From an uncultured archaeon (GTDB lineage: Archaea > CAYFZR01): a stretch of DNA of 64,000 nucleotides. A program made the translations under genes and the position numbers. Below the pieces are notes generated by a model. That model was not told the DNA's origin and did not search any database. It saw only the letters and a program-made list of their open reading frames with translations. This document shows, piece after piece, positions 1 through 64,000 of the stretch; within the stretch, counting starts at the first letter, position 1, and each line of letters starts with the position of its first letter. The stretch is taken from assembly GCA_964347835.1 (NCBI GenBank), contig CAYFZR010000065.1:19496-83495 (forward strand). The letters run 5' to 3'.

Positions 1-368
1 CTGCCATCTTTTATCACGCCTTCGAAGGGGGGTACATTCCATCCCGGTCCAGCGGGAACAACGTCTAGGTGTGTGGATATTATGGCTGTCTCTTTTGCTC
101 CAGCATTAAGAAATGCATGTAAGTTGGTTCTCTTTCCTTCTAACAAGGGATTTTTTTCTCTTTGTTTCTTTTTAAAAATATCATCAGGCATTAAAATCTT
201 CTCAACTTCAAATCCAAGTTCTTCAAACTTTGGGATTAAAAAATCACATATTTCTTCGTATTTCTCGCCCGGAGGAACAATGGTGGCAAACTTGATCAGA
301 TCCCTGAGTAGATTTATGGTTTGATTCTTTTTTTCTCCTATCGCAACTACAATGTTTTCATCCTTCAT
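1..368 (-). CDS. M20-family metallopeptidase (ArgE/DapE-like), 5' part only; gene runs off the window edge
   Basis: Reverse-complement translation from ATG at 368 gives MKDENIVVAIGEKKNQTINLLRDLIKFATIVPPGEKYEEICDF...ISTHLDVVPAGPGWNVPPFEGVIKDG with no stop before position 1. HLDVVPAG...W...PF..DG is the typical M20 N-terminal metal-binding region. Absent from the ORF track because it is truncated. Confidence 0.55.
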   Translation of the reverse strand, partial: MKDENIVVAIGEKKNQTINLLRDLIKFATIVPPGEKYEEICDFLIPKFEELGFEVEKILMPDDIFKKKQREKNPLLEGKRTNLHAFLNAGAKETAIISTHLDVVPAGPGWNVPPFEGVIKDG

Positions 369-475
369 CTTGACCACGCACGTTTAAAATGCTAGGCGAT
401 AACATTTAAATATGTATTTTCTAACAATTCTCAAAAGAAGAGATAAAAATATTTTAAATTAAAATTTCATGCGGG

Positions 476-2338
476 ATGGTTGGTAATTTGGTGGAAGAGG
501 AAAAAGAATCTAACAAAAGAGAGTCTATGAATTACCTTGAGTCATTGTTTTATTCCCTCCGCGACATCACCAAAGAAAGATGGTTCAAAGTAGATATGCT
601 TGCCATTCTAGCAGGTCTTGCCGGCGGTATTGGTGCTGTTTTATTTAGAGGCATGATAGCAATAAATCAAAAGATCTTCTTCGGCACGCTCTTACCTCAA
701 ATTTCATTCTCGGCTAGCAAGTATAATTTAGGTCTAATAGCCTTGCCTGCGTTAGGAGGATTGATAATAGGCCCTATAATTTACAAAGTCAGTCCGGAAA
801 CAAAAGGACACGGTGTTCCGGAAGTTATGGAGGCTTTAAACCTGAGAGGAGGTAGAATTAGAACAAGAGTTGCCTTCATTAAGATCCTTGTATCATCCAT
901 TACAATAGGTTCCGGAGGGAGCGCAGGAAGAGAGGGTCCTATTGCACAGATAGGCTCTTCTGTAGGCTCCATGGTAGGGCAACGATACAAACTTACCGAG
1001 CGGGATATTAGATTGCTCGTCGTTTGCGGTGCTGCAGCAGGCATTGCTGCTACGTTTAACGCTCCTTTGGGAGGAGTTTTATTTGGATTGGAAGTCCTTT
1101 ACAGAAGAATAGAGCCTTTAGACGCTATACCAATTTTGCTTGCATCAGTGGTTGGTACTTCTGTAGCAATTAGTATATTAGGACCTAGTCCTTCATTAAC
1201 TGTGCCACCCTTCCCGTTTCCAAAAGTACAAGAGCTCGGCTTATATCTTATATTTGGCTTGATATTTGGCGTAATCTCGTTCGTTTGGGTAAGAATTTTC
1301 TACAAAATCGAGGATTTCTTCGACGAGGTAAAGATTATTCCTCCTCAATACAGGCTCGCCGTAGGTGGTCTCTTCGTTGGAATGCTCGGAATCATCTCAT
1401 TGAACATACTTGGCATAAATTATGCAGAAACTGCAAATAACCCTAAAATAATGGGATTAATAAATGACAACATAATGGGAGTAGGATATGGTGGCGTAGA
1501 CTTAGCCATGCTGGGTGGTTTGCCATTAACTCTCTTATTTATCCTTGGATTATTAAAAATATTCTCCACGTCATTTACTATAGGTACTGGAGGTAGCGGA
1601 GGCATATTTGCTCCTTCCCTTTATATAGGCACAATGCTCGGCGGCGCTCTCGGTTTGACCTTCCATAACTATTTCCCTAACTTAGTGGAGACTCCAACGG
1701 CATATTCTCTTGTCGGGATGGGCGCATTGTTCGCAGGAGCGGCTAGCGCCCCCCTCACATGTATTATATTTATACCCGAAATGGCAAGGAATTTCAACTT
1801 GTTCCTTCCTTTAATGTTGGCTTGTTCTACAAGCTATGCAGTAGCACATGTTTTGCTAAAAGGCTCTTCGATCTATACTTTAAAACTCGAGAGGCGGGGA
1901 GTAAAAATAAGAGAAGAATGGGCTCCGACACTTGAAAAGATTAAGGTAGAAGATGCGATGAACACTAATTTGGTCACCATATCTCAAAATGATTATCTAG
2001 CCGATCTTCATGATATTATGCTGGAAAGGCATCATTTGGGCTATCCGGTTGTTGATGGTAATAAGTTGTCAGGTATCATCACCTTCGATGATTTAATAAA
2101 AGTACCCTTAGATGAGAGAAACGGCGTCTTAATCTCAGAAATCATGACTAAAAACCTTATTGTTACCTATCCAGATGAGACTTTACAGAAGGCATTAGAA
2201 AAATTACACAGAAACGATATTGGTAGGTTACCAGTAGTTGAAAAAGATAATCCAGAAAAACTAGTTGGAATTATAACAAGATCTGATATACTTCGCGCGC
2301 TAGAGATTGCAGTTTTAAAGGAACGCGAAATGTATTGA
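476..2338 (+). CDS. ClC-family chloride channel/transporter with C-terminal CBS-domain pair
   Basis: 620 aa. ClC motifs GSGGSAGREGP and GIFAPS are present. The hydrophobic core is followed by two CBS-like segments (GYPVVD..., GRLPVVE...). The true start may be the internal Met (MNYLESL). Confidence 0.85.
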   Translation: MVGNLVEEEKESNKRESMNYLESLFYSLRDITKERWFKVDMLAILAGLAGGIGAVLFRGMIAINQKIFFGTLLPQISFSASKYNLGLIALPALGGLIIGPIIYKVSPETKGHGVPEVMEALNLRGGRIRTRVAFIKILVSSITIGSGGSAGREGPIAQIGSSVGSMVGQRYKLTERDIRLLVVCGAAAGIAATFNAPLGGVLFGLEVLYRRIEPLDAIPILLASVVGTSVAISILGPSPSLTVPPFPFPKVQELGLYLIFGLIFGVISFVWVRIFYKIEDFFDEVKIIPPQYRLAVGGLFVGMLGIISLNILGINYAETANNPKIMGLINDNIMGVGYGGVDLAMLGGLPLTLLFILGLLKIFSTSFTIGTGGSGGIFAPSLYIGTMLGGALGLTFHNYFPNLVETPTAYSLVGMGALFAGAASAPLTCIIFIPEMARNFNLFLPLMLACSTSYAVAHVLLKGSSIYTLKLERRGVKIREEWAPTLEKIKVEDAMNTNLVTISQNDYLADLHDIMLERHHLGYPVVDGNKLSGIITFDDLIKVPLDERNGVLISEIMTKNLIVTYPDETLQKALEKLHRNDIGRLPVVEKDNPEKLVGIITRSDILRALEIAVLKEREMY

Positions 2339-2347
2339 GGAATTCAC

Positions 2348-2851
2348 ATGTGGAAAATTATTGAAGATATATTTGACCCATATCCTGCGCAGAAGAGAGT
2401 TGTCCAATTATTGTTAGAAAGAGGTTTCCAAGTAAGAGAGGACGAAAAGATTGTCTGCGGAAACATTGAGATACCCCACACGCAGATTGCAAAAGAGGCA
2501 GGTGTTGATAGGCGTGTAGTTGACGCTACGGCCAGAAAAATACTTGAGAATGATCTTCTTCGTAATATCTTTACTGAAATCAGGTCAATTGCTTTTTTAA
2601 GAGACGTTGCCATCCACCTAGGACACGGAGTAATCGAAATCTCTGTTAAAGATGCAAGCCAACCAGGTATAATAGGGAGCATAAGCATGAAAATCGCTGA
2701 ACACGGTATAAGCATTAGACAGGCAGTCGCAGATGATCCTGAATTATCTGATGAGCCAAAGTTCACAATAATTACCAACGAACCTATATCGAGCAGTGTT
2801 ATTGAAGAGTTAAAGAAGATTCCAAACATAAAGAGTCTAACCATCTACTGA
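2348..2851 (+). CDS. Small putative regulator with N-terminal HTH-like segment and C-terminal ACT-like domain
   Basis: 167 aa. GAGGA sits 7 nt upstream of the ATG. The C-terminal half (HGVIEISVKDASQPGIIGSISMKIAEHGISIRQ) resembles an ACT fold. 4-nt spacing to the upstream ClC gene suggests co-transcription. Confidence 0.45.
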   Translation: MWKIIEDIFDPYPAQKRVVQLLLERGFQVREDEKIVCGNIEIPHTQIAKEAGVDRRVVDATARKILENDLLRNIFTEIRSIAFLRDVAIHLGHGVIEISVKDASQPGIIGSISMKIAEHGISIRQAVADDPELSDEPKFTIITNEPISSSVIEELKKIPNIKSLTIY

Positions 2852-3268
2852 TTAGAAGGGTCATGTCGTCAGAATTAACAATCGTTTTCTTATCAAAAAT
2901 AGTCATTCAAATGTCTTTTTTACCAACGAAGCCCAAACCATGATCTAAAATGAATTATCAGTAATTATTATAAAATCAAAAATCCTTATTTGGGTTCTAT
3001 TTCAAGAATTGGACTCTCTAGTTCATTTTCTGAATACAAAAAGGAAAATTTCATCTATATAGCTGATTATATCGGTAATTGTATTTAAACCGCAAAATAC
3101 TTATGTTTCGTGAAACTTAGTAAAAACACTTGGTGGGGGAGGACAGATAATATGTTTTTATTTTGAATCTGAATTAGCGTTGAAAACCTAGCATTAAACT
3201 TTTTTTAAATTTAACGCCAAGGAGGGGCGCTATGATAAAAATACTAATTAAAAGGGGAGGTGAAATAA

Positions 3269-3844
3269 ATGGAAATGTACAAAATGGGATTGATACTTTC
3301 ACTCCTGCTAATGATAGGATTAGTAGCAGGCTGTATTGGAGCAAAAGAGAAAGCGGCTGCACCCACGACACCAGCCATCCATGCTACAGGAAATATAGTC
3401 ACCATCATACCCTGCTCTGCCCCTGACGTGGATTGCATGTTCGAACAAAAATTCGGTGACGAGCTAATGAAGACCCGAAATCAATACAGTATATTTACGG
3501 GAACCATGGAGGGAACCGGGACCGGCGTGAATAGCCAATTAATAAACCTAAAGACGGGTAAAGCATTCAACTCGGCGTACGGTCACTTTGTCGGAACAGT
3601 GGGCGACTCAGAACCAGGCAGCTTCGCACGCTTCTGGACGTGGACCCTTGATATCCCAGCCTTACGTGGTGAAGAAGGTAATTACACGTGGGAAGGCTAC
3701 CATTGGGTTATCGAAGGCACCGGCATGGGTGGCCTGGAGGGTATCTGTGGAGGAGGAACCTTTGAGGGCTATGGTACGCCTGAGTTAGGCTTCACCACCA
3801 CCTATGACTTCGAGTTCCGCTTCGGCGAAGCTTGCAAAGAGTGA
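3269..3844 (+). CDS. Putative secreted lipoprotein, paralog 1 of a tandem pair
   Basis: 191 aa. Signal peptide with lipobox LVAGC. GGAGGTGA lies 7 nt upstream of the ATG. Confidence 0.6.
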   Translation: MEMYKMGLILSLLLMIGLVAGCIGAKEKAAAPTTPAIHATGNIVTIIPCSAPDVDCMFEQKFGDELMKTRNQYSIFTGTMEGTGTGVNSQLINLKTGKAFNSAYGHFVGTVGDSEPGSFARFWTWTLDIPALRGEEGNYTWEGYHWVIEGTGMGGLEGICGGGTFEGYGTPELGFTTTYDFEFRFGEACKE

Positions 3845-3845
3845 A

Positions 3846-3912
3846 GCTCGCCATAACCATGAGTAAAATAGGTAGCCTAACCACGAGTTAAGCTTCCCCC
3901 ATTTTTTTTGGT
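3846..3912 (+). terminator. Putative terminator (imperfect inverted repeat followed by CCCCC + T8)
   Basis: gaagctcgcc...gagttaagcttccccca tttttttt directly after the stop codon. Conserved in the second copy at 4730-4784. Confidence 0.35.
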
Positions 3913-4158
3913 TAAAATACTAAACAGGATCTTAGGTTGAACTAATATCGGTAACTTTCACAAAATCGAAAATTACTTATATTTCGGAAAATACAAAGTA
4001 ATCTACCTTAATTTAGCGCCGATGGAGGGGGGCAGATAACATGTTTTATTTTAAATCTGAATTAGCGTAGAAATTCTGCTATTAATTATTTTTTTTAATT
4101 TAGCGCCGAGTGTGGGGCGCGATGATAAAAATACTAATTAAAAGGGGAGGTGAAATAA

Positions 4159-4728
4159 ATGGAAATGTACAAAAAGGGATTTTTGCTACTGTTAATGATA
4201 GGATTAGTAGCAGGCTGCATTGGAGCAAAAGAGAAAGCGGCTGCACCCACGACACCAGCCATCCATGCTACAGGACAGATAGTCACCATCATACCCTGCC
4301 AAGCCCCTGACGTGGATTGCATGTTCACCCACAAATTCGACAACGAGATAGTAGACACCCGAACTGCATACAGTATATTTACGGGAACCATTGAGGGAAC
4401 CGCGACCACAGTGCAGAGCCACACGCTAAACCTAAAGACGGCTAAAGCAATCGCCTCGGGGTACGGTCACTTTATCGGAACAGTGGGCGACTCAGAACCA
4501 GGCAGCTTCGCACGCTTCCAATCGGCTACTTGTGATGTCCCACGCTTACGCGGGGAAAAAGGTAATGTCACGTGCGAAGGCTACCTTCGGGTTATCGAGG
4601 GCACAGGCTTGGGTGGCCTGGAGGGTATCTGTGGAGGAGGAACCGAGAAGACCACGGGTTCGCCTGAGTTAGGCTTCACCACCACCTATGACTACGAGTT
4701 CCGCTTCGGCGAAGCTTGCAAAGAGTGA
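4159..4728 (+). CDS. Putative secreted lipoprotein, paralog 2
   Basis: 189 aa with the same signal peptide, lipobox and leader as paralog 1. A central patch diverges (FWTWTLDIPALRGEEGNYTWEGYHW versus FQSATCDVPRLRGEKGNVTCEGYLR). Confidence 0.6.
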   Translation: MEMYKKGFLLLLMIGLVAGCIGAKEKAAAPTTPAIHATGQIVTIIPCQAPDVDCMFTHKFDNEIVDTRTAYSIFTGTIEGTATTVQSHTLNLKTAKAIASGYGHFIGTVGDSEPGSFARFQSATCDVPRLRGEKGNVTCEGYLRVIEGTGLGGLEGICGGGTEKTTGSPELGFTTTYDYEFRFGEACKE

Positions 4729-4931
4729 AGCTTGCCATGACCATGAGTAACATAAGTAGCCTAACACGAGTTAGGCTTCCCCATTTTTTGGTTAAAATAC
4801 TTAATACTTAACAGAACCCTTCTTCAAATAGCGAGATTTACATGTAAGCGCCAACTGTACAGCGTTAAATCCTATTTCTAAATTCATAACCTTAATATAG
4901 GATCGAAAATTCCATCCCTTGAGGTGGTCAA

Positions 4932-5135
4932 TTGAAGAAAGAATTAATCTTTGCCATCTCTTTTTTTGCGTTGGTTAATATCGCCTTAATTGTATTAGGT
5001 TTACTTTTTCTTTCAAGAATAACAGATCTCTATTCTTCAGGAAAGTTACCTGTATACCCTTTGGTATTAGGTTTTATTCTCGCAATAATCCTCGGTACCT
5101 TATCCGTTTTGCTCAGAAAAATTTTACCAAAATAA
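4932..5135 (+). CDS. Small two-helix membrane protein
   Basis: 67 aa, two hydrophobic helices; isolated ORF in the track. Confidence 0.3.
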   Translation: MKKELIFAISFFALVNIALIVLGLLFLSRITDLYSSGKLPVYPLVLGFILAIILGTLSVLLRKILPK

Positions 5136-5220
5136 ACTATTCTAAAATTATTTCGAAAAGAATCGGAAAAAAAGGAAGATTTTTCGATATTATTGTACAT
5201 ACAGTTTATTGGTGGTGTAA

Positions 5221-5643
5221 ATGGTTGAAAAGAAGAAAAATAACAAGGAGAACTTCATATTCTCCCTTAAGGTTTCTACCATCGTATACGGTATCTTAGG
5301 ATTCTTAGGTCTATTATGGGATTCCTTAGCTGGTCTAATCTTCTTAGGAATGATTCCTCTTACCATAAGTCTTGCTACAGGATGTATTACTGGAAACAAG
5401 ATTAGAAACAGGGCCTTTTGTGCCTCAATAATGGTGGTTAGTCCTGTTTTATTTGTTTGCTTAATCTTCTTGACTGATCTTATAGTTTTCAGCTCAACTG
5501 GAACAATAGCGGTTTTGGAAATAGTCGGATTATTGTATATGCCTACGATTATTCTAACGGCATTAACCGCAGGATACGTCATTGGATCACTCGTTCAATA
5601 CTCTACGAAGCAAAATACAAAAGAAGTTTCCCTAGAAGTCTAA
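5221..5643 (+). CDS. Polytopic small membrane protein
   Basis: 140 aa with about four hydrophobic segments. Confidence 0.4.
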   Translation: MVEKKKNNKENFIFSLKVSTIVYGILGFLGLLWDSLAGLIFLGMIPLTISLATGCITGNKIRNRAFCASIMVVSPVLFVCLIFLTDLIVFSSTGTIAVLEIVGLLYMPTIILTALTAGYVIGSLVQYSTKQNTKEVSLEV

Positions 5644-5705
5644 ATTTTTTCCAATTAATTGTTTTATTCGTTCAAATTTGAACATATACAAGCAATTTTG
5701 ATTAA

Positions 5706-6179
5706 CTAAAATTTTAATTTGTCAGTTATAAGAATGTAGGTATAAGATATGATTAATAGGGAATAGTTCAGGGCGAGAAACCATGGTTCTCCCCACGAAA
5801 TTAATCCTTTTACTTCTAAACTTGAAATGGGATAAAAAGGTCTTGGGGGGGCTATACTCTGATGGGTGAGGAAATCTATTACTACATGCATGCCCCAACC
5901 TAATAATAGAGGATAAAAAAATCTACCAATAAAAAGAGAAGAAATAAAGAAGCAAAAAAACATTGTTAAAGGGCTATGGAAAAGATAATACAACTTGTAT
6001 ATCAGCGATGTTTCAGAAATAAATGCATGGTAAGGTGGAGATTTTCTGAAAGCAAAGTATATTAAAGCAGGGATTCCGAACAGAAGATCGGGTAAAATGG
6101 CGAAGAGTAATCCTAAATATTTCCATTCATACTTTCGGAATATTAAATATGCCCATAGACCGTGAGAAAAGAAGTCCAT
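5706..6179 (-). CDS. Membrane protein, possibly DUF457-type membrane-bound metal-dependent hydrolase
   Basis: 157 aa, hydrophobic, N-terminal MDFFSHGLWAY and C-terminal MHVVIDFLTHQ His-rich motifs reminiscent of the DUF457/YdjM family. Confidence 0.35.
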   Translation of the reverse strand: MDFFSHGLWAYLIFRKYEWKYLGLLFAILPDLLFGIPALIYFAFRKSPPYHAFISETSLIYKLYYLFHSPLTMFFCFFISSLFIGRFFYPLLLGWGMHVVIDFLTHQSIAPPRPFYPISSLEVKGLISWGEPWFLALNYSLLIISYTYILITDKLKF

Positions 6180-6287
6180 TCAGTTCACCTCTGTTTGTAT
6201 TTTTCTGATTAGGATTTACCTGTATAAGAGTGTTACCTCAAAATCTTCTACCCTTATTAATAGTTTCTTTATTTTTCACATCCTTCT

Positions 6288-6523
6288 AGAAGGTGGTAAT
6301 ATTATACTTTATACTGAAATTATCTTATTCTAACCTATCACCCCCTCTCTACACCCCCATATAAAATTTAGAGTAGAGAACAAATATAGAGAAGAAAACG
6401 ACTCATTCGGTACCGTTAATAAAATAATTTTAGGTTAGTTATTATCTTTCTTTTGATCGAACTTTTTTTAAAAGTTCATTGCGGATGGAACGAGCCACAT
6501 TCCATAGCTAGCCACGTTCCATT
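6288..6523 (+). repeat. Copy A of a modular intergenic repeat family (P module + S module + hairpin H module)
   Basis: Contains agaaggtggtaatattatactttatactgaaatta..tatcaccccctctctacacccccatataaa..tttagagtagagaacaaatatagagaagaaaacgactcattcggtaccgttaataaaataatt..gaactttttttaaaagttcattgcggatggaacgagccacattccatagc. Near-identical to 31095-31392 and 56781-57047. Confidence 0.8.
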
Positions 6524-6853
6524 TTAAATAATCAAGTAATTCTCTATTTTTTCAAATATTTCCTCTAATTCATTTAGATCTTCGTCTCCGTTTAGATGGA
6601 ACTCGATGGTAAGGTCGTTTGCTCTCTTATCGTAATGTTTTACGTCTGCTTTTCTTTTCATTTTGTTTTCAAAGAAAGATTTGAGCTTTAATGCTTCCTC
6701 ACAAAAAGGCGTTATGGCCATAAATATGCCTTCAGGAGACACTGTCATGAAAAGAGATAATTCCTTGTTGTTGTATTTAAGATCAATAGAATATTGCACC
6801 ATGTTGGGATAAGGTGATAGCCTCCTTATATCGATGATTTCGATTGTTTTCAT
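6524..6853 (-). CDS. Hypothetical protein
   Basis: 109 aa ORF. Its stop codon abuts the hairpin end of repeat copy A. Confidence 0.4.
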   Translation of the reverse strand: MKTIEIIDIRRLSPYPNMVQYSIDLKYNNKELSLFMTVSPEGIFMAITPFCEEALKLKSFFENKMKRKADVKHYDKRANDLTIEFHLNGDEDLNELEEIFEKIENYLII

Positions 6854-7104
6854 ATATCCTACACCGTTAGTTCATAAGTAAATATTTTACATATACATTT
6901 TTGACTTTTTATCAGCGAATTCGTTTCGTACAACGTTATTAAACTTTTTTTCAGTACTTTAAATACCACCGAAACTCTTATATTATTCAAAATAATATTT
7001 TTCAAGTAAATATTTAGACTTTAAAGCATAAAATTTGCTCAAAATTAAAAATAAACATATTTAATGATAAATCAAACTAAAATTAGATATATGGATGTTT
7101 GTAG

Positions 7105-8139
7105 ATGTCGACATCTCTTTATGCATATGTAAACGCTAGAATAAGGGCGATGAAATCTTACTTATTAAAAACAGCAGAAATGAAATCTTTATTAGAAGCC
7201 ACTTCCGTTGAAGATGCTTTATCCTTCCTAAAGGGCACCTATTACGAAAAATATTTGACAGATATTGAGGCCCCTTCTTTATTATTGATAGAAGAGGCTT
7301 TAGTCAATTCTTTCACTAACGATTATGATAGGCTCATAAGATATCTGCATAAGCAACCAAGAGAATTTCTATCTGAAATGGGGAAAAAATTTGAAATCGA
7401 TGCTATTAAGACTATTGTTAGAATTAAAGCCGCCGATATAAAAGAAAAGTATCCAATCATCCCCTTTGGAAAGATAGACCATGTTTTAGTAGAATCTCTC
7501 ATGGAGATAGAAATGCTCGAAGAGATGGAGGGCATACTAAAAGATTTGGAATACGCACCCATAATAAGAGACACTGTACCAAAATTTAGGGAGAAAGGAG
7601 ATGCATACCCCATTGAAACTGCTTTAGATTCTTATGTTTATAGCAAAATTACCAAATCAATGGAAAAATTATCGAATCAAGATAAAAAGATGGCCAAACA
7701 ATTTATCGGATTAGAAATAGATGGAAGAAATCTAATTAATGTTTTAAGATGTAGGGGTCTCGAGGAAGAGGAAATTTTTGATTATCTCATTCCTTACAGA
7801 TATCAACTATCAGATGTCTTGTTAAATGCGTGTTTTAGCGCAGAGAATATAGATATAATCCCATCAGAGCTTTCTTCCACGAAATACGCAGATATAGTAT
7901 CGAAGGCAGTATCTAAATTTAAAGAAACTGGGTCCCTACATCCTTTTGAACTGGGTTTTAAAGAACTCATATTAGGTCTGAGTAAGAGTGTATTTTCTGG
8001 ATACCCATTCCACATAGGCACAATTTTAGGCTATTTAAACTTAAAAGAGAATGAAATAAGGACTATATTGACAATACTTATCACTAAAGAAGTTAAACTG
8101 CCACCATCAGAAGTTGAGAATTTGATTTTACTAACATAA
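7105..8139 (+). CDS. A/V-type ATP synthase subunit C (AC39/d)-like protein, stand-alone
   Basis: 344 aa. N-terminus LYAYVNARIRAMKSYLL matches the conserved start of archaeal A1AO subunit C. No other ATP synthase genes are nearby. Confidence 0.5.
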   Translation: MSTSLYAYVNARIRAMKSYLLKTAEMKSLLEATSVEDALSFLKGTYYEKYLTDIEAPSLLLIEEALVNSFTNDYDRLIRYLHKQPREFLSEMGKKFEIDAIKTIVRIKAADIKEKYPIIPFGKIDHVLVESLMEIEMLEEMEGILKDLEYAPIIRDTVPKFREKGDAYPIETALDSYVYSKITKSMEKLSNQDKKMAKQFIGLEIDGRNLINVLRCRGLEEEEIFDYLIPYRYQLSDVLLNACFSAENIDIIPSELSSTKYADIVSKAVSKFKETGSLHPFELGFKELILGLSKSVFSGYPFHIGTILGYLNLKENEIRTILTILITKEVKLPPSEVENLILLT

Positions 8140-8152
8140 GTATAGGGATCCT

Positions 8153-9073
8153 ATGAAAGAAAAAAATATCCTTGTAACAGGAGGTTGCGGATTTATAGGT
8201 TCTCACATTGCTGAATACTTTTGCGAATCGAATTATGTTACTATTGTAGATAACCTCTCAGCAGGTAGTTTGGAGAACATAAAGAAATTTAAGGATAGAA
8301 TTGTTTTTTTTAAGTCTGACTTGAACGATTTACCTAAATTAAACTTAGAAGATATAGATATAGTGTTTCATACCGCGGCGAGCGTATCTATAGAAAAATC
8401 TATCGAGGATCCTTTATTCGATGCTCAGACAAACATATTGGGTATCTTAAATACATTAGAAATGTGCAGAAAAAAGAATATAGAGAGATTTGTTTTTTCT
8501 TCCTCATCATCTGTATACGGAGATCCAACATACCTTCCTGTAGACGAAAAACATCCCTTAAATCCTAAGTCTCCCTACGCGATAAGTAAAAAGACTGGAG
8601 AAGATTACTGTAAAATTTACAACGATTTGTATGGATTGAAAACTGTTTCTTTAAGATATTTCAATGTTTTTGGACCTAGACAGAGAGCAAGCGACCCTTA
8701 TTCCGGAGTAATACCTATATTCTTGAATAAAATTAGGGAGCAAAAAACGCTTCCCATATATGGAGATGGAAATCAAACCAGAGATTTCATTCATGTTAAA
8801 GACGTTGTAAGAGCGAACATACTTGCTAGCAAATCAAAAGAGGCCACAGGAAATAAAATAAACATCGGGACAGGAAAAGAAACAAGTGTAAACCAACTTG
8901 TAAAATTATTACGAGATATATCTGGAAAAGAGTTGTCTGTGGAATTTCATCCACCGAGAGAAGGTGACATAAGAAAGAGCGTCGCTGACGTTTCTTTAGC
9001 GAAAAAAGTTCTTAAATTTGATGTCCTTACAACGTTAAAAGAAGGGTTGACAGATTTGTGGAAAAAAATATAA
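8153..9073 (+). CDS. NAD-dependent nucleoside-diphosphate-sugar epimerase/dehydratase (UDP-glucose 4-epimerase-like)
   Basis: 306 aa. Rossmann motif TGGCGFIGSH, catalytic YAISKK (YxxxK) and an SDR-extended layout. Confidence 0.85.
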   Translation: MKEKNILVTGGCGFIGSHIAEYFCESNYVTIVDNLSAGSLENIKKFKDRIVFFKSDLNDLPKLNLEDIDIVFHTAASVSIEKSIEDPLFDAQTNILGILNTLEMCRKKNIERFVFSSSSSVYGDPTYLPVDEKHPLNPKSPYAISKKTGEDYCKIYNDLYGLKTVSLRYFNVFGPRQRASDPYSGVIPIFLNKIREQKTLPIYGDGNQTRDFIHVKDVVRANILASKSKEATGNKINIGTGKETSVNQLVKLLRDISGKELSVEFHPPREGDIRKSVADVSLAKKVLKFDVLTTLKEGLTDLWKKI

Positions 9074-9117
9074 AAGAATAAAAAATGATATATATTTGTT
9101 CAAACAGATTGTCAGAC

Positions 9118-9813
9118 ATGAAAAAAGCGATTATAATCTCATTGGTCCTTTTGGCTTGTATTGGTTCTGTAAATTCTGCAGAAATCGACTCTCTCTTCGT
9201 ATCAAACAATGTTGTTTACATCTTATCTGATGATACCTTAACTGCTTTAAGCGAAGATGGTATACTCCTCTGGAAAACTAGGGCTAAAAACATACTTACA
9301 AGAGCGAATGGAGTGTTGTATGTTGTTTCAGATGGTTATCTTAAAGCCTTAGATCAGTACTCTGGAGAGGAGATATGGAAACTAAATATAGTTCCCTCTT
9401 ACCTCAGATACTCCAACAACTTACTCTATGCATACAATGGAGAAAAACTCAAAGTTCTGGACAAGAGAGGTTTGAGTATGTGGGAGACGGATGCTAGTTC
9501 TGAACCATTATTTTCCTCCGGAATTATATACTTAAGATCTAATGGCGAAATTTTAGCCTTAAATCAATATACAGGGGAAATATACTGGAGTTTTAAGGAT
9601 ACGGGTTATCCTCTCTTCGTATCAAATAATGTTGTTTACATCTTATCTGATGATACTTTAACTGCTTTAAGCGAAGATGGTATACTCCTCTGGAAAACTA
9701 GGGCTAAAAACATACTTACAAGAGCGAATGGAGTTTTGTATGTTGTTTCAAATGGGTATCTTAAAGCCTTAGATCAATACTCTGGAGAGGAGATATGGGA
9801 AATTCTCGTTTAG
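9118..9813 (+). CDS. Secreted PQQ-like beta-propeller repeat protein with recent internal duplication
   Basis: The track ORF starts at 9085, but the signal peptide begins at the Met at 9118 (MKKAIIISLVLLACIGSVNSA). Repeats of the G.LYVVS.GYLKALDQYSGEEIW type. Confidence 0.6.
   Translation: MKKAIIISLVLLACIGSVNSAEIDSLFVSNNVVYILSDDTLTALSEDGILLWKTRAKNILTRANGVLYVVSDGYLKALDQYSGEEIWKLNIVPSYLRYSNNLLYAYNGEKLKVLDKRGLSMWETDASSEPLFSSGIIYLRSNGEILALNQYTGEIYWSFKDTGYPLFVSNNVVYILSDDTLTALSEDGILLWKTRAKNILTRANGVLYVVSNGYLKALDQYSGEEIWEILV
9189..9798 (+). repeat. Intragenic direct repeat: two near-identical segments of about 190 bp (9189-9378 and 9609-9798), period 420 bp
   Basis: ctctcttcgtatcaaa.aatgttgtttacatcttatctgatgata.cttaactgctttaagcgaagatggtatactcctctggaaaactagggctaaaaacatacttacaagagcgaatggagt.ttgtatgttgtttca.atgg.tatcttaaagccttagatca.tactctggagaggagatatgg occurs twice, differing at only a handful of positions. 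Confidence 0.85.
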
Positions 9814-9903
9814 TCCCTATTTATTTCTTTTTGAGATGGAAAATTACCTAGTATTTATTTTATATTCGAAAAACGATCTTGTATCAAAGTAAAGATAATA
9901 AAA

Positions 9904-10149
9904 TTACGTTAAGATATCCATCGATTCGTAATCGTCAATGTCTTCGTAAAGCAATATCCTTGTTATATACGCGCGAAGTTCTTCCATTCTATGCAAAATA
10001 AATTGTACGTCTTCATGATCTCTATCCTTGACCTTTGGACTGCTGAGTATACTGATGAGAAAATTATGGCATTCCATGAGATTATTTTCTAACTCAAGCA
10101 ATTTATTCAAGGTTTCGATGTACTTTAATTTATATTCCATATACTCCAC
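9904..10149 (-). CDS. Hypothetical small protein
   Basis: 81 aa ORF with acidic C-terminus. Confidence 0.3.
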   Translation of the reverse strand: MEYMEYKLKYIETLNKLLELENNLMECHNFLISILSSPKVKDRDHEDVQFILHRMEELRAYITRILLYEDIDDYESMDILT

Positions 10150-10310
10150 ACCCTTCGTAACTATTTATTGATTGTTTAAAGTGTTAATATATAACATTCT
10201 CGATTCTGAAATCTTTATGTACCCGTCTTCTATTGTGAGACGAGTGCTCATACGCGCAAAAATTAATAAAAAAGTAATAAAAAAAAGATTAAAAGAGATT
10301 TAAGACGTAA

Positions 10311-10856
10311 TTATTGGCCTTCATCCTTACTTTTAGTATCCTCTTTTACAATCTTTATCCTTACTGGTATTCTGGGATGCTTTATCTCTCCTTCTTCATC
10401 CAGGTATCTGTCTAGGTCTACTAACTTGTTTAATTTTTGTTCAATGTTTCCTACCGTCTTTTTCATGAGCTCCACTGGAGGGATCGCCTCATAAATATAT
10501 GGCTTTTTGCCTACTTTTTCTGTTTCCGCCTTTTCTCTCCTGACAACTCCCATATCATGAAGGTCAACCAATGCTTCTCTTACGCTGCTCGGATACAAGA
10601 TGGTACCTTTCGCAATCTCCTGAGAAGTCGCCTTTCCAAATTTTCTAAGATATAAGTATATCTTAGCCTTGGTCTCTGTATTCAGGAAAAAAACCAATAG
10701 GTCAACAAAAGGCTTATCTATGTTGTCCAATCCATGTTTAAATCTCTCTTTACGTTCTTCTAACTTCAAACCTTCCTTTATTTTCTCCTTGTCAACTTCA
10801 ATTTTAACTTTCGTTTTCATACTTACCCCTTTATATTGTCCTTTTCTATAGGACAA
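10311..10856 (-). CDS. Winged-helix transcriptional regulator (TrmB/ArsR-like)
   Basis: 181 aa. Central HTH region AKIYLYLRKFGKATSQEIAKGTILYPSSVREALVDLHDMGVV is typical of archaeal wHTH regulators. Lys/Glu-rich N- and C-terminal tails. Confidence 0.55.
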   Translation of the reverse strand: MSYRKGQYKGVSMKTKVKIEVDKEKIKEGLKLEERKERFKHGLDNIDKPFVDLLVFFLNTETKAKIYLYLRKFGKATSQEIAKGTILYPSSVREALVDLHDMGVVRREKAETEKVGKKPYIYEAIPPVELMKKTVGNIEQKLNKLVDLDRYLDEEGEIKHPRIPVRIKIVKEDTKSKDEGQ

Positions 10857-10912
10857 AATATATATACTCCTTAATAAATCTTCCTATTATGCCCTATTAA
10901 ATAGGACAAATT
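10835..10912. promoter_or_regulatory. Divergent promoter region with inverted repeats (candidate operator of the adjacent wHTH regulator)
   Basis: TTGTCC-ttttctata-GGACAA (10835-10856), tcctatt..aatagga (about 10882-10906) and a third ggacaaa at about 10904-10910. A TATA-like ttttctata/ttatattg lies between the divergent genes. Confidence 0.3.
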
Positions 10913-10925
10913 AGGAGGTAAGATA

Positions 10926-11117
10926 TTGAAAAATACGTTTAAGTATAAGATAATCTTGCTCCTTGTATCGACTCTCATAGCTGCTTTACTAATAGAATTA
11001 GAGTTATTTAAGTTAATACTCTATGCTATATTGATTTATGTAATATTCATCTGGCTTAATGGTCAAATTTTTAAATATAAAAGTAAAAATTGGTTTTTTG
11101 TTTCAAGAAAACCATAA
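10926..11117 (+). CDS. Small membrane protein
   Basis: 63 aa, two hydrophobic helices. Confidence 0.25.
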   Translation: MKNTFKYKIILLLVSTLIAALLIELELFKLILYAILIYVIFIWLNGQIFKYKSKNWFFVSRKP

Positions 11118-11285
11118 ATACATGTATTGGTCTTGATTTTCATAATGTCTTTTTGGAGTTGGCTATTGTTTAATTATGTTATCAGATAACTATATGCCTA
11201 ATTATAATAGATTTGGAACTAATTTGGGACAAAAAAGGTCTAATTCTGGAAAATTTATTTCAACAGGTACATTTATGGTAACTTA

Positions 11286-11394
11286 GGGGGCTGGGAAAAA
11301 ATCTGGACTCCTACCTTTTCCCCTCAGGTGAAATACAAGACCCCTTTCCCCCTAAAATCCGCCATTTCGCCACCAATTCCGTCCCCAGCTCCCC
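11286..11394. other. GC-rich island bounded by a long-range helix (possible structured ncRNA)
   Basis: gggggctggg (11286-11295) can pair with cccagc(t)cccc (11383-11394) with a one-base bulge. The intervening about 90 nt is unusually C/G-rich (cccctttccccc, ccgccatttcgccacc) for this AT-rich genome. Overlapping ORFs are low-complexity. Confidence 0.2.
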
Positions 11395-11688
11395 ATAAAT
11401 TATGAAATTGGAATAGAGAGAGTGATTATAGGTGACAAATACTGAGAGAAAAGAAATAAAACCCCAAAAGGTTGAAAAAACATGTTCAACAAATTTCTGT
11501 CCACTCAGCAGGAAAGATTCATTGTTTATTATTATTGCTGGATTCATTTTGATTTTTATTGATAATCCTTATACAAGGTTTGTGGGATTTTTCCTTTTAG
11601 TAAGTGCATATATTCTGCCCTTAATAAAGCATTATATAAAATCCCGAAAACCACAAATTTACGACTCTGTATAGTGATGAATTTTATT

Positions 11689-12231
11689 TCATTCGTACAT
11701 AAATCCTTCTTCTGGATACTTTAAAGCGTTAATGATCTCTCTACAGAAATCTGGGAGATCGTTAGGCTTTCGAGAGGTAATCAGGTTACCATCAACTACC
11801 ACAGGTTTATCCAAATATTCAGCGCCCGCATTCACGACATCATCTTTTATCGCGATAAAGCAAGTAGCTTTTTTGCCTTTCAAAACTCCCGCAGAGACTA
11901 GAACGGAAGGACCGTGGCAGATGGCAGCAACTACTTTTCCAGAATCATTCATTTCTTTCACAAAATTAACAAGTTCAGGATATCTTCTCATGCGATCCGG
12001 TGCCCAACCTCCAGGGATAACCACTGCATCAAAATCCTTTGACTCAAAGTCTTTTATTTTTCCGTCAACAGTTACTGGATATCCGTGCTTGCTGTAATAG
12101 ACTTCTTCTCCAACTCCAACTACTGTAACCTCCGCTCCAGCCTCAATAAGTCTTAATTTAGGATACCAGAGTTCTAAATCTTCGTAGTCATTTTCTGCCA
12201 ACAATATAACTCGTCTCTTTGAAAGCTCCAT
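11689..12231 (-). CDS. pfpI: DJ-1/PfpI family intracellular protease/glyoxalase
   Basis: 180 aa with AICHGP nucleophile-elbow motif and a class I glutamine amidotransferase-like fold signature. Confidence 0.85.
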   Translation of the reverse strand: MELSKRRVILLAENDYEDLELWYPKLRLIEAGAEVTVVGVGEEVYYSKHGYPVTVDGKIKDFESKDFDAVVIPGGWAPDRMRRYPELVNFVKEMNDSGKVVAAICHGPSVLVSAGVLKGKKATCFIAIKDDVVNAGAEYLDKPVVVDGNLITSRKPNDLPDFCREIINALKYPEEGFMYE

Positions 12232-12318
12232 TTTGATTTCCCAAAAATTTTGGGAATAAACACTATAAATATTTTACACAATTCGATTTTAATTGGATAC
12301 AAGTTACGAAGCGAAGAG

Positions 12319-12492
12319 CTAACCTAACTTTAAATTCCAATTTATCTTGAAGCGCTGCCCGCACTGGGGACAGATTAACACTATCTCGTAATAATCTTCC
12401 CTTTTAATGAAGGAGACGTGAAAACCCTTGTCGTAACCGCAGGAATCGCAGGTATGGAACTCTTTTTCAATCTTTTTCTCTCTGATGTCCAT
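12319..12492 (-). CDS. Small zinc-ribbon protein (C-x2-C ... C-x2-C)
   Basis: Reverse-complement translation MDIREKKIEKEFHTCDSCGYDKGFHVSFIKREDYYEIVLICPQCGQRFKINWNLKLG (57 aa). Below the ORF-track size cut-off. Confidence 0.35.
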   Translation of the reverse strand: MDIREKKIEKEFHTCDSCGYDKGFHVSFIKREDYYEIVLICPQCGQRFKINWNLKLG

Positions 12493-12502
12493 GTCTCAAT
12501 CC

Positions 12503-13648
12503 TCAAGAGGACTTCCTTCCTCTAAATTCCATATACAAACTGTAATTGGTTATTAAAATAGCCCCCAGTCCAAAGATAATGGCAAAAAAGCTGATTATGC
12601 CTCCCAAATAAGGAATCCAAGTAACGAATAACAGTATGAAAAGCCCTAGTAAAAGTCCCCAGTACTGAGACGGGGTCTTCTCTTTGTAAAGCCGTTTAAG
12701 TGTCTCGTTTCCGATTAACAACCCTACGTAGATCTTACTGATGTAAAGAGTTATTATATAAAGTGCAAGAACTATCAAGGCCACAGGAATACCTACGATT
12801 GTTATCATAAGTATGAAGCTTGTTATAGGAATAATAAACAAAGCTATAAAACCTACGATGCCGGTTTTCAATGGAGAAGTTAAAATCGTATTCGTTATAT
12901 TGGATGAAACATCAGGAACGAAATAGATTAAAAGCGCCCCTAAAATCAATAACCATGTAAGCCCCAGTAATTTACCTAAGATTGTGCCTCCAATTCCTTT
13001 CTTCGGTTTTGCTGGTTTTTCTACAATTGTTGGTATAATTTTTCCATGAACGACAGCGCCTTCTTGAATAACTACCTCTTTTTGGCTTTTATATTTCAAG
13101 TTTCCCCCAATATCTGCAGAAGAAGAAAGAGTCAGACTATCACATTCCAAGGAAACGTCTCTTCCCACTTTTCCATTTAATCGAAATTCTTCTCCACCAC
13201 CTCTCAAGTCTCTTCCAACATCTCCGTTTATAACAATTTTACCTCCACCTACTATCAGGTCTCTACCAGTTTTTCCATTGATCTCCAAAGTTCCTCCGGC
13301 CAAGAAAGAATCGCCAATTACATCGGAACCAATCCTTACGTTGCCTCCCGCTGCTTTTAAATTATCTTTGACCGGGCTTTCAACGATAACAGTCCCTCCA
13401 AAAGCGAAGAGACTTCCGGACACATTGCCGTTTTGAATTATGGTTCCCGCAAATGCATAAACATCGCCATCCACGGTTCCTTCAATTGTGACGTATCCTC
13501 CAAAGAGATAGACATCATCTTCTATTGTCTGATCTTTGGCTATAGTAACAGTTTCTTCGGAAATAAACTCAGCGGCCGTAGATAATGATATTAAGATAAA
13601 TATCGAAAAAATTGAGAATAATAGCAATTTATTTTTTAGTCTCATCAT
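12503..13648 (-). CDS. Bactofilin-like (polymer-forming, Gly-rich beta-helix repeat) domain fused to a C-terminal multi-helix membrane domain
   Basis: 381 aa. Signal/anchor at the N-terminus. Repeated GDVYAFAGTI..GSLFAFGGTV..AAGGNVRIG..LAGGTLEING..VGGGKIVING motifs, then about five hydrophobic helices. Confidence 0.5.
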   Translation of the reverse strand: MMRLKNKLLLFSIFSIFILISLSTAAEFISEETVTIAKDQTIEDDVYLFGGYVTIEGTVDGDVYAFAGTIIQNGNVSGSLFAFGGTVIVESPVKDNLKAAGGNVRIGSDVIGDSFLAGGTLEINGKTGRDLIVGGGKIVINGDVGRDLRGGGEEFRLNGKVGRDVSLECDSLTLSSSADIGGNLKYKSQKEVVIQEGAVVHGKIIPTIVEKPAKPKKGIGGTILGKLLGLTWLLILGALLIYFVPDVSSNITNTILTSPLKTGIVGFIALFIIPITSFILMITIVGIPVALIVLALYIITLYISKIYVGLLIGNETLKRLYKEKTPSQYWGLLLGLFILLFVTWIPYLGGIISFFAIIFGLGAILITNYSLYMEFRGRKSS

Positions 13649-13716
13649 ATTTCACCATTTTTACTGACGATTCTAATTATCCATATATATTTTTTGGACG
13701 GGTCAAAAAAAATAAC

Positions 13717-14115
13717 TTAAAAAGTAATAATTGGGATGTCTAATGTAGAACTTATTTTTTCTACAATCATCTTTCTTTTCTTTGATATTATTATTGCGTC
13801 GACTTTTCTTTGACTCAGATATTTCATAACAGCCTGAACGTACATTAATGGATTTAATAGGTTGCATTCTCGAATTACACAACCTACAACGTTACGGAAA
13901 TCCAATACAACGTCCTCAAATGCCCTAAAAATGTCTAAAGATACTGGATCCTTTCCTCCATGAAGAATGAGTATGTCTAGAAGTTCTCCTTCCACGATCA
14001 TCTCGTATATCTCATCAAAGACGTCAATCCCCTGTACAGAATCAATTATGCATAGATACCTTCCCTTCATCTGAGGATGAAGCAGATTTTCCTCAATTCT
14101 CTCCACCGATATCAT
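13717..14115 (-). CDS. Hypothetical protein
   Basis: 132 aa ORF. Confidence 0.35.
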   Translation of the reverse strand: MISVERIEENLLHPQMKGRYLCIIDSVQGIDVFDEIYEMIVEGELLDILILHGGKDPVSLDIFRAFEDVVLDFRNVVGCVIRECNLLNPLMYVQAVMKYLSQRKVDAIIISKKRKMIVEKISSTLDIPIITF

Positions 14116-14349
14116 ACAAGTAATACTATGCGATTCGAAGAATTTAAAATTTTAGTAAACAGATATGGGGTATAATTCCCAAAAATAGTATTCAAAAGAA
14201 GTTAAATACAATATGAACAAATATGTAACAAAATTTACAAAATTGATCGGGTAAATAAGTTTCCTCAAAATTGTACAATTTTTCATCAAATTTTATCTCT
14301 TCTAGAACTGCGAATAGAGCGATTCAAGAGGCTTAGTCCAACTATTTTT

Positions 14350-14784
14350 TTATTTAAAAAATTCTGGGTAAATATTTATTCTTATCTCCATTGGCATCTC
14401 TTCCTTTAATAACTCAATGATTCTCCTATCGATGTCGCAGGCCGCTTTATTCGACTCTATCATCAGAGTTCTTCCGCACGTAAATTTACTTCTCCTTACA
14501 ACCATAGAATTTTTATCAGAGTAGGTTAGGTTTTGATGTCCTCTGCCCCCAACAACTTCAAAATAGTCCCCTACATGCAGTATTAACTCTATTCTTGTGT
14601 TACTCGATTTTACAACTTCTTTTATTTCTTCGCTGAACTCATTTAAAGCATGACTGGCCCTAAGGGCGATTATACAATCTGCTTTCTTTGTCATGTTTTT
14701 GTCCTTTGTTATTTCAAATGTAGAGCGATGATTAGCCGTTATGTTTTTATGGCCGATCGCATAGATTTTTAGTTGATGCTTCAT
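14350..14784 (-). CDS. DUF371-family archaeal protein
   Basis: 144 aa. N-terminus MKHQLKIYAIGHKNITANHRSTFEITKD resembles the conserved start of DUF371 proteins. Confidence 0.45.
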   Translation of the reverse strand: MKHQLKIYAIGHKNITANHRSTFEITKDKNMTKKADCIIALRASHALNEFSEEIKEVVKSSNTRIELILHVGDYFEVVGGRGHQNLTYSDKNSMVVRRSKFTCGRTLMIESNKAACDIDRRIIELLKEEMPMEIRINIYPEFFK

Positions 14785-14895
14785 TTTCCACTTTCCTCAT
14801 CTTTCCTATTTTAAAAGTGGTTATTTTAGAGGATAGTTATTTTATAAGTAAGACGTTTATACCGGGATTGTATAAATTTATCATGGCGTGATAAG

Positions 14896-15507
14896 TTGTA
14901 TTTCACCTGCCCAAGTTGCTCTCCTTATGAAGAGTTATTACACGAAATAATTGAGGATAAAAGCAAAGGATCTGTAAAACAGATCTTGATGAGATGCTCT
15001 AAATGTAATACCGTTCACAAGATATCTCTTACTGAAGAGAAAGTGAATCCTGTAAAAACAATAATAAGCAAAGGAAAAGAGTCTATAAGAACTACTCTTT
15101 ATCTGACAAGTGATTATCTTAATAAAGAGTTATCTATAGGAGACAGACTAGAATTAGATGAGTCTTTAATAATCTCTGCCATTGAGAATAAAAATAGAAA
15201 ACGCGTAAAGAGGGCAGATATTAAAGATATCGGAGTTTTATGGTGTAAAATTAAAGATTCTTCTATAAATATTACGATCAATCTTGGAAAGTATACGAAG
15301 AGTTTTAGAGTAAAAACGAATCCTGAAGACGTATTTAAAATAGGGGATGTTTACAAGATCGATAATCTTAACTTTATTGTACATGCAATAAGAGCAGGAG
15401 GTTCTACAAAGCGATATGGACAGTTCTCGGCTGAGAATATCGAAAGAATATACGGCAGGATAACCCCTATCAAAGCGACAAAAATACTGGACGTGACAGA
15501 ACCTTGA
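14896..15507 (+). CDS. Hypothetical protein with N-terminal zinc-ribbon (CPSC...CSKC)
   Basis: 203 aa. Overlaps the downstream pcm start by 4 nt, consistent with an operon. Confidence 0.45.
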   Translation: MYFTCPSCSPYEELLHEIIEDKSKGSVKQILMRCSKCNTVHKISLTEEKVNPVKTIISKGKESIRTTLYLTSDYLNKELSIGDRLELDESLIISAIENKNRKRVKRADIKDIGVLWCKIKDSSINITINLGKYTKSFRVKTNPEDVFKIGDVYKIDNLNFIVHAIRAGGSTKRYGQFSAENIERIYGRITPIKATKILDVTEP

Positions 15508-16166
15508 AGAATTATTATGAAAAAGAAAGGGAAAAAATGGTTAATTTTTTGGAGAGAACTGGATATATAATCTCAGAAGAAGTTAGAGATGCGATGCTAA
15601 AAGTTCCGAGACACCTTTTTGTTCCGGAGAATCAGAGACCTCATGCATACGAGGATAGACCTTTATACATAGGAATGGGTCAAACAATATCCGCCCCCCA
15701 CATGGTTGCGATAATGTGCGAGAACCTTGACCTAGAGTCTGCTCATCTTGTACTAGAGATTGGTGCTGGTTCGGGTTACCATGCGGCGATTATGGCTGAA
15801 ATAATTGGAAAAGACGGATGTGTAATTTCGATTGAAAGAATAAAAGAATTGGCTGATTTTGCACAAGAGAACTTGGAGAAGGCAGAATATTCGAATAGAG
15901 TAAAGATAGTTGTTGGAGACGGGACTTTAGGATACAAGAAGGACGCACCTTACGATAGAATCCTAGTTACAGCAGGTTCACCAAAAGTGCCCCCCTCTTT
16001 AACTGAACAGTTGAAGGTAACGGGAAAGCTTCTTATACCGATTGGAGATAGAACTTTACAGCACTTGATTAAGGTGGAAAAAGTATCTGAAAATGAATTG
16101 AGAGAAGATAACCTAGGTCCTTGTGTGTTCGTACCTTTAATAGGAAAAGAAGGCTGGAAAGCATAG
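15504..16166 (+). CDS. pcm: Protein-L-isoaspartate O-methyltransferase
   Basis: 220 aa. SAM-binding motif LEIGAGSGYHAA and a PIMT-typical C-terminal region. Confidence 0.9.
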   Translation: MKNYYEKEREKMVNFLERTGYIISEEVRDAMLKVPRHLFVPENQRPHAYEDRPLYIGMGQTISAPHMVAIMCENLDLESAHLVLEIGAGSGYHAAIMAEIIGKDGCVISIERIKELADFAQENLEKAEYSNRVKIVVGDGTLGYKKDAPYDRILVTAGSPKVPPSLTEQLKVTGKLLIPIGDRTLQHLIKVEKVSENELREDNLGPCVFVPLIGKEGWKA

Positions 16167-16177
16167 GAGGATGATTC

Positions 16178-16603
16178 ATGAAAATATCCCTGGTCAAGGA
16201 TATAATGATTGAAGAAGTTCTTTTCACAGACGTTTCTTCTTCCATTAACGAAGTCGCGAATCTCATGAGTACAAAAGACGTCGGAAGTCTCGTTGTTATA
16301 GAAGATGAAAAACCTATAGGCATTATAACCGAGAGAGACATATTGAAGAAGGTGGTAGCAAAAGGGTTGGATCCCGGGGAAACTAAAGTTTCAGAGATAA
16401 TGCATACTCCCCTTATAACCATAGATTCAGAATCCTCAATATTTCAAGCAGCAGAATTGATGAACATAAACAAGATAAGAAGGCTTCCTGTAGTCAAAGG
16501 TGAGAAAATAGTAGGTATAATAACCGTTTTCGATATAATGAGTCATTACAGAGAGGTTGCTGGTTGGATAATCGAGACATTAACTCCGATGTTTCAGCCT
16601 TAA
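16178..16603 (+). CDS. CBS-domain pair protein
   Basis: 141 aa with two CBS motifs (GSLVVIED.., RRLPVVKGEKIVGIITVFD). Confidence 0.8.
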   Translation: MKISLVKDIMIEEVLFTDVSSSINEVANLMSTKDVGSLVVIEDEKPIGIITERDILKKVVAKGLDPGETKVSEIMHTPLITIDSESSIFQAAELMNINKIRRLPVVKGEKIVGIITVFDIMSHYREVAGWIIETLTPMFQP

Positions 16604-16606
16604 CAC

Positions 16607-16903
16607 GACCTTCAAAAAGGTCGATCATTTGGTCGAATTCGCTAACGCGAATTCAACAACTCAAATAGCAATAAACGTGCGATCTTCAAAACGCTCAACA
16701 ATCGAGGATTCTCGTGAGAGGTCGATCATTCGATAACATCGCAACCTTTTATAAAGGTTGAACAAAGGCACCACCTCCACCTTTTATAAAGGTGGAGCAA
16801 TGCTACTCCTGTTTGAGATGTTGAATTGCGAAGCAATTCGACCTGATGATCCACCTTTCAGAAGGTGGAATTCGACCTGATGATCCACCTTTCAGAAGGT
16901 GGA
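16607..16903. repeat. Array of about eight short hairpins/palindromes, including a 34-bp tandem direct repeat, directly upstream of tRNA-Ile
   Basis: cgacc-ttcaaaaa-ggtcg, gaattcgc-taac-gcgaattc, caacc-ttttataaa-ggttg, ctccacc-ttttataaa-ggtggag, gaattgc-gaa-gcaattc, and attcgacctgatgatccacctttcagaaggtgga x2 (16836-16903). Confidence 0.75.
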
Positions 16904-16907
16904 GGTT

Positions 16908-16982
16908 GGGCTCGTGGCTCAGACTGGTTAGAGCGTCCGGCTGATAACCGGGAGGTCCGGGGTTCAAATCCCCGCGGGCCCA
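16908..16982 (+). tRNA. tRNA-Ile (anticodon GAU)
   Basis: Cloverleaf read by hand: acceptor GGGCTCG/CGGGCCC, anticodon stem TCCGG/CCGGG with loop CTGATAA, T-arm CGGGG-TTCAAAT-CCCCG, discriminator A. CCA not encoded. Confidence 0.8.
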
Positions 16983-17088
16983 TCTAAACTTTATATCTGC
17001 TATTTTTAATTCTGGATAGATAAAACATTCGATATGTATCAAAAATATGATAAAACTATTTCGACTATGAACTATGAAGTTGAGTTAA

Positions 17089-17778
17089 ATGCCGTATTTG
17101 GTTATAACTTCAAAAGAAAAGAGACCGCGTAATGAGTTAGAGAGATTAGGTTGTGAAATAATTTGCAGATATCTGTGGTTTGTTCCGAGGGATAAGATTA
17201 CTAAGATAAAAAGTGCCTTAGACCAAGATAATTACCTTCTATTTCAAAAAACCAAGATTAAAAAGTCTAAACTTGAGAGAAAAGGTCAAAAAATTGGATT
17301 TACTTTAATCGCCTACGATACATCTAAAAGCGATGATAAGGGGCGAAAAGCAATAAAAAGAGTTCTTTCAAAGGCTCCTTGTCTCATGCTTGCCAAATCC
17401 ATTTATATCTTCCCTTATATAGAAAAAAAACCGAAGATCCCTGATATAAGCACCGTTGAAAAAGTTATTACTGAAAATAGAGGTAATATAACTAAAATTG
17501 GTACTCTAATTCCCATAGAGTTTACTACTGAGAAATTAAGAGAGAGAGCAAAAATTGTTTTAGAAGAAGAGGCAAATAAATTGATGGAAATGACGGAACA
17601 TATCGCTACTGATGAAACTTCTATAAAAAAACACTCGAGCCAAATTAGAGCGTCCCTTATCAACCTAAAACTCAAATCTAAAATTTTTGACTTATCCTTC
17701 CGTATGGAAACTAAACAGGAATTGGGTAAAAAATTTACTAAGATATATAAAACATTGGGTAAGTTCCATGAAACTTGA
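17089..17778 (+). CDS. Lysine-rich hypothetical protein
   Basis: 229 aa basic ORF directly downstream of tRNA-Ile. The segment FTLIAYDTSKSDDKGRKAIKRVLSKAPCLMLAKSIYIF only loosely resembles the Cas2/VapD-type beta-alpha core. Confidence 0.35.
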   Translation: MPYLVITSKEKRPRNELERLGCEIICRYLWFVPRDKITKIKSALDQDNYLLFQKTKIKKSKLERKGQKIGFTLIAYDTSKSDDKGRKAIKRVLSKAPCLMLAKSIYIFPYIEKKPKIPDISTVEKVITENRGNITKIGTLIPIEFTTEKLRERAKIVLEEEANKLMEMTEHIATDETSIKKHSSQIRASLINLKLKSKIFDLSFRMETKQELGKKFTKIYKTLGKFHET

Positions 17779-17852
17779 TCCCAAATAAATCTAAAGAAGT
17801 TCTGAAGATTATTAGCTTTGATAAAATCCGAAATCGATTTTTTAAAGTCAAT

Positions 17853-18479
17853 TTAGCCCCAAATAAAATCTCTGTAACCGGCGAATAGTAGAGTTATCAA
17901 AAAAACTGCGGCCATAAAAAGCCATGGGCTGAAGAGCCAGAGAATTACAATAAGACTGTAAAGCACACCTCTGCTACCGAGAGTGTAAAAGCTGCAACCT
18001 CTGTTCAACAAATTGCCAAGGTATTCATGCTTTGCCATGCCTGTGTGATCCGTTATAACGTCTGAAGGTGTCGTGGTAAATAGGCAGACGAGGCGGTAAT
18101 ATCGAAGAGACGAGACGAAAAACATGAAAGATATGGCTTGAATGGCTACTATAAATAGAATTTTAAACTCGAATAATAAAACGTCTGCAAAAATTCCAAA
18201 ACTTTTAGCATTTATCAACAAGTTGAGAAGTATGCCCGCAAATATAAGGGTTGCAGAAGCAAAGAGAATGCTCACCGAAATCACGTCTCTGAGCTGTTGA
18301 ACCAGAAGTATATGTTCTTCTTTGTTAAGCACATACTCGATTCCTTTCTCTCTAAAGAGGTTTGCGTGAGACTTTACAGTTCTATCTGGCCTTCTACGGT
18401 GCAATAGAAGATACGCGCCATGGTAACCTGCAAAGCTAATCAAAAAAATGATGAGGGCAATCTGATCCAGAAGTTCCAT
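17853..18479 (-). CDS. Polytopic membrane protein
   Basis: 208 aa with five to six hydrophobic helices. Confidence 0.45.
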   Translation of the reverse strand: MELLDQIALIIFLISFAGYHGAYLLLHRRRPDRTVKSHANLFREKGIEYVLNKEEHILLVQQLRDVISVSILFASATLIFAGILLNLLINAKSFGIFADVLLFEFKILFIVAIQAISFMFFVSSLRYYRLVCLFTTTPSDVITDHTGMAKHEYLGNLLNRGCSFYTLGSRGVLYSLIVILWLFSPWLFMAAVFLITLLFAGYRDFIWG

Positions 18480-18767
18480 ACTACTAACACCTCTTCAAGA
18501 TTCCATTCACTAAACCTAACGAATATTTAAAATTTTCGGCGTCCGGAAAAGTGGAAAAATTAAAAAAAAGGCGAATTCAAATTAATTCCATCGTTGCCGT
18601 CCTCCTTCTACGGAGAATTTTCCTTGAAGTCTGGATGACTTCTTTTGTTTTAATTTTGGAGTCTAATATGTCCAAATCTTAAAAAAAGATGTATTTATAC
18701 AATTGGTTATACGTCAAAGATAAAGTTATGATAAACTTTATATATATAACCCTACTTACACCTCTCT

Positions 18768-19094
18768 ATGATTAGAACAAAAGAACAAGCAAAAGAGGCT
18801 CTTAAAAAGACAGCAGATGATGAGGCATTTTACTTTTGCAATGAAAAGGGCTTCTTAAATATTAAAGCAAATAGTATTGAAGAGGCCTTGGAGAAAATAA
18901 AAAATATAGACGAGTCTTCTATAAATTATCACCTGAAGAATGGTCATTTTCAGAAGTGGATTGTCGACATATTCAGAGATGACGCATTGTCAAGGAAAGT
19001 TGACAGATTATCTAAGAAAGAAAGCATAAAAAAAGAAGATCTCGTCAATGTGTTGGAAGAAAGGATTAGATGGCTCAAAAGTAAGGTTTATTGA
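18768..19094 (+). CDS. Hypothetical protein
   Basis: 108 aa, charged and helical. Confidence 0.35.
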   Translation: MIRTKEQAKEALKKTADDEAFYFCNEKGFLNIKANSIEEALEKIKNIDESSINYHLKNGHFQKWIVDIFRDDALSRKVDRLSKKESIKKEDLVNVLEERIRWLKSKVY

Positions 19095-19534
19095 CATTTT
19101 TCGATGATCCTTTTTACAATTCCAATCAACTTCTTAGTTTTTAAGCCACGTAAAATGTTATTAAATGAGAGCGGTTCCCTTCTATATTTATTGTAGACCG
19201 TTAAAGAAGTCTTTTTTTCTTAAATTTAGTTATTTTGAAGTTAAAAGAAAAACGGACAGAATGGATTTTACAAAATATATCTTATTTTTACAAAATGAAG
19301 TTTCAAGAGTATCTTTAAGATAATTAAACGAGAACTGAGCAATTAAATAACAATTAGATAACTTCATAATCTTCGAGGAGCTTATTTTTTCCTTAAAAAT
19401 AATAAAAAATTTTACTAAAGGCTTAAATAAAAGTATTGAAAAGAGATGGAATTCAGTATTGGAATTAACTAGATATTCCGTGAGAGGAGCTTGAAACAGG
19501 ATGGTTTTAAGATTGAAAAGGAGCTAGAAATGGA

Positions 19535-20821
19535 ATGGAAAAAGCGATTGAAGAAGGTAAACCTCCGAATAGTTCATGGAAGAAGTTTATCCCATGGCAA
19601 GACATTTCTGAAGAACAGTGGTATGATTGGCGTTGGCAGATCAAAAACATGATCAGGAAGCCAGAACAACTTGTGAAGATCCTTCCTCTTCCTCGGAAAG
19701 AATTTGAGGATATCTGTAGAGTAAGTGATTCGTATCCAATGTTAATCTCGCCGTACTATTTCTCCCTCATTGACCTTGAAAACCCAAACGATCCTATACG
19801 CAAGCAGTCATTTCCTTCCATAGAAGAACTGGAAGATTTGGCTTACGCGGTAGAGGATCCTTTAGATGAAGAAGAAGACCAATCAGTTCCCGGACTCACC
19901 CACCGTTATCCTGACAGAGTCCTTCTAACGCTCACTAACTTTTGCACCACTTACTGTCGTCATTGCACAAGAAAACGTATTCATGGAAAGAGCAAAGGCA
20001 CCTTATCCTCTTACTGTTTAGACAGAGTTTTAGATTATCTTCAGAAACACGAGGAAATCCGTGATATCGTAGTTTCTGGCGGTGACCCACTTGCATTACC
20101 AAATCGTATACTTGAGAAAATACTTAAGGGTCTCCAAGACATTTCCCACTTAGAGATGATTAGGATAGGCACAAGAGTGCCTGTTACCCTACCAATGCGC
20201 CTTTATGATCAAGATTTACTCAGTCTACTAGAAAATTTCGAGAATCTATGGGTTAATACTCACTTCAACCATCCTAGAGAAATAACTATTGAGGCTGTTC
20301 AGGCGGTCAGGAATTTATTAAAGCTTGGAATACCCGTAAACAATCAGACAGTCCTTCTTAATGGAATTAACGACTCAGTAGAAATTATGCGAGAACTTAT
20401 GCTATCTTTGTTGAAAATCAGGGTAAGACCGTATTATCTTTTCCACTGCGATCCCTCAAAGGGAGTATCCCATTTCAGAACTAGCGTTTGGAAAGGTATG
20501 GAGATTATTGAAGGATTGAGAGGACATATATCAGGTTTGGGAGTCCCTACTTATGTAATTGATGCTCCTAGAGGCGGTGGAAAGATTCCCTTAATGCCAA
20601 ATTACGTTCTTTCATATTCGGAGGATGCAATTGTTCTTCGAAACTACGAAGGGATGATAGTAAAGTACTATCCCAAAGGGAAGCCCAAAGACAGGATTTT
20701 CCATCATAATAATTACATAGGGATTATCAAACTATTAGAAGAGGATGCTGATGCTCTAATTCCTTCCGAGACTCCGAGATTGAAAAGGAGAGAGAATAAT
20801 AAGAGTAATTACAAAAAATAA
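19535..20821 (+). CDS. kamA: Lysine 2,3-aminomutase (radical SAM, KamA/AblA family)
   Basis: 428 aa. Radical-SAM motif CTTYCRHCTRK, KamA-type N-terminus (EEQWYDWRWQIKN) and a C-terminal PLP-binding region. Confidence 0.85.
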   Translation: MEKAIEEGKPPNSSWKKFIPWQDISEEQWYDWRWQIKNMIRKPEQLVKILPLPRKEFEDICRVSDSYPMLISPYYFSLIDLENPNDPIRKQSFPSIEELEDLAYAVEDPLDEEEDQSVPGLTHRYPDRVLLTLTNFCTTYCRHCTRKRIHGKSKGTLSSYCLDRVLDYLQKHEEIRDIVVSGGDPLALPNRILEKILKGLQDISHLEMIRIGTRVPVTLPMRLYDQDLLSLLENFENLWVNTHFNHPREITIEAVQAVRNLLKLGIPVNNQTVLLNGINDSVEIMRELMLSLLKIRVRPYYLFHCDPSKGVSHFRTSVWKGMEIIEGLRGHISGLGVPTYVIDAPRGGGKIPLMPNYVLSYSEDAIVLRNYEGMIVKYYPKGKPKDRIFHHNNYIGIIKLLEEDADALIPSETPRLKRRENNKSNYKK

Positions 20822-20856
20822 AAAAATGAAGGTAATTTCTTTAAAAAAATTAAGAG

Positions 20857-21888
20857 GTGATGAAATTACTCGTTGGTTTAACTTATGATTTAAAGATCGA
20901 TTATTACGAGGAAAATAATTTAAACTCCGATATTTATGAAGAATTTGATGTTGAAGAAACTATTGCAGAGATATCAAATGTTTTAGAGGGTGCAGGACAC
21001 ACAGTTCTTAGATTAGGTAGTGGAAAAAAATTTCTGGAACGCATCCAGAGGGTATCGGTAGATATAGTTTTTAATATTGCAGAGGGCTTTGGAACTCGTT
21101 CCAGAGAGGCTCACGTTCCTGCTGTACTGGAAATACTTGGAATACCCTATACAGGCTCAGATCCTCTTACTTTGGCTTTAACATTGGACAAAGAGACTGC
21201 TAAGCGAGTAGTAATGACAACTAGCGTTCCAACGCCTCCATTTAAAGTAATTAGAGAGATGCAAGATTTGAAGGAACTAAACCTAGATTATCCTCTCATT
21301 CCAAAGTTACTCTACCAGGGCTCGAGCATTGGTTTAAGAAAAACTTCCAAAGTCAATAACTTTGAAGAATTAGAAGAAAGAGTTGCCTGGCTTCTACTAA
21401 CATATCAGGAACCTGTGATAGTGGAAGAATTCATTGAGGGGAGGGAATTTACCGTTGGAGTATTAGGTAATAACCAAAATGCGTATGTCTTGGGAATCAT
21501 GGAGATATCTCCAAAAAAAGGAAAGAGGCAAGATTTCATTTATTCCCTAGAGTCAAAGAGGAATTGGAAAGAATTGAATTACACTGTGAATCCTTCCCTT
21601 GAAAAATCCTTGGAAGAAAGGATAAGACAGGTAGCATTGACTGTTCATAGGGTTTTGGGCTGCAGAGATGTTTCTAGAATAGATTTCAGGGTTGACTCGG
21701 AAAAAAAACCTTACTTTTTGGAGGTAAACCCACTTCCCGGATTGAATCCTAACTTTAGTGATCTTCCATTGATCGCGAGTGGAGTTGGCATGGAATACAA
21801 AGACCTTGTTTACTGTATTTTTGAAAATGCGCTACAACGTTACGGTATGATCTTACATGAATCGAAGAGTAGGTATAATCTACAATAA
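20857..21888 (+). CDS. ATP-grasp enzyme, D-alanine--D-alanine ligase-like (paralog 1)
   Basis: 343 aa. Ddl-type motifs GIPYTGS, EEFIEGREFTVGV, SRIDFRVD and YFLEVNPLPG. Confidence 0.8.
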   Translation: MMKLLVGLTYDLKIDYYEENNLNSDIYEEFDVEETIAEISNVLEGAGHTVLRLGSGKKFLERIQRVSVDIVFNIAEGFGTRSREAHVPAVLEILGIPYTGSDPLTLALTLDKETAKRVVMTTSVPTPPFKVIREMQDLKELNLDYPLIPKLLYQGSSIGLRKTSKVNNFEELEERVAWLLLTYQEPVIVEEFIEGREFTVGVLGNNQNAYVLGIMEISPKKGKRQDFIYSLESKRNWKELNYTVNPSLEKSLEERIRQVALTVHRVLGCRDVSRIDFRVDSEKKPYFLEVNPLPGLNPNFSDLPLIASGVGMEYKDLVYCIFENALQRYGMILHESKSRYNLQ

Positions 21889-22849
21889 GGTCTCTGATGA
21901 TGATAGACCTGATAGAAAGGGAATTTTAAGAGCAGTTGACTCTGTAAAGACAGTTCTAAAGGAGATTGGATATCCTTACAGCCTTTATGGCTTAGATGGA
22001 GATTTGAAACACTTCGTAAGGGAAATTGAATTTATTAAGCCCGACGTAATCATTAATTTATGCGAAGACTTCGAGGGAAAGAGCGAAGGCGAGATTTTCA
22101 TAGCTTCTTTACTCGAAGAAATGGGGATGAGTTACACGGGTTCTCCTCCTAAAGTTCTTAAAAATGCCTTGTACAAACCCATAGCCAAGAAAATTTTTGT
22201 TAAGAGCAGTATTCCCACCCCAAGATGGAGAGTTTTCGGAAAAAAACCTATAAAAGAAAAAGATCTTAGTTTTCCGGTCATAATTAAGCCAAAAAAAGAA
22301 GATGGAAGCATAGGCATAGATAAAGAGAGCGTGGTTGACTCCATTGAATCCCTAAAAAGAAAATCAAAGGAGCTCATTAAATATTTCGGCACCAATCTGA
22401 TGATTGAAGATTATATAGACGGACGTGAATTTAACGCAGCCTTTTTTGATGGTGAAATTCTGGCAATTGGAGAAATAGAATTTGATATAGAGCCAAGAAT
22501 CGTTGGATACGATGCTAAATGGAAAGAAGGCTCTGAAGAAGATCTAAAAACAAGAGCAAAATATCCTGCGAATTTGAATACTAAGGAAGAAGAAAGGATA
22601 AAAGCTGTGGCTCTGAAGGCCCTTAAAGTCCTTCAAATTAGAGATTATGGAAGAGTAGATTTGAGGATGGACGAAGAAGGAAATATTTTTGTTTTGGAAG
22701 TAAACCCAAATCCCGATATATCTCCAGGCTCAGGATTTATAAAAGCTCTCGAAGTTTCCGGATTTTCTTACAGAGATTTTATCCAAAGATTAATAGAGAT
22801 AACTCTTAGGAGAACTGAAAATGAGAATCAGAACTCTCCAAAGCAATGA
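21857..22849 (+). CDS. ATP-grasp enzyme, D-alanine--D-alanine ligase-like (paralog 2)
   Basis: 330 aa. Motifs MSYTGS, EDYIDGREFNAAF, GRVDLRMD and FVLEVNPNPD. Overlaps the upstream gene by 32 nt. Confidence 0.8.
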   Translation: MNRRVGIIYNKVSDDDRPDRKGILRAVDSVKTVLKEIGYPYSLYGLDGDLKHFVREIEFIKPDVIINLCEDFEGKSEGEIFIASLLEEMGMSYTGSPPKVLKNALYKPIAKKIFVKSSIPTPRWRVFGKKPIKEKDLSFPVIIKPKKEDGSIGIDKESVVDSIESLKRKSKELIKYFGTNLMIEDYIDGREFNAAFFDGEILAIGEIEFDIEPRIVGYDAKWKEGSEEDLKTRAKYPANLNTKEEERIKAVALKALKVLQIRDYGRVDLRMDEEGNIFVLEVNPNPDISPGSGFIKALEVSGFSYRDFIQRLIEITLRRTENENQNSPKQ

Positions 22850-23306
22850 AAAATACGAGATTGAGAGTTTGATCATAAAAACTGGGGTTTTTAAACCTAA
22901 TGAGATTCAAGTAGCCTTAGAAGTCTTAGATCGGTCTCTTAAAGGAGATCTTTCTTACCAAATAGAAGTGATGGAAAACGATGATGGTCAGATTTTGGGA
23001 TTTATATGTTTCGGACTTAATCCTATGTGCGATGCTGTTTTTGAGCTGTATTGGATAGCAGTGGATCCAGAAAATCAGGGCAAAGGCATAGGACACTCTC
23101 TTTTATATAATCTCGAAAAGAAAGTTATGGAATTAAATGGAAGAATGATCGTAATAGAAACGTCTTCGAGACCCGAATACAAAAATGCTAGAGAATTTTA
23201 TGAAGATTTAGGGTACGAAATTATTTGTAAATTTCCAAATTTTTATGCTCCGGGGGACGATAAAATAGTGTATGCAAAAGTTTTAAACCAAAAAGTTTTG
23301 AATTAA
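22821..23306 (+). CDS. GNAT-family N-acetyltransferase
   Basis: 161 aa. Acetyl-CoA binding motif A (NQGKGIGHSLL). Overlaps the upstream ATP-grasp gene by 29 nt. Confidence 0.8.
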   Translation: MRIRTLQSNEKYEIESLIIKTGVFKPNEIQVALEVLDRSLKGDLSYQIEVMENDDGQILGFICFGLNPMCDAVFELYWIAVDPENQGKGIGHSLLYNLEKKVMELNGRMIVIETSSRPEYKNAREFYEDLGYEIICKFPNFYAPGDDKIVYAKVLNQKVLN

Positions 23307-23380
23307 ACATCTTCTTCCCCCGTATTATTTAACCTTTTTTCGTTTAGGCTATAATTCTATGTCTCTACAGCAAAAAACCA

Positions 23381-25852
23381 CTAAGCGTATCTATATTCCA
23401 AGAATCTTCTCAAGAATATTTCAAAGAAAAATAAGAAAAGCGCTGCCTTCACTAGTATCTCCCAAATATTTTCCATCTCTGTTTGATATTGTTTTGTTTC
23501 TTTTATATCTTTTAACAGATCTTGTTTTAAAGAGTCTATTTCGTTTGAATCGTAATATTTTCCTCCTGTAACTGAACAAATCTTTTTTAGTGTCTCTGTA
23601 TCAGGCTCAAGTTCTCTTATCTCTACAGGATAGTTAATGGTCATTCCTCCCTCATCTGAATACTCTTTGTTTCCGTAAGCCTTAAACAAAAAAACTCCTG
23701 TATGATTTGATCTTAAGGAAGATTGATACAGGTTAAGATCGATTTGCTCTACTTTCAAAGCCTTTTTCTCTGTTGTTTCGTACAATTCAACCTCTTTCAT
23801 CGGAAAGGAAGTCACTATATTTAATATCATGTTTTCACCTAATTCTGAGTTTCTGGCAATAATTTTAATCGGTTTTCTCCATTCTAAATCTCCTACTACC
23901 CAGTTGACTATGTTCTTCATTAATTTAGGATGATCTTTCCATGCTACAAAAGGATAGCCCCATGAATTGCCGTTGTCTGTAGTGTAAGAGGCGACTCTTC
24001 CTAATCCATAATGCCAGACGGTAAGAATCATGTTCATATCATCAGTAGCAATCAAAGATTGTGCTCCTGCTTTTTTACTCACCAAATTAAGTCCACTAAC
24101 ACTGGAAGAAATCTCGATGTCTCTGGTTATGAAGTGTTCTTCATCCAGGATCTGTAAGGAGTAGTGTTCTTTTCTTTCTTCCTCTTTCTTCCCGAAGAGG
24201 AAACTAAGTCTCTGAACGGCTGTGGGTCTGAAGTATTCTCCTCCTGTTTTTCTTGCCAAAGTTTGCATGAAGGGTTCATAGGTATCGCTGCCTACACCAA
24301 CCGTATAAATTGTGTTTCCGGAAGTTTCTGCATACTGAACAGCCTCCTCTGGAAATGCGGTAAGACCGTCGGATATCAAAACTATGTATTTCTTTCCCGC
24401 AAAACCAGAAAGTAATTGATTTGCTCTTATCAATGCGGGTGTTATGTAAGTTCCTTCGCCAGAGCTTAATCTAGATACTTTCTCCGTTAGATCCTCCATA
24501 TCTGTGACAAGAGAGAACTCTTTTATTAGGTATGGATCCACATCAAAAGCCAAAACACCAACGTAATCTCCTGGATCAAGATCATTTATTAGATTTATTG
24601 TAATTGCCTTCTCGAGATCTAATTTCGATGTTCCTCCAAAGGCTTGTCCTGTGCTACCGGAAATGTCTAAAACAAAGATGATTCCTAACTTTTCTTTCCT
24701 CTGCTTAGGCTCAGGAGATGATGTAACTGGCAATATCTTTTCAAAGGAACTTTTATAGTAAGAGCCATAATCAAAGGAATTATCTCCGCCAATTACCAAT
24801 AATCCTCTGCCTTCTCTTACATAACCCCTTAATTCGTTTATCGTCGAATGTGAAATTCGATTAACGGGAATATTATCAAGTATAATTGCATCGTATTTAT
24901 TTAAATCATCAATAGATGTACTAGAGGTCTTAGTTAAAATATAATCTTTCCCAATTTCACCTATAATATAATTTGAACTCTCTGAAGAAATGTAAATTAT
25001 TTTTGGTCTCTCAACAATCTCTAAAGACGCGTATCTTACATTGTTATACGGAAAGTAATCGTTTTTAGGATCTATGATTGCTTTTATTACATAGAATCCT
25101 TCTTCGCTAGTTTTGTACGAATACTCGATTATTTCTGTCTCTTTTTCTTGAATTTTATGGGTATCATATATCAATTTATCATCTATAAACAATTTGAAGT
25201 CATATTCAGCCGTTAAATTTCCAAAATTTTTTACGTGTACTTCTATGTCAAAAGAACTTCCTGGATAACTCTTTTCGGGTACTATTAATTCTTCTACTGC
25301 TACCTCATTCCTAACGTTAGACACTCCAAGAGCATAAATGCCAATGTCCCTCTCTTTCGCAATCATGCTCGCTTCAATTGGATCTTTGCCGTAATTATTT
25401 TGACCATCCGACACAAGCAGGATCTTTCCTGCTTCCATCTTTGATATTGTCTCTTGGATCGTGTTCCCGATAGAAGTCCTGTACTCATGGGAAAAGGGTA
25501 TTAATTTGACACTGTCCTTACCGATCTTCTCTCCAAAGAAATTATATAAATTCTTTGTCTGGTTATTGAAATTATACAACTCCATACTCCTCGATTCATC
25601 CAGCAGAATATAGATGGTAGGATTTTCTACAATAGTCCTTTCAAAAGAGTATATTCCTATGATAGACAAAATTACTAGTGTAAGTACTATAATTCTTAAA
25701 AAAAAAATTAAAAACCTCTTATTTCCTAAAAAAGCCTTATCAGATCTCTGTAATAAGTAGTAATATAGGATCGCTAAGGGTACAAGCAACAACAACCAAG
25801 GTTTACTTCCTATGAAGATACTCATCTCAAATTCTCCGTATAATACATCCAT
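23381..25852 (-). CDS. BatA-like membrane-anchored von Willebrand factor A (VWA) domain protein
   Basis: 823 aa. N-terminal TM helices, VWA MIDAS motif (IIFVLDISGSTGQ) and a large C-terminal extension. Last gene of the MoxR/DUF58/VWA operon. Confidence 0.75.
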   Translation of the reverse strand: MDVLYGEFEMSIFIGSKPWLLLLVPLAILYYYLLQRSDKAFLGNKRFLIFFLRIIVLTLVILSIIGIYSFERTIVENPTIYILLDESRSMELYNFNNQTKNLYNFFGEKIGKDSVKLIPFSHEYRTSIGNTIQETISKMEAGKILLVSDGQNNYGKDPIEASMIAKERDIGIYALGVSNVRNEVAVEELIVPEKSYPGSSFDIEVHVKNFGNLTAEYDFKLFIDDKLIYDTHKIQEKETEIIEYSYKTSEEGFYVIKAIIDPKNDYFPYNNVRYASLEIVERPKIIYISSESSNYIIGEIGKDYILTKTSSTSIDDLNKYDAIILDNIPVNRISHSTINELRGYVREGRGLLVIGGDNSFDYGSYYKSSFEKILPVTSSPEPKQRKEKLGIIFVLDISGSTGQAFGGTSKLDLEKAITINLINDLDPGDYVGVLAFDVDPYLIKEFSLVTDMEDLTEKVSRLSSGEGTYITPALIRANQLLSGFAGKKYIVLISDGLTAFPEEAVQYAETSGNTIYTVGVGSDTYEPFMQTLARKTGGEYFRPTAVQRLSFLFGKKEEERKEHYSLQILDEEHFITRDIEISSSVSGLNLVSKKAGAQSLIATDDMNMILTVWHYGLGRVASYTTDNGNSWGYPFVAWKDHPKLMKNIVNWVVGDLEWRKPIKIIARNSELGENMILNIVTSFPMKEVELYETTEKKALKVEQIDLNLYQSSLRSNHTGVFLFKAYGNKEYSDEGGMTINYPVEIRELEPDTETLKKICSVTGGKYYDSNEIDSLKQDLLKDIKETKQYQTEMENIWEILVKAALFLFFFEIFLRRFLEYRYA

Positions 25853-27741
25853 TCAATAAGTAGGAATAGCATCACAAAAGAAAGTATGAAAGGATACCAA
25901 TTTCTTTTGTTCTCAGTCAAAGTAACATATTCCGGTTTTTGAATCAATTTATCGTCTGATACAGTTTGTTTAAACGCAATATCCGATTCTTTTTCATTCA
26001 GGAGATTAACCGCGAGATATTCTCTCAAATTATTATGCTCAATTGTATATATGCCAATATGCTCTAAAGGGAATGGTGCAGAAGGTTCTAGGGAAAAGGC
26101 TTTCCCGTTTGGATCGGTTATGCGAACTTTTGAGTTCGCGGTAATTATTGAACCAGTTAGAATATTCTTCTCAGGGATGATTCCTTGATTCTTGCTGCTC
26201 CACTCTAGGGCATGATACCAATATACCGGAAATGAAGGATCATACTGAAAATTGGTCGTTTTATCTGGATAGAAACTCAAGAAAACTACTTTACCACCCG
26301 AAATTCTTAATGAAATGAGAGAATTTCTATCTAATGATTCTGCTATTGTTAATGAGCCATTTTTTGGATTATTGCTAACGTATCTTTCAACAAAAACATT
26401 CTTGAACGAAGTATCCTTTAGTATTGAGTGTTCGCCTACCGGTATGACGTCGGTTTTTTCTTTTACAATGCTTTGAAGATTTACTGGCAATACCTCTTTG
26501 ATCAAACTTAAGGCGCGGAGATCACTTCCAAGGACTATTAAACCGCCGCCTCTTTTTACATAACCGCTGAGATCTTTATCAATTCCAGGTAAAAGATGAT
26601 CATGAGGTACGTCCCCGAAGATTATGACGTCAAAATCATCTAATTTTGAAGGTATCACTGGTGGTTGTGCTAAATCTAATTTTATATTCGGTAGAGATTC
26701 TAATGCCAACCTTAAATAAGGAGGTGCTTCTTTTCTTTCTATGAGTAATACTTTATGCATCCTTATCTCAGGTAATATGCCAAAAGCAACATTATCCGTT
26801 TCTAAATCGTCTTTTGCATCGATTGAAAATCTTAGGGTGTGAACACCGAGTGAAGTAGAACCAGTATAAGTAATTGATTTTGCCTCCTTAGAAGACAAAA
26901 AAATCTTTTCCGAGTGAATTAGTTTTCCATCCAAGTATATATTAGCCTTTAATTCTTCTGATTTTTCTTTGTAGTTTTTTATTCTTAAAAATGTGTAGAA
27001 TACATTCAAATTATTTGTATCTCTCGTTACAGTTGCGCCGACTATGCCAACATTCTCTCCCCTATTATTGATATCTACAAAGGAGGTGTCTATGCCGTTA
27101 GCCCTCAATAAGTTTGTTGCATCTTCGACAGGATAACCTAGTTGACTGTAAGAAATGTCCGATAGTATGTATACAGTTTTTTTCCCTTCTTTGCCCTCTA
27201 ATATAGTATTTGCAAGCAAAATCGCATCTCCGATATTTGTCTTAGTAGATTTGCACTCGAGAGAATTAACAGTATTTTTGATATCTTTATAATTATCTGT
27301 AGGCTGAACTATTAATTCTGGAGTATTTTTAGCAAATATTATACCAATATTCCCATCTATGGAGTCTAAAAGAGAAAATAATAATTTTTTTGCCTTGTCA
27401 AATCTTTTCTCCCCAAAATCCTTTGCATTCATGCTTGCAGAAGCATCTATGATAAATATTACTTCGTCTAATTTTTTTTTTGCTCCGATTGTATATGGAT
27501 TAGCCAGCGATAGTACCAATAGACCTAATATAAAGAGTTGAAGAAGTAAAAGGGGTAGTTGGGTTATCCTTTTTATTGAAAGTTTTTTCTCCCTCTCCTT
27601 TATACCCTTTAGGAAGAACATGAGCGTGGAGAAACTTTCCTTCTTGGTTTTTTGCCATATCAAATAAAGTATTACTACAGGAATCCAAATTAATAAAAAA
27701 ATCAGGGCATTGGGATTTGCGATATCAGCCATGAGAAGCAC
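25822..27741 (-). CDS. VWA-domain membrane protein (BatB-like)
   Basis: 639 aa. N-terminal TM helices, MIDAS motif (VIFIIDASASM) and a C-terminal TM anchor. Confidence 0.7.
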   Translation of the reverse strand: MLLMADIANPNALIFLLIWIPVVILYLIWQKTKKESFSTLMFFLKGIKEREKKLSIKRITQLPLLLLQLFILGLLVLSLANPYTIGAKKKLDEVIFIIDASASMNAKDFGEKRFDKAKKLLFSLLDSIDGNIGIIFAKNTPELIVQPTDNYKDIKNTVNSLECKSTKTNIGDAILLANTILEGKEGKKTVYILSDISYSQLGYPVEDATNLLRANGIDTSFVDINNRGENVGIVGATVTRDTNNLNVFYTFLRIKNYKEKSEELKANIYLDGKLIHSEKIFLSSKEAKSITYTGSTSLGVHTLRFSIDAKDDLETDNVAFGILPEIRMHKVLLIERKEAPPYLRLALESLPNIKLDLAQPPVIPSKLDDFDVIIFGDVPHDHLLPGIDKDLSGYVKRGGGLIVLGSDLRALSLIKEVLPVNLQSIVKEKTDVIPVGEHSILKDTSFKNVFVERYVSNNPKNGSLTIAESLDRNSLISLRISGGKVVFLSFYPDKTTNFQYDPSFPVYWYHALEWSSKNQGIIPEKNILTGSIITANSKVRITDPNGKAFSLEPSAPFPLEHIGIYTIEHNNLREYLAVNLLNEKESDIAFKQTVSDDKLIQKPEYVTLTENKRNWYPFILSFVMLFLLIEWMYYTENLR

Positions 27742-28573
27742 CCAAGAATTCTAAAAAGACGTCATGAATAGGTTGATCCGTTGTTGTAAGGAAGTAATCT
27801 GCGTTAACGTCCCTGCAGAATCTATTTATTGATCGAATGTGTCTCTCCACTTCTTTGGAATATCTATCAATTGCTTTTCTTGTTAATGATATCCTTTGTC
27901 TTTCATGGGTCTCGAGATCTAAAATTTCGTAGTCTCCCTTAAAAGGTAAAAATATCTCTCCTTTATCTAAAATTTGAAATAAGATTATATCATTTCCTTT
28001 AGCCGCTAGTTTGTAAAGAGACCACCTTATAGTCTCTAAATCCGAGAGAAGATCGGATATTAGGATTATGAGCCTCTTTCCTTGGGTAATCTGCATATAT
28101 TCTTTAACAACCTTCTTTAAATCCGTCGTTCCTCGGGATTCTATCTTTTCCAACGCGCTTAGTATTCTTATGAACTGCCTTCTACCTCTTCTAGAATGTA
28201 TTCTTGTGTTTAAATGATCGGAAAAGGTGAATAAACCTACTCTATCGTTATTTTGTGCCACAAGATAAGAAAAACCTGCTGCAGATTTTGTTGCATAATC
28301 TAATTTCGATACAGAATCAGAAGAGTAAAGCATGCTATTGCTCGTGTCCAATAATACATGGGCAATGATTTCTCTTTCTTCTTCATATCTCTTCACGTGT
28401 AATTTTTCAGTTCTGGCAAAAATCTTCCAATCAACAGTCTTGTAGTCGTCTCCCGGCGAATATTCTCTATAGTCGACTATTTCCAACCCTTTTCCCTTTA
28501 GTTTTGATCTATGTTCTCCAGAATAAGCAGTAATCATCTTCTTTTTAACCATTAAGTTTAATTTTTTAAGCAT
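27725..28573 (-). CDS. DUF58 protein (MoxR-associated)
   Basis: 282 aa with the hallmark DUF58 motif DYREYSPGDDYKTVDWK. Confidence 0.8.
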   Translation of the reverse strand: MLKKLNLMVKKKMITAYSGEHRSKLKGKGLEIVDYREYSPGDDYKTVDWKIFARTEKLHVKRYEEEREIIAHVLLDTSNSMLYSSDSVSKLDYATKSAAGFSYLVAQNNDRVGLFTFSDHLNTRIHSRRGRRQFIRILSALEKIESRGTTDLKKVVKEYMQITQGKRLIILISDLLSDLETIRWSLYKLAAKGNDIILFQILDKGEIFLPFKGDYEILDLETHERQRISLTRKAIDRYSKEVERHIRSINRFCRDVNADYFLTTTDQPIHDVFLEFLGASHG

Positions 28574-28603
28574 TTTATAAAAACTAGGATCGTATAAACT
28601 CAG

Positions 28604-29566
28604 TTATGACACCTCTTCAATAATAGAGTTTATAACCCCGTCAGTTGAGGTTCCTTGCGCCTCAGCCTCGAAATTTAATATCAGTCTGTGTCTTAGCACA
28701 GGGAATATCATCTTTTTTATGTCCTCTCCGCTTACATAGGTTCTTCCTTGAATTAGGGCTCTTGCTTTGGAGGCTAAAATTAAGGAAATTGAAGCTCTTG
28801 GGGAGGCACCATATTCGATATATTTTTTCGCTACATTGCTTGCATTGTTAGAATTAGGTCTTGTAGCGGCGACTAGGGAAACTGCATATTCTTCTATGTC
28901 GCCTGCTATTGGTATCATTCTCACCAATTTTTGCAGTTCGATCAAGTCATTCCTACCCAATATCTTTCTTACTGTCGGCTCTTGACCCTTCGTATAGAGT
29001 CTAACTATATCCATCTCCTCTTCGCGCTCGGGATAGTCGATTAGAATCATTTGCAAGAACCTGTCTAACTGCGCTTCAGGCAGAGGGTAGGTTCCTTCCA
29101 TCTCAATAGGATTTTGTGTAGCCAAGACCAAAAATGGGGATGGTAGCTTAAATGTAGTTTTTCCTACGGTTACTTGTCTTTCTTGCATACACTCAAGTAG
29201 AGCGCTCTGAGATTTTGGCGTAGCCCGATTAATTTCATCAGCAAGGACGATATTCGTAAAAATCGGACCCTCAGAAAAAACAAACTTTTTTGTTTTGGTT
29301 ATTTTGTCTTCCTCTATTAAGTATGTTCCTGTGATATCCGAAGGCATTACATCAGGAGTACATTGTATCCTGCTAAATTCTAAGTCTAATACTTTTGAGA
29401 AGATTCTTATCATCATTGTTTTCCCCAGACCTGGTAATCCTTGGAGAAGCGCATGGTTGTCAGAAAGTAAGGTTATGAGCAATTGTTCGACTACCTCTTC
29501 TTGCCCTACGATTGCTTTAGATGCCTCCTTCTTTATCCCATCGAAGATTTCACGAGAGACTCTCAT
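28604..29566 (-). CDS. MoxR-family AAA+ ATPase
   Basis: 320 aa. Walker A (GLPGLGKT), Walker B/sensor region (VLADEINRATPKSQSALLECMQERQVTV). Confidence 0.9.
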   Translation of the reverse strand: MRVSREIFDGIKKEASKAIVGQEEVVEQLLITLLSDNHALLQGLPGLGKTMMIRIFSKVLDLEFSRIQCTPDVMPSDITGTYLIEEDKITKTKKFVFSEGPIFTNIVLADEINRATPKSQSALLECMQERQVTVGKTTFKLPSPFLVLATQNPIEMEGTYPLPEAQLDRFLQMILIDYPEREEEMDIVRLYTKGQEPTVRKILGRNDLIELQKLVRMIPIAGDIEEYAVSLVAATRPNSNNASNVAKKYIEYGASPRASISLILASKARALIQGRTYVSGEDIKKMIFPVLRHRLILNFEAEAQGTSTDGVINSIIEEVS

Positions 29567-30501
29567 TACTTCTCTACCTCTGCCAATTTCTCAAAGTATC
29601 TTTCGGCGATTTCTTTGTACTCGAAAACAATCTCCTCGCTATAGTACCTAGACGGTTCAGTCTCACCAACTTGAATATTTGTCATCTCTTTAGGACCGAA
29701 ATCTTCTTTTTCTATCCTATCTCCTCCAATTTCAGTGCCTTCTCCTCTTTTAATCTCAACTTTCACTTCTTCACCTTCTAGGGGCGCCCTGCTCTCTTCT
29801 CCGAATATATTTTCTCTTTGGCTATAAGTTCCGATTTTGCCTTCGCCTACGATTCCTTTTTCTCCAGTAGTTAGACCCAAGCCAGACAATATGTTATTGC
29901 ACGCTTTTCCTACCTTTGATAAAAGTCCAGTACTGATACTACCTTGATCTTCACCTAAGCCGGGCGCATTTGAATCGAAAACTCCCTTTTTCTGTAAAAT
30001 TGTTCCGTAACCAAGAACTTCAATCTCAAGATACTTGGGAGTGAAAATAAGGAGGATCAGTGCTACCAAACAAAGTATCAAAAAAACCCTCACAAATACT
30101 TTATTCATATCCACCAAGAGATTAAAGTCAAAATTGTCCAAGGATGTTTGCACATCTATGATTAATCTATTGACAAAATGATTTTCTTTCCATTCTTTGG
30201 CGTTGTCGTGGGCTGTTCTCAACTTTTCGCTTAACTCTGAGAAGTTTTCTTCGATCAATAATAAAAAGTTAATAGATCTATTTTTAAGTCTCTTAACGTA
30301 CAAGAAAATACCTGTAATAGTAAGGAAAAGAAATATAATATGAAATTCGTTAAAATTCAGCCTCGAAAGGAGAATAATAATGGAAAGCACGAGAAATATA
30401 ATGACGGCATCTAATATACTTTCATAAAAAATTATTTTTGCATAATCCTCTCTCATTAATTCTACTCTCTTAACGAGTTTGCTTCCAGCGTCCATGATCA
30501 T
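29566..30501 (-). CDS. Membrane protein, first gene of the MoxR/DUF58/VWA operon
   Basis: 311 aa, two to three TM segments plus a Gly/Glu-rich tail. Adjacent to moxR as in Bat-type operons. Confidence 0.4.
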   Translation of the reverse strand: MIMDAGSKLVKRVELMREDYAKIIFYESILDAVIIFLVLSIIILLSRLNFNEFHIIFLFLTITGIFLYVKRLKNRSINFLLLIEENFSELSEKLRTAHDNAKEWKENHFVNRLIIDVQTSLDNFDFNLLVDMNKVFVRVFLILCLVALILLIFTPKYLEIEVLGYGTILQKKGVFDSNAPGLGEDQGSISTGLLSKVGKACNNILSGLGLTTGEKGIVGEGKIGTYSQRENIFGEESRAPLEGEEVKVEIKRGEGTEIGGDRIEKEDFGPKEMTNIQVGETEPSRYYSEEIVFEYKEIAERYFEKLAEVEK

Positions 30502-30543
30502 CTTTTTATATATTCCTTTATTTTTATATAGTGTTGGGGTACT

Positions 30544-31092
30544 ATGAAGAGAAATGTTAACACGTATTTGATGGTAATAAACATCGTCTTAATATTTTCA
30601 CTGGTATCCATGGGTGTATACTCCGGCATTCAGTACAAGCGAGTCAACAAGTTGATAGATGAACTTAACTCGCAGTCAGAAAATCTAATAGTTAGGTTGC
30701 AAGGTAAAGAAGAACAGTTCAACCTTACTTTAAAGACACTAAATATCACCGAAAGTAAGATAGAAGCGCTTAAAGAAAAATACACCAAATTAGATACTGA
30801 GAAGACGAACCTTGAAAAAGTACTACAAAGTACAGTAAACGATTTGGAAAAAACAAAATCTGACTTGAGAGACTTAAGGCAAGACTACAACGAAAAACTT
30901 ATTGAGATTGAGACCTTGAATGCAAGAGTTACAGCCTACAAAAGAGAAAACACCAATCTAAAAGAGTCTTTAAGACAAGTAACACTCGACCTTTATGTGG
31001 CAACAGAGGAAATAGACAATCTGCACGACAAAATAGATGATCTAGAAGAAGATTTAGCGGCTTGTAGAGCAGCGAGTCCACCTCCTCCATGA
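30544..31092 (+). CDS. Membrane-anchored coiled-coil protein
   Basis: 182 aa. N-terminal TM helix, heptad-rich body, PPPP C-terminus. The stop codon directly abuts repeat copy B. Confidence 0.45.
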   Translation: MKRNVNTYLMVINIVLIFSLVSMGVYSGIQYKRVNKLIDELNSQSENLIVRLQGKEEQFNLTLKTLNITESKIEALKEKYTKLDTEKTNLEKVLQSTVNDLEKTKSDLRDLRQDYNEKLIEIETLNARVTAYKRENTNLKESLRQVTLDLYVATEEIDNLHDKIDDLEEDLAACRAASPPPP

Positions 31093-31094
31093 TT

Positions 31095-31392
31095 AGAAGG
31101 GGGTAATAATACATTTTATACTGAAATTACCTTATCCTAACTTATCACCCCCTTTCTAAACCCCTATATAAGAGGAGAAGAGAATAACATTAATTTCATA
31201 ACGTAATTATCCTATCTTACCTTATTAACCCCTTTATACACCTCCATATAAAGAAGGGGGTAAATCACCCCTTTCTAAACCCCCATATAATATTTAGAGT
31301 AGAGAACAAATGTAGAGTAGAAAAGGACTCATTTGGTACCGTTCATAAAATAATTATTTATAATATTGCGGGTGCAGCGAGCCACGCTGCAT
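31095..31392 (+). repeat. Copy B of the modular intergenic repeat family (three P sub-modules + S module + hairpin)
   Basis: agaagggggtaataatacattttatactgaaatta...caccccctttctaaacccctatataa...cccctttatacacctccatataaagaagggggtaaatcacccctttctaaacccccatataatatttagagtagagaacaaatgtagagtagaaaaggactcatttggtaccgttcataaaataatt...ggtgcagcgagccacgctgca. Confidence 0.8.
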
Positions 31393-31523
31393 AGTGTCAA
31401 TTTTTCCAACAAATTTGAAATATGTGCTATTGTCGAAAATGATTTAATAATTTTTCGAAAAATAAATCTGTCTATTTTCCCTCAAATTTGTAAACCAAAA
31501 CTCTATGGCTTAAAAGAGACATA

Positions 31524-31877
31524 ATGTACATTGGTGAGAGTATTAAGTCAGTTGGGGAAGAGAGCGGCCAGGGTGCCCTCGAATATTTTATTTTAACTGC
31601 CACTGGATTGGCAGTCATAGCGACGGGTACAGCGTTTATGAGAAAAGTTGCTATCGAAAGTAACTTAAAATCTGAGCGAGCGTATGGAAGAATAAATCAA
31701 TCAATCGAAGATATTTTAGACGAAATAGTCGAGGAATCTGAGATGCAAACCACCAATCAGGCACAAACATCGCCCTCTCCCCCACCGCAGAATACGCCAA
31801 CTCCCAACGAATCCACAGAACCACCTTACTCAAAAAATTCCAAATGCTGGGTATGTGGGCCCCAATCTCCATGTTAA
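31524..31877 (+). CDS. Class III (type IV pilin-like) signal peptide protein with Pro/Thr-rich linker and Cys-rich C-terminus
   Basis: 117 aa. N-terminal GQGALEYFILTATGLAVIATG fits the archaeal prepilin/DUF361-type signal. Followed by SPSPPPQNTPTPNESTEPP and CWVCGPQSPC. Confidence 0.45.
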   Translation: MYIGESIKSVGEESGQGALEYFILTATGLAVIATGTAFMRKVAIESNLKSERAYGRINQSIEDILDEIVEESEMQTTNQAQTSPSPPPQNTPTPNESTEPPYSKNSKCWVCGPQSPC

Positions 31878-31922
31878 TCTCGTTAATCCCGCTCTTTCTT
31901 AAGGCTTTAAAAAAAAGAGAGT

Positions 31923-32183
31923 TTAAGGAATTTTAATTGAAAAGAAAAAATTGTATGTGCGTCTACCGTTAACAGTACCTTTATATTTTGTGCTTTGATT
32001 GAATGGTACATTAAACATCCTTGAAATTTTTGCAGAGTCCTTCCTTGCCTTATTTATGTTTTTAGAGTAAAAATCATAACCATCTCTAGTTTTTATGAAT
32101 TCATATTCCTTTAAAATCTGGAAAACTTCACTTAACTTATCATTTTCTAAATTTCCTCTGATCTGTATTATCGCCGTATGCAT
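31923..32183 (-). CDS. Hypothetical small basic protein
   Basis: 86 aa ORF. Confidence 0.3.
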   Translation of the reverse strand: MHTAIIQIRGNLENDKLSEVFQILKEYEFIKTRDGYDFYSKNINKARKDSAKISRMFNVPFNQSTKYKGTVNGRRTYNFFFSIKIP

Positions 32184-32192
32184 TTCTAACGA

Positions 32193-32486
32193 TCAGCTTC
32201 CAAATATTTTTGCTGCTTCTCTACCTTTCATGCCTTCTTTTACACCAATATCTTGGGCTTTAGTTGTAACTGCCTTTATCTCAGCATTCATAACGTCCTC
32301 AAATGTATTGACACCCGAAACCATCGCACAGGAGACTCCAAGTTTTTCTGCGGCATCGATATTTAGGTAACCGCACATCACGAATCCATTTTTTCCTCTT
32401 AAGAGGATTAAGGGGGCCACAGGTAAGTCTATTTTGATGCCTAGAACTTTTGCTTCTTCTATCTCCAGTTCTTCTATTTGAATCAT
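32193..32486 (-). CDS. Small conserved protein downstream of ftr (possibly DUF1805/YunC-like)
   Basis: 97 aa (LRGKNGFVMCGYLNIDAAEKLGVSCAMVSGV). Lies 18 nt after ftr on the same strand. Confidence 0.35.
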   Translation of the reverse strand: MIQIEELEIEEAKVLGIKIDLPVAPLILLRGKNGFVMCGYLNIDAAEKLGVSCAMVSGVNTFEDVMNAEIKAVTTKAQDIGVKEGMKGREAAKIFGS

Positions 32487-32503
32487 TTTTCATTAAGATT
32501 AAA

Positions 32504-33394
32504 CTAGAATAACTCATGTAGATTTACTTTGTAGGGACCTAACTTTCCCCCATAGTTCCCCGCTGTGATCTTTACCACACCTGGTACCTTTACTGCAGCC
32601 TCAATTCCTTTCTTTGTAGCCTCTTTTACCGCATCTAGGTTAAGACCATTTATCACAAGTTCGTAAATGGCTTCCACATCTTTAGGTACGAAGGTATCGG
32701 CCACCTTTTCTTTTAGTGTTGGAGCATAGCGTTCGTTTGTACTGGCTTTTAAGAATTTGTACTTGGAACCAACTTTTGAACCTGAAGCGACGATTCCACC
32801 CGGAAACGGAGTTATCGTACCTTCCAGTTCCATAACAGTATCCACGGCATCTTCTGCTGCAGTTAAAGCGGCCATCTGGTTCTTTGCCAAAATAAAAAAG
32901 TTTCCACCTGCCACGCCATCGACAGCGCCAATTTTATCCTCAATTACAAAATCTCCTTCCATCATCGGTATGTAGAACACCTTTCTACCAGATATCTCTC
33001 TCTCACTCTCGAATCCGTCTCCGAAAAATTTGAGTTTTGCTCCAGTATCGAATTGTAACTCGGCATCAGGTAATCCGTTGAAGCAAGCTGCCGTAGGAGC
33101 GGTGAGAACACATTGTCCAATTCTGTTGAGTAATTGGGTTCCCAATCCTTTTTCGCTAAAATGGCAAATCTGAATGTACGCACCAGGTCTTCCATCCGGT
33201 GTTTCATCTCCTCCAACGACCTTCTCAATGCCTGCTTCTGCAGGGCATGCAATCACCGAAGTTCCAAAACCAGTAGCCTCTGTAGCCGCTACTAGGGCCC
33301 ATCTTTTTGTAGCACCAGTTATCAAAGGCCTTGCAATTTTTATTGGAAAGGCCTCAGCAAAGGTATCTTCTATTTCAACTCCATTTATTTTCAT
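32504..33394 (-). CDS. ftr: Formylmethanofuran--tetrahydromethanopterin N-formyltransferase
   Basis: 296 aa. Near-colinear with characterised Ftr (MKINGVEIEDTFAEAF...ATEATGFGTSVIACPAEAGIE...FPGGIVASGSKVGSKY...ITAGNYGGKLGPYKVNLHELF). Confidence 0.9.
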   Translation of the reverse strand: MKINGVEIEDTFAEAFPIKIARPLITGATKRWALVAATEATGFGTSVIACPAEAGIEKVVGGDETPDGRPGAYIQICHFSEKGLGTQLLNRIGQCVLTAPTAACFNGLPDAELQFDTGAKLKFFGDGFESEREISGRKVFYIPMMEGDFVIEDKIGAVDGVAGGNFFILAKNQMAALTAAEDAVDTVMELEGTITPFPGGIVASGSKVGSKYKFLKASTNERYAPTLKEKVADTFVPKDVEAIYELVINGLNLDAVKEATKKGIEAAVKVPGVVKITAGNYGGKLGPYKVNLHELF

Positions 33395-33558
33395 TGTCTC
33401 ACCAATTGAGGTTCGATCAGTTTAGAATATATAATTTTTGGAACAAAGAATCTTGTATATAATCAACTTATTTAAAAATAGGACAGTAGGATTATTATAG
33501 GATGGAGAGCATTTGTAGCCGATACCACCATATTCAAAAATATTCTTCGAGGGATAAA

Positions 33559-34122
33559 ATGGAATACCCTTCAATATTACTTATTACATACATCGAAACC
33601 CTTGCGAATATATCAGGACCTTCAGAAACAATTGATTGGCTGAAAGATCTAGGAATGACGCTCTTTGAAAAAGTTGAACCCCAAGATTTCAAGGACATGG
33701 AAGAGTTTAAAGAAAGTATATCAAAAGGAAAGATGTTTCTGCCGTATTTCACCAACATACCCGAAATTGAGGATAATCTAATTCTTTTTAAGTCATGTCC
33801 ATTTTATGAGGCTCTTTGGAATTACATCGAGCATTATGGGAGGTTTCCGCCTTCTTTTGAAGAGGTAATTGAATACTATAGGGAAAAAGAAGATATCGCG
33901 GTGAGTCCTTTTTGTATTATTCACCGTTTTGTTTGCGAAAGAATCGGTAAGAAAATAAAAATAGGCGGAAAAAATCTTTTTATTACAAGGCTTGGATCTA
34001 AATCAATATTTGGAGAGATTATTATTTCTAAAAATAAAATAAAAGAAAAAAAATTAAATGAAGAAGACATTTTAGAATTATTGAAAGATTTCTCATGTAT
34101 ATATTACTTGGAGACTAAATGA
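33559..34122 (+). CDS. Hypothetical protein
   Basis: Track ORF 33502-34122; the likely start is the Met at 33559 (MEYPSILL). Confidence 0.4.
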   Translation: MEYPSILLITYIETLANISGPSETIDWLKDLGMTLFEKVEPQDFKDMEEFKESISKGKMFLPYFTNIPEIEDNLILFKSCPFYEALWNYIEHYGRFPPSFEEVIEYYREKEDIAVSPFCIIHRFVCERIGKKIKIGGKNLFITRLGSKSIFGEIIISKNKIKEKKLNEEDILELLKDFSCIYYLETK

Positions 34123-34300
34123 TACCTTATTTTCTTGATATTAAAATAGCGAGAATTTCACTATATAAAAAATTATAAATGTGAAAAATCACTTAGCATT
34201 AATATAATATATAGTGACTATACACATATTTGGAGAATAGTGATCATATTTGTTTAGATAAAAGATTTTAGCAATTAAGAAAAGAGAGGAACTGAGGCTT

Positions 34301-35191
34301 ATGATTAAACTGCCATACGGAAACAAAGTTTGTGAAGCAGAAAATGTCAAAAAAATTGTAGATTTATATCCTATTTTTAAAAAATATGAAATTGGTTATT
34401 TATTGGTTTCTAGGAATTCCGGAGATAAAAATTGGTTAATTTATATTTTTTTCTTGGATAAAAAATTTTTAGGTCTTTTTGCGCATACTGATTGTTGGGA
34501 TAAGATTCTACTTGGTGATCTTGCTTTGGATCAAACCAAGGCGCTACTCTGTATATCGGACAAACTAGAAGTATATTCAGTTGATAGAGAAGAAATAATC
34601 GAGTGCAAGAACATGATTCCCAATATAGTAGTAGGAGAGTTAACGGTTCCAAGAGATATAGATTATGAAAGAACAGAATTAGATCAAAAAGAATTGGGAG
34701 AAGAGATAAAATCGGTAATTAAATGGAAGAATGAGCTTTCAGAAAAGTTGGAAAGAGTCCACAGCAGGCTCAGAGTAGAAAACTCTAGAGAATATTTCGA
34801 GGAGGCTGGGTTAGAAATTCCAGATGAGATCGAGGGCGAAAAATACATGGATCTTTGGAAATCTTATTTTAAAATGAATTCACGTAAAAAATTTGACATT
34901 GATCTGGCAGAAAAAATTGGTAAATATCTTGAAAAAAGATTTGCTTTGAGTAAGATGTGGATAGAAGTAAACTCTGAGTACGATGAAGAATTGGTTGTAA
35001 ACATAGATGCAAAACTGCTTCCATTGGAGAATGAAAGAATCGAAACCCTGATTCCTAGATCCTCTAAAATGTCAGTAAAGAGGGAAAATCAAGACGAAAT
35101 CAAGAATGTCATAAAATGCGCTATAGACCGTGTTAGAGAGCGTTTAGATTTGTCTCTGACTCCTGTAATCAAGGTCCAAGTAAGGTCATAG
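34301..35191 (+). CDS. Hypothetical protein
   Basis: 296 aa acidic ORF. Confidence 0.4.
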   Translation: MIKLPYGNKVCEAENVKKIVDLYPIFKKYEIGYLLVSRNSGDKNWLIYIFFLDKKFLGLFAHTDCWDKILLGDLALDQTKALLCISDKLEVYSVDREEIIECKNMIPNIVVGELTVPRDIDYERTELDQKELGEEIKSVIKWKNELSEKLERVHSRLRVENSREYFEEAGLEIPDEIEGEKYMDLWKSYFKMNSRKKFDIDLAEKIGKYLEKRFALSKMWIEVNSEYDEELVVNIDAKLLPLENERIETLIPRSSKMSVKRENQDEIKNVIKCAIDRVRERLDLSLTPVIKVQVRS

Positions 35192-35269
35192 TGATTCTAC
35201 GATCATAAATTTTCTTTTTAGGGAAAGATTTTTATAAATCAATTTATGTTCTATTCGTTTGCAATATCT

Positions 35270-35344
35270 GCCCCGTTAGTGTAGTCCGGCCAATCATTCG
35301 GGCCTTTCGAGCCCGTGACGCGGGTTCAAATCCCGCACGGGGCA
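35270..35344 (+). tRNA. tRNA-Glu (anticodon UUC)
   Basis: Acceptor GCCCCGT/ACGGGGC, anticodon stem CGGGC/GCCCG with loop CTTTCGA, T-arm GCGGG-TTCAAAT-CCCGC, discriminator A. Closely resembles archaeal tRNA-Glu. CCA not encoded. Confidence 0.8.
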
Positions 35345-35394
35345 CTTTCCATAAATTTGTAACCCAAATAACCTTTTTTTATTTCAAACGTTTT

Positions 35395-35955
35395 TTACAT
35401 AAGGTTGATTATGTCTATACAGATCTCTAATATCTCTCTTGGGTTTTTTCCGACAATTCGGATTGCTGGCTCCTTGCCCAAATCTCCATCGTCATAAATA
35501 ATGTCTGGAACCTTTCCTTTAGCATTCTCGATGCTCTCCTTCACTATCCAGTTCATTGAACCGCCTTCTATATACTTTACACTATCTGGCTCTTTTCTTC
35601 TATCAATATAAGATAAGACTAAACCCCTTTTCTCAGCAACTTTCTTAACTGCTCTCAAAATATCTTTAGAGTATCTAATATTGATCGCTGATCGCCTTTT
35701 TCCATCGAATTTCATGACTTCTAATATGAATCTCGCTACATGAGAGGAGGCGCCAAAATCTGGTTCGAAGCAGACTACTGGTCGGCCATAGGCTACACTT
35801 ATCCTTCCCGGAACGCCCGCAACATCTTCTATATTTTTTGCACCTTTTCTTGCGTAGACGAAATTTGTCCTAATTTCCGGAATCAATTCGGAGAATTTAT
35901 AATGCTTCAGCAGAATATTTAAAGACTCTTTTAATTCTTTGATTTCGTCAGTCAT
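35395..35955 (-). CDS. ThiN-like domain protein (putative thiamine-phosphate synthase of the archaeal ThiN type), stand-alone
   Basis: 186 aa. The core AGVPGRISVAYGRPVVCFEPDFGASSHVARFILEVMKFDGKRRSAINIRYSKD is paralogous to the C-terminal domain of the 37181-38083 product. Confidence 0.45.
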   Translation of the reverse strand: MTDEIKELKESLNILLKHYKFSELIPEIRTNFVYARKGAKNIEDVAGVPGRISVAYGRPVVCFEPDFGASSHVARFILEVMKFDGKRRSAINIRYSKDILRAVKKVAEKRGLVLSYIDRRKEPDSVKYIEGGSMNWIVKESIENAKGKVPDIIYDDGDLGKEPAIRIVGKNPREILEICIDIINLM

Positions 35956-35985
35956 TTTCTTCCCTTTTCCTAATTCCCTTAAACT

Positions 35986-36591
35986 TCATAATTTAATTAC
36001 GATGTCCACGTCATCAATTAGTTTATTCATCAACTGTCTTTCTCTCTCAGTTACACCAGATCCCCTGTCCTCTGAGAGTTCTTCTCCGTAGTAGCCGTTT
36101 ATTACGGCGGTCTCGCTATTGTTTAAGACGTCCTTTAATATATCGTAGTCCCCGGCCTGTAAAAATAATGAAACGTCGTTGATGAATAGAATCGGAGTCG
36201 GTTTTTCTAGATATTTTTTGAGAATTTTCTCCATCATTGATGCATTCTCTTTGGCAAGTTTTTCAACCTCTAGACTAGTCTTTCCGGACATTCTAGGAGT
36301 GTTGACTTTCTCAGGAGAAAGGTACCCAACAGTTCTCTGAGTAAGAGTAGGGTCAGACAATTTTCCCCCCACTTTTTTATCTAATCTTATGATTTCGCCT
36401 GGAGCGAAATCGATTACCGTTATATTATTTCTAATTACATTATCCAGAATTGCGTTATCGCATATTTTCATCGCTTGATCTAAAAGCTTAGATGTTAAAG
36501 CCGTTTTTCCACTTCCGAGGTCCCCTATTATCAGAATTTTTTTTCGCATTATTTTAGCGTATTCTAACTCAGTCGAATCCTGGAAATCCAC
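35986..36591 (-). CDS. P-loop NTPase of unknown function
   Basis: 201 aa. Walker A GDLGSGKT. Sits between the ThiN and ThiW genes. Confidence 0.5.
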   Translation of the reverse strand: MDFQDSTELEYAKIMRKKILIIGDLGSGKTALTSKLLDQAMKICDNAILDNVIRNNITVIDFAPGEIIRLDKKVGGKLSDPTLTQRTVGYLSPEKVNTPRMSGKTSLEVEKLAKENASMMEKILKKYLEKPTPILFINDVSLFLQAGDYDILKDVLNNSETAVINGYYGEELSEDRGSGVTERERQLMNKLIDDVDIVIKL

Positions 36592-37063
36592 CTTTTCTCA
36601 ACCCTTTAATGACCAAGTATCCTATGATACTCCCAGGGATGCTACTGGCTAGAAAAGCAATAAGGAAAGCTGTTACGGTCATTGTTTTCCCTATCATCGG
36701 GGCAACTATCAAAGCGCTAATTATAGCACCAGTTCCTGTTCCAATGGGCTCTGTGAGAGCCACCAAGTCATTTTTTATAAAATGATAGGTAACACCCACC
36801 ACGAGAGCCCCGGGGATTCCTCCTGGAAAGGCAAATATTGTGCCGGTTCCAAGCATATTCCTGATTATGCCAGCGGCCGTTGCAACAGAGATGGCATACC
36901 ATGGACCGAGAAGAATACCTGAGATGGCGTTAACCATGTGTTGAAACGGGAAACATTTTGTTGGTCCTACAGGAAAGAAAATTGGGGATAGTATAACTGC
37001 AAGAGCAGTCAATACGGTAGCACCTGCAACCTTTTTGGTGTTTATCCTCCGTTTCTTTGCCAT
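36569..37063 (-). CDS. thiW: ECF-transporter S component, ThiW-like (thiamine precursor)
   Basis: Track ORF runs to 37111, but the likely start is MAKKRR at 37063. About 165 aa with about five TM helices and Gly-rich motifs (LGTGTIFAFPGGIPGAL). Confidence 0.45.
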   Translation of the reverse strand: MAKKRRINTKKVAGATVLTALAVILSPIFFPVGPTKCFPFQHMVNAISGILLGPWYAISVATAAGIIRNMLGTGTIFAFPGGIPGALVVGVTYHFIKNDLVALTEPIGTGTGAIISALIVAPMIGKTMTVTAFLIAFLASSIPGSIIGYLVIKGLRKGGFPGFD

Positions 37064-37180
37064 ATTTGTCACTCTCGGAAAATAGAGATTAACGCAACGT
37101 TTATGAGTCATTGATATTAATCATATATAAAGATTTCCAAGGCGTTTAAATAGTTAAATATAAAATTTGGAGGGATAAAT

Positions 37181-38083
37181 TTGAAATTTCCATGCGAATT
37201 GGTCGTGAAATATTTCTTACCAGCGGTCAGATACCGCATCTCCAAGCAAATGTCCGAATCTTTTAACCAAGAAGAGATAGCGGAAAAGTTAGGGGTGACG
37301 CAGTCTTTAATCTCTCTATACCTGAGTAATAAAATAAATGTTAATGATGAAATCTCAAAGAGATTGGAAGATTTTGACGTGGAATTAGAAAACCTTCCAC
37401 AAACCTCTGACATCGAGTTCATCATCTCTGTATGTAGACTATGTAAGGCGTTGAGATCAGACGATGTTATCTGTAACCTTCACAAGGAAATAGATCAGTC
37501 TCTATTAGCGTGCAACATTTGTTCCCGTCAGGAAGATCTAGAATTAGATAGAATTCACGTCTTAGACAATCTCAAAAAGGCGTTTACGATTTTAAGAAGA
37601 ACAGATAATATGGTAAATTTGGTGCCAGAAGTTTTTATTAATCTCGTGATGGCGGTTCCAAATCCAAAAAGCATATTTGATGTTGCTGGTTTTCCAGGAA
37701 GAATTGTGAAATCAGGTAATGAAATTAAAATCGTTGAGGAGCCTAAGTTCGGTGCCTCAAAACACATGGCGAACATCTTAGTGACAACTATGAGATTTGA
37801 TAATACAAAAAGAGCATGCATTAACATACGTTATTCAGATGAGACTTTAGATATCTGTAAAAAGATGAATTTAAGTACTGTACGTATAGAAAACAGATTT
37901 CAATCAACGGATCTTGACGCGAAACTATCAAAAAATATAGAAAATGTTTTAGAAAAGGAAGTTCCAGATGTTTTATATGATCTTGGAGACGTAGGTATAG
38001 AGTCAATAATCTATATTTTTGCGCCCTCCGCCATAGAAGTAGCAAGTATCGTACAAAAAATTAGCGCTGGGTTATTAAATTGA
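37181..38083 (+). CDS. HTH domain fused to ThiN-like domain (ThiR-like regulator or ThiN enzyme)
   Basis: 300 aa. N-terminal HTH (EEIAEKLGVTQSLISLYLS). C-terminal domain AGFPGRIVKSGNEIKIVEEPKFGASKHMANILVTTMRFDNTKRACINIRYSDE is paralogous to the 35395-35955 product. Confidence 0.5.
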   Translation: MKFPCELVVKYFLPAVRYRISKQMSESFNQEEIAEKLGVTQSLISLYLSNKINVNDEISKRLEDFDVELENLPQTSDIEFIISVCRLCKALRSDDVICNLHKEIDQSLLACNICSRQEDLELDRIHVLDNLKKAFTILRRTDNMVNLVPEVFINLVMAVPNPKSIFDVAGFPGRIVKSGNEIKIVEEPKFGASKHMANILVTTMRFDNTKRACINIRYSDETLDICKKMNLSTVRIENRFQSTDLDAKLSKNIENVLEKEVPDVLYDLGDVGIESIIYIFAPSAIEVASIVQKISAGLLN

Positions 38084-38943
38084 GCATAGTGAAGATTAAA
38101 TCACTTAGTTATAAATACGCGATGGAAGAAGAATATGTTCTCAGAGGCATCAACCTCGAAATATTCGAGGGAGATTTCGTCGTAATTGCAGGACCTACTG
38201 GAGGCGGGAAATCTACTTTATGTCGATGTATGGTAGGTTTGATTCCTCATTTTTATTCCGGCGAGATGGAAGGATCTGTAGAGGTTTTTGGGAGAAACAT
38301 TAGGGAAACAAGCACCCCCGAACTTTCGAGAACTATTGGCATGGTACTTCAGAATCCCATGGATCAACTCGTGGCGATGAGTGTTGAGAGAGAAGTAGCA
38401 TTCGGACCTGAAAACCTTGGACTCCCGCGAAAGGAGTTGCGTAACCGGGTTGAGGAAAGTTTGTTAAAAACCAAGATTTATGGGTTAAGAGATAGAAATC
38501 CACTGGAACTCTCTGCAGGTCAGTTACAAAAGGTGGCGATTGCATCTATACTAGCGATGAAGCCTAAAATACTAATTTTAGATGAGCCTACTTCAGAATT
38601 GGATCCTAAAAGTGCGATAGATATCTTTAATTTATTGAAAGAACTCAATAATCAAGGAATCACGATTATTTTAATTGAACACAGACTAGAACACGCAATC
38701 AATCTTGTAAACCGTTTAATCATCATGGATGAGGGGAAAATAGTGCTCGATGGAGATCCGCGTTCAGTCTTATCGACGATATTGGAAAGCAAAGACATGG
38801 AAAAAATCGGAGTATCCGTCCCTAAAATTTCAATTTTGGCAAAACAACTTATGGATGCAGGCATATCTATAAGCAAACTTCCATTAACTACTAAAGAACT
38901 GGTTGCTCTTCTGGGTGATTTTCTTGCCATACATAGTCTTTGA
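38080..38943 (+). CDS. ecfA: ECF transporter ATPase component (EcfA/CbiO-like)
   Basis: 287 aa. Walker A GPTGGGKST, signature LSAGQLQKV, Walker B ILILDEPTSELD. Confidence 0.85.
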   Translation: MSIVKIKSLSYKYAMEEEYVLRGINLEIFEGDFVVIAGPTGGGKSTLCRCMVGLIPHFYSGEMEGSVEVFGRNIRETSTPELSRTIGMVLQNPMDQLVAMSVEREVAFGPENLGLPRKELRNRVEESLLKTKIYGLRDRNPLELSAGQLQKVAIASILAMKPKILILDEPTSELDPKSAIDIFNLLKELNNQGITIILIEHRLEHAINLVNRLIIMDEGKIVLDGDPRSVLSTILESKDMEKIGVSVPKISILAKQLMDAGISISKLPLTTKELVALLGDFLAIHSL

Positions 38944-39745
38944 TAAAGTTGAATTCACCTATCCTAATGGAATCAAAGCGTTAAATGGAATCAGCCTCAG
39001 CATAAACAAAGGAGAATTCGTTGCCATAATGGGGGAAAATGGTTCCGGTAAAACCACACTGGCAAAACATGTGATAGGTCTTCTAAAACCAGATAAGGGG
39101 AATGTGCACGTTGATGGATACGATACAAAGGAAACAAGAACGGAAGATCTCGTTAAGAAAATTGGATACGTCTTTCAGAACCCCTTACATCAAATATTTT
39201 CTGATACCGTCGAGAAAGAGATTCTGATTGGACTTAAGCATAAGGATGAGAATAAAAACAGATTGGATTACGTAATAAATCTCCTTGAATTATCCAAGTA
39301 TCGTAACAGGCACCCGCTCAGGGTTAGCGAAGGAGAACGGAAAAAAATTACTATTGCGTCAATTTTGGCGTTAGATCCTGATATCATTATTTTAGATGAG
39401 CCAACGCTTGGACAAGATTTTAGGCAGAAAAAGAAACTCTCTGAATTATTACACAGACTTAATTCTGAAGGAAAAGGAGTGATCCTTATTTCACATGATG
39501 TTGAATTTATCTCAGAAAATGTAAACCGAGTAATCCTATTGTCTCAAGGAAAAATCCTAGCGGATGCTTCCACACAAGAAATTATGTACTCAAAAGAAAT
39601 ATTAGAGAGGGCAAAACTCATAAGACCTCAAATTGTTGAACTCGTTGATTTCTTAGAGGAATATGGAATCAAGAAAAAAACTCTAGCGTTAGAAGAAGTT
39701 TACAAGTCTATACTTCAGATATTGGGAGGAAAAGATTTTGTTTAA
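38903..39745 (+). CDS. ecfA2: ECF transporter ATPase component (EcfA', CbiO-like)
   Basis: 280 aa. Walker A GENGSGKTT, signature VSEGERKKI, Walker B IIILDEPTLGQD. Confidence 0.85.
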   Translation: MLFWVIFLPYIVFDKVEFTYPNGIKALNGISLSINKGEFVAIMGENGSGKTTLAKHVIGLLKPDKGNVHVDGYDTKETRTEDLVKKIGYVFQNPLHQIFSDTVEKEILIGLKHKDENKNRLDYVINLLELSKYRNRHPLRVSEGERKKITIASILALDPDIIILDEPTLGQDFRQKKKLSELLHRLNSEGKGVILISHDVEFISENVNRVILLSQGKILADASTQEIMYSKEILERAKLIRPQIVELVDFLEEYGIKKKTLALEEVYKSILQILGGKDFV

Positions 39746-40454
39746 TCGGTTTCGTTTTAAAAAAGGGGAAACATGGCTTTACAAACTTGATCCCAGGAGT
39801 AAACTATTTTTAACCCTGACGATAACAATCCTTTGCTTAATAAACGCGAATCTTTACTATCAGGTTGGATTATCTATAACAATATTCCTTATTGCAGTAT
39901 CTGCTAAGTTTTCAGATGAATGGGTAAAGACAATAAAGGCGTCAGCGCCTTTAATCATATTTGTAGGAGTTTTAAATTACTTCTATCTCGATTTAATTTA
40001 TAGTTTGGTTATATCGCTAAGACTCCTAAATTTGATAGCAATCTTTTCAATCTTTTTTTTAACCACTCCGCCAGAGAGGCTGGAATCGGCTCTTAGAAAA
40101 CTCAGATTTCCAGATACATTTAATTTCATATTTGTTACCGGTATAAAATACGTTTGGATTCTAGCCAGAGAAGCCAATGAAATTTCGGATGCGTATAAAG
40201 CCAGAGGAATTTCTACAGGGAGAAGTTTTTTTGGAAGGGCGCGCTTTTTCCTCATGGCACTTATACCTTTAGTTACTATTTCTATTATGCGTTCACATAG
40301 TTTAGCCGAAGCATTGGAGATGAGAGCATTTGGTTCCGGGAAAAGAACCATGCTTGAGGAGTTTGTTATGGTAGAGAGGGATTGGTTAGTTATATTTCTC
40401 TCTTTGCTTATTGTAGGATTGAGTTTATCTATAAATTACAAACTTTTTTCCTAA
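39738..40454 (+). CDS. ecfT: ECF transporter transmembrane T component (EcfT/CbiQ)
   Basis: 238 aa with five to six TM helices and an ARG motif region (AYKARGIST). Overlaps the ecfA' stop. Confidence 0.75.
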   Translation: MFNRFRFKKGETWLYKLDPRSKLFLTLTITILCLINANLYYQVGLSITIFLIAVSAKFSDEWVKTIKASAPLIIFVGVLNYFYLDLIYSLVISLRLLNLIAIFSIFFLTTPPERLESALRKLRFPDTFNFIFVTGIKYVWILAREANEISDAYKARGISTGRSFFGRARFFLMALIPLVTISIMRSHSLAEALEMRAFGSGKRTMLEEFVMVERDWLVIFLSLLIVGLSLSINYKLFS

Positions 40455-40460
40455 CGGCGT

Positions 40461-40637
40461 GCAAGTATGGGACTTAATAAAAACATGATAAAGACAATAA
40501 TTAAGAGTGTCCATCCTAAATTGAGGAGTTTTCCACTTTCTTCTGCACGACGCGCTGCGAGTATGAAAACCCAAGCAAGAGCAAGAATTAAAATTTGAAT
40601 AGTGAAATACTCCCTCCTACTGACCATTTAATTTCAC
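40461..40637 (-). CDS. Possible small two-helix membrane protein
   Basis: 58-aa reverse-strand ORF (MVSRREYFTIQILILALAWVFILAARRAEESGKLLNLGWTLLIIVFIMFLLSPILARR) inside an otherwise empty 340-bp gap. Below the track cut-off. Confidence 0.2.
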
Positions 40638-40793
40638 CCTATGGAATCTTGCAATTTTAATGCTTATTTATGTTTTCCATAAGTATTTCCCTAAACGTTT
40701 ATAATGTAATAAGCTGCACATGAAAAAACAAGTGAAACCTTCTCAAACCTCGTTGCAGTAATAAAACGAATTCAGACAAAGGAGAACGGAAAA

Positions 40794-41423
40794 ATGGGAA
40801 TACTTGATAGGTTAAAAAGAGAGAAAGAAGAACCAGAAGATGCTCAAGGTTTGTATGAAAAAGGATTTTTGTTGTGGGAGCAAGGTAAACTCGAAAAGGC
40901 AATAAAATATTTTGATAAAACGCTGGAGTTAAATCCAAGAAACGGAAAGGCATGGTACTACAAGGGATTCGCCTTATATTACTTAGGAAAATATGATAGG
41001 GCTATAGAATCCTATGACGAAGCGATAAAGATAAATCAGAACTATGTCGAGGCATGGACCAACAAAGGACTCTGTCTGGGAAGATTAGATGAATATGAAG
41101 AGGCAATTGAATGTTTAGACAGGGCATTAGAGATTGACTCAAATCATGTCGAGGCATGGAACAATAAAGGATGGGTTTTGAACTTAATGAAAAAGTTTGA
41201 AGAAGCTCTCTCATGTTGTGATAGGGCTATTGAAATAGATCCTAACCTTCCTGAACCATGGTGTAACAAAGGATATGCCTTGTGCGGACTAAATAGGTAT
41301 GATGAGGCTCTGGAGTGTGTTGATAAGGCTTCAGAGATGAACCCTGACGACCTATCATACAGTAGACTTAAGTATATTATTTCGTTAAGGAAAAAGGAAG
41401 ATGAAGAAGAGGATTATTTTTAA
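40794..41423 (+). CDS. TPR-repeat protein
   Basis: 209 aa with five to six tandem 34-aa TPR units (AWYYKGFALYYLGKYDRAIESYDEAIKINQNY ...). Confidence 0.85.
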   Translation: MGILDRLKREKEEPEDAQGLYEKGFLLWEQGKLEKAIKYFDKTLELNPRNGKAWYYKGFALYYLGKYDRAIESYDEAIKINQNYVEAWTNKGLCLGRLDEYEEAIECLDRALEIDSNHVEAWNNKGWVLNLMKKFEEALSCCDRAIEIDPNLPEPWCNKGYALCGLNRYDEALECVDKASEMNPDDLSYSRLKYIISLRKKEDEEEDYF

Positions 41424-41482
41424 TTAAATGAAAAGTTTAAATTGTGGGTTAAAATAAGGTTTACTGAACAGGCGGTGAAAAA

Positions 41483-42055
41483 ATGAAAGAAAGGTCAGTT
41501 AAAATCTTTAGGGGAGCGCGGGGTTACCCTCATAACTATGCCAGGGGTTTTTATCTCATGGTGATGTCTTTACCTTTCGCATTTATTATGTTTTTAAATA
41601 TCAAAGCTTCTCCGTGGAATACTAAGGATTTATTATTATTTTTAATTCCTGTATTTTCCCTCTTACTTGGATGGCAGATGTCCGGTCTCCGACCTGTACG
41701 TTACGCGCTCACCGATGAAGCGCTATTAATTCGACACGCGATAGGAAGAACCAAGATACCATATAGCAAGATGGAAAGCATAATACCGGACTCTTTTATT
41801 TTGACGGAGGTAGGGCGGGACTCAATTTTCGGTATGTCATCAACAAAGCAACTCATCAAATTTTCCACTGATTATAAAGTCACGATGGACAGTTATCTGT
41901 TACTTGGTCCGACCGTTTCCAAAATGAAGGGAGATTGCTTACTGGTGAAATTGGCTGAAAAAAATAAATGTATCGTTATTACTCCAAGAAATATGGAAAG
42001 ATTCATCGAAGAGATCTCAAATCACGTCAAAGTGGAGAAATCTGAGACCAAGTAA
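41483..42055 (+). CDS. Membrane protein, unknown function
   Basis: 190 aa with two N-terminal TM helices and a soluble C-terminal domain. Confidence 0.4.
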   Translation: MKERSVKIFRGARGYPHNYARGFYLMVMSLPFAFIMFLNIKASPWNTKDLLLFLIPVFSLLLGWQMSGLRPVRYALTDEALLIRHAIGRTKIPYSKMESIIPDSFILTEVGRDSIFGMSSTKQLIKFSTDYKVTMDSYLLLGPTVSKMKGDCLLVKLAEKNKCIVITPRNMERFIEEISNHVKVEKSETK

Positions 42056-42073
42056 ATTTATTCAATTTAATAT

Positions 42074-42598
42074 CTACAACCTCTTACCTGTTCTAGTATC
42101 CCAGAAGCCTGTAACTACAAACCCTGACCCGAACAATATAATTAGTATTGGAAGGACTTCGATGGGTCTGGGAATCTCCAAGCCCATCTTAAGTATATCG
42201 TTTAGGAGATAAATTAATAATTGGAGAATAACTCCCATTTCTAAGAATATCATTCCAAAAATTATGTTTTGATTCTTTGTTAATTCTGTAACCGAGTATA
42301 AACCGCCAACAAATAAAACACCCATGGAAATGCCGATAATTATTCCGATAGTGAGATTTTTAATGATAAGACCTAGTGCATAGCCGCTTATGACAAGTAA
42401 TAAAAAAATTATCAAAAGAGACCGCTTCATTTTTTTTCTTCGGGATTTGACAATTTCTTCGTCGTATTTGAATTCTAAGAGAGCATCATCGAGGGTTAGA
42501 ATCATCTTACAGTTCATGCAAATGAATTTCTCCTTAGGCTTAAGACCCTTTACCCTTATTCTCCTCCCACAACCAGGACAGTCGATTTTATTAGCCAT
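42074..42598 (-). CDS. Zinc-ribbon plus multi-helix membrane protein
   Basis: 174 aa. CPGCGRRIRVKGLKPKEKFICMNCKM at the N-terminus, then four TM helices. Confidence 0.45.
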   Translation of the reverse strand: MANKIDCPGCGRRIRVKGLKPKEKFICMNCKMILTLDDALLEFKYDEEIVKSRRKKMKRSLLIIFLLLVISGYALGLIIKNLTIGIIIGISMGVLFVGGLYSVTELTKNQNIIFGMIFLEMGVILQLLIYLLNDILKMGLEIPRPIEVLPILIILFGSGFVVTGFWDTRTGKRL

Positions 42599-42740
42599 GA
42601 TAATCCTTTTGATATTTATTAGTTTATAAAATTTCCTTTATTTATTAGAATCATTTTAGAAGAATCTCAATCAAAAAGCAAAAAATAAAAATTAAAGGTG
42701 GTGATCTCCTTTCAGAGATCGTGTGTTCTTAGCCATTATG

Positions 42741-43961
42741 CTATAGTGCTTCCTTAGGTACTTTGGCGGTGTACGCAAGTATAGCTGCTATTATACAAAG
42801 GGCCGATCCCATATAGAAGGATTCTAAGTATCTTCCTGTAACGTCGAATACGAATCCCGCTACCTGAGGTCCTACTACACCGGCTACTCCCCATGAACAG
42901 AAAACAAGACCGTAGTTTACACCTATGTTCTTAGGTCCAAAGAAGTCTGCTGTCGCTGATGGGAACAGAGAGAAGTTGGCTCCGTAACAGAATCCAATAA
43001 TCATCACCGTTGGATATAGCGTTGCAATACTGCCACCCATCTTGAAGAGTATAGCCATCATTATAGCCTGAATACCGAACATCAGACCCATCGTTGTAGG
43101 CCTTCCGAGGTAGTCTGATAACCAGCCTGCTCCCGGCCTTCCAAGACCGTTTAGAATGGATAACATACTTATAGCGAAGGCTGCTCTTACTGGATCGATT
43201 CCTGATTCAATAGCGAAAGCGGCTAAGTGTCCTATTACCAAAAGACCTGCCTGAGCCGCAAAGACGAAGGCTAACCAAACTTGCCAGAACGTACGCGTCT
43301 TTAAGATCTGTCCGGGCTCCAAGTCTTTTACTGCTTTTGCCATTGCTGATGATTCAGGTGGTGTCCATCCCGGAGGCACGTAACCTGGTGGCGGAAGCCT
43401 CAGGAGTTGAGAGAATACTGGTATACCGATTATAAACAGGACTCCAAAGTATAGGAAACATTTTCTCCATCCTAATGCCGGGTTAAGGATAATTGACGTT
43501 CCTATAGGCGCTAAGAAGAACGCTCCAGCACCGAATCCCATCACGATTAAACCTGTAACGAGTCCTCTCTTGTCTGGGAACCATTTTATACCAGTGGCTA
43601 CCGGAGTAACATAAGCAGCTGCTTCACCGATTCCTCCAATTATACCGTAGGTAAACAGCAAGTATGGCAACGATTGAGCCCATGTAGAGAGTATGAACCC
43701 AAGACCAAGTAGAACACCGCCTCCCGTTGCTACCCATTTAGGTCCGTAAATGTCCTGCAATTTACCTGCTGGAATCATCATAAATCCGAACAAGAATACA
43801 ACAACTGTGAATGGGCTTGCTGCTTGCGCCTTAGTCCAGCCAAATTCAGCCATCAATGGTTTGATGAATATAGACCAACTGTAGATAACTCCAAGCTGTA
43901 AGTTTACGATTAGACCGCCTACTACCACTAACCATCGATTGAATACTTTCTCTTCTGCCAT
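42741..43961 (-). CDS. MFS transporter, oxalate/formate antiporter (OFA) family
   Basis: 406 aa with 12 predicted TM helices. OFA-type N-terminus (RWLVVVGGLIVNLQLGVIYSWSIF). Confidence 0.8.
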   Translation of the reverse strand: MAEEKVFNRWLVVVGGLIVNLQLGVIYSWSIFIKPLMAEFGWTKAQAASPFTVVVFLFGFMMIPAGKLQDIYGPKWVATGGGVLLGLGFILSTWAQSLPYLLFTYGIIGGIGEAAAYVTPVATGIKWFPDKRGLVTGLIVMGFGAGAFFLAPIGTSIILNPALGWRKCFLYFGVLFIIGIPVFSQLLRLPPPGYVPPGWTPPESSAMAKAVKDLEPGQILKTRTFWQVWLAFVFAAQAGLLVIGHLAAFAIESGIDPVRAAFAISMLSILNGLGRPGAGWLSDYLGRPTTMGLMFGIQAIMMAILFKMGGSIATLYPTVMIIGFCYGANFSLFPSATADFFGPKNIGVNYGLVFCSWGVAGVVGPQVAGFVFDVTGRYLESFYMGSALCIIAAILAYTAKVPKEAL

Positions 43962-44282
43962 TTTTTCACCTCCCTAAAGTTTATTAAAGCCCCCCGACTT
44001 TACCGAACTATAATGAACTATTGTTATAGTTCTAAGATCAGTTGTATATTTTGATATATTAAAGTTTCGGTTTCCGAGCATATACAATTTCAACGATTAA
44101 AAACAATATTATTTTCATTTTGCTACTATCAATTCTATAAAAATTAAAACTTGATCGAAACTTTTATATTCCAAACGCTTAATCATATGATTAACTTTTC
44201 AACTTGATTCCATGCTATCGTATTTACCTAAAATAATATAAGCGTAATTTGTGATGAAAATAAAGACTTAAAAACCCAAATT

Positions 44283-44996
44283 TTGAGGGGAAGGGAAATG
44301 GAAGCACTTATTCTTGCGGCTGGAGATGGGACTAGGCTCGGATCAGTTACAACGAGAACTCCAAAGGTATTACTAGAGGTAGATGGCGAACCCATTATAG
44401 TCAAAACTTTAAATTCTCTTAAAAATATAGGCATATCGCGAGTTACCATAGTAATAGGGTTTTTGGGTGATAATATAATTAAATATCTGGGAAATAAATG
44501 GAAAGGTCTAAGAATAGACTACGCTTTAAGCGACTGGTACGGAGACGGGATTGTAAGATCTATTATAAAGGCAAAAGATTGTACCAACGAGAGTTTCTTA
44601 TTGCTTTTGGGCGACAATATATTTGAAGAGGAACTGCTCAAGAATCTATCCAAAGTAAGCGGAGACTTCATCCTTCCAGTAGATAAAGACCTCTCGAAGG
44701 AAGGACTTAGGATCAGGTGCGATTTTGAAGGCAAGATTATAGAATGGGGAAACGAGATAAGAGAATATAACGGAATAGCCATGGGCGCTTCCCTTTGCTC
44801 TCCTGTTGTTTTTAAGGCTTATGAACAGGCTCTGAGAAATGGTAAAGTCGACAGACTCGATTGCTTACCTTGGCTTTACGAAAACGGTTACAACGTTAAG
44901 ATTCTCGAAGTACACAACAAGAGATGGTTCGATATAGATACGTTGGAAGACTTGTACATGGCTAGAAAGGCTCAAGTTCTGAAAGAGATCTTATGA
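44283..44996 (+). CDS. Sugar/alcohol-phosphate nucleotidyltransferase, CTP:inositol-1-phosphate cytidylyltransferase (IPCT)-like
   Basis: 237 aa. LILAAGDGTRLG nucleotide-binding motif, LLGDNIFEE, and C-terminal WFDIDTLEDL matching the IPCT WMDVDTKED motif. Confidence 0.65.
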   Translation: MRGREMEALILAAGDGTRLGSVTTRTPKVLLEVDGEPIIVKTLNSLKNIGISRVTIVIGFLGDNIIKYLGNKWKGLRIDYALSDWYGDGIVRSIIKAKDCTNESFLLLLGDNIFEEELLKNLSKVSGDFILPVDKDLSKEGLRIRCDFEGKIIEWGNEIREYNGIAMGASLCSPVVFKAYEQALRNGKVDRLDCLPWLYENGYNVKILEVHNKRWFDIDTLEDLYMARKAQVLKEIL

Positions 44997-46050
44997 ACGA
45001 GTAGAAGAGTAAAAGTAACACCGTTATTTGACAAATAGATACGAATAACAAGGCAAACTCTGGTTTATTCAGAATACAAAGGAGTGCTACTGCAAAAAAT
45101 GAAAAATCTCTGTCCCAGGGTCTGATTTTAGGGTGCCCTAATACTTTTGCATACACTCTTTCCCAAGCGAGGTTAGTTTCTGCCATACAGTATTCTTTCA
45201 GGTAAAAACGCATGTTAAAGGAAAATGCACCTAAAAATCCTAATAGAATGGTCAAAGGAGCATATAAACGGTTTAAACTTACATAGGTCAGCGCAAGAAT
45301 TAGCGCCATTTCGGTCAATCTATCAAAAAAAGAGTCTAAGGAGGCTCCTGCATCAGATGTCTGGCATTTAAGCCTGGCAACTTTTCCATCCACACCATCT
45401 AATAAAACGCCGATATAAAGGAGGGGTGAGCCGTATAAAAAATTTTCAGTTGCCACCAGATATGAAGCAAGAAAAATTATGCCCGGGCTTATTAGAGTAA
45501 TTTGCATCGGATTTATGGGCGTAGCGATAAAAATTCTGGTAATCCACCGGGAAAACGGTAGATTAAAATATCTTGTGAACTTAGAATAACTCGAAAAGGG
45601 AGATTTTAAATCAAATCTGGTTTCTACAGAGAAATCAAATATCAATTCCTCTAAATCCTTTTCAACTATTTTTTCCACGTCTTCGCAGAAATAATTCTCA
45701 GTAAATACCTCCTCAAATTTATCTAAATTTATTTCTTTAAAAGATTCAACGATGTCTTTCTTGGACATTTTATAGGCGGGTAATCTCTTACCATTCTTTA
45801 CTAAGATAGCGGGCATTGTTGCTTTTAATAGCCTAAAAAAAAGTCTATGATCTACGAGTAGATTGGCCTTTAGCAAAAGAAATGTATCTTCTTCGAGATT
45901 TGGTAGCTCTTTATCTAAAACAGACTCATCTAAGAATATTGCATCTAAATTTGCGCTATTCGCTATCCATTTTAACCTATCTTTCCATTTTACGCCCCAA
46001 TGTGTATAATTCAATTTTTGCTCATCGTCATAAAAAAAGACACATTTCAT
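44962..46050 (-). CDS. CDP-alcohol phosphatidyltransferase family protein with about 190-aa N-terminal soluble extension
   Basis: 362 aa. C-terminal membrane domain carries DGVDGKVARLKCQTSDAGASLDSFFDR, i.e. D-G-x2-A-R-x8-G-x3-D-x3-D. Confidence 0.75.
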   Translation of the reverse strand: MKCVFFYDDEQKLNYTHWGVKWKDRLKWIANSANLDAIFLDESVLDKELPNLEEDTFLLLKANLLVDHRLFFRLLKATMPAILVKNGKRLPAYKMSKKDIVESFKEINLDKFEEVFTENYFCEDVEKIVEKDLEELIFDFSVETRFDLKSPFSSYSKFTRYFNLPFSRWITRIFIATPINPMQITLISPGIIFLASYLVATENFLYGSPLLYIGVLLDGVDGKVARLKCQTSDAGASLDSFFDRLTEMALILALTYVSLNRLYAPLTILLGFLGAFSFNMRFYLKEYCMAETNLAWERVYAKVLGHPKIRPWDRDFSFFAVALLCILNKPEFALLFVSICQITVLLLLFYSFIRSLSELEPF

Positions 46051-46054
46051 TTTT

Positions 46055-47038
46055 TCACCTAAAATGGATGTCTACAAGTTCCTTAAGATCATTGTAGGCT
46101 TTTTTAATCCATTCTATAATATCTAATTCCCCGTATACATTTTCATAAGAATCAGGGCCTGATTCAAGTATGAAGGCTCCTCTATACCCTTTATTAGCCA
46201 ATACTTTTATGAAATCTTCTACAGGAGTTACTCCAAATCCCACTGGTAAGTGTAAATCTCCTTTTTTAACCTCATAATCCTTTTTTTCGTCCAAAGCACC
46301 TGATAAGCCGTAATTTGAATGTATATGGGTATGAATGCAATTGTCAGCGAATTCATCAAAGAATTTCTCGTACGGAATATTCATCAGCGTATGAGATATG
46401 GTAGCATGTCCAAAATCCCATACAGTTCCTACGTATGGAGAATTAAGACTCCTTATAATCTCTAATATTTCGTCAGGTCTAGTCCCTACCCTTTTTACTC
46501 CTATTTTCGGAGGCATATTCTCTACACCAATCAAAAGAGGCATATCGTACTTCTCAACCATCTTAATGGCATCTCTTAGGCTAGCGTAAATCTTTGAAAT
46601 CAATTTTTCCTCTACCTCAACCTCCCAATCGTACCTAACCTTATGACTCGGATGGACGATTGCTGCTGGCGCGTCAATTTCGACACAAATTTCAAATCCA
46701 GCGTCTAATATATCTACAATTCTCTCATGAGGTTTTCCACAACTTTCATCTAGATAAACAGGAGCGTACCCAGGATAAGGAGAGTGATAGATATAACAAA
46801 AATCGAATGAACTTAAAGTATCAAGGACGCTTCTCTTCATCTCTTTATTCAAATTACCCATGCTATCAAATATCTTTTGATTAACCCCTTGGAACTCTAC
46901 TACTTTTATTTTAGCCTGCGAATAGAGTTCCAAAACTTCTTCCAAACTGAAATTGTAGGGATCCGAAAACCAGCCCTTAGATACATACATTCCACATTCA
47001 TTGCATAACTTTCTGGTTAAGTATTGATCTATGGTCAT
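46055..47038 (-). CDS. Xylose isomerase-like TIM-barrel enzyme (sugar phosphate isomerase/epimerase; IolE/IolI superfamily)
   Basis: 327 aa. Metal-binding His/Glu/Asp pattern (GVENMP, WDFGHA, HTHIHS). Stop codon 4 nt from the start of the CDP-alcohol phosphatidyltransferase gene. Confidence 0.65.
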   Translation of the reverse strand: MTIDQYLTRKLCNECGMYVSKGWFSDPYNFSLEEVLELYSQAKIKVVEFQGVNQKIFDSMGNLNKEMKRSVLDTLSSFDFCYIYHSPYPGYAPVYLDESCGKPHERIVDILDAGFEICVEIDAPAAIVHPSHKVRYDWEVEVEEKLISKIYASLRDAIKMVEKYDMPLLIGVENMPPKIGVKRVGTRPDEILEIIRSLNSPYVGTVWDFGHATISHTLMNIPYEKFFDEFADNCIHTHIHSNYGLSGALDEKKDYEVKKGDLHLPVGFGVTPVEDFIKVLANKGYRGAFILESGPDSYENVYGELDIIEWIKKAYNDLKELVDIHFR

Positions 47039-47106
47039 TGTATCCGTAATATCTTGGTAGAACCTATAAAATCTTTGCCGTTTTTTGATAAACTTTAAAA
47101 TTCAAG

Positions 47107-47694
47107 TTGGCGCGTACACTTTATATTAGACTAAAAACTTTACATAAGAAAGGTGGTAATTTGAGTAGAGCCTACCTAATTATGTGCGTATACATTTTGT
47201 TTTTTACAGTTAGCATTGCGTTTTCTGAGGAATTTTACACCCTCTCTATGTACAAGAAGTACGAAGGAGAAACATTGAACGGACTCTACATAAGATACGT
47301 AACAAAAGACGGAGTGGGAATAAGAGATAACTTCGATAGATTATGGAGTTTTAACCCTGAGACTTTTCCGACTTGTTGTTCTTATAACAAACTACGAAGA
47401 TACCTCTGGAGGTTAGAGAACGGAATAAGCATGCAGGAATATGGGTACTTAAAATTTAATTATACTGAACTGGAGTTAGATCCACTATCTGTTTATAAAA
47501 GACATATAGGAGAAAATATCAATGGAATAACAATATTATTCGTAACGAAAGACGGAGTAATTGTAAAAGATGAAGAAGAGAATTTCTATGGATTTAATCC
47601 AGAATATTTGCCTAAATGCGCCTGTTTTTCCAATAGGTTGAATGACGTAATTCTTCGATTAACCAGGGGGCTTGAACTTTTGGAGGGTTATTGA
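47107..47694 (+). CDS. Secreted protein built from two homologous about 75-aa domains
   Basis: 195 aa. Signal/anchor, then YKKYEGETLNGLYIRYVTKDGVGIRDNFDRLWSFNPETFPTCCS and YKRHIGENINGITILFVTKDGVIVKDEEENFYGFNPEYLPKCACFS. Confidence 0.45.
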   Translation: MARTLYIRLKTLHKKGGNLSRAYLIMCVYILFFTVSIAFSEEFYTLSMYKKYEGETLNGLYIRYVTKDGVGIRDNFDRLWSFNPETFPTCCSYNKLRRYLWRLENGISMQEYGYLKFNYTELELDPLSVYKRHIGENINGITILFVTKDGVIVKDEEENFYGFNPEYLPKCACFSNRLNDVILRLTRGLELLEGY

Positions 47695-48058
47695 TGGAGA
47701 AGGCAGATGTTAAAAAGATAAAGATAATTCACAAAGATTTTGAAATATACGCTGAACTTACAACGCGAACCCTAAAACAATAAACCATTTAGTTGAAAAA
47801 TTACCCATAGAAGGCTCTGCGAAACTCTGGAAGGAAGAAGTTTACTTTGAAATACCTTTGGAATATGAGTTGGAGAATCCTTCTGACGCTACGAAAAAAG
47901 GAGATATAGCATATTGGCCCCCCGGAAAAGCCTTTTGCATATTCTTCGGGGAGTCTCAGCCTTACAGTGAAGTGAGCGTAATCGGAGGCATAAAAAAAGG
48001 TGTGGAAAAGTTCTCCAGTGTTAAGGAAGGAGATGCCATAAGAATCGAAAAATTATAA
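47694..48058 (+). pseudogene. Cyclophilin-like (TM1367/PF04126-type) gene interrupted by a -1 frameshift
   Basis: Frame 1 gives MEKADVKKIKIIHKDFEIYAELTTRTLKQ* (stop at 47781). The shifted frame continues YNANPKTINHLVEKLPIEGSAKLWKEEVYFEIPLEYELENPSDATKKGDIAYWPPGKAFCIFFGESQPYSEVSVIGGIKKG.. with the family motif GDxxYWPPGKAxCxFFG. The break maps to gaacttacaac, where one missing T (ctttac) restores the frame. Start overlaps the upstream stop (ATGA). Confidence 0.55.
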
Positions 48059-48214
48059 TTTGTTGTATAGTTTTTTTAAGGACTCAAACCTATTAGTTTA
48101 TAATTCTAATGTTTTTTATAAAAAAAATTAAAGTTACTAACTTAAATTAAGAGAAGATAGTATTTATGGTTTGGGGCGCAACTATATATAAAAAGATATG
48201 TTAATTTTTATGTT

Positions 48215-50014
48215 ATGACTGAATTATCTGATAACGCTATAACGGTCTTGAGAAGAAGGTATTTGAAAAAGGATGAAGATGGAAGCGCGATTGAAACTCC
48301 AGAAGAGATGTTTAAAAGAGTTGCGAGTAATATTGCTTCTGCTGATGAATTATATGATGGAAAAGATGTAAAAAAAACAGAAGAGGATTTCTACAGGATT
48401 ATGACAAATCTTGAGTTCTTACCTAATTCTCCCACCTTGATGAATGCAGGCACAGAACTCCAACAACTTGCTGCATGCTTTGTTCTTCCGGTAGAGGATT
48501 CAATAGAAGGAATTTTTGAGACTTTAAAAAACGCAGCCCTTATACACCAAAGTGGGGGCGGAACTGGATTTTCCTTTTCGCATTTACGACCAAAAGGAGA
48601 TATAGTTAAATCAACTGGTGGAATAGCCTCTGGTCCCGTATCATTCATGAAGGTATTCGATGCTGCTACCCAAGCAATCAAACAAGGAGGAAAGCGCAGA
48701 GGAGCCAATATGGGCACATTGCGAGTAGATCATCCGGACATAATCGAATTCATAACGGTAAAAAAAGATACTAGAATTTTGACCAACTTCAACATATCTG
48801 TAGCCGTTACAGAAGAATTTATAGACGCCTTAAAAGAAGGTGAAAAATACAACTTGATTAGTCCAAGAACCAATGAAATCGTAGGAAAATTAAACGCGGA
48901 AGAAGTTTTTGATTTGATGGTAGAGATGGCTTGGAGTACTGGTGATCCCGGAATTATATTTTTAGATCGCATAAACAAGGACAATCCCACACCCCAACTC
49001 GGAGAAATGGAGTCTACAAATCCATGTGGAGAACAGCCCTTATTACCTTATGAGGCTTGCAATCTTGGATCTATAAACCTTTCCAAAATGGTAAAGAATG
49101 GAGAAATAGACTTCGAAAAATTAGGAGAGGTAGTTGACATTTCTATAAAATTTCTGGATAACGTCATCGATAAGAATGAATTCCCATTAGACAGCATTAA
49201 AGAAGTAGTAAAAGGGAACAGAAAAATTGGTCTTGGTGTCATGGGTTTCGCTGACATGCTAGTAAAACTAAGGATCCCTTACAACTCGGAGAAAGCACTT
49301 GAGATCGCTGAAAGAGTTATGAAATTTATTTCAGAGAGGGGAAAAAGAAAGTCAATGGAGATCGCGAAGGAGAGGGGTCCTTTTTCTAATTATGAAGAAA
49401 GTATCAAATATGATCCTGATATGGAAAAGGTAAGGAATTCTACAAGGACGACAGTGGCTCCTACAGGGACAATAAGCATAATAGCCGGTTGTTCGAGCGG
49501 TATAGAGCCTTTTTATGCCATTTCTTATGTGAGAAGGGTTTTGGATGATGAAAGGCTCTACGAAGTAAACCACCTTTTTGAAGAAATTGCAAAAGAGAGA
49601 GGTTTTTATAATGAAGAATTGATGGAGAAAATCGCTGAAAAGGGATCGGTCAAGGGAATGAGTGCGGTACCAGAAGATATTCAAGAACTCTTTGTTACCG
49701 CCTATGATATTTCTCCTGAGTGGCAGGTAAAAATGCAGGCAGCGTTCCAAAAATACGTTGACAATGCGGTATCAAAGACTGTGAACTTGCCGCAAGAGGC
49801 TACTAAAGACGATGTAAGAAGGATTTTCCTGCTTGCATATGAACTCGGATGTAAAGGCATAACTGTTTACAGAGACAAGAGTAAAGAGGAACAAACTCTC
49901 GCCATAGAGGAGAAAGTACCAGTTGAAGAATGTCCCGACTGCGGAGAGGAACTAAAGTTTATTGAAAGGACAGATGTCTGTATAAGATGTGGTTATACAA
50001 CCTCAGTAAGTTGA
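48215..50014 (+). CDS. nrdJ: Ribonucleotide reductase, class II (adenosylcobalamin-dependent), with C-terminal zinc ribbon
   Basis: 599 aa. Motifs NSPTLMNAG, GGGTGFSFSHLRPKGD, EACNLGSINL and C-terminal CPDCGEEL..CIRCGY. Confidence 0.85.
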   Translation: MTELSDNAITVLRRRYLKKDEDGSAIETPEEMFKRVASNIASADELYDGKDVKKTEEDFYRIMTNLEFLPNSPTLMNAGTELQQLAACFVLPVEDSIEGIFETLKNAALIHQSGGGTGFSFSHLRPKGDIVKSTGGIASGPVSFMKVFDAATQAIKQGGKRRGANMGTLRVDHPDIIEFITVKKDTRILTNFNISVAVTEEFIDALKEGEKYNLISPRTNEIVGKLNAEEVFDLMVEMAWSTGDPGIIFLDRINKDNPTPQLGEMESTNPCGEQPLLPYEACNLGSINLSKMVKNGEIDFEKLGEVVDISIKFLDNVIDKNEFPLDSIKEVVKGNRKIGLGVMGFADMLVKLRIPYNSEKALEIAERVMKFISERGKRKSMEIAKERGPFSNYEESIKYDPDMEKVRNSTRTTVAPTGTISIIAGCSSGIEPFYAISYVRRVLDDERLYEVNHLFEEIAKERGFYNEELMEKIAEKGSVKGMSAVPEDIQELFVTAYDISPEWQVKMQAAFQKYVDNAVSKTVNLPQEATKDDVRRIFLLAYELGCKGITVYRDKSKEEQTLAIEEKVPVEECPDCGEELKFIERTDVCIRCGYTTSVS

Positions 50015-50043
50015 TTTTATTTGGTTAGGAAGTCAAAAAAATA

Positions 50044-51810
50044 TCATAATCTAAAAGAGTCCAATTCCCTCGGAGCCTCCACGCGCAAATCTGGAAGTCT
50101 ATTTTTAATCAACTTACTTAATTGAAGAATATTTTCTTCTTCTCCATGCACTAAAAATATGTTTTCGGGTTTTTTGGATAGAGAATTTATGAAATTCATT
50201 ATCTGTGGTCTGTCTGAGTGAGCGCTGAAAGTATAAGACTTTACTATCATATCCAACTTCAATTCCTTTCCATCCAATTCAATGGCTTTTTTTCCGTCTA
50301 GTATTTCTCTACCCAACGTCCCTTGAGCCTGATACCCCACGAGTACCAATAAGTTTCTCCTGTCATCATGTAGCCTTTTCAGATGATGTAAAACCGGACC
50401 TCCTTTCATCATACCTGATGTTGCGAGTATAATCGCTGGTTCAATTATCTTTTCCCTTCTTTTGGGCGTGATTGTACGGAAAATATCTGACAAAAATGGA
50501 TTATCTCTAGTTTCGTCGATTCTGCTTCTTATGCTCGACCGGAGGAAATCGGAATAGTGGGTGTATACCAAGTTAGCCTCTCTAACCATGCCGTCTATAT
50601 AGACAGGATATTTTTTTAGCGCGCCGGATCGCATGTACTCTTCCAAAACAAGCATGACCTCCTGGGACCTGCCTACTGCTGCTACAGGTATCAAAACGGT
50701 GCCTTCCCTTTCCATGGTTTCCTTTACAACTCTTACGAAGTCTGATTCTACTCCTTTTCTCGATGGATGAAGATCTTCCTTTCCGCCATACGTAGATTCT
50801 ATGATTAGGGTGTCAGCGTCGAATTTTTTTCTTGATATATCGAGTAATCTAGTCTTTCTATAACTAAAATCACCAGTATACAGCAATTTATAGTCATTGA
50901 GAGATAGATGAACTAAACTAGATCCAATAATGTGTCCTGCACTTTGTAATGTCAGTTTCACATTAGGAGATGCTATTACGCTCTTTTCATATTCAAGTGG
51001 TATTGCATGTTTTATAGAAAGTTCTATCCCTTTTTTTGAAAATAAAGGTCTAGAATTTCTTTTTGCCAATCTCAAGGTATCACTCCACAACAAATACATA
51101 ACATCCAGCGAAGGTCTGGTGCAAAATAAAGCGCCCTCAAAGCCATTTTCATATAGGTATGGAACAGCCCCACAGTGGTCTAAATGCGCATGAGAAATGA
51201 CGACAGAGTGTAGTCTATCGATTTCGAATTCGGGTAAATCGAATGATGGTAAAAGAGGCGGAGTTTGAGATGCATCAATGCCGCAATCGAGAAGAACACT
51301 ATCAGAGTTCGTATGAAATAGAAAGCACGACTTTCCTACCTGTCTGCAACCTCCAAGGAAGGATATACGCTTCCACTTTAATTCTTCTTTTTCTCTTAAC
51401 TTTTTGCCTATTTTTTTTAGACTCGCAGATCTTTCTCCGTACAGTACCTTGTTTACATTTCTGGTAGCCTGACAAAGTCTTTCGCGAGTCTCAATAATCT
51501 CAAAAACCCATCCTGTCTGTTTAACAAGGAGTTCCTTTGTCAAATTAACATTTGCCAGAAAGTAATTTAACTTAAGTTCTATAAGAACGACTCCGAAATC
51601 GGAGAAGTAGATATTTTGTATGCCCTTTGGGAATACTTTTTCCAGTAAATCCTTTACTTCATCTTTTTTTGCCCTATTTTTTTCTTCTACCCTTAATAAA
51701 ACTTCTTCTCCATGTTCCTCTTCTAATTCTTTTTTGAAATCAGGGTCAAACAGGTCATCTGTGTCAGAAGTAAAGTACACCAAATCAGTACCTAGACTTT
51801 CCACCTCCAT
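50044..51810 (-). CDS. Metallo-beta-lactamase/beta-CASP ribonuclease, aCPSF1 (FttA)-like
   Basis: 588 aa. HAHLDHCGAVPY (HxHxDH), downstream beta-CASP motifs and RMBL-like C-terminus (LVHGEE). N-terminal about 150 aa are KH-like. Confidence 0.75.
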   Translation of the reverse strand: MEVESLGTDLVYFTSDTDDLFDPDFKKELEEEHGEEVLLRVEEKNRAKKDEVKDLLEKVFPKGIQNIYFSDFGVVLIELKLNYFLANVNLTKELLVKQTGWVFEIIETRERLCQATRNVNKVLYGERSASLKKIGKKLREKEELKWKRISFLGGCRQVGKSCFLFHTNSDSVLLDCGIDASQTPPLLPSFDLPEFEIDRLHSVVISHAHLDHCGAVPYLYENGFEGALFCTRPSLDVMYLLWSDTLRLAKRNSRPLFSKKGIELSIKHAIPLEYEKSVIASPNVKLTLQSAGHIIGSSLVHLSLNDYKLLYTGDFSYRKTRLLDISRKKFDADTLIIESTYGGKEDLHPSRKGVESDFVRVVKETMEREGTVLIPVAAVGRSQEVMLVLEEYMRSGALKKYPVYIDGMVREANLVYTHYSDFLRSSIRSRIDETRDNPFLSDIFRTITPKRREKIIEPAIILATSGMMKGGPVLHHLKRLHDDRRNLLVLVGYQAQGTLGREILDGKKAIELDGKELKLDMIVKSYTFSAHSDRPQIMNFINSLSKKPENIFLVHGEEENILQLSKLIKNRLPDLRVEAPRELDSFRL

Positions 51811-51820
51811 TTGATTCCTC

Positions 51821-52243
51821 CTAAATAGAGAGGCTAAAAATGCCTTTTTTGAAAAATTGAAATAAGTAGAACAAAACCATCACTATTATTAGGGCAATAA
51901 CTACCAGAAAAATCCAATAAGCTCTTCTATGCTTTGGATATTTTATCTCTCTATCAATATAAGAAGGGCGATAAACTTCCCTTTTCTTCTCAAGAAATAA
52001 GATCTTAATATTTTCTCCGTTTCTTTCGATGTTCGCTATAAAGTGGTCTTTGGCCCTTATTCTGGAACGGTCCCCGCTCTTGGCGTCAATGAGTAATATA
52101 TCGTTGTAACCTCTCACAACTGAAATGTGTTCTGGAATGATAACATTAACCTCTATCTTCTCCTTTTTTTCTTCAATTTGTTGTTCAATTTCTTCTTTAA
52201 TGCTCTCCAAGTTCATATGAATTTCTCTCAAATCTTTTGACAT
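51821..52243 (-). CDS. Hypothetical protein with C-terminal TM anchor
   Basis: 140 aa. Overlaps the upstream methyltransferase gene stop. Confidence 0.35.
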   Translation of the reverse strand: MSKDLREIHMNLESIKEEIEQQIEEKKEKIEVNVIIPEHISVVRGYNDILLIDAKSGDRSRIRAKDHFIANIERNGENIKILFLEKKREVYRPSYIDREIKYPKHRRAYWIFLVVIALIIVMVLFYLFQFFKKGIFSLSI

Positions 52244-52818
52244 AGAAGTTGTGTCTGTATCGGGCTAGATCTCTTTTCGATTACCTTGAATCCAGCATCC
52301 TCTATTTGCTTAATTATATCTTTTTCATCATACATATAAAATCTGATTCCCCACAAAAACCTTGGTATATTCAGGATATTTTTTTGAGAGAAAGATACCA
52401 GAGCCTTTCCATTATTTTCTAGAACCCGGTATATTTCTCCTAAAGCAACTTTTTTTTCTTTAAGATATTCTAAAACGCCTATCATCGAAATAAAATCAAA
52501 ACTCCCATCTTTGAAGGGCAAAGTTAATGCGTTTGCCCTAACAAATTTTACGTCTGACGCTTTTGTTTTAGCAATTCTTATCATGTTTTGAGATATGTCG
52601 ATTCCATAAAGTAGATTTTCCTTCTCGTGTGATAAGTTCTTATACAAAGAGAGGATCTTTCCAGTACCACATCCAATATCTAATATCTTGACCCCCTCGA
52701 GGTCCATCGGAGATAACATACATTTAAAGATATTCAACTCTTCCTCCTTGATATTCTTAAAAGGAGGGAGTTTGAATAGACCATCGTGAACCAATGCCCT
52801 GATATCCCACGTTCTCAA
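52228..52818 (-). CDS. Class I SAM-dependent methyltransferase
   Basis: 196 aa. Motif I VKILDIGCGTGKI. Confidence 0.75.
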   Translation of the reverse strand: MRTWDIRALVHDGLFKLPPFKNIKEEELNIFKCMLSPMDLEGVKILDIGCGTGKILSLYKNLSHEKENLLYGIDISQNMIRIAKTKASDVKFVRANALTLPFKDGSFDFISMIGVLEYLKEKKVALGEIYRVLENNGKALVSFSQKNILNIPRFLWGIRFYMYDEKDIIKQIEDAGFKVIEKRSSPIQTQLLCQKI

Positions 52819-52875
52819 AACGACACCAAAGATAGATTTAATAAATGTTATTTAAAAATATACTTAGGTTTCGAA

Positions 52876-53328
52876 ATGAAGATGAAAGACCCTTCTACCA
52901 TAACTGTAGAGGAAGTGATGACGAAAAAGGTCATTACCCTGAGTGAAGACGACAGTTTTGAAAAAATAGCCGATACATTCAAAGAAATAAAGGTAAATGC
53001 ATTTCCGGTTTTGAATAAAGATAACAAATTGGTGGGCATAGTTTGTGAGAGTGATGTCATGAAGGTTATAGAAAGACGTTACTTGAGTAGACATGAGATG
53101 TTTGGAACTTTCGGAAGTAAGGCTAGAATCTTGTCTCCCAGTAAGGTTGGAGACGTGATGACAAAAAATCCGATTACCGTATCTCCCTCCGCCACCTTGG
53201 AAGAAGCCATAATCCTCATGCTGATACATCATGTGCGAGGACTGCCAGTGGTAGACAAAAATAACGAAGTTATAGGCATTATTGTAAAAAGGGACATCGT
53301 AAATACTCTTTTATCGGAGAGTGAATAG
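52876..53328 (+). CDS. CBS-domain pair protein
   Basis: Track ORF starts at 52786, but the first 30 codons overlap the divergent methyltransferase. Likely start is MKMKDPST at 52876. Two CBS motifs. Confidence 0.7.
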   Translation: MKMKDPSTITVEEVMTKKVITLSEDDSFEKIADTFKEIKVNAFPVLNKDNKLVGIVCESDVMKVIERRYLSRHEMFGTFGSKARILSPSKVGDVMTKNPITVSPSATLEEAIILMLIHHVRGLPVVDKNNEVIGIIVKRDIVNTLLSESE

Positions 53329-54453
53329 TTGGATTTTCTCCTTCAACTCATTTTAATATTAATTTTTGCGACTATATTCGGAGAATTTTTTCAGAGATTA
53401 AATCAACCAAGTGTGGTTGGAGAAATTATCGCTGGAATCTTACTTGGAATTTTCTTTGTTCCTTTGGAGAGTATAAAAGAGATGGCTAACCTCGGTATAT
53501 TGTTTCTTCTCTTCTTGGCAGGAACCGAGATAGATGTTCGCGACCTCATGGATGTTGGATGGCAATCCTCGTATACGGCAATATTTGGTTTGGTCCTTCC
53601 TTTCTTCTTTGGATCTATCGCATCTTATTTCATTTGGAAAAACATATTGCTCTCTTTATTCGTCGGAACCGCCTTTACCGCGACGTCGATTGGAGTTACA
53701 GTAAAGACCTTGATGGACATGGATAGATTAGATACCATAGTAGGGAGAACCATTATCGGAAGCGCTATTATAGATGATATCTTGGGGATATCTCTCCTCG
53801 GTATCGTATCTTCTCTTTCTCTCGGAAACGTATCCATAAGCAAGACGTTTTTAAACACCTTAATAGGGATATTCTTCATTATTATTATTCTTTACACCGG
53901 CATTAAGACAATAAATATTATAGCAACTCACATGAACAAATTACTCCTTGTTGAAGGTACTTTCATGATTTTTGTAATACTTGCTTTAATACTGGCTTTC
54001 TTTGCTGAAAAAATAGGTCTAAACATGATAATAGGGAGTTTTGTAGCAGGTATTATTATTGGAAAAGTAGCAGACCACCATTTGCTTGGAAAAGTATCCG
54101 CAATATCTCGTGGATTCTTTATTCCAATATTTTTCGCGTTTGTTGGTATGTCTACTCATTTAGGTTTGAGTTATCAAAATTTAGACCTCATATTTTTGTT
54201 TTTGATTGTGGCTAGTCTGAGTAAGATCTTAGGTGGTGGTATCGGTTCTTTAATAGGCGGAATATCTATCAAAGAATCTTTGGTCATAGGCATAGGTATG
54301 ATACCGAGAACGGAGATAGCCTTGGCAGTAATCACAGTTGGATCCGGATTGGGAATAATCTCTCCTGAAATCTTCTCCGCACTGGTGATAACCTTTGCCT
54401 TTACCGTTTTTATAACGCCGATACTACTATCCTTTTCTTATAGAAACTTATGA
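53329..54453 (+). CDS. Monovalent cation:proton antiporter (CPA family, Kef/NhaP-like membrane domain)
   Basis: 374 aa with 10-12 TM helices and a Na+/H+ exchanger-like Gly-rich pattern. Start abuts the CBS gene stop. Confidence 0.65.
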   Translation: MDFLLQLILILIFATIFGEFFQRLNQPSVVGEIIAGILLGIFFVPLESIKEMANLGILFLLFLAGTEIDVRDLMDVGWQSSYTAIFGLVLPFFFGSIASYFIWKNILLSLFVGTAFTATSIGVTVKTLMDMDRLDTIVGRTIIGSAIIDDILGISLLGIVSSLSLGNVSISKTFLNTLIGIFFIIIILYTGIKTINIIATHMNKLLLVEGTFMIFVILALILAFFAEKIGLNMIIGSFVAGIIIGKVADHHLLGKVSAISRGFFIPIFFAFVGMSTHLGLSYQNLDLIFLFLIVASLSKILGGGIGSLIGGISIKESLVIGIGMIPRTEIALAVITVGSGLGIISPEIFSALVITFAFTVFITPILLSFSYRNL

Positions 54454-54459
54454 GGAGGT

Positions 54460-55032
54460 GTGACCTTGAAGGTTTTAGGAATTAATGGCAGTCATAGACG
54501 CGGAAAAACAACAAGAAAATACCTTGATTTTGCTATAGAGGAAATTAAAAAGGAAGGATTCGAAACAGAGATCTTAGAACTGTCAAAACTTAATATCGAA
54601 GATTGTGATGTATGCGAAAGATGCCGAGAAGAGCCTTGTCCTATAAAAGATGACATGCAGGAATTATATAAAAAACTAGAAGAGTCAGATGGGGTAATAT
54701 TGGCGTCTCCGGTCTACTTTGGTACCGTGTCTGCTAAATTAAAAAGAATGATGGACAGAACTCTTTATTTGAGGAGAAAAAATATGGCGTTATCAGGAAA
54801 GGTAGGAGGTGCTATATCAGTAGGAAGGACAAGAAATGGAGGTCAAGAGTTTACTAACATGGCGATCTATAACTTTATGTTCATGCACGAAATGATAGCG
54901 GTAAGTGACAAATCTACGGCTCACTTTGGAGGAATAGCGCATTCAGGAATAGAAGAAGATCCAGAAGGGGAAAAAATCTGCAAAAATCTCGGAAAAAAGG
55001 TTGCAGAGACGCTTAATAGAATGCGTAAATAA
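54460..55032 (+). CDS. isf: Iron-sulfur flavoprotein (Isf; NADPH-dependent FMN reductase fold)
   Basis: 190 aa. Flavodoxin-like N-terminus (LGINGSHRRGKT) and compact Cys cluster CDVCERCREEPC as in archaeal Isf. Confidence 0.65.
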   Translation: MTLKVLGINGSHRRGKTTRKYLDFAIEEIKKEGFETEILELSKLNIEDCDVCERCREEPCPIKDDMQELYKKLEESDGVILASPVYFGTVSAKLKRMMDRTLYLRRKNMALSGKVGGAISVGRTRNGGQEFTNMAIYNFMFMHEMIAVSDKSTAHFGGIAHSGIEEDPEGEKICKNLGKKVAETLNRMRK

Positions 55033-55039
55033 ATCTTGA

Positions 55040-55972
55040 TTAGACTTTGATAATTTCTTTCAGAAGTTCACAAGCCTTGCATACGCTCCTAGAGGTCGGT
55101 TCACCGCATATCTCACACTCCACGATTTTCTCATCCACCAGATTTCTAACGTAGGGCAACATCTTTTCCAGAGAACTTACCACCCCATACTTTGTTCCGG
55201 GTCTCTTCCATTCTATATCGTTTAAAAAATTACGTACATCGGCTCTGAAAGAGGTTCCAGAGTAAGTACATTCATTCAAGGAGCAGGGAATCTCTTTCAA
55301 AATTGTATACAGTGCTACCTCTTTCTCCGGTAAATTTCTAAGGGGTTTTATCCTAGGTACTATCGAAGGATGTATACTGTGTGGTAAAGGATCTAATCTA
55401 ACGAGTTTCTTTAACGCGCCTTGCATCATGTTTAACATTATTGCCTGAGCCTCATCATCCAAGTTATGACCGGTGAATATCTTGTTGCATCCAAGTTCTC
55501 TTGCGTACTTGTTTATGAGATATCTCCTGAACACACCACAATATGTGCAGGGATTTTTTCCATGATCATTCTCTCTACTAATTTTAACCATTCTATCGAG
55601 GGAGTATTCAAATTCGTCTTCAAAAATGTATAAGTGGTGTGAAATGTCTAATTCGTTACATAATCTTCTACAACTTTCTAATGTCTGCTCTCTGTATCCC
55701 CTGATTCCCTCATCAATGGTAATGGCGACGATCTCTACGTCTGGAATTTGAGATGCCACTTTACTTACCATGTAAAGGAGACAAGAACTGTCTTTTCCTC
55801 CTGAGATTGCTACTGCTATTTTGTCTCCCTTTTGTATAGCTTTCAAAAACCTTAATTCTCGCCTTGTTCTTTTTTCAAAGAACGTTGTAAAACATGATTC
55901 ACATAAAATTTTACCAATATATCTCAAATTAATAACTGCCTTGTTACCACAAACACATTTCAAATTAGCCAC
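55040..55972 (-). CDS. ttuA: tRNA 2-thiolation PP-loop ATPase (TtuA/NcsA family) with N- and C-terminal zinc fingers
   Basis: 310 aa. PP-loop VAISGGKDSS. CxxC pairs at the N-terminus (CVCG...CESC) and C-terminus (CEICG...CKAC). Confidence 0.8.
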   Translation of the reverse strand: MANLKCVCGNKAVINLRYIGKILCESCFTTFFEKRTRRELRFLKAIQKGDKIAVAISGGKDSSCLLYMVSKVASQIPDVEIVAITIDEGIRGYREQTLESCRRLCNELDISHHLYIFEDEFEYSLDRMVKISRENDHGKNPCTYCGVFRRYLINKYARELGCNKIFTGHNLDDEAQAIMLNMMQGALKKLVRLDPLPHSIHPSIVPRIKPLRNLPEKEVALYTILKEIPCSLNECTYSGTSFRADVRNFLNDIEWKRPGTKYGVVSSLEKMLPYVRNLVDEKIVECEICGEPTSRSVCKACELLKEIIKV

Positions 55973-56183
55973 CAGAAATCACGTTTATAATTTCCAATAC
56001 ATCGCCATCATTTAATCTCTCTTCCTCTGGCCTAATGCGGCCATTTAGGCTAACAACTACAGTAACAGGATTTATTTTGAGTATTCCAAGAGCATTTAAT
56101 ATGGTACTATCATCCTCCAAGTATAATTCTTCTTCCTTCCCGATCCTTTTTACCTTGATCTTCATGATGAATAAACGATGCAA
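55965..56183 (-). CDS. ttuB: ThiS/MoaD-like sulfur-carrier protein (TtuB/SAMP-like) ending in Gly-Gly
   Basis: 72 aa beta-grasp-like sequence ending ...LEIINVISGG. Overlaps ttuA start by 8 nt. Confidence 0.6.
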   Translation of the reverse strand: MHRLFIMKIKVKRIGKEEELYLEDDSTILNALGILKINPVTVVVSLNGRIRPEEERLNDGDVLEIINVISGG

Positions 56184-56314
56184 AAGAAATTTGAAGGTTT
56201 CGTCATCACGTCGATTGCTCTTTTATATTCTTTCATTTTTTAAAAAATTTTATAGATTATTTTTCTTTTCAAAATCAAAAAATAAATACGCAATAATTAT
56301 AGAGTGATATGTGA

Positions 56315-56611
56315 TTGTTAATGAGATTCAGCAAGCAGATGTTAAAAATCTTATTGGTTCTGAGGAAACATCCCGAAGGATTGACTGAAGAGAAGATAAT
56401 TGCAAGGGGGGAAAGATTAGATAAAACGGAAAATGTGCAACTTAGAGCTTTTAAGTCCAGATACAAAAAATCTATCGAAAAATTGGTTTCTCGAGGTCTA
56501 ATAATCAGAAAAAAGAAAAAGTTCAAACTTACGGGAGAAGGTATTGACAGAGCTCAAGAGGCTTACAGCGAAATTAAGGAGTATTTCAAAGAATATCAAC
56601 ATTTGATTTGA
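56315..56611 (+). CDS. Small basic winged-helix-like protein
   Basis: 98 aa (LKILLVLRKHPEGLTEEKIIARGERL). Confidence 0.35.
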   Translation: MLMRFSKQMLKILLVLRKHPEGLTEEKIIARGERLDKTENVQLRAFKSRYKKSIEKLVSRGLIIRKKKKFKLTGEGIDRAQEAYSEIKEYFKEYQHLI

Positions 56612-56780
56612 CAAAGGCGAAAATTTAGAAAAATCATATATTTCGGTTATTGCCGATCGTTGATCGTAAAAAATAAAAATAAATTGTTGATAATTAATTT
56701 TAGAGGGCTTGTGCCCTCTGCCCCCCCCATTTTTCAAGATTTTTCATTGTTTATCAATTAGGTGCAGTTTTTTGATTAAG

Positions 56781-57047
56781 CTTTTTTTAAAAGTTCAAAT
56801 GTAACGAGCCACGCTAGAAGGGGGTAATAATACATTTTATACTGAAATTATGCTATTTTACCTCATCACCCCCTTTCTAAACCCCCATATAAAGAAGGGG
56901 GCAATCGCCCCCTCTCTACACCCCCATATAATATTTAGAGTAGAAAAAGGCTCATTTGGTACCGTTTATAAAATATCTTTCTTTTGATTGAACTTTTTTT
57001 AAAAGTTCATTGCGGATGGAACGAGCCACGTTCCATAGCCACGCTGC
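56781..57047 (+). repeat. Copy C of the modular intergenic repeat family (half-H module + 2 P sub-modules + S module + full H module)
   Basis: ctttttttaaaagttcaaatgtaacgagccacgct-agaagggggtaataatacattttatactgaaatta...caccccctttctaaacccccatataaagaagggggcaatcgccccctctctacacccccatataatatttagagtagaaaaaggctcatttggtaccgtttataaaat...gaactttttttaaaagttcattgcggatggaacgagccacgttccatagccacgctgca. Confidence 0.8.
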
Positions 57048-57050
57048 ATT

Positions 57051-59045
57051 TTATTCATTTTCATTCGTTCTCAAGAGTTCTTTCGCTCTTCTCTCTTTGT
57101 ATTCATAGATGATATCCTCGATTGTGTCTAAATGTTCCATATCTTTTTGTTTTTTATCTTCCAATAGCCAATTCTCAATTTCTTTCTTGAAGAGTTCTGA
57201 ATCTATAACTGCAAAATCGTCAACATGTCTGAGTTTTACCTTATCAGGATCTATTATAGGAATATTCTCTTGTTTAAATACCTCTTCTGCTACGTGTGAC
57301 ATCCCTTTTTTCGCTATGATACATTTTGCGCCTTTCGCCAATGATTTTGCTGTGGAGGCTCCACCTCCACTCACATCCATAATGTATATAACATCGTTAG
57401 AGAGTCCAACTTGGTCTTTTAATTGTTTTATACAGTCTTTAGAGAATGTGTTCAGTATTTTAACTGGTTTTATCTTTTTTGAGGGTTCTAAAGAGTGAAT
57501 TCTTTTTAATCTTTGAAGTTCTTTTGCATATCTTGAGGATCTCTCCTTTTCCTTAATTATTTCTGTTTTTAAATCTTCAATCATTTTTTCTTTTGCTCTA
57601 AGAAGAGTATCTTTTCGTATCTCTATATCTTCCTCTTTTACGATTCTTTCGAGTTTTATTTGTAACTCATTTTTCTCAGAAATTATTTTCTCCTTTTCTT
57701 CTATTAAAAATACGTTTTCTTCCTCTAATCTATCAATTCTCTTTTCTAATTTCTTAATTTTGTTTATAAAATCTTTCAAATCATCTTTTTCTGGGTGCTT
57801 CTCCACTACTTTCTTTGTTTTCTCTTTTTTCTCGGTTACCATATTGACAGCATCTCTCAGCGTGTAGCCTTTTATCGTTAGTTCCTTTATTTTATTAACG
57901 TCCCCCTTGAAACCAATATCTTCTAGTTTACTACTTATCTGTAAAAATTTATTTTTATAAGAATTAAATGCCTTGATGGCAGCTGCTAAAGAGTCTCTCT
58001 GATGGGAATCGTTGGGAGGATGTATTTTCTCTTCCATTATGTAAGCGTTGACAATTTCCCTCTTATCCTGTACGCTTAGTTGATCGTGAGAAATCAACTT
58101 AGCATTAAATATTGCTGATATCTTTTCAATCTGTTTTGGAGGAGGGTGGATATCTGTTGTTACTATCACAGGAGTGCCGAATTTTCCTACAAAATTTATT
58201 ATGTCGCTTCTTGACATATTTTTCATACTTTTGATGGATAAAAGGCGACCATTGAGATCAAGTATTGATAAACCCGTTGTCGTTCCAGGATCTATTCCCA
58301 CAATCAAAGGAGAAGATTGTTTTCTCTTTTCAAATGTTTTCATTCTTGTTGGTTTTACTGTAACCCTGACGTCAGGACCTTTTACTTCTCTTAAAAACTT
58401 CTTAATCTTAGGGTAGGTTGCATAAGCAGTAAATTCGCTTCTAGAATATCCTTGATCTTTGGTTTTAATATTTAAGTCATAGTCAATACTTTTTTCATCT
58501 AAGTTTCGTTTAACCTCTCTTGTAACCTGCTGGATCAGATTGTGAATCTTTCTTCTGTATCTTGCTTGGCTAAATCCCCCCGGTCCAATGCTTCTTGCTC
58601 TACTCACAATGATTTTGGTAGCGTCTTCAATTTGTGCTATTTCTGTTCCTATACCCTTATCTGCGAGTAATGCACATACACAGGCTTCTTCTAATGAAGA
58701 AGCCCTCTCTCCGAGATGGATTCCATATTTTTTAGCGATTTTATGCAGGGGAATTTGTTTCCCAAATGTGCCAGTTACTTGGACGATTCTGGTTTCTGGA
58801 GATAAATTATCCAAAAAACGTTTCAGGCGCCTCCTGTTAGGTACTAATTCATATACGTTATCCGTGGCGAGTATATTCGGCTTTTCTTTGTAAATTAGCC
58901 TTAAAAGTTTGTGATAGCTGACTCTTTCAAAAGAAAAAACGACGCTACCATCTTTTACTCCAACGGCAGAGAAGTATGGTTGTCTTTTTCCTCTAATTGA
59001 GCCGTATACAACATCGACTCCTACTGTGCGCAAATATACCACCAA
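57051..59045 (-). CDS. Archaeal COG2433/DUF460-type protein: RNase H-fold (RuvC/YqgF-like) domain plus long coiled coil
   Basis: 664 aa. IVGIDPGTTTGLSILDLNGRLL (RNase H-like first strand), central Lys/Glu-rich coiled coil, conserved N-terminal domain. Confidence 0.55.
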   Translation of the reverse strand: MVVYLRTVGVDVVYGSIRGKRQPYFSAVGVKDGSVVFSFERVSYHKLLRLIYKEKPNILATDNVYELVPNRRRLKRFLDNLSPETRIVQVTGTFGKQIPLHKIAKKYGIHLGERASSLEEACVCALLADKGIGTEIAQIEDATKIIVSRARSIGPGGFSQARYRRKIHNLIQQVTREVKRNLDEKSIDYDLNIKTKDQGYSRSEFTAYATYPKIKKFLREVKGPDVRVTVKPTRMKTFEKRKQSSPLIVGIDPGTTTGLSILDLNGRLLSIKSMKNMSRSDIINFVGKFGTPVIVTTDIHPPPKQIEKISAIFNAKLISHDQLSVQDKREIVNAYIMEEKIHPPNDSHQRDSLAAAIKAFNSYKNKFLQISSKLEDIGFKGDVNKIKELTIKGYTLRDAVNMVTEKKEKTKKVVEKHPEKDDLKDFINKIKKLEKRIDRLEEENVFLIEEKEKIISEKNELQIKLERIVKEEDIEIRKDTLLRAKEKMIEDLKTEIIKEKERSSRYAKELQRLKRIHSLEPSKKIKPVKILNTFSKDCIKQLKDQVGLSNDVIYIMDVSGGGASTAKSLAKGAKCIIAKKGMSHVAEEVFKQENIPIIDPDKVKLRHVDDFAVIDSELFKKEIENWLLEDKKQKDMEHLDTIEDIIYEYKERRAKELLRTNENE

Positions 59046-59367
59046 TCAGTATGAGTGTATATGGAAAAACTTTCGTTAAAATACGAAAGATTGTTAAATT
59101 TAACATTTCTAATGAAGATATCAAAACTGAAAGAATAACACAAATGTCTCTGCCTCCTTTTCCACGGTGGCCAATTTTTTCCCACTCTGATAATGGTTTT
59201 CTTCTTATTTAATGTTGTCCCGCCACCGACGAAGAAATGGAAAGAAGACTTAAAGAAGAGAAAGAAAGAGGATTAGAGGATAATTAACTCTCTTCAAAAT
59301 CTCTTTTTTTCTGTGTGGTTTAGGTTGTTAACCCGACTGTATAGAGCTAATTCAATAACTGTATATT

Positions 59368-61124
<1,757 letters not shown>

Positions 61125-61239
61125 TCATAAACCTCCCTTCTTTGAAAATCGAAAAATAATAAGTGGCTTTTAATCTAAAATATATATAATTTTTTCGTGT
61201 AATTCTACTAAGACTCGAATCTCTCAAAAAAGAGTATTT

Positions 61240-61297
61240 TTTATTTCAGTATAAAATTATTCTTAATAAATTAGCGTGTGCAGCGAGCCACGCTGCT
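61240..61297. repeat. Partial copy D of the repeat family: inverted P-module fragment plus CGAGCCACG hairpin
   Basis: tttcagtataaaat is the reverse complement of attttatactgaaa. gtgcagcgagccacgctgc is identical to the copy B hairpin. Lies directly after the stop of the 61302-61778 gene. Confidence 0.6.
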
Positions 61298-61301
61298 TAA
61301 C

Positions 61302-61778
61302 TTATCTTCTCTTTCTTGCTTTAACGTGGATAGACCAGCCGAATAAATTTGGAAACCAGTTATAGTAAAATCTGTCATAATCCTTTACATATGTAGGATC
61401 GAACCCAACAAGTCTTAATACTTTCATTAAATCCTTTGGGTGTACTAATTTCGTGTGATAAGGGTTCCAACCGCTTTCCCATTGAATTTTACCTAAAAGA
61501 TATAATATTTTTCGTCTAACGGTGAACATATTCGGCGTTGTGAATTCCAAGATTCCGTCGGATTTTAATATTCTAAAGCATTCTCTGAAGAAATCAATGG
61601 GATGTATCGTAAGATGTTCTAACAATTCAAATGCTAGGATATATTCACAAGAATTATCCTCGAAGGGATAAGGAGTAACGTTTAGATCTAATATTCTATC
61701 CGGCTCAAAATCCGGGTTTATATCTATGTTTATAAACCCTTCTCTCTTTTTCAATCCGCAACCCAGATTTAATTTCAT
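61302..61778 (-). CDS. Class I SAM-dependent methyltransferase
   Basis: 158 aa. Motif I LNLGCGLKKREGFINIDI. Confidence 0.7.
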   Translation of the reverse strand: MKLNLGCGLKKREGFINIDINPDFEPDRILDLNVTPYPFEDNSCEYILAFELLEHLTIHPIDFFRECFRILKSDGILEFTTPNMFTVRRKILYLLGKIQWESGWNPYHTKLVHPKDLMKVLRLVGFDPTYVKDYDRFYYNWFPNLFGWSIHVKARKRR

Positions 61779-61839
61779 CTCTTAACGCCCTAAGTAATCT
61801 GTTTAAATTTTCAATTAGTTATCGTCGTTTTAACTTTCA

Positions 61840-63069
61840 TTAATTTATAGTTTCTTCATATATCTCTATAACTTTAGGAATAATCCTGTCGGGTAAGAAG
61901 TCTTCCAGAGTTTCGTGTCCTAATTCTCCCATCGATCTTGCAGAGTTTTTATCGTATAGCAAATTGCATAAAGCATCTTCGAGTTCCTCCGAGTCTCCTG
62001 GAGTGAAAAACAATCCTGTTTCTCCATTTTTCACCAATTCTGGGCTGCCCCCAGTCTTAGAGGCTATAACGGGTTTTTTAAAAGAATATGACTCCAAAAT
62101 TACTCTGCTTAGAGGTTCTGGAGATGTTGATGGGACGACTACTAGCGATGAGTTAGCATATTGCTCCCAAAGATCCATACCAACTTTTTTGCCCAAAATT
62201 AGAATATTCTCGTTCAGCCTTTTTTTATTGATTTCCTCAATGATTTCTTTTTTGAGAGGTCCAGCACCCAGCATTTTGAATTTAACTGAGGAATCACTTT
62301 TAACAATTCTTTCTGCTGCTTCTACTAATGTTTCTATTCCTTTTCCCCTTATCCACCGTCCTAAAAATAAAACAATTTTTTTAGAATCATCTTCACTGGA
62401 AATTTTTTTGCTTAAGTCTATGAGATTCGGATCTGCCATATTATAAACTTTGGAAATATTTTTTGACGGTAAAATTTTTGAAGAGACGTTTTTGACGAAT
62501 TCACTAACACATATTATCCTATCCGCCGATTCAAGGTATTTTAGACCGATCCTATTATTAAATACGTTTAAAAAGGATTCGAAACTGTAGTGACCTCGAT
62601 TCTTTAAACACTTAATGCATTTTGTAAAGCTAAATTTTTCAAAACAAACTTCATCGTTGTAGATCAATTTGTTGTCCAATGCTGAACATATCCTAGTGTA
62701 ATCGTGTTGGTGATAAATTAACGGCAAACCTGTTAATTTCTTCAAATACCATGGGTTAAAAACAGAATCGAAATGATGTACATGAATCAGATCTAATTTT
62801 TGTTTATCGATTATTTTTTTTGCTCTTTTTAAAAAATTTAACTTCGGTATTGGAGATCTAGGATAAGATGAATAAACGCCATCAAATCTATAAATTTCAA
62901 AATTATCATTAACCTTTTCCCTTTTTTTTGTACCAGGTAGCGCAGAGGTCAAAACTATGTTTTTAATCCCTGCTTTTGATAAATAATAAGAGTAGAGATG
63001 TGCACTCCTCTCCGCGCCCCCTTGATATGGATGGAAATTTTCGGAGATTCTGCATACCGATAAGACCAT
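61840..63069 (-). CDS. Glycosyltransferase family 4 (GT-B fold)
   Basis: Track ORF runs to 63162, but the likely start is MVLSVCRIS at 63069. GGAERSAHL N-terminal motif. C-terminal EX7E-type region (EPLSRVILESYSFKKPVIASKTGGSPELV). Confidence 0.8.
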   Translation of the reverse strand: MVLSVCRISENFHPYQGGAERSAHLYSYYLSKAGIKNIVLTSALPGTKKREKVNDNFEIYRFDGVYSSYPRSPIPKLNFLKRAKKIIDKQKLDLIHVHHFDSVFNPWYLKKLTGLPLIYHQHDYTRICSALDNKLIYNDEVCFEKFSFTKCIKCLKNRGHYSFESFLNVFNNRIGLKYLESADRIICVSEFVKNVSSKILPSKNISKVYNMADPNLIDLSKKISSEDDSKKIVLFLGRWIRGKGIETLVEAAERIVKSDSSVKFKMLGAGPLKKEIIEEINKKRLNENILILGKKVGMDLWEQYANSSLVVVPSTSPEPLSRVILESYSFKKPVIASKTGGSPELVKNGETGLFFTPGDSEELEDALCNLLYDKNSARSMGELGHETLEDFLPDRIIPKVIEIYEETIN

Positions 63070-63264
63070 TGAAAAGCCCTCCCACCAGCAAATATATAAT
63101 TGAATTATCTTAATAATTGCGCATATTAGAAAGTTATGTGAGGTTAATAAATTTTTTTGCATCTATTCAGATGTAAAGAACCGTCTTCAAGGGATAGATA
63201 AACTTTAGGAGGCTAAAAAGAACAGGCTGAGGAAATGAAATTTTTAATCTCTTAAAAAGATGAT

Positions 63265-63978
63265 TCAGAGAAAGTCTTTCTCTAATTTTGCCATCTTTTT
63301 TATCAGTTCAGACGTATCTATCAGGTCCTTCACGCTGGAAGAACTAACTTTAAGTAGTCTTACGGTTTCTATGGCTGTGAAAAAAGACCATAGGTCTTGA
63401 TCTAGATCATACATTCTAATTTTATTTTTAAAATCGCCGATAGTCTCTTTTTCTAAGAGATTTTTCCTCTCGTCATTTAGTTTTGATGATAAAATCTCTA
63501 TACCTTTGCTTATTATCTCACCAATTATCTCTTCTGAAATAATGTTTTCCGGGATTTTAATTTCCCCAATAAACTTATTATCTTCTATATCTTCTTTTGA
63601 AAATTCTAATAAGCCTTTTTTACTTAGTACAGTAAGCATGGAAAACTTTAGAGCCCATTCATGAAGATTTACCAAGAAATTCATTTCTTCCCTTCTAAAA
63701 TATGGAACAACCTCGTACCTTCCGAAATCTTCTCTGCTTTTTTTTACGTCCTCAATAGCTCCAATAATGACGCCTTTTGCTTTTTCTTCGTCTATATATT
63801 TTGTTAAAAAATCTTTTAGACTCTTTCCAATTTTTTCAATCAATAACTTCGAAAAATCGTATTGTTCTTTTGGAAAAGATAATTTAGGCATGTTCTCTAT
63901 CACATCATAACATACAGCAAAATCTTTTATCAATCGAGAAACAGAATCATTTATATCTTCATTAATCGTTGAATACAT
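63265..63978 (-). CDS. Hypothetical protein
   Basis: 237 aa helical ORF. First gene of the minus-strand block 63978 to 60387. Confidence 0.4.
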   Translation of the reverse strand: MYSTINEDINDSVSRLIKDFAVCYDVIENMPKLSFPKEQYDFSKLLIEKIGKSLKDFLTKYIDEEKAKGVIIGAIEDVKKSREDFGRYEVVPYFRREEMNFLVNLHEWALKFSMLTVLSKKGLLEFSKEDIEDNKFIGEIKIPENIISEEIIGEIISKGIEILSSKLNDERKNLLEKETIGDFKNKIRMYDLDQDLWSFFTAIETVRLLKVSSSSVKDLIDTSELIKKMAKLEKDFL

Positions 63979-64000
63979 AATATTCTATGTGCTTGGAAGT

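Follow-up and report, generated by a model that had tools for sequence, protein, structure and literature searches.

A tandem pair of archaeal lipobox proteins with a DUF3224-like β-barrel that may have diverged in ligand specificity

Two adjacent genes in the stretch of archaeal DNA analysed here (64,000 nt; hereafter, the window) encode closely related proteins that differ sharply at a limited set of residues, which raises the question of what these proteins do and why they differ where they do. All features described below lie on the forward strand, and coordinates are positions in the window. The copy 1 ORF (3269–3844) encodes 191 residues and the copy 2 ORF (4159–4728) encodes 189; the exact full-length proteins are both on record at NCBI, from a 91,463-bp contig. 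They share 145 of 191 residues (76% identity; BLASTP E 5e-95), whereas neither exceeds 48% identity to anything else and no homologue carries either version of the divergent patch, as expected of a lineage-specific duplication. The mature part of copy 1 contains four Trp residues; that of copy 2 contains none, and has seven Cys.

The repeat unit spans ~880–890 bp, comprising the gene with ~195 nt upstream and ~80 nt downstream, and the two units are 90% identical in nucleotide sequence (891 alignment columns). The upstream part of unit 1 (3074–3268; repeat families D2, D3 and D6) aligns with that of unit 2 (3950–4158; repeat family D5). The former contains a TATA-like A/T-rich box (~3204–3214) that may act as a promoter, and a 26-nt TATA-like/GC motif of family D5 occurs twice upstream of copy 2 (4008–4033 and 4095–4120). 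In both copies, the Shine-Dalgarno sequence GGAGGTGA (3256–3263 and 4146–4153, respectively) is spaced 5 nt from the ATG. Each gene is followed by a terminator-like element: for copy 1 (3874–3909), a hairpin at 3874–3894 with a T-run at 3902–3909 (fold −13.5 kcal/mol, z −1.5), and for copy 2 (4758–4789), a hairpin with an 8-bp stem at 4758–4777 and a T-run at 4784–4789 (fold −16.6 kcal/mol, z −2.2). The sequence-only reading of this locus, made before any database search, had described a tandem pair of ~190-residue LVAGC-lipobox proteins, about three-quarters identical, with duplicated leader, Shine-Dalgarno sequence and terminator; this description stands, each copy having its own set. A tblastn search found no third copy within the window, and a search of the duplicated leaders for known RNA elements gave only a sub-threshold match to GP20-a (24.8 bits, E 0.17; gathering score 47.2).

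Both proteins begin with a signal peptide, at 3269–3334 in copy 1 and 4159–4218 in copy 2, which, judged from the sequence, terminates in a lipobox: L18-V19-A20-G21-C22 (3320–3334) and L16-V17-A18-G19-C20 (4204–4218), respectively. MEMYKMGLILSLLLMIGLVAG and MEMYKKGFLLLLMIGLVAG, respectively, directly precede the lipobox Cys, and both signal peptides conform to the archaeal motif [L/V/I][A/S/T/V/I][G/A/S]C (PMC12462473). They resemble those of archaeal lipobox proteins such as the substrates of the AliA/AliB pathway in Haloferax volcanii in having a Lys-containing n-region, a hydrophobic core and a V-A-G-C lipobox, and the Cys probably anchors both proteins via lipid to the outer side of the membrane. 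Such proteins abound in Euryarchaeota but are seldom found in TACK archaea (PMC12462473); the host of the window falls on the euryarchaeal side. Where the pair departs from known archaeal lipobox proteins is in the passenger domain, which belongs to a family whose other examined members lack the motif: a hydrophobic N-terminal stretch is present in 85 of the 98 other family proteins examined, but none of the 98 has a lipobox. The pair is thus a clear case in which a passenger that other lineages export without a lipobox has been joined to an archaeal lipobox leader. The family is also marked by two cysteines, C160 and C189, which are jointly conserved in 53 of those 98 proteins.

The passenger is a small β-barrel. 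The AlphaFold2 model of copy 2 (pLDDT 88.3) has the same secondary-structure string as that of copy 1, and the two models are equally confident. Both share the 3D fold of the solved DUF3224 members 2Q03 and 2OOJ; they also have the Gly-rich loop motif SGxGxLxGxxG that precedes the penultimate strand, the profile alignment to 2ooj_A pairing veGsGmgGLeGICGgg with PHSGAGELTGLYGTM. The Gly-rich C-terminal motif picked out from the sequence alone is present, in the form VIEGTGxGGLEGICGGGT. Against the PF11528 (DUF3224) profile, both proteins fall short of the curated gathering score of 25 bits, copy 2 reaching 23.4 bits (E 5.5e-5) and copy 1 reaching 15.7 bits (E 0.013). Thaumarchaeal homologues from the same family do pass this cut-off (31.5 and 25.9 bits); the link to PF11528 is therefore a transitive one, for which DUF3224-like is the most fitting label. 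The family is rare: nine matches were obtained from 5.8 billion proteins, and 91 from 1.84 billion cluster representatives. To our knowledge, neither a ligand nor a function has been assigned to any member of DUF3224. Our literature search found no paper mentioning DUF3224 or the accession of the sister assembly, and where 2Q03 and 2OOJ are cited, it is only for their structural resemblance to dirigent proteins.

Relative to these solved structures (2Q03 from Shewanella denitrificans and 2OOJ, SO_1590, from S. oneidensis; 131–141 residues), the window proteins are larger (170 residues when mature), with an N-terminal extra strand region bearing the pair C49–C56, the additional pair C160–C189, and a linker, export signal and lipobox; the Shewanella proteins presumably lack a signal peptide. 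There is no detectable sequence similarity to the allene oxide cyclases (AOCs), dirigent proteins or β-barrel Diels-Alderases of the AOC-barrel-like superfamily, and, unlike such enzymes, the window genes have no biosynthetic gene cluster around them. A functional analogy may be drawn with E. coli Blc, a lipid-anchored lipocalin with an eight-stranded barrel that holds a hydrophobic ligand in its lumen: the window proteins would work alike, although barrel topology and family differ, and there are no lipocalins among their top structural matches.

The pair is also a compositional outlier. Its GC3 values (0.53 and 0.56 for copies 1 and 2, respectively) lie above those of the 56 other ORFs (0.28–0.44), and within copy 1, the leader (0.43) is lower than the mature part (0.54). 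The barrel gene was therefore probably acquired horizontally, although the high GC3 could instead reflect codon selection. The host itself is a relative of Candidatus Hydrothermarchaeota: its ClC channel and an aCPSF-like protein are 84–85% identical to proteins bearing that name.

The two copies differ at 41 positions of the mature protein: 22 in residues 57–108, 12 in 123–146, 5 in 165–170 and 2 elsewhere. The second of these zones comprises codons 123–146 of copy 1 (3635–3706; WTWTLDIPALRGEEGNYTWEGYHW), in which 12 of the 24 residues differ from the equivalent codons 121–144 of copy 2 (4519–4590; QSATCDVPRLRGEKGNVTCEGYLR); according to DSSP, this segment covers the last part of strand F, the F-G loop, which includes a short helix, and strand G. 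Here, the Trp-bearing strings WTWTLD and YTWEGYHW of copy 1 are exchanged for SATCDV and VTCEGYLR in copy 2, just as had been read from the sequence, and the exchange does introduce two new Cys residues (L127C and W141C in copy 1 numbering; C125 and C139 in copy 2 numbering). The notion of divergence confined to a single 30-residue segment does not survive: there are three zones, and the same face of strands D and E, together with residues 165–168, has been remodelled alongside the patch. Nor is the segment a surface loop, since the models place residues 117–128 and 139–147 in β-strands, leaving only 129–138 as loop or short helix. The Trp/Cys swaps sit on strands F and G at positions whose parity is hydrophobic across the family, and they probably face the barrel lumen, judging from this pattern. 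A buried patch had been named in the sequence-only reading as an outcome that would refute it; because the lumen is the binding site in this fold (PMC4340379), diversifying selection on specificity nevertheless remains a reasonable proposition.

Orientation and strand register were taken from the family hydrophobic periodicity in combination with DSSP strand boundaries; in all eight strands (8/8), one residue parity is the more hydrophobic across the family. On strands D–G, the copies differ at 14 of the 25 positions of hydrophobic parity but at only 5 of the 24 remaining ones (Fisher p 0.019), whereas over all eight strands, the bias is not significant (19/47 inner against 12/48 outer; p 0.13). 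The changes are concentrated in a 4 × 4 block that would form a contiguous part of the inner wall, in which 13 of 16 positions differ, against 2 of 12 in the adjoining conserved rows, and the net side-chain volume of this block is 426 Å3 smaller in copy 2 than in copy 1. For comparison, dirigent proteins and AOC have their site in a pocket of ~463 Å3 within the upper end of the barrel, with the specificity-determining residues deep inside this pocket (PMC4340379).

Were the orientation reversed, the remodelled face would lie outside the barrel, closer in spirit to the sequence-only reading. Copy 1 would then display a Trp-rich surface with which to contact the membrane, the S-layer, a sugar, a partner protein or a virus, and copy 2 would have lost it, perhaps because its partner changed or in the course of an arms race. 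Differences do occur on both parities, 12 of them on the outer one; exposure is likely for W146R, K68D, Y168T and the changes in the loop; and the sole coding difference in the pair between two sequenced strains, A131T, maps to the F-G loop of copy 1. Cell-surface proteins are, moreover, typical targets of diversifying selection. We nonetheless regard an exposed face as unlikely: the odd positions of 119–127 and 139–147 are hydrophobic in ~80 diverse homologues, with mean Kyte-Doolittle values of 1.2 and 2.0, respectively, as opposed to −0.25 and −1.0 for the other parity. Additionally, packing within the lumen sits better with the small residues G105 and A103 opposite the Trp positions and with two small-to-large changes on strand D (G84A and G86T) that compensate in part.

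The two cysteines gained by copy 2 lie in the F-G hairpin, where family members have none (60 sequences), two (21 sequences) or, in just two sequences, one. Cysteines in this hairpin are thus nearly always paired, which lends plausibility to the extra disulfide that had been suggested for copy 2.

How the copies came to differ is addressed by the substitution statistics. The 80 nucleotide differences are distributed over codon positions 1, 2 and 3 as 32, 22 and 26, with 28 transitions to 52 transversions, and only eight codons show a purely synonymous difference. Gene-wide dN/dS between the copies is 1.31 (Nd 64.7 over 435.5 sites, Sd 15.3 over 131.5 sites), an excess over 1 that is not significant. 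The changes are clustered by codon beyond chance: 137 codons are untouched, as compared with 120 expected (maximum of 130 in 20,000 permutations; p < 5e-5), and eight are changed at all three positions, as compared with 0.5 expected by chance (permutation maximum of 5). The idea of diversifying selection on a surface loop thus holds in part: selection for divergence is supported by the dN/dS of ~1.3 and the eight triple-hit codons, the surface loop is not.

Relaxed constraint, in which one redundant copy drifts without acquiring a new function, would account for a gene-wide dN/dS near 1 and for the loss by copy 2 of family-conserved residues (G167T, where Gly is found in 43/80 homologues; F165E, where Phe is found in 34/80; and the aromatic residue at 141). 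It is, however, improbable given the unevenness of the changes, the intact ORFs, leaders, Shine-Dalgarno sites and terminators of both copies, and the equal confidence of their models. Furthermore, states derived relative to outgroups are present in both copies, the new cysteines come as a pair, as they do elsewhere in the family, and a second sequenced strain has retained both copies, with copy 2 identical at every base.

The age of the duplication is a separate matter. Upstream of the start codon, the proximal 70 nt are well conserved between the units (64/69 identical), whereas the distal part is ~30% diverged (87/125 identical, 15 gap columns), as against 8–12% at silent and proximal non-coding sites. 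The silent sites may therefore understate the age of the duplication, although the 30% figure is soft because the alignment is A/T-rich and gapped. The similarity at silent sites may be kept by gene conversion or codon selection. Taken to its conclusion, this would mean that an old duplication is homogenized by gene conversion except at those codons where selection opposes it. Long stretches of 100% identity that include third codon positions are consistent with such concerted evolution, as are the differing codons, which look saturated (72 differences over 132 sites) with a transition to transversion ratio of ~1:2. Against this, conversion tracts would many times have had to end at single codons, as in residues 57–108, where 30 unchanged codons are interleaved among the changed ones with no synonymous differences. 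We consider it a doubtful alternative, and one in which the copies would still be kept different, with only the age and the process altered.

Whole-codon replacements flanked by identical DNA also bring to mind cassette mutagenesis, and hence targeted hypermutation, for instance, by a diversity-generating retroelement with one copy as template. This is scarcely credible, as the differences extend throughout the mature protein and are not restricted to a single variable region at the C terminus. Adenine-directed mutagenesis of this kind was rejected: all 12 substitution types occur without adenine specificity, the bases in copy 1 at the 80 differing sites being T (24), A (24), G (22) and C (10), with A in copy 2 at 23 of them.

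The explanation that we put forward, with about even confidence, is that the pair are paralogous extracytoplasmic ligand-binding barrels whose specificities have diverged through selection at pocket-lining residues. It builds on the gene anatomy, the fold, the rarity of the family, the substitution statistics and the compositional anomaly. A gene for a DUF3224/AOC-like barrel would have been acquired from a genome of ~50% GC and given a lipobox leader of the host type, a Sec-type signal peptide for export; a tandem duplication that took in promoter and terminator would have followed. Selection would subsequently have split ~41 codons of the mature protein while the remainder stayed nearly identical. 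The radical changes fall on adjacent strands D, E, F and G, on their hydrophobic side, which probably faces the lumen, in the family-variable half of the barrel beneath the indel-rich F-G loop, where the ligand pocket lies in this fold. In copy 1, the pocket would be filled or lined by W123, W125, W141, Y139 and H145; in copy 2, their replacement by Gln, Ala, Cys, Val and Leu, respectively, would remove ~430 Å3 of side chain, and the new Cys pair would staple strands F and G together. Given such remodelling, each protein would have its own small-molecule ligand at the cell surface, in both cases probably a hydrophobic or aromatic one.

A stronger version, which we think unlikely, is that of a natural pocket swap: a Trp-lined or Trp-filled aromatic cage in copy 1 and an open, disulfide-stapled cavity of ~400 Å3 in copy 2, kept different at single-codon resolution against homogenization because the cell needs two surface receptors or carriers, each for a different small molecule, or, alternatively, because one copy evades a virus or toxin that uses the other. 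If true, comparison of the two ligands would give a first hold on the function of DUF3224-like barrels, among them the thaumarchaeal ones encoded next to 7TM-DUF835 receptors. The divergence of specificity that we favour would not overturn current understanding, and would be useful yet ordinary paralogue divergence; even so, the secreted branch is very rare, the pair points to specificity-setting residues on one wall of the presumed pocket, and it offers two ready-made variants for ligand screening.

The neighbours of the pair in the window (a ClC-CBS channel, an ACT-domain protein, small membrane proteins, a YdjM-like protein and subunit C of an A-type ATPase) provide no functional link. The thaumarchaeal relatives adjoin 7TM-DUF835 proteins, no gene for which is present in the window, and the context of a Rokubacteria relative is different again. 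In the closest named relative, a Hydrothermarchaeota MAG whose ClC channel is 84% identical, synteny can be followed only as far as the end of the contig, 170 bp past the ACT gene and inside a dispersed repeat. Elsewhere, in a sister assembly, repeat-induced assembly gaps have cut the gene calls to 135 residues.

The two genes were read as intact ORFs in tandem on the forward strand, copy 1 at 3269-3844 (191 aa) and copy 2 at 4159-4728 (189 aa), and their products are identical at 145 of 191 residues (76%; E 5e-95). The repeated unit measures ~880-890 bp and includes ~195 nt 5' and ~80 nt 3' of each gene. Both copies have a TATA-like A/T-rich box ~55 nt 5' of the start codon, the Shine-Dalgarno sequence GGAGGTGA 5 nt 5' of the ATG, a signal peptide that ends in the lipobox L-V-A-G-C and, 3' of the stop codon, a hairpin followed by a T-run; since each has its own box, Shine-Dalgarno sequence, leader and hairpin with T-run, the genes look to be transcribed independently of each other. 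A 26-nt motif, TATA-like and G/C-rich (TTAATTTAGCGCCGA..GGGG.GC), occurs twice upstream of copy 2 (4008-4033 and 4095-4120) and once upstream of copy 1 (3205-3230); a 13-nt gap in unit 1 deletes part of the distal motif copy, and regulation of the two genes may differ. A tblastn search found no third copy within the window. Both full-length proteins are present on the NCBI record (a 91,463-bp contig), and both copies are kept in the nearly identical strain GCA_012974965.1. There, the repeated 5' regions of both genes are runs of N (locus L005, 9727-9925 and 10652-10711), and the genes are therefore called from internal Met residues as 135-aa proteins lacking a signal peptide; these calls are an annotation artefact of the tandem repeat. 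Between the two sequenced strains, the only coding difference in the pair is A131T (copy 1 numbering, used throughout), in the loop joining predicted strands F and G of copy 1.

Over 189 aligned codons, the copies differ at 80 nucleotides (32, 22 and 26 at codon positions 1, 2 and 3; 28 transitions to 52 transversions). These differences are clustered: 137 codons are untouched, and 32, 12 and 8 carry one, two and three changes, respectively, whereas chance placement (20,000 simulated trials) gives 120 untouched codons (maximum 130) and 0.5 triple-hit codons (maximum 5). The pattern is real and far beyond chance. Only eight codon differences are purely synonymous, and the Nei-Gojobori dN/dS is 1.31 for the whole gene and 2.6 for residues 57-120. 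The diversifying selection proposed in the sequence-only reading is supported; its single 30-residue patch is not, as the amino-acid changes fall into three zones, 57-108 (22 changes), 123-146 (12) and 165-170 (5), alternating with blocks of near-complete identity (15-41, 109-122, 147-164 and 171-191). Relative to the eight closest homologues, derived states are found in both copies: copy 1 has gained W123, W125, Y139, H145, W146 and Y168; in copy 2, F165 and G167 are gone, as is the aromatic residue at position 141, and two Cys are new. The mature proteins contain four and zero Trp residues, respectively. A diversity-generating retroelement was excluded, the substitution spectrum being without adenine bias.

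Silent sites and gene-proximal non-coding DNA have diverged by 8-12%; the distal upstream DNA is gapped and ~30% divergent. Within the 57-108 zone, 30 unchanged codons are interleaved with changed ones and carry no silent change, and it is mainly for this reason that the best fit is a recent duplication in which around a quarter of the codons came under strong positive selection. An older duplication, in which gene conversion homogenized the copies except where selection resisted it, is a less likely alternative. In either scenario, the copies are kept different. The pair represents an ordinary but unusually clear case of paralogue divergence.

Side-chain orientation in the predicted barrel was inferred from strand boundaries and family hydrophobicity in an alignment of 81 homologues. 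In all eight strands the two residue parities differ in hydrophobicity (means of 1.96 versus -1.00 in strand G, and 1.16 versus -0.25 in strand F), and the more hydrophobic one presumably faces the lumen. The surface loop suggested in the sequence-only reading is not supported: in the model, residues 117-128 and 139-147 form strands F and G, the loop or short helix is limited to 129-138, and every Trp/Cys swap position (123, 125, 127, 139, 141 and 145) lies on the hydrophobic parity, as do six of the seven differences in strand D (80, 84, 86, 88, 90 and 92). Across strands D to G, 14 of 25 inner-parity positions differ, against 5 of 24 outer-parity ones (Fisher p 0.019); the contrast is weaker over all eight strands (19/47 versus 12/48, p 0.13). 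If the last strand residues flanking each loop are assumed to be paired, one contiguous wall would be made up of rows 86-105-123-145, 88-103-125-143, 90-101-127-141 and 92-99-129-139. Of its 16 positions, 13 differ between the copies, and all are highly variable across the family; in the three adjoining rows 2 of 12 positions differ, and most are family-conserved (including F107, G109, V111, G117 and V147). Side-chain volume in the variable block is 426 cubic angstroms lower in copy 2 than in copy 1. The same register makes L127C and W141C cross-strand neighbours, and across the family the F-G hairpin has no Cys in 60 sequences, two in 21 and one in only two; that the number is 0 or 2 and seldom 1 argues for a disulfide between this pair in copy 2, in agreement with the sequence-only reading.

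The predicted fold is that of dirigent proteins and allene oxide cyclase, in which a pocket of ~463 cubic angstroms within the top of the barrel serves as binding site and holds the specificity-setting residues deep inside (PMC4340379). Our best estimate, to which we give about an even chance, is that the pair are lipid-anchored, disulfide-stabilized extracytoplasmic ligand-binding barrels with different specificities; confidence is high for the anatomy, fold and selection signal, and modest for the pocket orientation and ligand binding.

A literature search found no known function for any DUF3224 protein, and genomic context offers no functional clue: around the pair lie genes for a ClC-CBS channel, an ACT-domain protein and small membrane proteins. 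Thaumarchaeal family members adjoin 7TM-DUF835 membrane proteins, genes for which were not found within the window. In Thaumarchaeota MAGs (L001, 7972-13409; L004, 8053-10516), barrels alternate with genes for 505-555-aa proteins comprising a 7TM region (HisKA_7TM-like) and DUF835, the order in L001 being sensor, barrel, sensor, second DUF3224-like barrel. Such alternation may reflect a conserved pairing of receptor and partner. The context of a Rokubacteria relative differs again.

The family is very rare: a search of 5.8 billion proteins gave nine matches, a profile search of 1.84 billion cluster representatives 91 members, and one-genome-per-species GTDB contigs four loci (two each in Thaumarchaeota and Rokubacteria). 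The pair has no NCBIfam match and falls below the PF11528 (DUF3224) cut-off of 25 bits (23.4 for copy 2 and 15.7 for copy 1), which thaumarchaeal members pass. A secreted branch, with a hydrophobic N-terminal stretch in 85 of 98 proteins, is marked by an IHATG strand, a GxGGLEGICGGGT loop and a C-terminal FRFGxxC; the Cys residues of the latter two occur together in 53 proteins, which suggests that they form a disulfide. A lipobox is absent from all 98 family proteins retrieved, which fits the published distribution, lipobox proteins being common in Euryarchaeota and DPANN and rare in TACK archaea (PMC12462473). With its lipobox, the pair is a new archaeal addition to a known, uncharacterized fold family.

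GC at third codon positions is 0.53 and 0.56 in the pair, against 0.28-0.44 in 56 other ORFs of the window; the leaders (0.42-0.43) are nearer the host composition than the mature parts (0.54-0.58). The nearest homologue outside the pair (P0012; 45% identity; L007, 1275-1808, on an archaeal contig of 49% GC) has no signal peptide or N-terminal hydrophobic segment, and is either a cytoplasmic form or has a miscalled or truncated start. On the simplest reading, the barrel would have been acquired horizontally and then fitted with a host-type lipobox leader, although codon selection may instead account for the high third-position GC.

The window also encodes an A-type ATPase subunit C, a beta-CASP aCPSF-like protein and a B12-dependent ribonucleotide reductase. 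Because close relatives (84-85% identity) of the aCPSF-like protein and of the ClC channel adjoining the pair occur only in MAGs named Candidatus Hydrothermarchaeota, the host is treated as an uncultured archaeon akin to that phylum. The aCPSF1-like protein (50044-51810; 588 aa) is ~40% identical to typical aCPSF1, is matched at 85% by a single relative from a Hydrothermarchaeota MAG, and apparently lacks the KH-domain match (PF17214) listed for nearly all ~630-aa relatives; it may be a divergent paralogue. An AblA-type lysine 2,3-aminomutase (19535-20821; 495 bits, slightly below the equivalog cut-off) hints at synthesis of a beta-lysine-derived osmolyte. Finally, an intergenic motif, CACCCCCTTTCTAAACCCCCATAT, part of a palindromic AGAAGGGGG...CCCCCTTTCT element, is dispersed at five sites (6339-6362, 31146-31169, 31265-31288, 56867-56890 and 56906-56929; none expected by chance) and looks like a REP/MITE-like repeat; it recurs at the extreme end of a related Hydrothermarchaeota contig (L008, 12436-12459), immediately past the ACT gene, and may break assemblies.

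Follow-up and report, generated by a model that had tools for sequence, protein, structure and literature searches.

The small non-autonomous repeats of bacteria have been studied in detail; those of archaea are poorly catalogued, and for the uncultivated Hydrothermarchaeota lineage we found none catalogued. The archaeal precedent is provided by the PATEs of Haloquadratum walsbyi and other haloarchaea and by the small mobile repeats that invade them, i.e., heterogeneous elements that end in palindromes, lack inverted terminal repeats (ITRs) and undergo repeat-mediated deletions of the core, their palindromes being invaded by smaller repeats (PMC3119063). In bacteria, REP palindromes are preserved by compensatory changes within mosaic BIMEs (PMC2817692), and these REP/BIMEs are accompanied by RAYT transposases (PMC2817692; PMC3733652). 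Examples of MITEs are the Correia/NEMIS elements of Neisseria and the SM elements of Sulfolobus (PMC2229807).

The repeat considered here is a non-coding, hairpin-rich interspersed element that lies at the ends of genes; its host lineage, close to the Hydrothermarchaeota, is archaeal and uncultivated. Three full copies and one scrambled fragment are found in the 64-kb stretch of DNA analysed (the window; Table 1), and elements across the family measure about 210-330 bp. Its likeness is greater to the small mosaic or mobile repeats known from bacteria and archaea than to a conserved small-RNA gene. Like the PATEs, it is archaeal, non-coding, too short for a transposase and devoid of inverted terminal repeats; its palindromes lie near the termini (nearer at one end), and its heterogeneous copies are linked to a short terminal oligonucleotide. 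Internal deletions via repeats, smaller repeats within near-terminal palindromes that create conglomerates, and strain-specific insertions beside shared copies are also common to both. It differs from them in that mostly the right end alone has the AGCCA palindrome, the two ends being unlike, and in the TTTA found at either junction of copy 3, target duplications being absent from PATEs. The sequences are not similar, the host belongs to another phylum, and no autonomous partner with matching ends, such as the IS605-type (TnpA/TnpB) transposon of the same genome to which PATE palindromes and ends are related, was seen in the window or in the other loci fetched.

With REP/BIMEs the family shares extragenic imperfect palindromes (21 nt here, 20-40 bp in REPs) kept by compensatory mutations, mosaic composites with other short motifs and a variable number of modules, a position just downstream of genes, genome-specific palindrome variants, and roles suggested for them in ending transcription and in the stability of mRNA. 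Neither GTAG nor CGTC is found on either strand at the foot of the hairpin, unlike in REPs; the conserved flanks are TTGCGG(A/G)TG before it and AG/TA after it. The hairpins do not alternate in orientation but are direct, the AGCCA loops of one element all pointing in the same direction (doubled hairpins included), the host is archaeal, and no RAYT gene was seen in the loci examined; REPs exceed 100 copies per genome, where a RAYT gene is flanked by the same palindromes. Reminiscent of MITEs are the size (under 300-350 bp), the A+T-rich, non-coding sequence, the TA that flanks all copies (uninformative at 36% GC), the existence of an empty and a filled site, the insertion near or into gene ends and the presence of promoter-like motifs and RNA hairpins within the element. 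However, the element ends, TAGAAGGGGG.. and ..CGTTCCATTTTA, have no inverted-repeat relation, the sole inverted ends being the 5-bp TGCAG/CTGCA of the composite copy 3; the module order is directional and not symmetric, and target duplication is uncertain. The MITE-like repeat proposed in the initial annotation is supported as a mobile and mosaic element but, lacking terminal inverted repeats, not as a classical MITE. Suyama, Lathe and Bork are said to have reported in 2005 the palindromic repetitive elements MJRE1-3 of Methanocaldococcus jannaschii (cited in PMC2229807). The elements of that study are reportedly also dispersed palindromic extragenic repeats of a thermophilic euryarchaeon with low identity among copies, and occasionally insert into coding regions without destroying the gene. 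We know of no modular P-S-H order (head and C-rich units, S module, hairpins) and no AGCCA hairpin among their features.

A non-coding composite repeat family in more than one genome

The stretches in the window are real copies of one non-coding composite repeat family. The initial annotation had described three intergenic copies with the same module order, plus a fragment, and a repeat search recovered the shared modules: in all full copies a head with C-rich units is followed by the purine-rich S module and then by hairpins. The head and C-rich unit are 87-90% identical between window copies over 78 nt, and the S module 88-91% over 43-88 nt; copies 1 and 3 share a hairpin block with 97% identity over 66 nt. 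The S core CTCATTYGGTACCGTT has three exact matches in the window, one in each copy, and four matches when up to three mismatches are allowed (0.63 expected). Nothing else in the 64 kb matched beyond the three copies and the fragment, and the window contains five hairpins. Copies from other genomes align to those of the window with E-values of 1e-28 to 4e-68.

Table 1. Position of the repeat copies, their modules and their junctions within the window. The near-terminal AGCCA hairpin is the TTGCGGATG-hairpin.
Feature	Position	Strand	Remarks
Copy 1, full element	6287-6526	+	orthologous site in relative occupied
Copy 1, head TAGAAGGTGG..TTTATACTGAAATTA	6287-6338		
Copy 1, C-rich unit ATCACCCCCTCTCTACACCCCCATATAA	about 6337-6364		single
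Copy 1, S module	6365-6426		
Copy 1, A/T hairpin GAACTTTTTTTAAAAGTTC	6459-6477		
Copy 1, AGCCA-loop hairpin	6485-6505		half-repeat of same hairpin 6506-6522
Copy 1, terminal TTA	6524-6526		stop codon of minus-strand gene 6524-6853
Copy 2	31094-31392	+	orthologous site in relative occupied
Copy 2, head	31094-31145		
Copy 2, C-rich units (three)	31146-31171; 31174-31251; 31252-31290		second is a degenerate long unit, third a short hairpin unit
Copy 2, S module	31291-31352		
Copy 2, AGCCA-loop hairpin GTGCAGCG-AGCCA-CGCTGCAT	31372-31392		
Old gene-end remnant TCATTGTTTA, left of copy 3	56753-56762		
Copy 3, composite	56762-57050	+	site empty in four assemblies of relative
Copy 3, left partial hairpin block	56770-56813		A/T hairpin and half AGCCA hairpin
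Copy 3, head	56815-56866		
Copy 3, long C-rich unit	56867-56892		
Copy 3, short hairpin unit GGGGGCAATCGCCCCC	56893-56931		
Copy 3, S module	56932-56975		18-nt deletion
Copy 3, A/T hairpin	56990-57008		
Copy 3, AGCCA hairpin	57016-57036		half-repeat 57037-57049
Copy 3, right junction	57051-57053		DUF460 stop codon
Scrambled fragment	61243-61299	+	
Fragment, head core TTTTATACTGAAAT	61243-61256	-	exact 14-mer, inverted
Fragment, S-tail-like ATAAAATTATTC..			
Fragment, AGCCA hairpin GTGCAGCG-AGCCA-CGCTGCTT	61278-61298		

Several boundaries and features had to be revised. Copy 3, originally placed from 56781, actually starts at about 56762-56770, with a partial hairpin block before the head. The H module attributed to all three copies is indeed present in copies 1 and 3 but not complete in copy 2, where the A/T hairpin GAACTTTTTTTAAAAGTTC is missing. 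The T-tract reported to follow the CGAGCCACG hairpin amounts merely to T4 in copies 1 and 3 and, for copy 2, to a T5 located nine bases further downstream; the strongest run of T (T7) is the loop of the first hairpin. Along these lines, the intrinsic terminator that had been read on the plus strand at the right-hand hairpin was not recovered, as a consensus scan called no terminator-like site there in any copy.

In agreement with the earlier statement that no ORF explains the copies, none of at least 20 aa is common to those of the window. A 12-codon minus-strand ORF of the S module, MS(R/P)FLLYICSLL, is alike in copies 1 and 2; it was discarded because copy 3 has a truncated version and the relative no intact one. 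A known RNA family was not found either: at gathering thresholds Rfam recognised only two tRNAs in the whole window, and a relaxed search over copies 2 and 3 gave chance-level matches (E of at least 0.15, far under the gathering scores). The gene contexts are different, as had been claimed, with a weak YdjM/DUF457 match, a coiled-coil protein, a weak wHTH match and DUF460 (COG2433) as flanking genes; Pfam assigned approximately 40 window ORFs to housekeeping genes or to no family. Since the flanks are unrelated housekeeping genes, and similarity ends at the ends of the element, the copies are not a segmental duplication. Neither are they CRISPR leaders, the C-rich units being contiguous or irregular and without spacers, with no cas genes among the annotated ORFs. 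Replication-origin ORB repeats, att sites, a retron and an omega-RNA were also considered and rejected, no partner gene or motif being present.

The family is multi-locus, occurs in more than one genome and has no coding capacity. In the metagenome assembly JABAOF01 it is found at five further loci, all with unrelated housekeeping genes as neighbours and three of them at contig ends. It is also present in a relative with approximately 80% DNA identity (GCA_046760505.1), in which copies 1 and 2 each have an orthologue at the corresponding site, both of these at contig ends. Assemblies of these other genomes break inside the element, and the family marks break points of short-read assemblies of these genomes. 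The family is probably specific to the lineage. Viral contigs scanned for S, hairpin and head patterns contained no match, or chance matches only, in coding sequence of AT-rich viruses, and phage and plasmid collections yielded no blastn match to the element. A 16-mer of S, too short a query, returned 112 chance matches and no real copies from genome contigs.

Conserved hairpins, mosaic structure and the sites of the copies

Each copy is assembled from a G5/C5 hairpin unit ending in CCCCCATATAA, the purine-rich S module, an A/T hairpin with the T7 loop and the hairpin with the AGCCA loop; in the JABAOF01 organism there is an extra hairpin module, X, inserted at two different places. The AGCCA loop of the near-terminal hairpin is invariant, and the distance from this hairpin to the right end is 0-5 nt in every copy. 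The C-rich units number one to three per copy, the A/T hairpin is present or absent, and a left-end hairpin block occurs only in copy 3 and in the copy at locus L115. The deletion in the S module of copy 3 lies between two TAGAGTAGA direct repeats and is also seen in L119, the A/T module interrupts the 5' arms of hairpins after TGCAG (on the left of copy 3 and in L117), and the head core is inverted in the fragment. Even orthologous copies of the window and the relative differ by whole modules; the orthologue of copy 2, for example, possesses an A/T hairpin and a compensated stem. The copies differ by gain, loss and nesting of whole modules and by one inversion.

Covariation, which the initial annotation suggested testing, supports the local AGCCA hairpin; an overall structure conserved on one strand was not found. 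Of the aligned cells of this hairpin 91% pair, compared to 26-50% in slid controls, and its covariation score was reached by none of 500 shuffles. Two stem positions show double compensatory changes (C-G/G-C 7:6 and A-U/G-C 9:3). The three hairpins seen in the relative all have GCAACG/CGTTGC stems, and those of the window have GGAACG or GCAGCG, orthologous sites included, and such genome-specific variants even at orthologous sites point to concerted evolution. Conservation of structure is limited to local palindromes, predicted transcripts folding inconsistently, and the two strands behave alike: fold z-scores are -3.6 vs. -3.7 for copy 3 and -2.5 vs. -2.1 for copy 1, and the G-U and A-C counts in the AGCCA hairpin are 8 vs. 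7, without strand preference. With these counts a first impression of strand-specific G-U pairs was dropped. Two other candidates were abandoned as well: a long-range pairing between the G5 run of the head and the first C5 run is not kept in copies 1, L115 and L117, and the GGTACC palindrome of S, a possible protein site, is lost in the relative.

Evidence for movement of the element comes from the site of copy 3, which is filled in the window and empty in four assemblies of the relative. There the DUF460 gene is 3-4 codons longer, and what is left of that stop can be seen in the window on the left side of copy 3. We conclude that copy 3 was inserted into the final codons of the DUF460 gene, although a single filled/empty pair could formally reflect a precise deletion in the relative. 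As for the target-site duplication that was to be looked for, TTTA is found on both sides of copy 3 and once in the empty site, which is weak evidence because the genome has 36% GC. PATEs are inserted 3' of a fixed target of 4-6 nt; in the present family left flanks end in NTA and right ends are (T)TTA, ATA or CTA, with one empty site for comparison. Copies 1 and 2, on the other hand, occupy the same sites across approximately 20% DNA divergence, so that most copies are old and stable, and not visibly mobile.

The position relative to genes is rather constant. Of 8 independent sites, 7 have a convergent gene whose stop codon is overlapped by the hairpin end or lies no more than 5 nt away from it. 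Flanking genes run against the head-S-hairpin direction in 12 of 14 cases; the site-level orientation bias (7/8) is by itself not significant. Copy 2 begins 1 nt past the TGA stop of a plus-strand gene (30544-31092), and the fragment, within a 4.2-kb block missing from the relative, stops 5 nt short of the stop codon of a minus-strand gene (61302-61778).

A probable mobile mosaic repeat and the competing readings

With moderate confidence, we regard the family as a non-autonomous mosaic repeat, similar to PATEs, BIMEs or MITEs, that has spread at the DNA level and carries promoter-like and oligo-T signals. The element would be propagated and homogenised as DNA, non-autonomously, with new copies inserting where T/A-rich sites occur at the very 3' end of a gene, and with the end that bears the AGCCA hairpin adjoining the stop codon. 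Recombination or conversion at the palindromes that resident copies share would then cause their modules to be swapped, lost, duplicated and nested. Because compensatory changes keep them, the hairpins would have to form as single strands, and the near-terminal one is most likely a recognition structure for a transposase provided in trans, putatively an IS200/IS605-type or RAYT-like HUH enzyme by analogy with the PATEs of archaea and the REP/BIMEs of bacteria. The window, the annotated loci of the relative and the JABAOF01 flanks contained no transposase of any kind, and the left and right terminal hairpins are unlike in most copies, which departs from the IS200/IS605 pattern. An inserted element would fill the spacer between co-directional genes and probably serves as, or is tolerated because it brings, transcription stops for either direction (a T7 on one strand; on the other, T-rich tracts together with a GC hairpin followed by T) and TATA-like boxes, so that some copies may also yield a short RNA. 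Transposase type, single-stranded intermediate and any transcriptional role are what we infer from the sequences.

The initial annotation had also offered paralogous small-RNA genes, which are neither demonstrated nor favoured here; a conserved family of this kind is less supported than the mobile repeat, and we consider it unlikely. Such genes would be read from left to right, starting at the A of ATCACCCCC under a TATA box in the head (TTTTATAC) and ending at T7 or after the AGCCA hairpin. The box is located exactly 22 nt before ATCACCCCC/ATAACCCCC in copies 1, 2, 3 and L117, it resembles the tRNA-Glu promoter of the window (TTTTTATAAAT), and the spacer between box and start is the most variable part of the head; in copies 1 and 3 the same strand has T7 further downstream. 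Yet the box is absent in L119 and degenerate in L117, T7 exists in some copies only, and in the fragment the 'promoter' is inverted and immediately followed by T6. In this reading the C-rich 5' part AUCACCCCCUUUCU, one mismatch away from the anti-Shine-Dalgarno-like CACCUCCU, would pair with G-rich ribosome-binding sites, and some window genes do have GGAGGTGA-type sites. That copies 1 and 2 have been kept at their sites in a relative of approximately 80% identity would also fit small-RNA genes, but C-rich units differ in number and whole modules come and go, orthologues included, S is poorly preserved in the relative (GGTACC included), the predicted transcripts fold weakly and inconsistently, neither folding nor G-U use shows strand asymmetry and there is no Rfam match. 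A bolder version, which we deem highly improbable, sees in the element a self-propagating promoter-RNA-terminator cassette: each insertion would be a new small-RNA gene whose 5' end AUCACCCCCUUUCU mimics the anti-Shine-Dalgarno end of the 16S rRNA, the dispersed copies would act as copy-number-tunable translation regulators or sponges for ribosome-binding sites, and bidirectional stops would insulate the neighbours.

Reading the element on its minus strand, in the orientation of the flanking genes, leads to an intergenic cassette domesticated by the host, a possibility we find rather improbable. The AGCCA hairpin after the stop codon would protect or terminate the upstream mRNA, the T-rich S and the GC hairpin with its T tract would stop transcription, and TTTATAT boxes beside the G5 runs would restart it for the downstream gene. 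The gene orientations and stop codon contacts described above (12/14 and 7/8) agree with this, the only terminator-like calls within elements are the minus-strand G5/C5 hairpins, and such roles are known for bacterial REP/BIMEs (PMC2817692). The L119 element fills essentially all of the 226-nt spacer from a DUF2226 gene to a radical-SAM gene and places a consensus CTTTATATAAT box approximately 57 nt upstream of an in-frame ATG with a GGGAAG ribosome-binding site. Against it, copy 2 and its orthologue are oppositely oriented, between two plus-strand genes, the minus-strand T runs are just T4, the relative lives without the element at the DUF460 site, the 7/8 bias is not significant alone and the stem makes no strand-specific use of wobble pairs. 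The observation of one copy every 25 kb or so is correct for the window (24.8 and 25.7 kb), and could evoke chromosome-architecture sites bound by a nucleoid, topoisomerase or SMC-type protein, a function that has been suggested for some bacterial BIMEs; BIMEs of E. coli bind gyrase and IHF (PMC2817692). We give this hardly any credence: the spacing has a post hoc p of only approximately 0.04 for three random points, and periodicity was discarded as a feature since it is not conserved in the relative, where copy 3 is missing and the surrounding 22 kb contain no copy. An 81.6-kb contig in a short-read MAG that otherwise breaks at elements also argues against strict periodicity, and the hairpin covariation implies a single-strand structure and not a duplex binding site.

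The family would provide a clean case of three different hairpins visibly kept by compensatory change while the surrounding modules reshuffle, and could readily be used to type strains and to date insertions. Should a HUH-type transposase that matches the element be found, single-strand transposition of the REP/RAYT-PATE kind would reach another archaeal phylum, and new small RNAs would be gained if the copies proved to be transcribed. The habit of landing at stop codons, together with one remodelled protein C-terminus, illustrates how the ends of genes and the signals between them are reshaped by such elements in archaea with compact genomes.

Modules of the element and their distribution

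Reading of the three intergenic copies confirmed the common module order described in the initial annotation. Each copy opens with a head, TAGAAGG(G/T)GGTAATA..TTTATACTGAAATTA, which is followed by C-rich units ending in CCCCCATATAA (one in copy 1, three in copy 2, one of them degenerate, and two in copy 3), a purine-rich segment, S, that ends in CTCATTYGGTACCGTTNATAAAATA, and, as the last module, a hairpin block. In the repeat search the window copies were 87-90% identical over the 78-nt unit of head and C-rich sequence and 88-91% in S, and the hairpin blocks of copies 1 and 3 were 97% identical over 66 nt. A 16-nt core of S has one exact match in each of the three copies and, with up to three mismatches, four matches where 0.63 were expected. 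Queries with all the elements (blastn-short) retrieved nothing else from the window but part of the scrambled fragment. As had been proposed, no ORF lies behind the elements, none of at least 20 aa being common to the copies.

Other details of the annotation had to be amended. Copy 3 starts at about 56762-56770 rather than at 56781, with a partial hairpin block ahead of the head, and the hairpin pair ascribed to every copy is incomplete in copy 2, from which the A/T hairpin is absent. No + strand terminator was called by the consensus scan at the right-hand hairpin, read earlier as one; the T-tract behind the CGAGCCACG hairpin is only T4 (in copy 2 a T5, nine bases away), and the longest T run, T7, is located in the loop of the A/T hairpin.

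Positions of the elements and of other features mentioned in the text
Feature	Sequence	Positions
Copy 1	window	6287-6526
Copy 2	window	31094-31392
Copy 3	window	56762-57050
Scrambled fragment	window	61243-61299
Fragment match (blastn-short)	window	61278-61298
Former end of the DUF460 gene	window	56753-56762
TAA at right junction of copy 3	window	57051-57053
GC-rich hairpin, C-run and T5	window	56693-56727
Segment absent from relative	window	56210-56630
Winged-helix ORF	window	56315-56611
4.2-kb block absent from relative	window	59100-63200
Gene whose orthologue adjoins DUF460 in relative	window	63265-63978
Tandem paralogous genes	window	3156-3844, 4044-4728
Beta-propeller gene	window	9085-9813
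Direct repeat in beta-propeller gene	window	9191-9381, 9611-9801
Region upstream of tRNA-Ile	window	16737-16902
tRNA-Ile	window	16907-16984
Module X	L115	13880-13925, 13985-14040
Module X	L113	1-20
DUF2226-family gene	L119	2-787
DUF2226-family gene	L113	168-779

A metagenome scan with a 22-nt S pattern recovered five genuine copies, all in JABAOF01 contigs (loci L113, L115, L117, L118 and L119), and two chance matches in a coding region. The element is the sole sequence these contigs share with the window, and its neighbors there are unrelated housekeeping genes (pyrF, MutS-like, radical-SAM, DUF2226, ArsR- and BlaI-type regulators). Three of the five copies are at contig ends, as expected of a multi-copy repeat. 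Two different DUF2226-family genes have their stop codons abutted by two different copies.

The window itself is ordinary archaeal chromosome, with genes for, among others, A-type ATPase subunit C, formylmethanofuran-H4MPT formyltransferase, a MoxR/VWA cluster, ThiN, a CLC channel, PCMT, a beta-CASP nuclease and ribonucleotide reductase; the nearest proteins in the database carry the label Candidatus Hydrothermarchaeota (82-91% identity). The copies are separated by 25-kb blocks, three in all, that are mutually unrelated, which excludes a segmental duplication, a scenario named beforehand as one that would undo the repeat family. Duplications of other kinds do occur. Two tandem paralogous genes of 191 and 189 aa, neither with a Pfam match, have upstream regions, ribosome-binding site included, that are likewise duplicated (80-87% identity), and a PQQ-like beta-propeller gene contains a 191-nt direct repeat, 96% identical, near which a contig of the relative GCA_046760505.1 ends. 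Upstream of tRNA-Ile a perfect 34-nt tandem duplication (AATTCGACCTGATGATCCACCTTTCAGAAGGTGG twice) ends 4 nt ahead of the gene, and in front of it stand two hairpins, each centred on a palindromic TATA box (CAACCTTTTATAAAGGTTG and CCACCTTTTATAAAGGTGG); this region also contains TGATGA .. CAGA, and might represent either an atypical leader or promoter of the tRNA or a small C/D-like RNA.

Compensated hairpins and module shuffling

The AGCCA hairpin has an 8-bp stem, an invariant loop and a conserved TTGCGG(A/G)TG ahead of it. Across 13 instances 91% of the cells are paired, against 26-50% in slid controls, two positions in the stem have undergone double compensatory changes (C-G/G-C, 7:6; A-U/G-C, 9:3), and none of 500 shuffles reached its covariation score. 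The short C-rich unit is itself a hairpin, GGGGGTAATTACCCCC, which in copy 3 and L119 carries a compensated change (GGGGGCAATCGCCCCC), and the variable T/C of CCCCCT(T/C)TCT falls at the predicted bulge. The A/T hairpin, GAACTTTT-TTT-AAAAGTTC, also has a compensated variant, AAAACTTTTT..AAAAAGTTTT, in L118. The two strands have the same folding z-score (copy 3, -3.6 and -3.7; copy 1, -2.5 and -2.1), the AGCCA stems contain G-U and A-C mispairs in equal measure (8 vs 7), and predicted + strand transcripts have weak folds that differ between copies. The structure therefore resides in the palindromes and neither strand can be called.

The AGCCA stems are GGAACG/CGTTCC in copies 1 and 3, GCAGCG/CGCTGC in copy 2 and the fragment, and GCAACG/CGTTGC in all three hairpins seen in the relative, whose DNA is about 80% identical to the window and collinear with it. 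This difference persists at orthologous sites with conserved flanks, which indicates that the copies are homogenised within a genome. Orthologous copies also differ by whole modules: the relative has an extra S-tail and hairpin unit at the copy 1 site, and at the copy 2 site the A/T hairpin missing from the window. In copy 3 (left) and L117 the A/T module splits hairpin 5' arms behind TGCAG, one and a half hairpins stand at many right ends, and in both copy 3 and L119 a deletion between TAGAGTAGA direct repeats has removed 18 nt from S. The fragment holds an exact 14-mer of the head core, inverted and immediately followed by T6, beside a hairpin. JABAOF01 copies have an additional module, X (CCAAAATCaaaGATTTTGG..GCCAATAATCTTCGATTA), a hairpin of about 50 nt not found in the window copies; it is present in L113 and twice in L115, ahead of the head and within the head loop, and looks like a still smaller mobile unit. 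Such shuffling, nesting, deletion and inversion of modules is the behavior of recombining or mobile repeat DNA.

Insertion sites and gene context

In the relative the copy 1 site is occupied, a contig beginning within the element just beyond the 3' end of the orthologous 109-aa gene, and so is that of copy 2, where a contig ends within the element and the right flank aligns with the window. The copy 3 site is empty: in four independent assemblies the spacer is 177 nt long and holds no trace of the element, and the DUF460 (COG2433) gene ends ...NENSSKL-stop. In the window the old last codons and stop (TCATTGTTTA) lie to the left of copy 3, the gene ends ...NENE-stop with a TAA created at the right junction, and both junctions carry TTTA. 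Judged from this alignment, an insertion of about 290 bp, left partial hairpin block included, into the 3' end of the DUF460 gene is more parsimonious than a precise deletion in the relative.

A segment of about 420 bp with a small winged-helix ORF (98 aa) is absent from the relative, and the conserved spacer of about 130 nt between it and copy 3 makes it a second, independent indel of that intergenic region. A GC-rich hairpin with a C-run and T5 behind it (AGAGGGCTTGTGCCCTCTGCCCCCCCCATTTTT) is kept in the relative with a compensated change near the loop; it is terminator-like on the + strand, yet the relative has no + strand gene ending at this point. The fragment lies within a 4.2-kb block (339-aa gene, hexapeptide transferase, methyltransferase, 440-aa gene) wholly missing from the relative, where the DUF460 gene adjoins the orthologue of the gene at 63265-63978; the block is probably a variable surface-glycan island.

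At seven of eight independent sites (copy 1 with its orthologue, copy 3, the fragment, L113, L117, L118 and L119) the right-hand hairpin has its final base no more than 5 nt from the stop codon of an opposite-strand gene, or overlapping it, the exception being copy 2 with its orthologue. Flanking genes are opposite in strand to the head-to-hairpin direction in 12 of the 14 known cases, and the element usually occupies the spacer between two co-directional genes. In gene orientation the order is stop codon, hairpin, T-rich S, GC hairpin with T tract, TATA-like boxes and next gene; in L119 the element fills almost all of a 226-nt spacer and its CTTTATATAAT box precedes the likely start of a radical-SAM gene by about 57 nt. 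On the other strand, TTTTATAC in the head, similar to the window's tRNA-Glu promoter, stands exactly 22 nt ahead of ATCACCCCC in four copies, a spacing that fits an archaeal promoter, with T7 downstream on the same strand. From these motifs, candidate transcription signals in both directions are plausible.

Nature of the element

Two readings had been offered, paralogous structured small RNAs or a MITE-like mobile repeat. The module-level shuffling is not what a structured RNA gene under purifying selection would show, and searches of Rfam matched no family. The mobile option is the better of the two, although not as a classical MITE, since the element has neither terminal inverted repeats nor a clear target duplication (PMC2229807). 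Against mobility stand the lack of transposase or integrase matches among the annotated window genes, the single polymorphic site (copy 3) and the stability of two copies over about 20% divergence. A mobile cassette seeding anti-Shine-Dalgarno-like small RNAs seems very improbable.

No relatives of the element were found in phage, plasmid or viral-contig collections. The MJRE elements of M. jannaschii, as described, are of a similar kind. The best archaeal counterpart is the PATE class of Haloquadratum, taken together with the small repeats that have inserted into PATE palindromes: both lack inverted terminal repeats and have near-terminal palindromes, heterogeneous copies with repeat-mediated core deletions, nested conglomerates and strain-specific insertions (PMC3119063). 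Bacterial REP/BIMEs share the compensated palindromes, mosaic build and location after genes, whereas their GTAG tag and alternating orientation are missing here (PMC2817692).

The element is thus most likely a non-autonomous composite interspersed repeat, spread and homogenised as DNA. A need of its hairpins to form in single-stranded nucleic acid would explain why they are kept. By analogy, propagation would most likely involve recognition by a trans-acting single-strand (HUH/Y1-type) transposase; this enzyme, a single-stranded intermediate and any transcription of the element are inferred. Copies would most likely persist at gene ends through a bidirectional insulator or terminator role, with incidental promoter activity. 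Elements of this kind are already known, and the lineage that hosts this one is poorly sampled among archaea.

Follow-up and report, generated by a model that had tools for sequence, protein, structure and literature searches.

The 64,000-nt stretch of archaeal DNA analyzed here (the window) contains four copies of a small hairpin whose loop, AGCCA, is invariant, in stems that differ in sequence and remain complementary. The hairpin is never free-standing: it is the terminal part of a modular repeat, ordered X-Y-[AT palindrome]-hairpin, and all copies are intergenic. Tentatively, and with somewhat less than even confidence, we read it as the near-terminal palindrome of a mobile repeat similar to REP elements and PATEs, recognised by a putative trans-acting protein. 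A palindrome-bearing mobile repeat gives the best fit because of the architecture of the element, the tandem, truncated and hybrid hairpin units, and the insertion polymorphism between relatives. The type of object is well known, namely a structured, palindrome-bearing, non-autonomous intergenic repeat; this repeat family, its host lineage and a hairpin with three stem types are, as far as we have checked, undescribed. An uncultured archaeal phylum thereby gains a structured repeat that is defined and easy to search for.

Each hairpin unit opens with a 5' flank, followed by a 7-bp stem (T-G-N-A-N-C-G) and the 5-nt loop, and can be searched with the pattern TTGCGGR-TGNANCG-AGCCA-CGNTNCA. Unit A (6479..6504, forward strand, as are all four copies) has the flank TTGCGGA at 6479-6485 and the hairpin TGGAACG AGCCA CATTCCA at 6486-6504, with a single C.A mismatch that is G.U on the minus strand. 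Unit B (31366..31391; flank TTGCGGG, hairpin TGCAGCG AGCCA CGCTGCA at 31373-31391) forms 7/7 pairs and folds as RNA at -12.9 kcal/mol. The unit at the right end of C (57010..57035; flank TTGCGGA, hairpin TGGAACG AGCCA CGTTCCA at 57017-57035) likewise forms 7/7 pairs, or 8 if the flanking A-T is included, and unit D (flank TAGCGTG at 61272-61278, hairpin TGCAGCG AGCCA CGCTGCT at 61279-61297) forms 6/7. A degenerate forward-strand copy with 5/7 pairs lies at the left end of C (56800-56818). The preliminary description of this DNA had noted a hairpin at that end as well, and had placed the hairpins correctly to within 2 nt (D is at 61279-61297, not 61277-61295). It had also described an invariant loop or core: the loop is invariant, but the core is not, as it reads CGAGCCACA at A and the CG that flanks it forms the two innermost stem pairs, so that the loop is AGCCA alone. 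The 5' flank, TTGCGG(A/G) ahead of each unit with the variant TAGCGTG in D, is a conserved feature that the same description does not mention.

Immediately after the first hairpin, A and C each carry a second, 5'-truncated one, also absent from that description; these two relics retain the 3' half and complete the window's inventory of four copies, one degenerate copy and two relics. The relic at A (6505..6521, forward strand) consists of TAGCT + AGCCA + CGTTCCA, that is T(AGCT)AGCCACGTTCCA; alignment with the orthologous locus of a sister species (L123), where a full second unit is kept, shows that its 5' flank and 5' arm have been deleted. The relic at C (57036..57048, forward strand) consists of T + AGCCA + CGCTGCA, that is TAGCCACGCTGCA, the 3' half of the stem type seen in B and D; a fuller form of it, TAGCG AGCCA CGCTGCA, is kept at two metagenome loci (L117 and L118).

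A chance origin of the window hairpins is excluded. The exact sequence CGAGCCACG occurs four times in the window, against 0.04 expected from shuffles, and the flank-plus-core pattern GCGNNTGNNNCGAGCCAC four times against 0. Among some 95 AGCCA pentamers in the window, 6-7 complementary flanking pairs are found in just the four hairpins, and the next best, which include the left-end copy of C, have 5. A covariance model (R1) built from the 14 hairpin units described below recovered exactly the four window hairpins at E < 1e-7 and no others under E = 1, with zero false positives over about 210 kb.

The elements that carry the hairpin share one module order. In A, B and C, one to three X modules are followed by Y, an optional AT-rich palindrome P and one or two hairpin units. 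X has a long form of 78 nt (TAGAAGGGGGTAAT...ATCACCCCCTTTCTAAACCCCCATATAA) and a short form of 40 nt; Y runs TAGAGTAGA...CTCATTTGGTACCGTT-ATAAAATA and ends in a TATA-like box (TTTATAAT or TTTGATAAAA); P is a perfect palindrome, (C)GAACTTTTTTTAAAAGTTC(G). All elements of the window are on the forward strand. Element A (6287..6523) comprises X at 6287-6364, Y at about 6365-6450, P at 6459-6477, and the hairpin unit with its relic, its modules being delimited by the direct-repeat families D2, D6, D8, D9 and D10 and by alignment A1. Element B (31094..31391) has two long X modules (31094-31171 and 31174-31251), a short X (31252-31291), Y (31292-31365) and the hairpin at its end. Element C (56767..57048) starts with a left palindrome P' (56770-56797) and the degenerate hairpin, continues with a long X (56815-56892), a short X (56893-56931), Y (56932-56975) and P (56989-57009), and closes with the hairpin unit and relic. 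Element D (61251..61297) is a decayed Y remnant with a hairpin unit, 84% identical to B (direct repeat D7). The copies are spaced 4-25 kb apart, a density of about one per 16 kb.

No open reading frames lie in the repeat elements, and an inverted-repeat search of A, B and C found the left end (TAGAAGGGGG...) and the right end (...GCTGCA) unpaired, that is, no terminal inverted repeats. Near the left end, a palindrome (AAGGGGGTAATAA/TTATCACCCCCTT) starts 3 nt from the terminus, with a loop of 32-36 nt and a sequence unrelated to the hairpin; at the right end, the 7-bp hairpin lies 0-17 nt from the end of the element. Only copy C has a hairpin unit, the degenerate one, at its left end too. Runs of T4-T7 follow the unit in A, C, L113a, L114 and L116a, and come within 10 nt after it in B and L093. 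IS200/IS605-derived elements are expected to insert 3' of a fixed target of 4-6 nt; here GAT precedes the left end in 5/8 copies, with no clean conserved target sequence found. The idea that insertion had split a target hairpin was rejected: apart from a portion in C, the 5' half is missing from the left flanks.

The window has a GC content of about 36% and the gene content of an ordinary archaeal chromosome, with two tRNAs and genes for V-type ATPase subunit C, Ftr, Mer, DUF460, ThiS/TtuA-like proteins, a MoxR ATPase and a CLC channel. The metagenome-assembled genome GCA_046760505.1 (Candidatus Hydrothermarchaeota archaeon, isolate b3.sp1_bin.60), which we refer to as the sister species, is its closest relative and shares syntenic blocks of 77-81% DNA identity. 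Protein-anchored look-ups provided the sister-species regions L119-L124 and L154-L157, and a scan of a genome collection provided one further copy, L093. Six metagenome loci (L113-L118, from two WGS metagenome assemblies) are non-syntenic with the window, and the element is the sole part that they have in common with it. The genome-collection scan, done with GCGNNTGNNNCGAGCCACGNNNCNTA, gave one true copy (L093) among the 107 matches listed; the other matches are a conserved coding motif (...GCGATTGGNACGAGCCACGGNGCNTAYAA...) found in many unrelated, mostly GC-richer bacteria, which we tentatively take to be class II fructose-bisphosphate aldolase. Three scans of viral contigs gave chance matches with non-complementary stems, or none; blastn against phage and plasmid collections gave no match; the core sequence returned only unrelated primers from the searchable literature; and the Mer locus of the sister species (13.7 kb) has no element. 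As far as sampled, the family is confined to one Hydrothermarchaeota lineage.

Together with the four window hairpins, ten further ones from the sister species and metagenome contigs made up a set of 14 distinct hairpins for the analysis of covariation. The preliminary description had claimed that the stems differ but stay complementary, and pairing is largely kept in the ten additional hairpins as in the window. The case that it named as refuting its claim, two subfamilies without further compensatory variants, is not borne out, as a third version, CAA/TTG, exists outside the window beside GAA/TTC and CAG/CTG. Across the set, 91.8% of stem cells are paired, against just 24-49% in slid registers, and in two of the seven stem pairs both bases vary, with C-G in seven units and G-C in six at pair 3, and A-U in 11 and G-C in three at pair 5. 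The observed covariation score was reached by 0/500 shuffles. The outermost T-A pair is broken in 5/14 units, and the six inner pairs hold three mismatches across all 14. The mismatches include an A.C mismatch in L113a and the hybrid hairpin L116b, whose 5' arm (TGCAACG) meets a 3' arm of another type (CGTTCCA) with a C.C mismatch. The loop is identical in 14/14 units and in all relics. As a negative control, TTGCGGNTGNNNCGAGCCAC was located at 29 unrelated sites in viral contigs, with a complementary stem in 0/29.

Other readings of the unit were tried and rejected. An outer helix TGCGG/CTGCA around the hairpin in the plus-strand fold has an invariant 5' side and a tail that varies without compensation; an origin-recognition box (TGGAAC/GTTCCA) is a sequence lost in the two other stem types; and a short peptide encoded through the hairpin is at odds with a downstream sequence that is different at each locus.

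The window and the sister species can be compared at orthologous loci. At locus B, L093 aligns to window positions 31366-35348 with 77.6% identity, and the hairpin occupies the same place in the two; its stem reads CAG/CTG in the window and CAA/TTG in the sister species (TGCAACG/CGTTGCA), and besides the stem just the last base of the flank differs within the 26-nt unit. At locus A, L123 aligns to 6510-9082 with 81% identity. The sister species has there two complete CAA/TTG units with a Y fragment between them, the second overlapping the TAG stop of the gene for a 109-aa protein, and the window has one GAA/TTC unit and the relic of the second; both hairpin arms and the 3' arm of the relic carry the window-specific type. 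At both loci the two species share an unchanged loop, unchanged inner CG pairs and an unchanged TTGCGG, while the flanking intergenic DNA is 79-84% identical. All three sister-species hairpins have the same stem type (CAA/TTG), a uniformity that is apparently concerted evolution, with whole units copied. Since these three hairpins share one stem, and since hairpin and relic at locus A switched type together, the sequences point to the copying of whole units, by gene conversion or re-insertion, rather than to compensatory substitution pair by pair. The earlier suggestion of selection on structure thus stands in part: the two orthologous loci do differ by paired changes, but the copies belong to one repeat family and are not independent of each other.

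Locus C differs in a further way. In the sister species (L120, the DUF460-thiS spacer of GCA_046760505.1) the site is empty: the whole element is missing, and a stretch of about 310 nt in the window, bounded by a conserved GC-rich hairpin on one side and the end of the DUF460 gene on the other, is represented there by about 22 nt. Because the orthologous site is empty, element C was gained or lost after the two species split. The DUF460 protein ends in ...NENE* in the window, against ...NENSSKL* in the sister species; what look like remains of the former C-terminal codons lie to the left of element C. In this one filled/empty pair no clean direct repeat was seen, and divergence of about 20% blurs the boundaries. 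The elements are multicopy and have been mobile, at least in the past, and the repeat marks recent rearrangements between sister species; those at loci A and B have not moved since the species parted, at about 20% DNA divergence, and remain intact.

The hairpin ends of the elements lie close to stop codons. At 8/9 independent loci the end of the hairpin or relic is found from -2 (an overlap, at L113) to 19 nt past the stop of an opposite-strand gene, with gaps of 2, 2, 4, -2, 5, 0, 19 and 0 nt (median 2), and the genes concerned are unrelated housekeeping genes or genes of unknown function. Element A sits between two minus-strand genes (5706-6179 and 6524-6853), its relic reaching to 2 nt from the stop codon (6524-6526) of the 109-aa gene, whose product ends in YLII* in both species with a hairpin abutting the stop. 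The relic at C likewise reaches to 2 nt from the stop codon (57051-57053) of the DUF460 gene, element C lying in its last codons, and 4 nt separate hairpin D from the stop codon (61302-61304) of a methyltransferase gene; element B starts 1 nt after the stop of the forward-strand gene 30544-31092. Several other left ends also abut a stop, and at L113 and L116 the element fills the entire spacer between convergent genes and abuts both stops. Part of the proximity to stop codons is trivial, as any element that fills a convergent spacer abuts both stops. Strand bias relative to genes was a check proposed with the first description. The four window copies are all on the forward strand. A strict orientation rule could not be established: convergent pairs carry no information on this point, and among tandem pairs the hairpin end faces the stop of the upstream gene in three (A, D and L118) and the start of the downstream gene in one (B). 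At L118, on the gene strand, the X module supplies TTTATATA 26 nt upstream of the ATG with which the next gene (radical-SAM) starts.

Under the reading as a mobile-repeat palindrome, a protein encoded in trans would recognise the folded hairpin, reading the loop and the 5' flank by sequence and the stem by shape. A sequence-specific protein acting on the folded strand is suggested because loop and flank are invariant and the stem is constrained in shape only. The likeliest candidate would be a single-strand-DNA transposase of the HUH/Y1 type, as acts on IS200/IS605 ends, on the PATEs derived from these, which lack a transposase of their own, and in REP/RAYT systems. Hairpin units could switch type as a whole, by gene conversion or recombination between copies, and keep their function, a change that would be tolerated because only pairing matters in the stem; the tandem, 5'-truncated and hybrid units, judged by their sequences, indicate recombination at the conserved core. 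The elements would fill short spacers at gene ends, and their hairpins would thus land directly after stops, where they may secondarily serve as RNA 3'-end structures, and the gene that follows may make use of TATA-like motifs at the X end. In favour of this reading we count the multicopy modules, the empty site at C and the compensatory differences at two orthologous loci. Against it stand the target sequence, for which no clean conserved form was found, a left end that lacks the same hairpin except in C (the ends of IS200/IS605 elements usually carry similar hairpins on both sides), and the transposase search: a Pfam scan of 42 window ORFs and 8 ORFs of related loci, within 64 kb plus about 110 kb of related loci, found no transposase of any kind, and no RAYT gene was seen in the window and related loci.

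The position after stop codons can also be read as the primary function. The hairpin would then be a cis-acting RNA structure in the 3' UTR of the converging minus-strand gene, protecting the mRNA 3' end or aiding termination or processing: on the minus strand the element begins after the stop with UGNNNCG-UGGCU-CGNNNCA-UCCGCAA, a protein would read UGGCU, and the repeat would merely spread the hairpin. If true, this would give archaeal mRNAs a conserved hairpin after the stop codon with a sequence-specific loop. We consider it the main rival, a possible but rather unlikely explanation. It draws on the short gaps to opposite-strand stops at 8/9 loci, on the 109-aa gene with its conserved ending and abutting hairpin in both species, and on stable RNA folds (-11.5 to -15.9 kcal/mol for the hairpin unit, with the composite end of C reaching -22.5 kcal/mol, z = -3.5). 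In addition, the two one-sided stem changes both become G.U when read on the minus strand, where 93.9% of cells are paired compared with 91.8% on the plus strand, a weak hint of selection at the RNA level, and the orthologous copies at A and B are intact across about 20% divergence, which agrees better with a role in the host or with continuing conversion than with the end of a dead transposon; these last two points also count against the mobile-repeat reading. However, locus B, which has the compensatory change between species, lacks in both of them a minus-strand gene ending at the hairpin; spacer-filling elements in compact genomes abut stops automatically, at both ends in L113 and L116; and the tandem pairs favour this orientation by no more than 3 to 1. 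Transcription in archaea terminates at oligo-U tracts, and on the minus strand the hairpin is followed by runs of U4 only; a stability hairpin would need neither an invariant loop nor an invariant flank; and there is no Rfam match (two tRNAs alone pass the gathering score in the window, and permissive scans of elements B and C reached at best 22 bits, against thresholds of 33-83). The DNA-level and RNA-level readings would not be exclusive, to judge by REP elements. A transcript from the other strand, that is, a plus-strand small RNA gene or its 3' end, with the TATA-like box at the end of Y, the hairpin as body and a T-run as terminator, appears very unlikely. Structural RNAs of thermophiles typically show up as GC-rich hairpins in AT-rich intergenic DNA, here of 36% GC, the unit is often followed by a run of T4-T7, and the four window copies share one orientation; but the T7 run in P, upstream of the hairpin (in the type of A, C and L118), would halt plus-strand transcription first, no T-run follows the unit in D, the L116 tail and L118, Rfam again gave no match, and the G.U pattern favours the minus strand.

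A functionless palindromic repeat would account for the pairing by mechanism alone: unit conversion or unequal recombination, combined with template switching at quasi-palindromes, in which a mutation copied from one arm to the other gives apparent compensation without selection. The single stem in all three sister-species hairpins agrees with this, as do the hybrid and truncated units and locus A, where the hairpin arms and the 3' arm of the relic differ alike although the relic has no 5' arm to pair with. Yet the loop, the inner CG pairs and TTGCGG are invariant where the flanking intergenic DNA of orthologous loci has diverged by 16-21%, the six inner pairs have so few mismatches (three in 14 units), and conversion alone leaves a frozen loop and flank in each stem type unexplained; we judge this reading improbable. 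The preliminary description had opposed an RNA motif or protein-binding stem-loop to neutral repeat DNA: the element is itself repeat DNA, and the hairpin in it may work as DNA or as RNA. A site for a site-specific recombinase acting on folded DNA, comparable to integron attC or Xer/dif-like sites, would explain a conserved core in a variable paired stem directly after gene 3' ends, and hybrid units with arms of different types are what core exchange would yield. This is the least credible of the alternatives considered, as the copies lie 4-25 kb apart without cassette arrays, the Pfam scan of the window ORFs found no integrase or recombinase gene, the attC architecture of two box pairs with extrahelical bases is lacking, and the unit is always inside a larger repeat. 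The copies instead lie among housekeeping genes, with a perfect 7-bp stem free of bulges.

The mobile-repeat reading has its closest counterparts in elements with palindromes near their ends. IS200/IS605 is the most widespread IS family in archaea (PMC13343696), and the PATEs of Haloquadratum, which have near-terminal palindromes, lack terminal inverted repeats and target duplications, undergo repeat-mediated deletion between palindromes and have small repeats inserted into these (PMC3119063). The elements described here resemble PATEs and IS200/IS605 ends (Haloquadratum walsbyi, PMC3119063) in the palindromes near their termini and in the heterogeneous sequence beyond the palindrome, and PATEs also in the deletions between directly repeated palindromes, the small repeats at or in palindromes and the insertion polymorphism between relatives (PMC3119063). 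Like PATEs, A, B and C have no terminal inverted repeats and have palindromes close to both termini, the left one being long-looped and unrelated. Unlike PATEs, they have no known IS605-type transposon with matching ends here, their left and right palindromes differ except in C, and they are mosaics of reusable modules (X in one to three copies, Y, P, and the hairpin in one or two copies).

The likeness to REP/BIME elements and their RAYT proteins (PMC2817692) lies in a short GC-rich extragenic palindrome with a conserved 5' flank, clustered in composite elements, placed at gene 3' ends (8/9 loci at most 19 nt from a stop), retained at orthologous positions and differing in stem type between lineages (PMC2817692). 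Such lineage-specific stem types would be expected of a palindrome co-evolving with a cognate protein, and a dual role in DNA and RNA would be plausible. Unlike REP/BIME, the units are in direct orientation rather than alternating, and the copy number looks modest (about one per 16 kb, where REP elements number hundreds of copies per genome). The flank is TTGCGG(A/G), or TAGCGTG in D, rather than a GTAG-type 5' tetranucleotide, for which reason we do not assign the repeat to REP proper; membership of either REP or PATE cannot be claimed. To our knowledge, REP/RAYT systems have been described in bacteria only. An invariant loop in a covarying stem is also seen at the origins of HUH rolling-circle replicons, and is characteristic of sites for nicking or recognition that are read in the folded single strand; unlike such origins, the loop here is just 5 nt, there is no Rep gene or replicon context, and the copies are chromosomal and dispersed. 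Three stem types around one loop offer a clean test case for whether a partly domesticated REP/RAYT-like or IS200/IS605-derived system operates at archaeal gene ends.

A bolder version, which we put forward as an outside chance, is that the repeat is the archaeal equivalent of REP/RAYT, or else a novel mobile "punctuation cassette" that is guided by its hairpin and inserts at gene ends. Such a cassette could replace the last codons of a gene and supply its stop codon, as at DUF460; on the gene strand it could provide a hairpin after the stop and TATA boxes for the next gene, as in L118; and its hairpin would be used both by the mobilising enzyme, as DNA, and by the host, as RNA.

A practical consequence of the repeat is seen in the assemblies themselves. 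Contigs of several assemblies start or stop inside or at an element (L093, L114, L117, L123 and L157), and L124 also ends at the repeat, as does L157. Because the repeat is multicopy, contigs break at it, which explains the interruption of short-read assemblies at certain intergenic sites.

A 4.2-kb block of the window (59085-63264) is missing at the orthologous site of the sister MAG (GCA_046760505.1, Candidatus Hydrothermarchaeota archaeon), where a gene encoding 237 aa is followed directly by the DUF460 gene. The block carries Mer, a hexapeptide acyltransferase, the hairpin unit of repeat element D (61279-61297, forward strand), a methyltransferase and a glycosyltransferase. Mer, a core gene of the C1 pathway, is relocated between the two genomes: in the sister MAG it adjoins two radical-SAM genes, one of them with a CofH_C match, and a CofC-family gene.

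The spacer between thiS and the DUF460 gene also differs between the two species. Immediately left of element C (56767-57048, forward strand), approximately 430 nt of the window (56210-56636) have no counterpart in the corresponding spacer of the sister species; this segment holds a small winged-helix ORF of 98 aa (56315-56611) with a weak match to HTH_45. A GC-rich hairpin at 56702-56745 (AGAGGGCTTGTGCCCTCT, followed by a C-run and TTTTT) is kept in the sister species between DUF460 and thiS with an altered loop (GAGGGCTCATGCCCTC), and may be a native structured element of the spacer, separate from the repeat family.

Two metagenome contigs that share only the repeat element with the window bear on the roles of its modules. 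L116 has, on its reverse strand at approximately 381-600 and upstream of a small gene, an X-X-Y element that carries no hairpin unit, so at least some copies of the repeat can do without the hairpin module. In L118 (775-975), read on the gene-sense strand, a canonical TTTATATA in the X end of the element precedes the ATG of a radical-SAM gene by 26 nt, and because of this position the element may supply the promoter of that gene. Every X module has similar motifs (TTATATGG).

In the sister species, the independent Logan contigs L154, L155 and L156 all have their 3' ends inside one tRNA-like sequence (...GGTTCAAATCCCGGCCAGGGCGC), which points to a further repeat or a hotspot of integration at this place. 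In the window, the region upstream of tRNA-Ile (16600-16905; the tRNA gene is at 16907-16984) has a run of short palindromes and, after them, a perfect 34-nt tandem duplication (16835-16868 and 16869-16902; AATTCGACCTGATGATCCACCTTTCAGAAGGTGG). The arrangement resembles a stack of TATA-box palindromes or duplicated promoters. Several of these palindromes have TTTATAAA in the loop, namely CAACCTTTTATAAAGGTTG and CTCCACCTTTTATAAAGGTGGAG.

Duplications also involve coding sequence. Within 3156-4728, two genes (3269-3844 and 4159-4728) form a tandem duplication that extends to their upstream regions, with repeats of 300 nt (86% identical), 92 nt (87%) and 51 nt (80%); neither protein belongs to a clear Pfam family. 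A 191-nt direct repeat, 96% identical (9191-9381 and 9611-9801), is internal to a PQQ-like beta-propeller gene (9085-9813).
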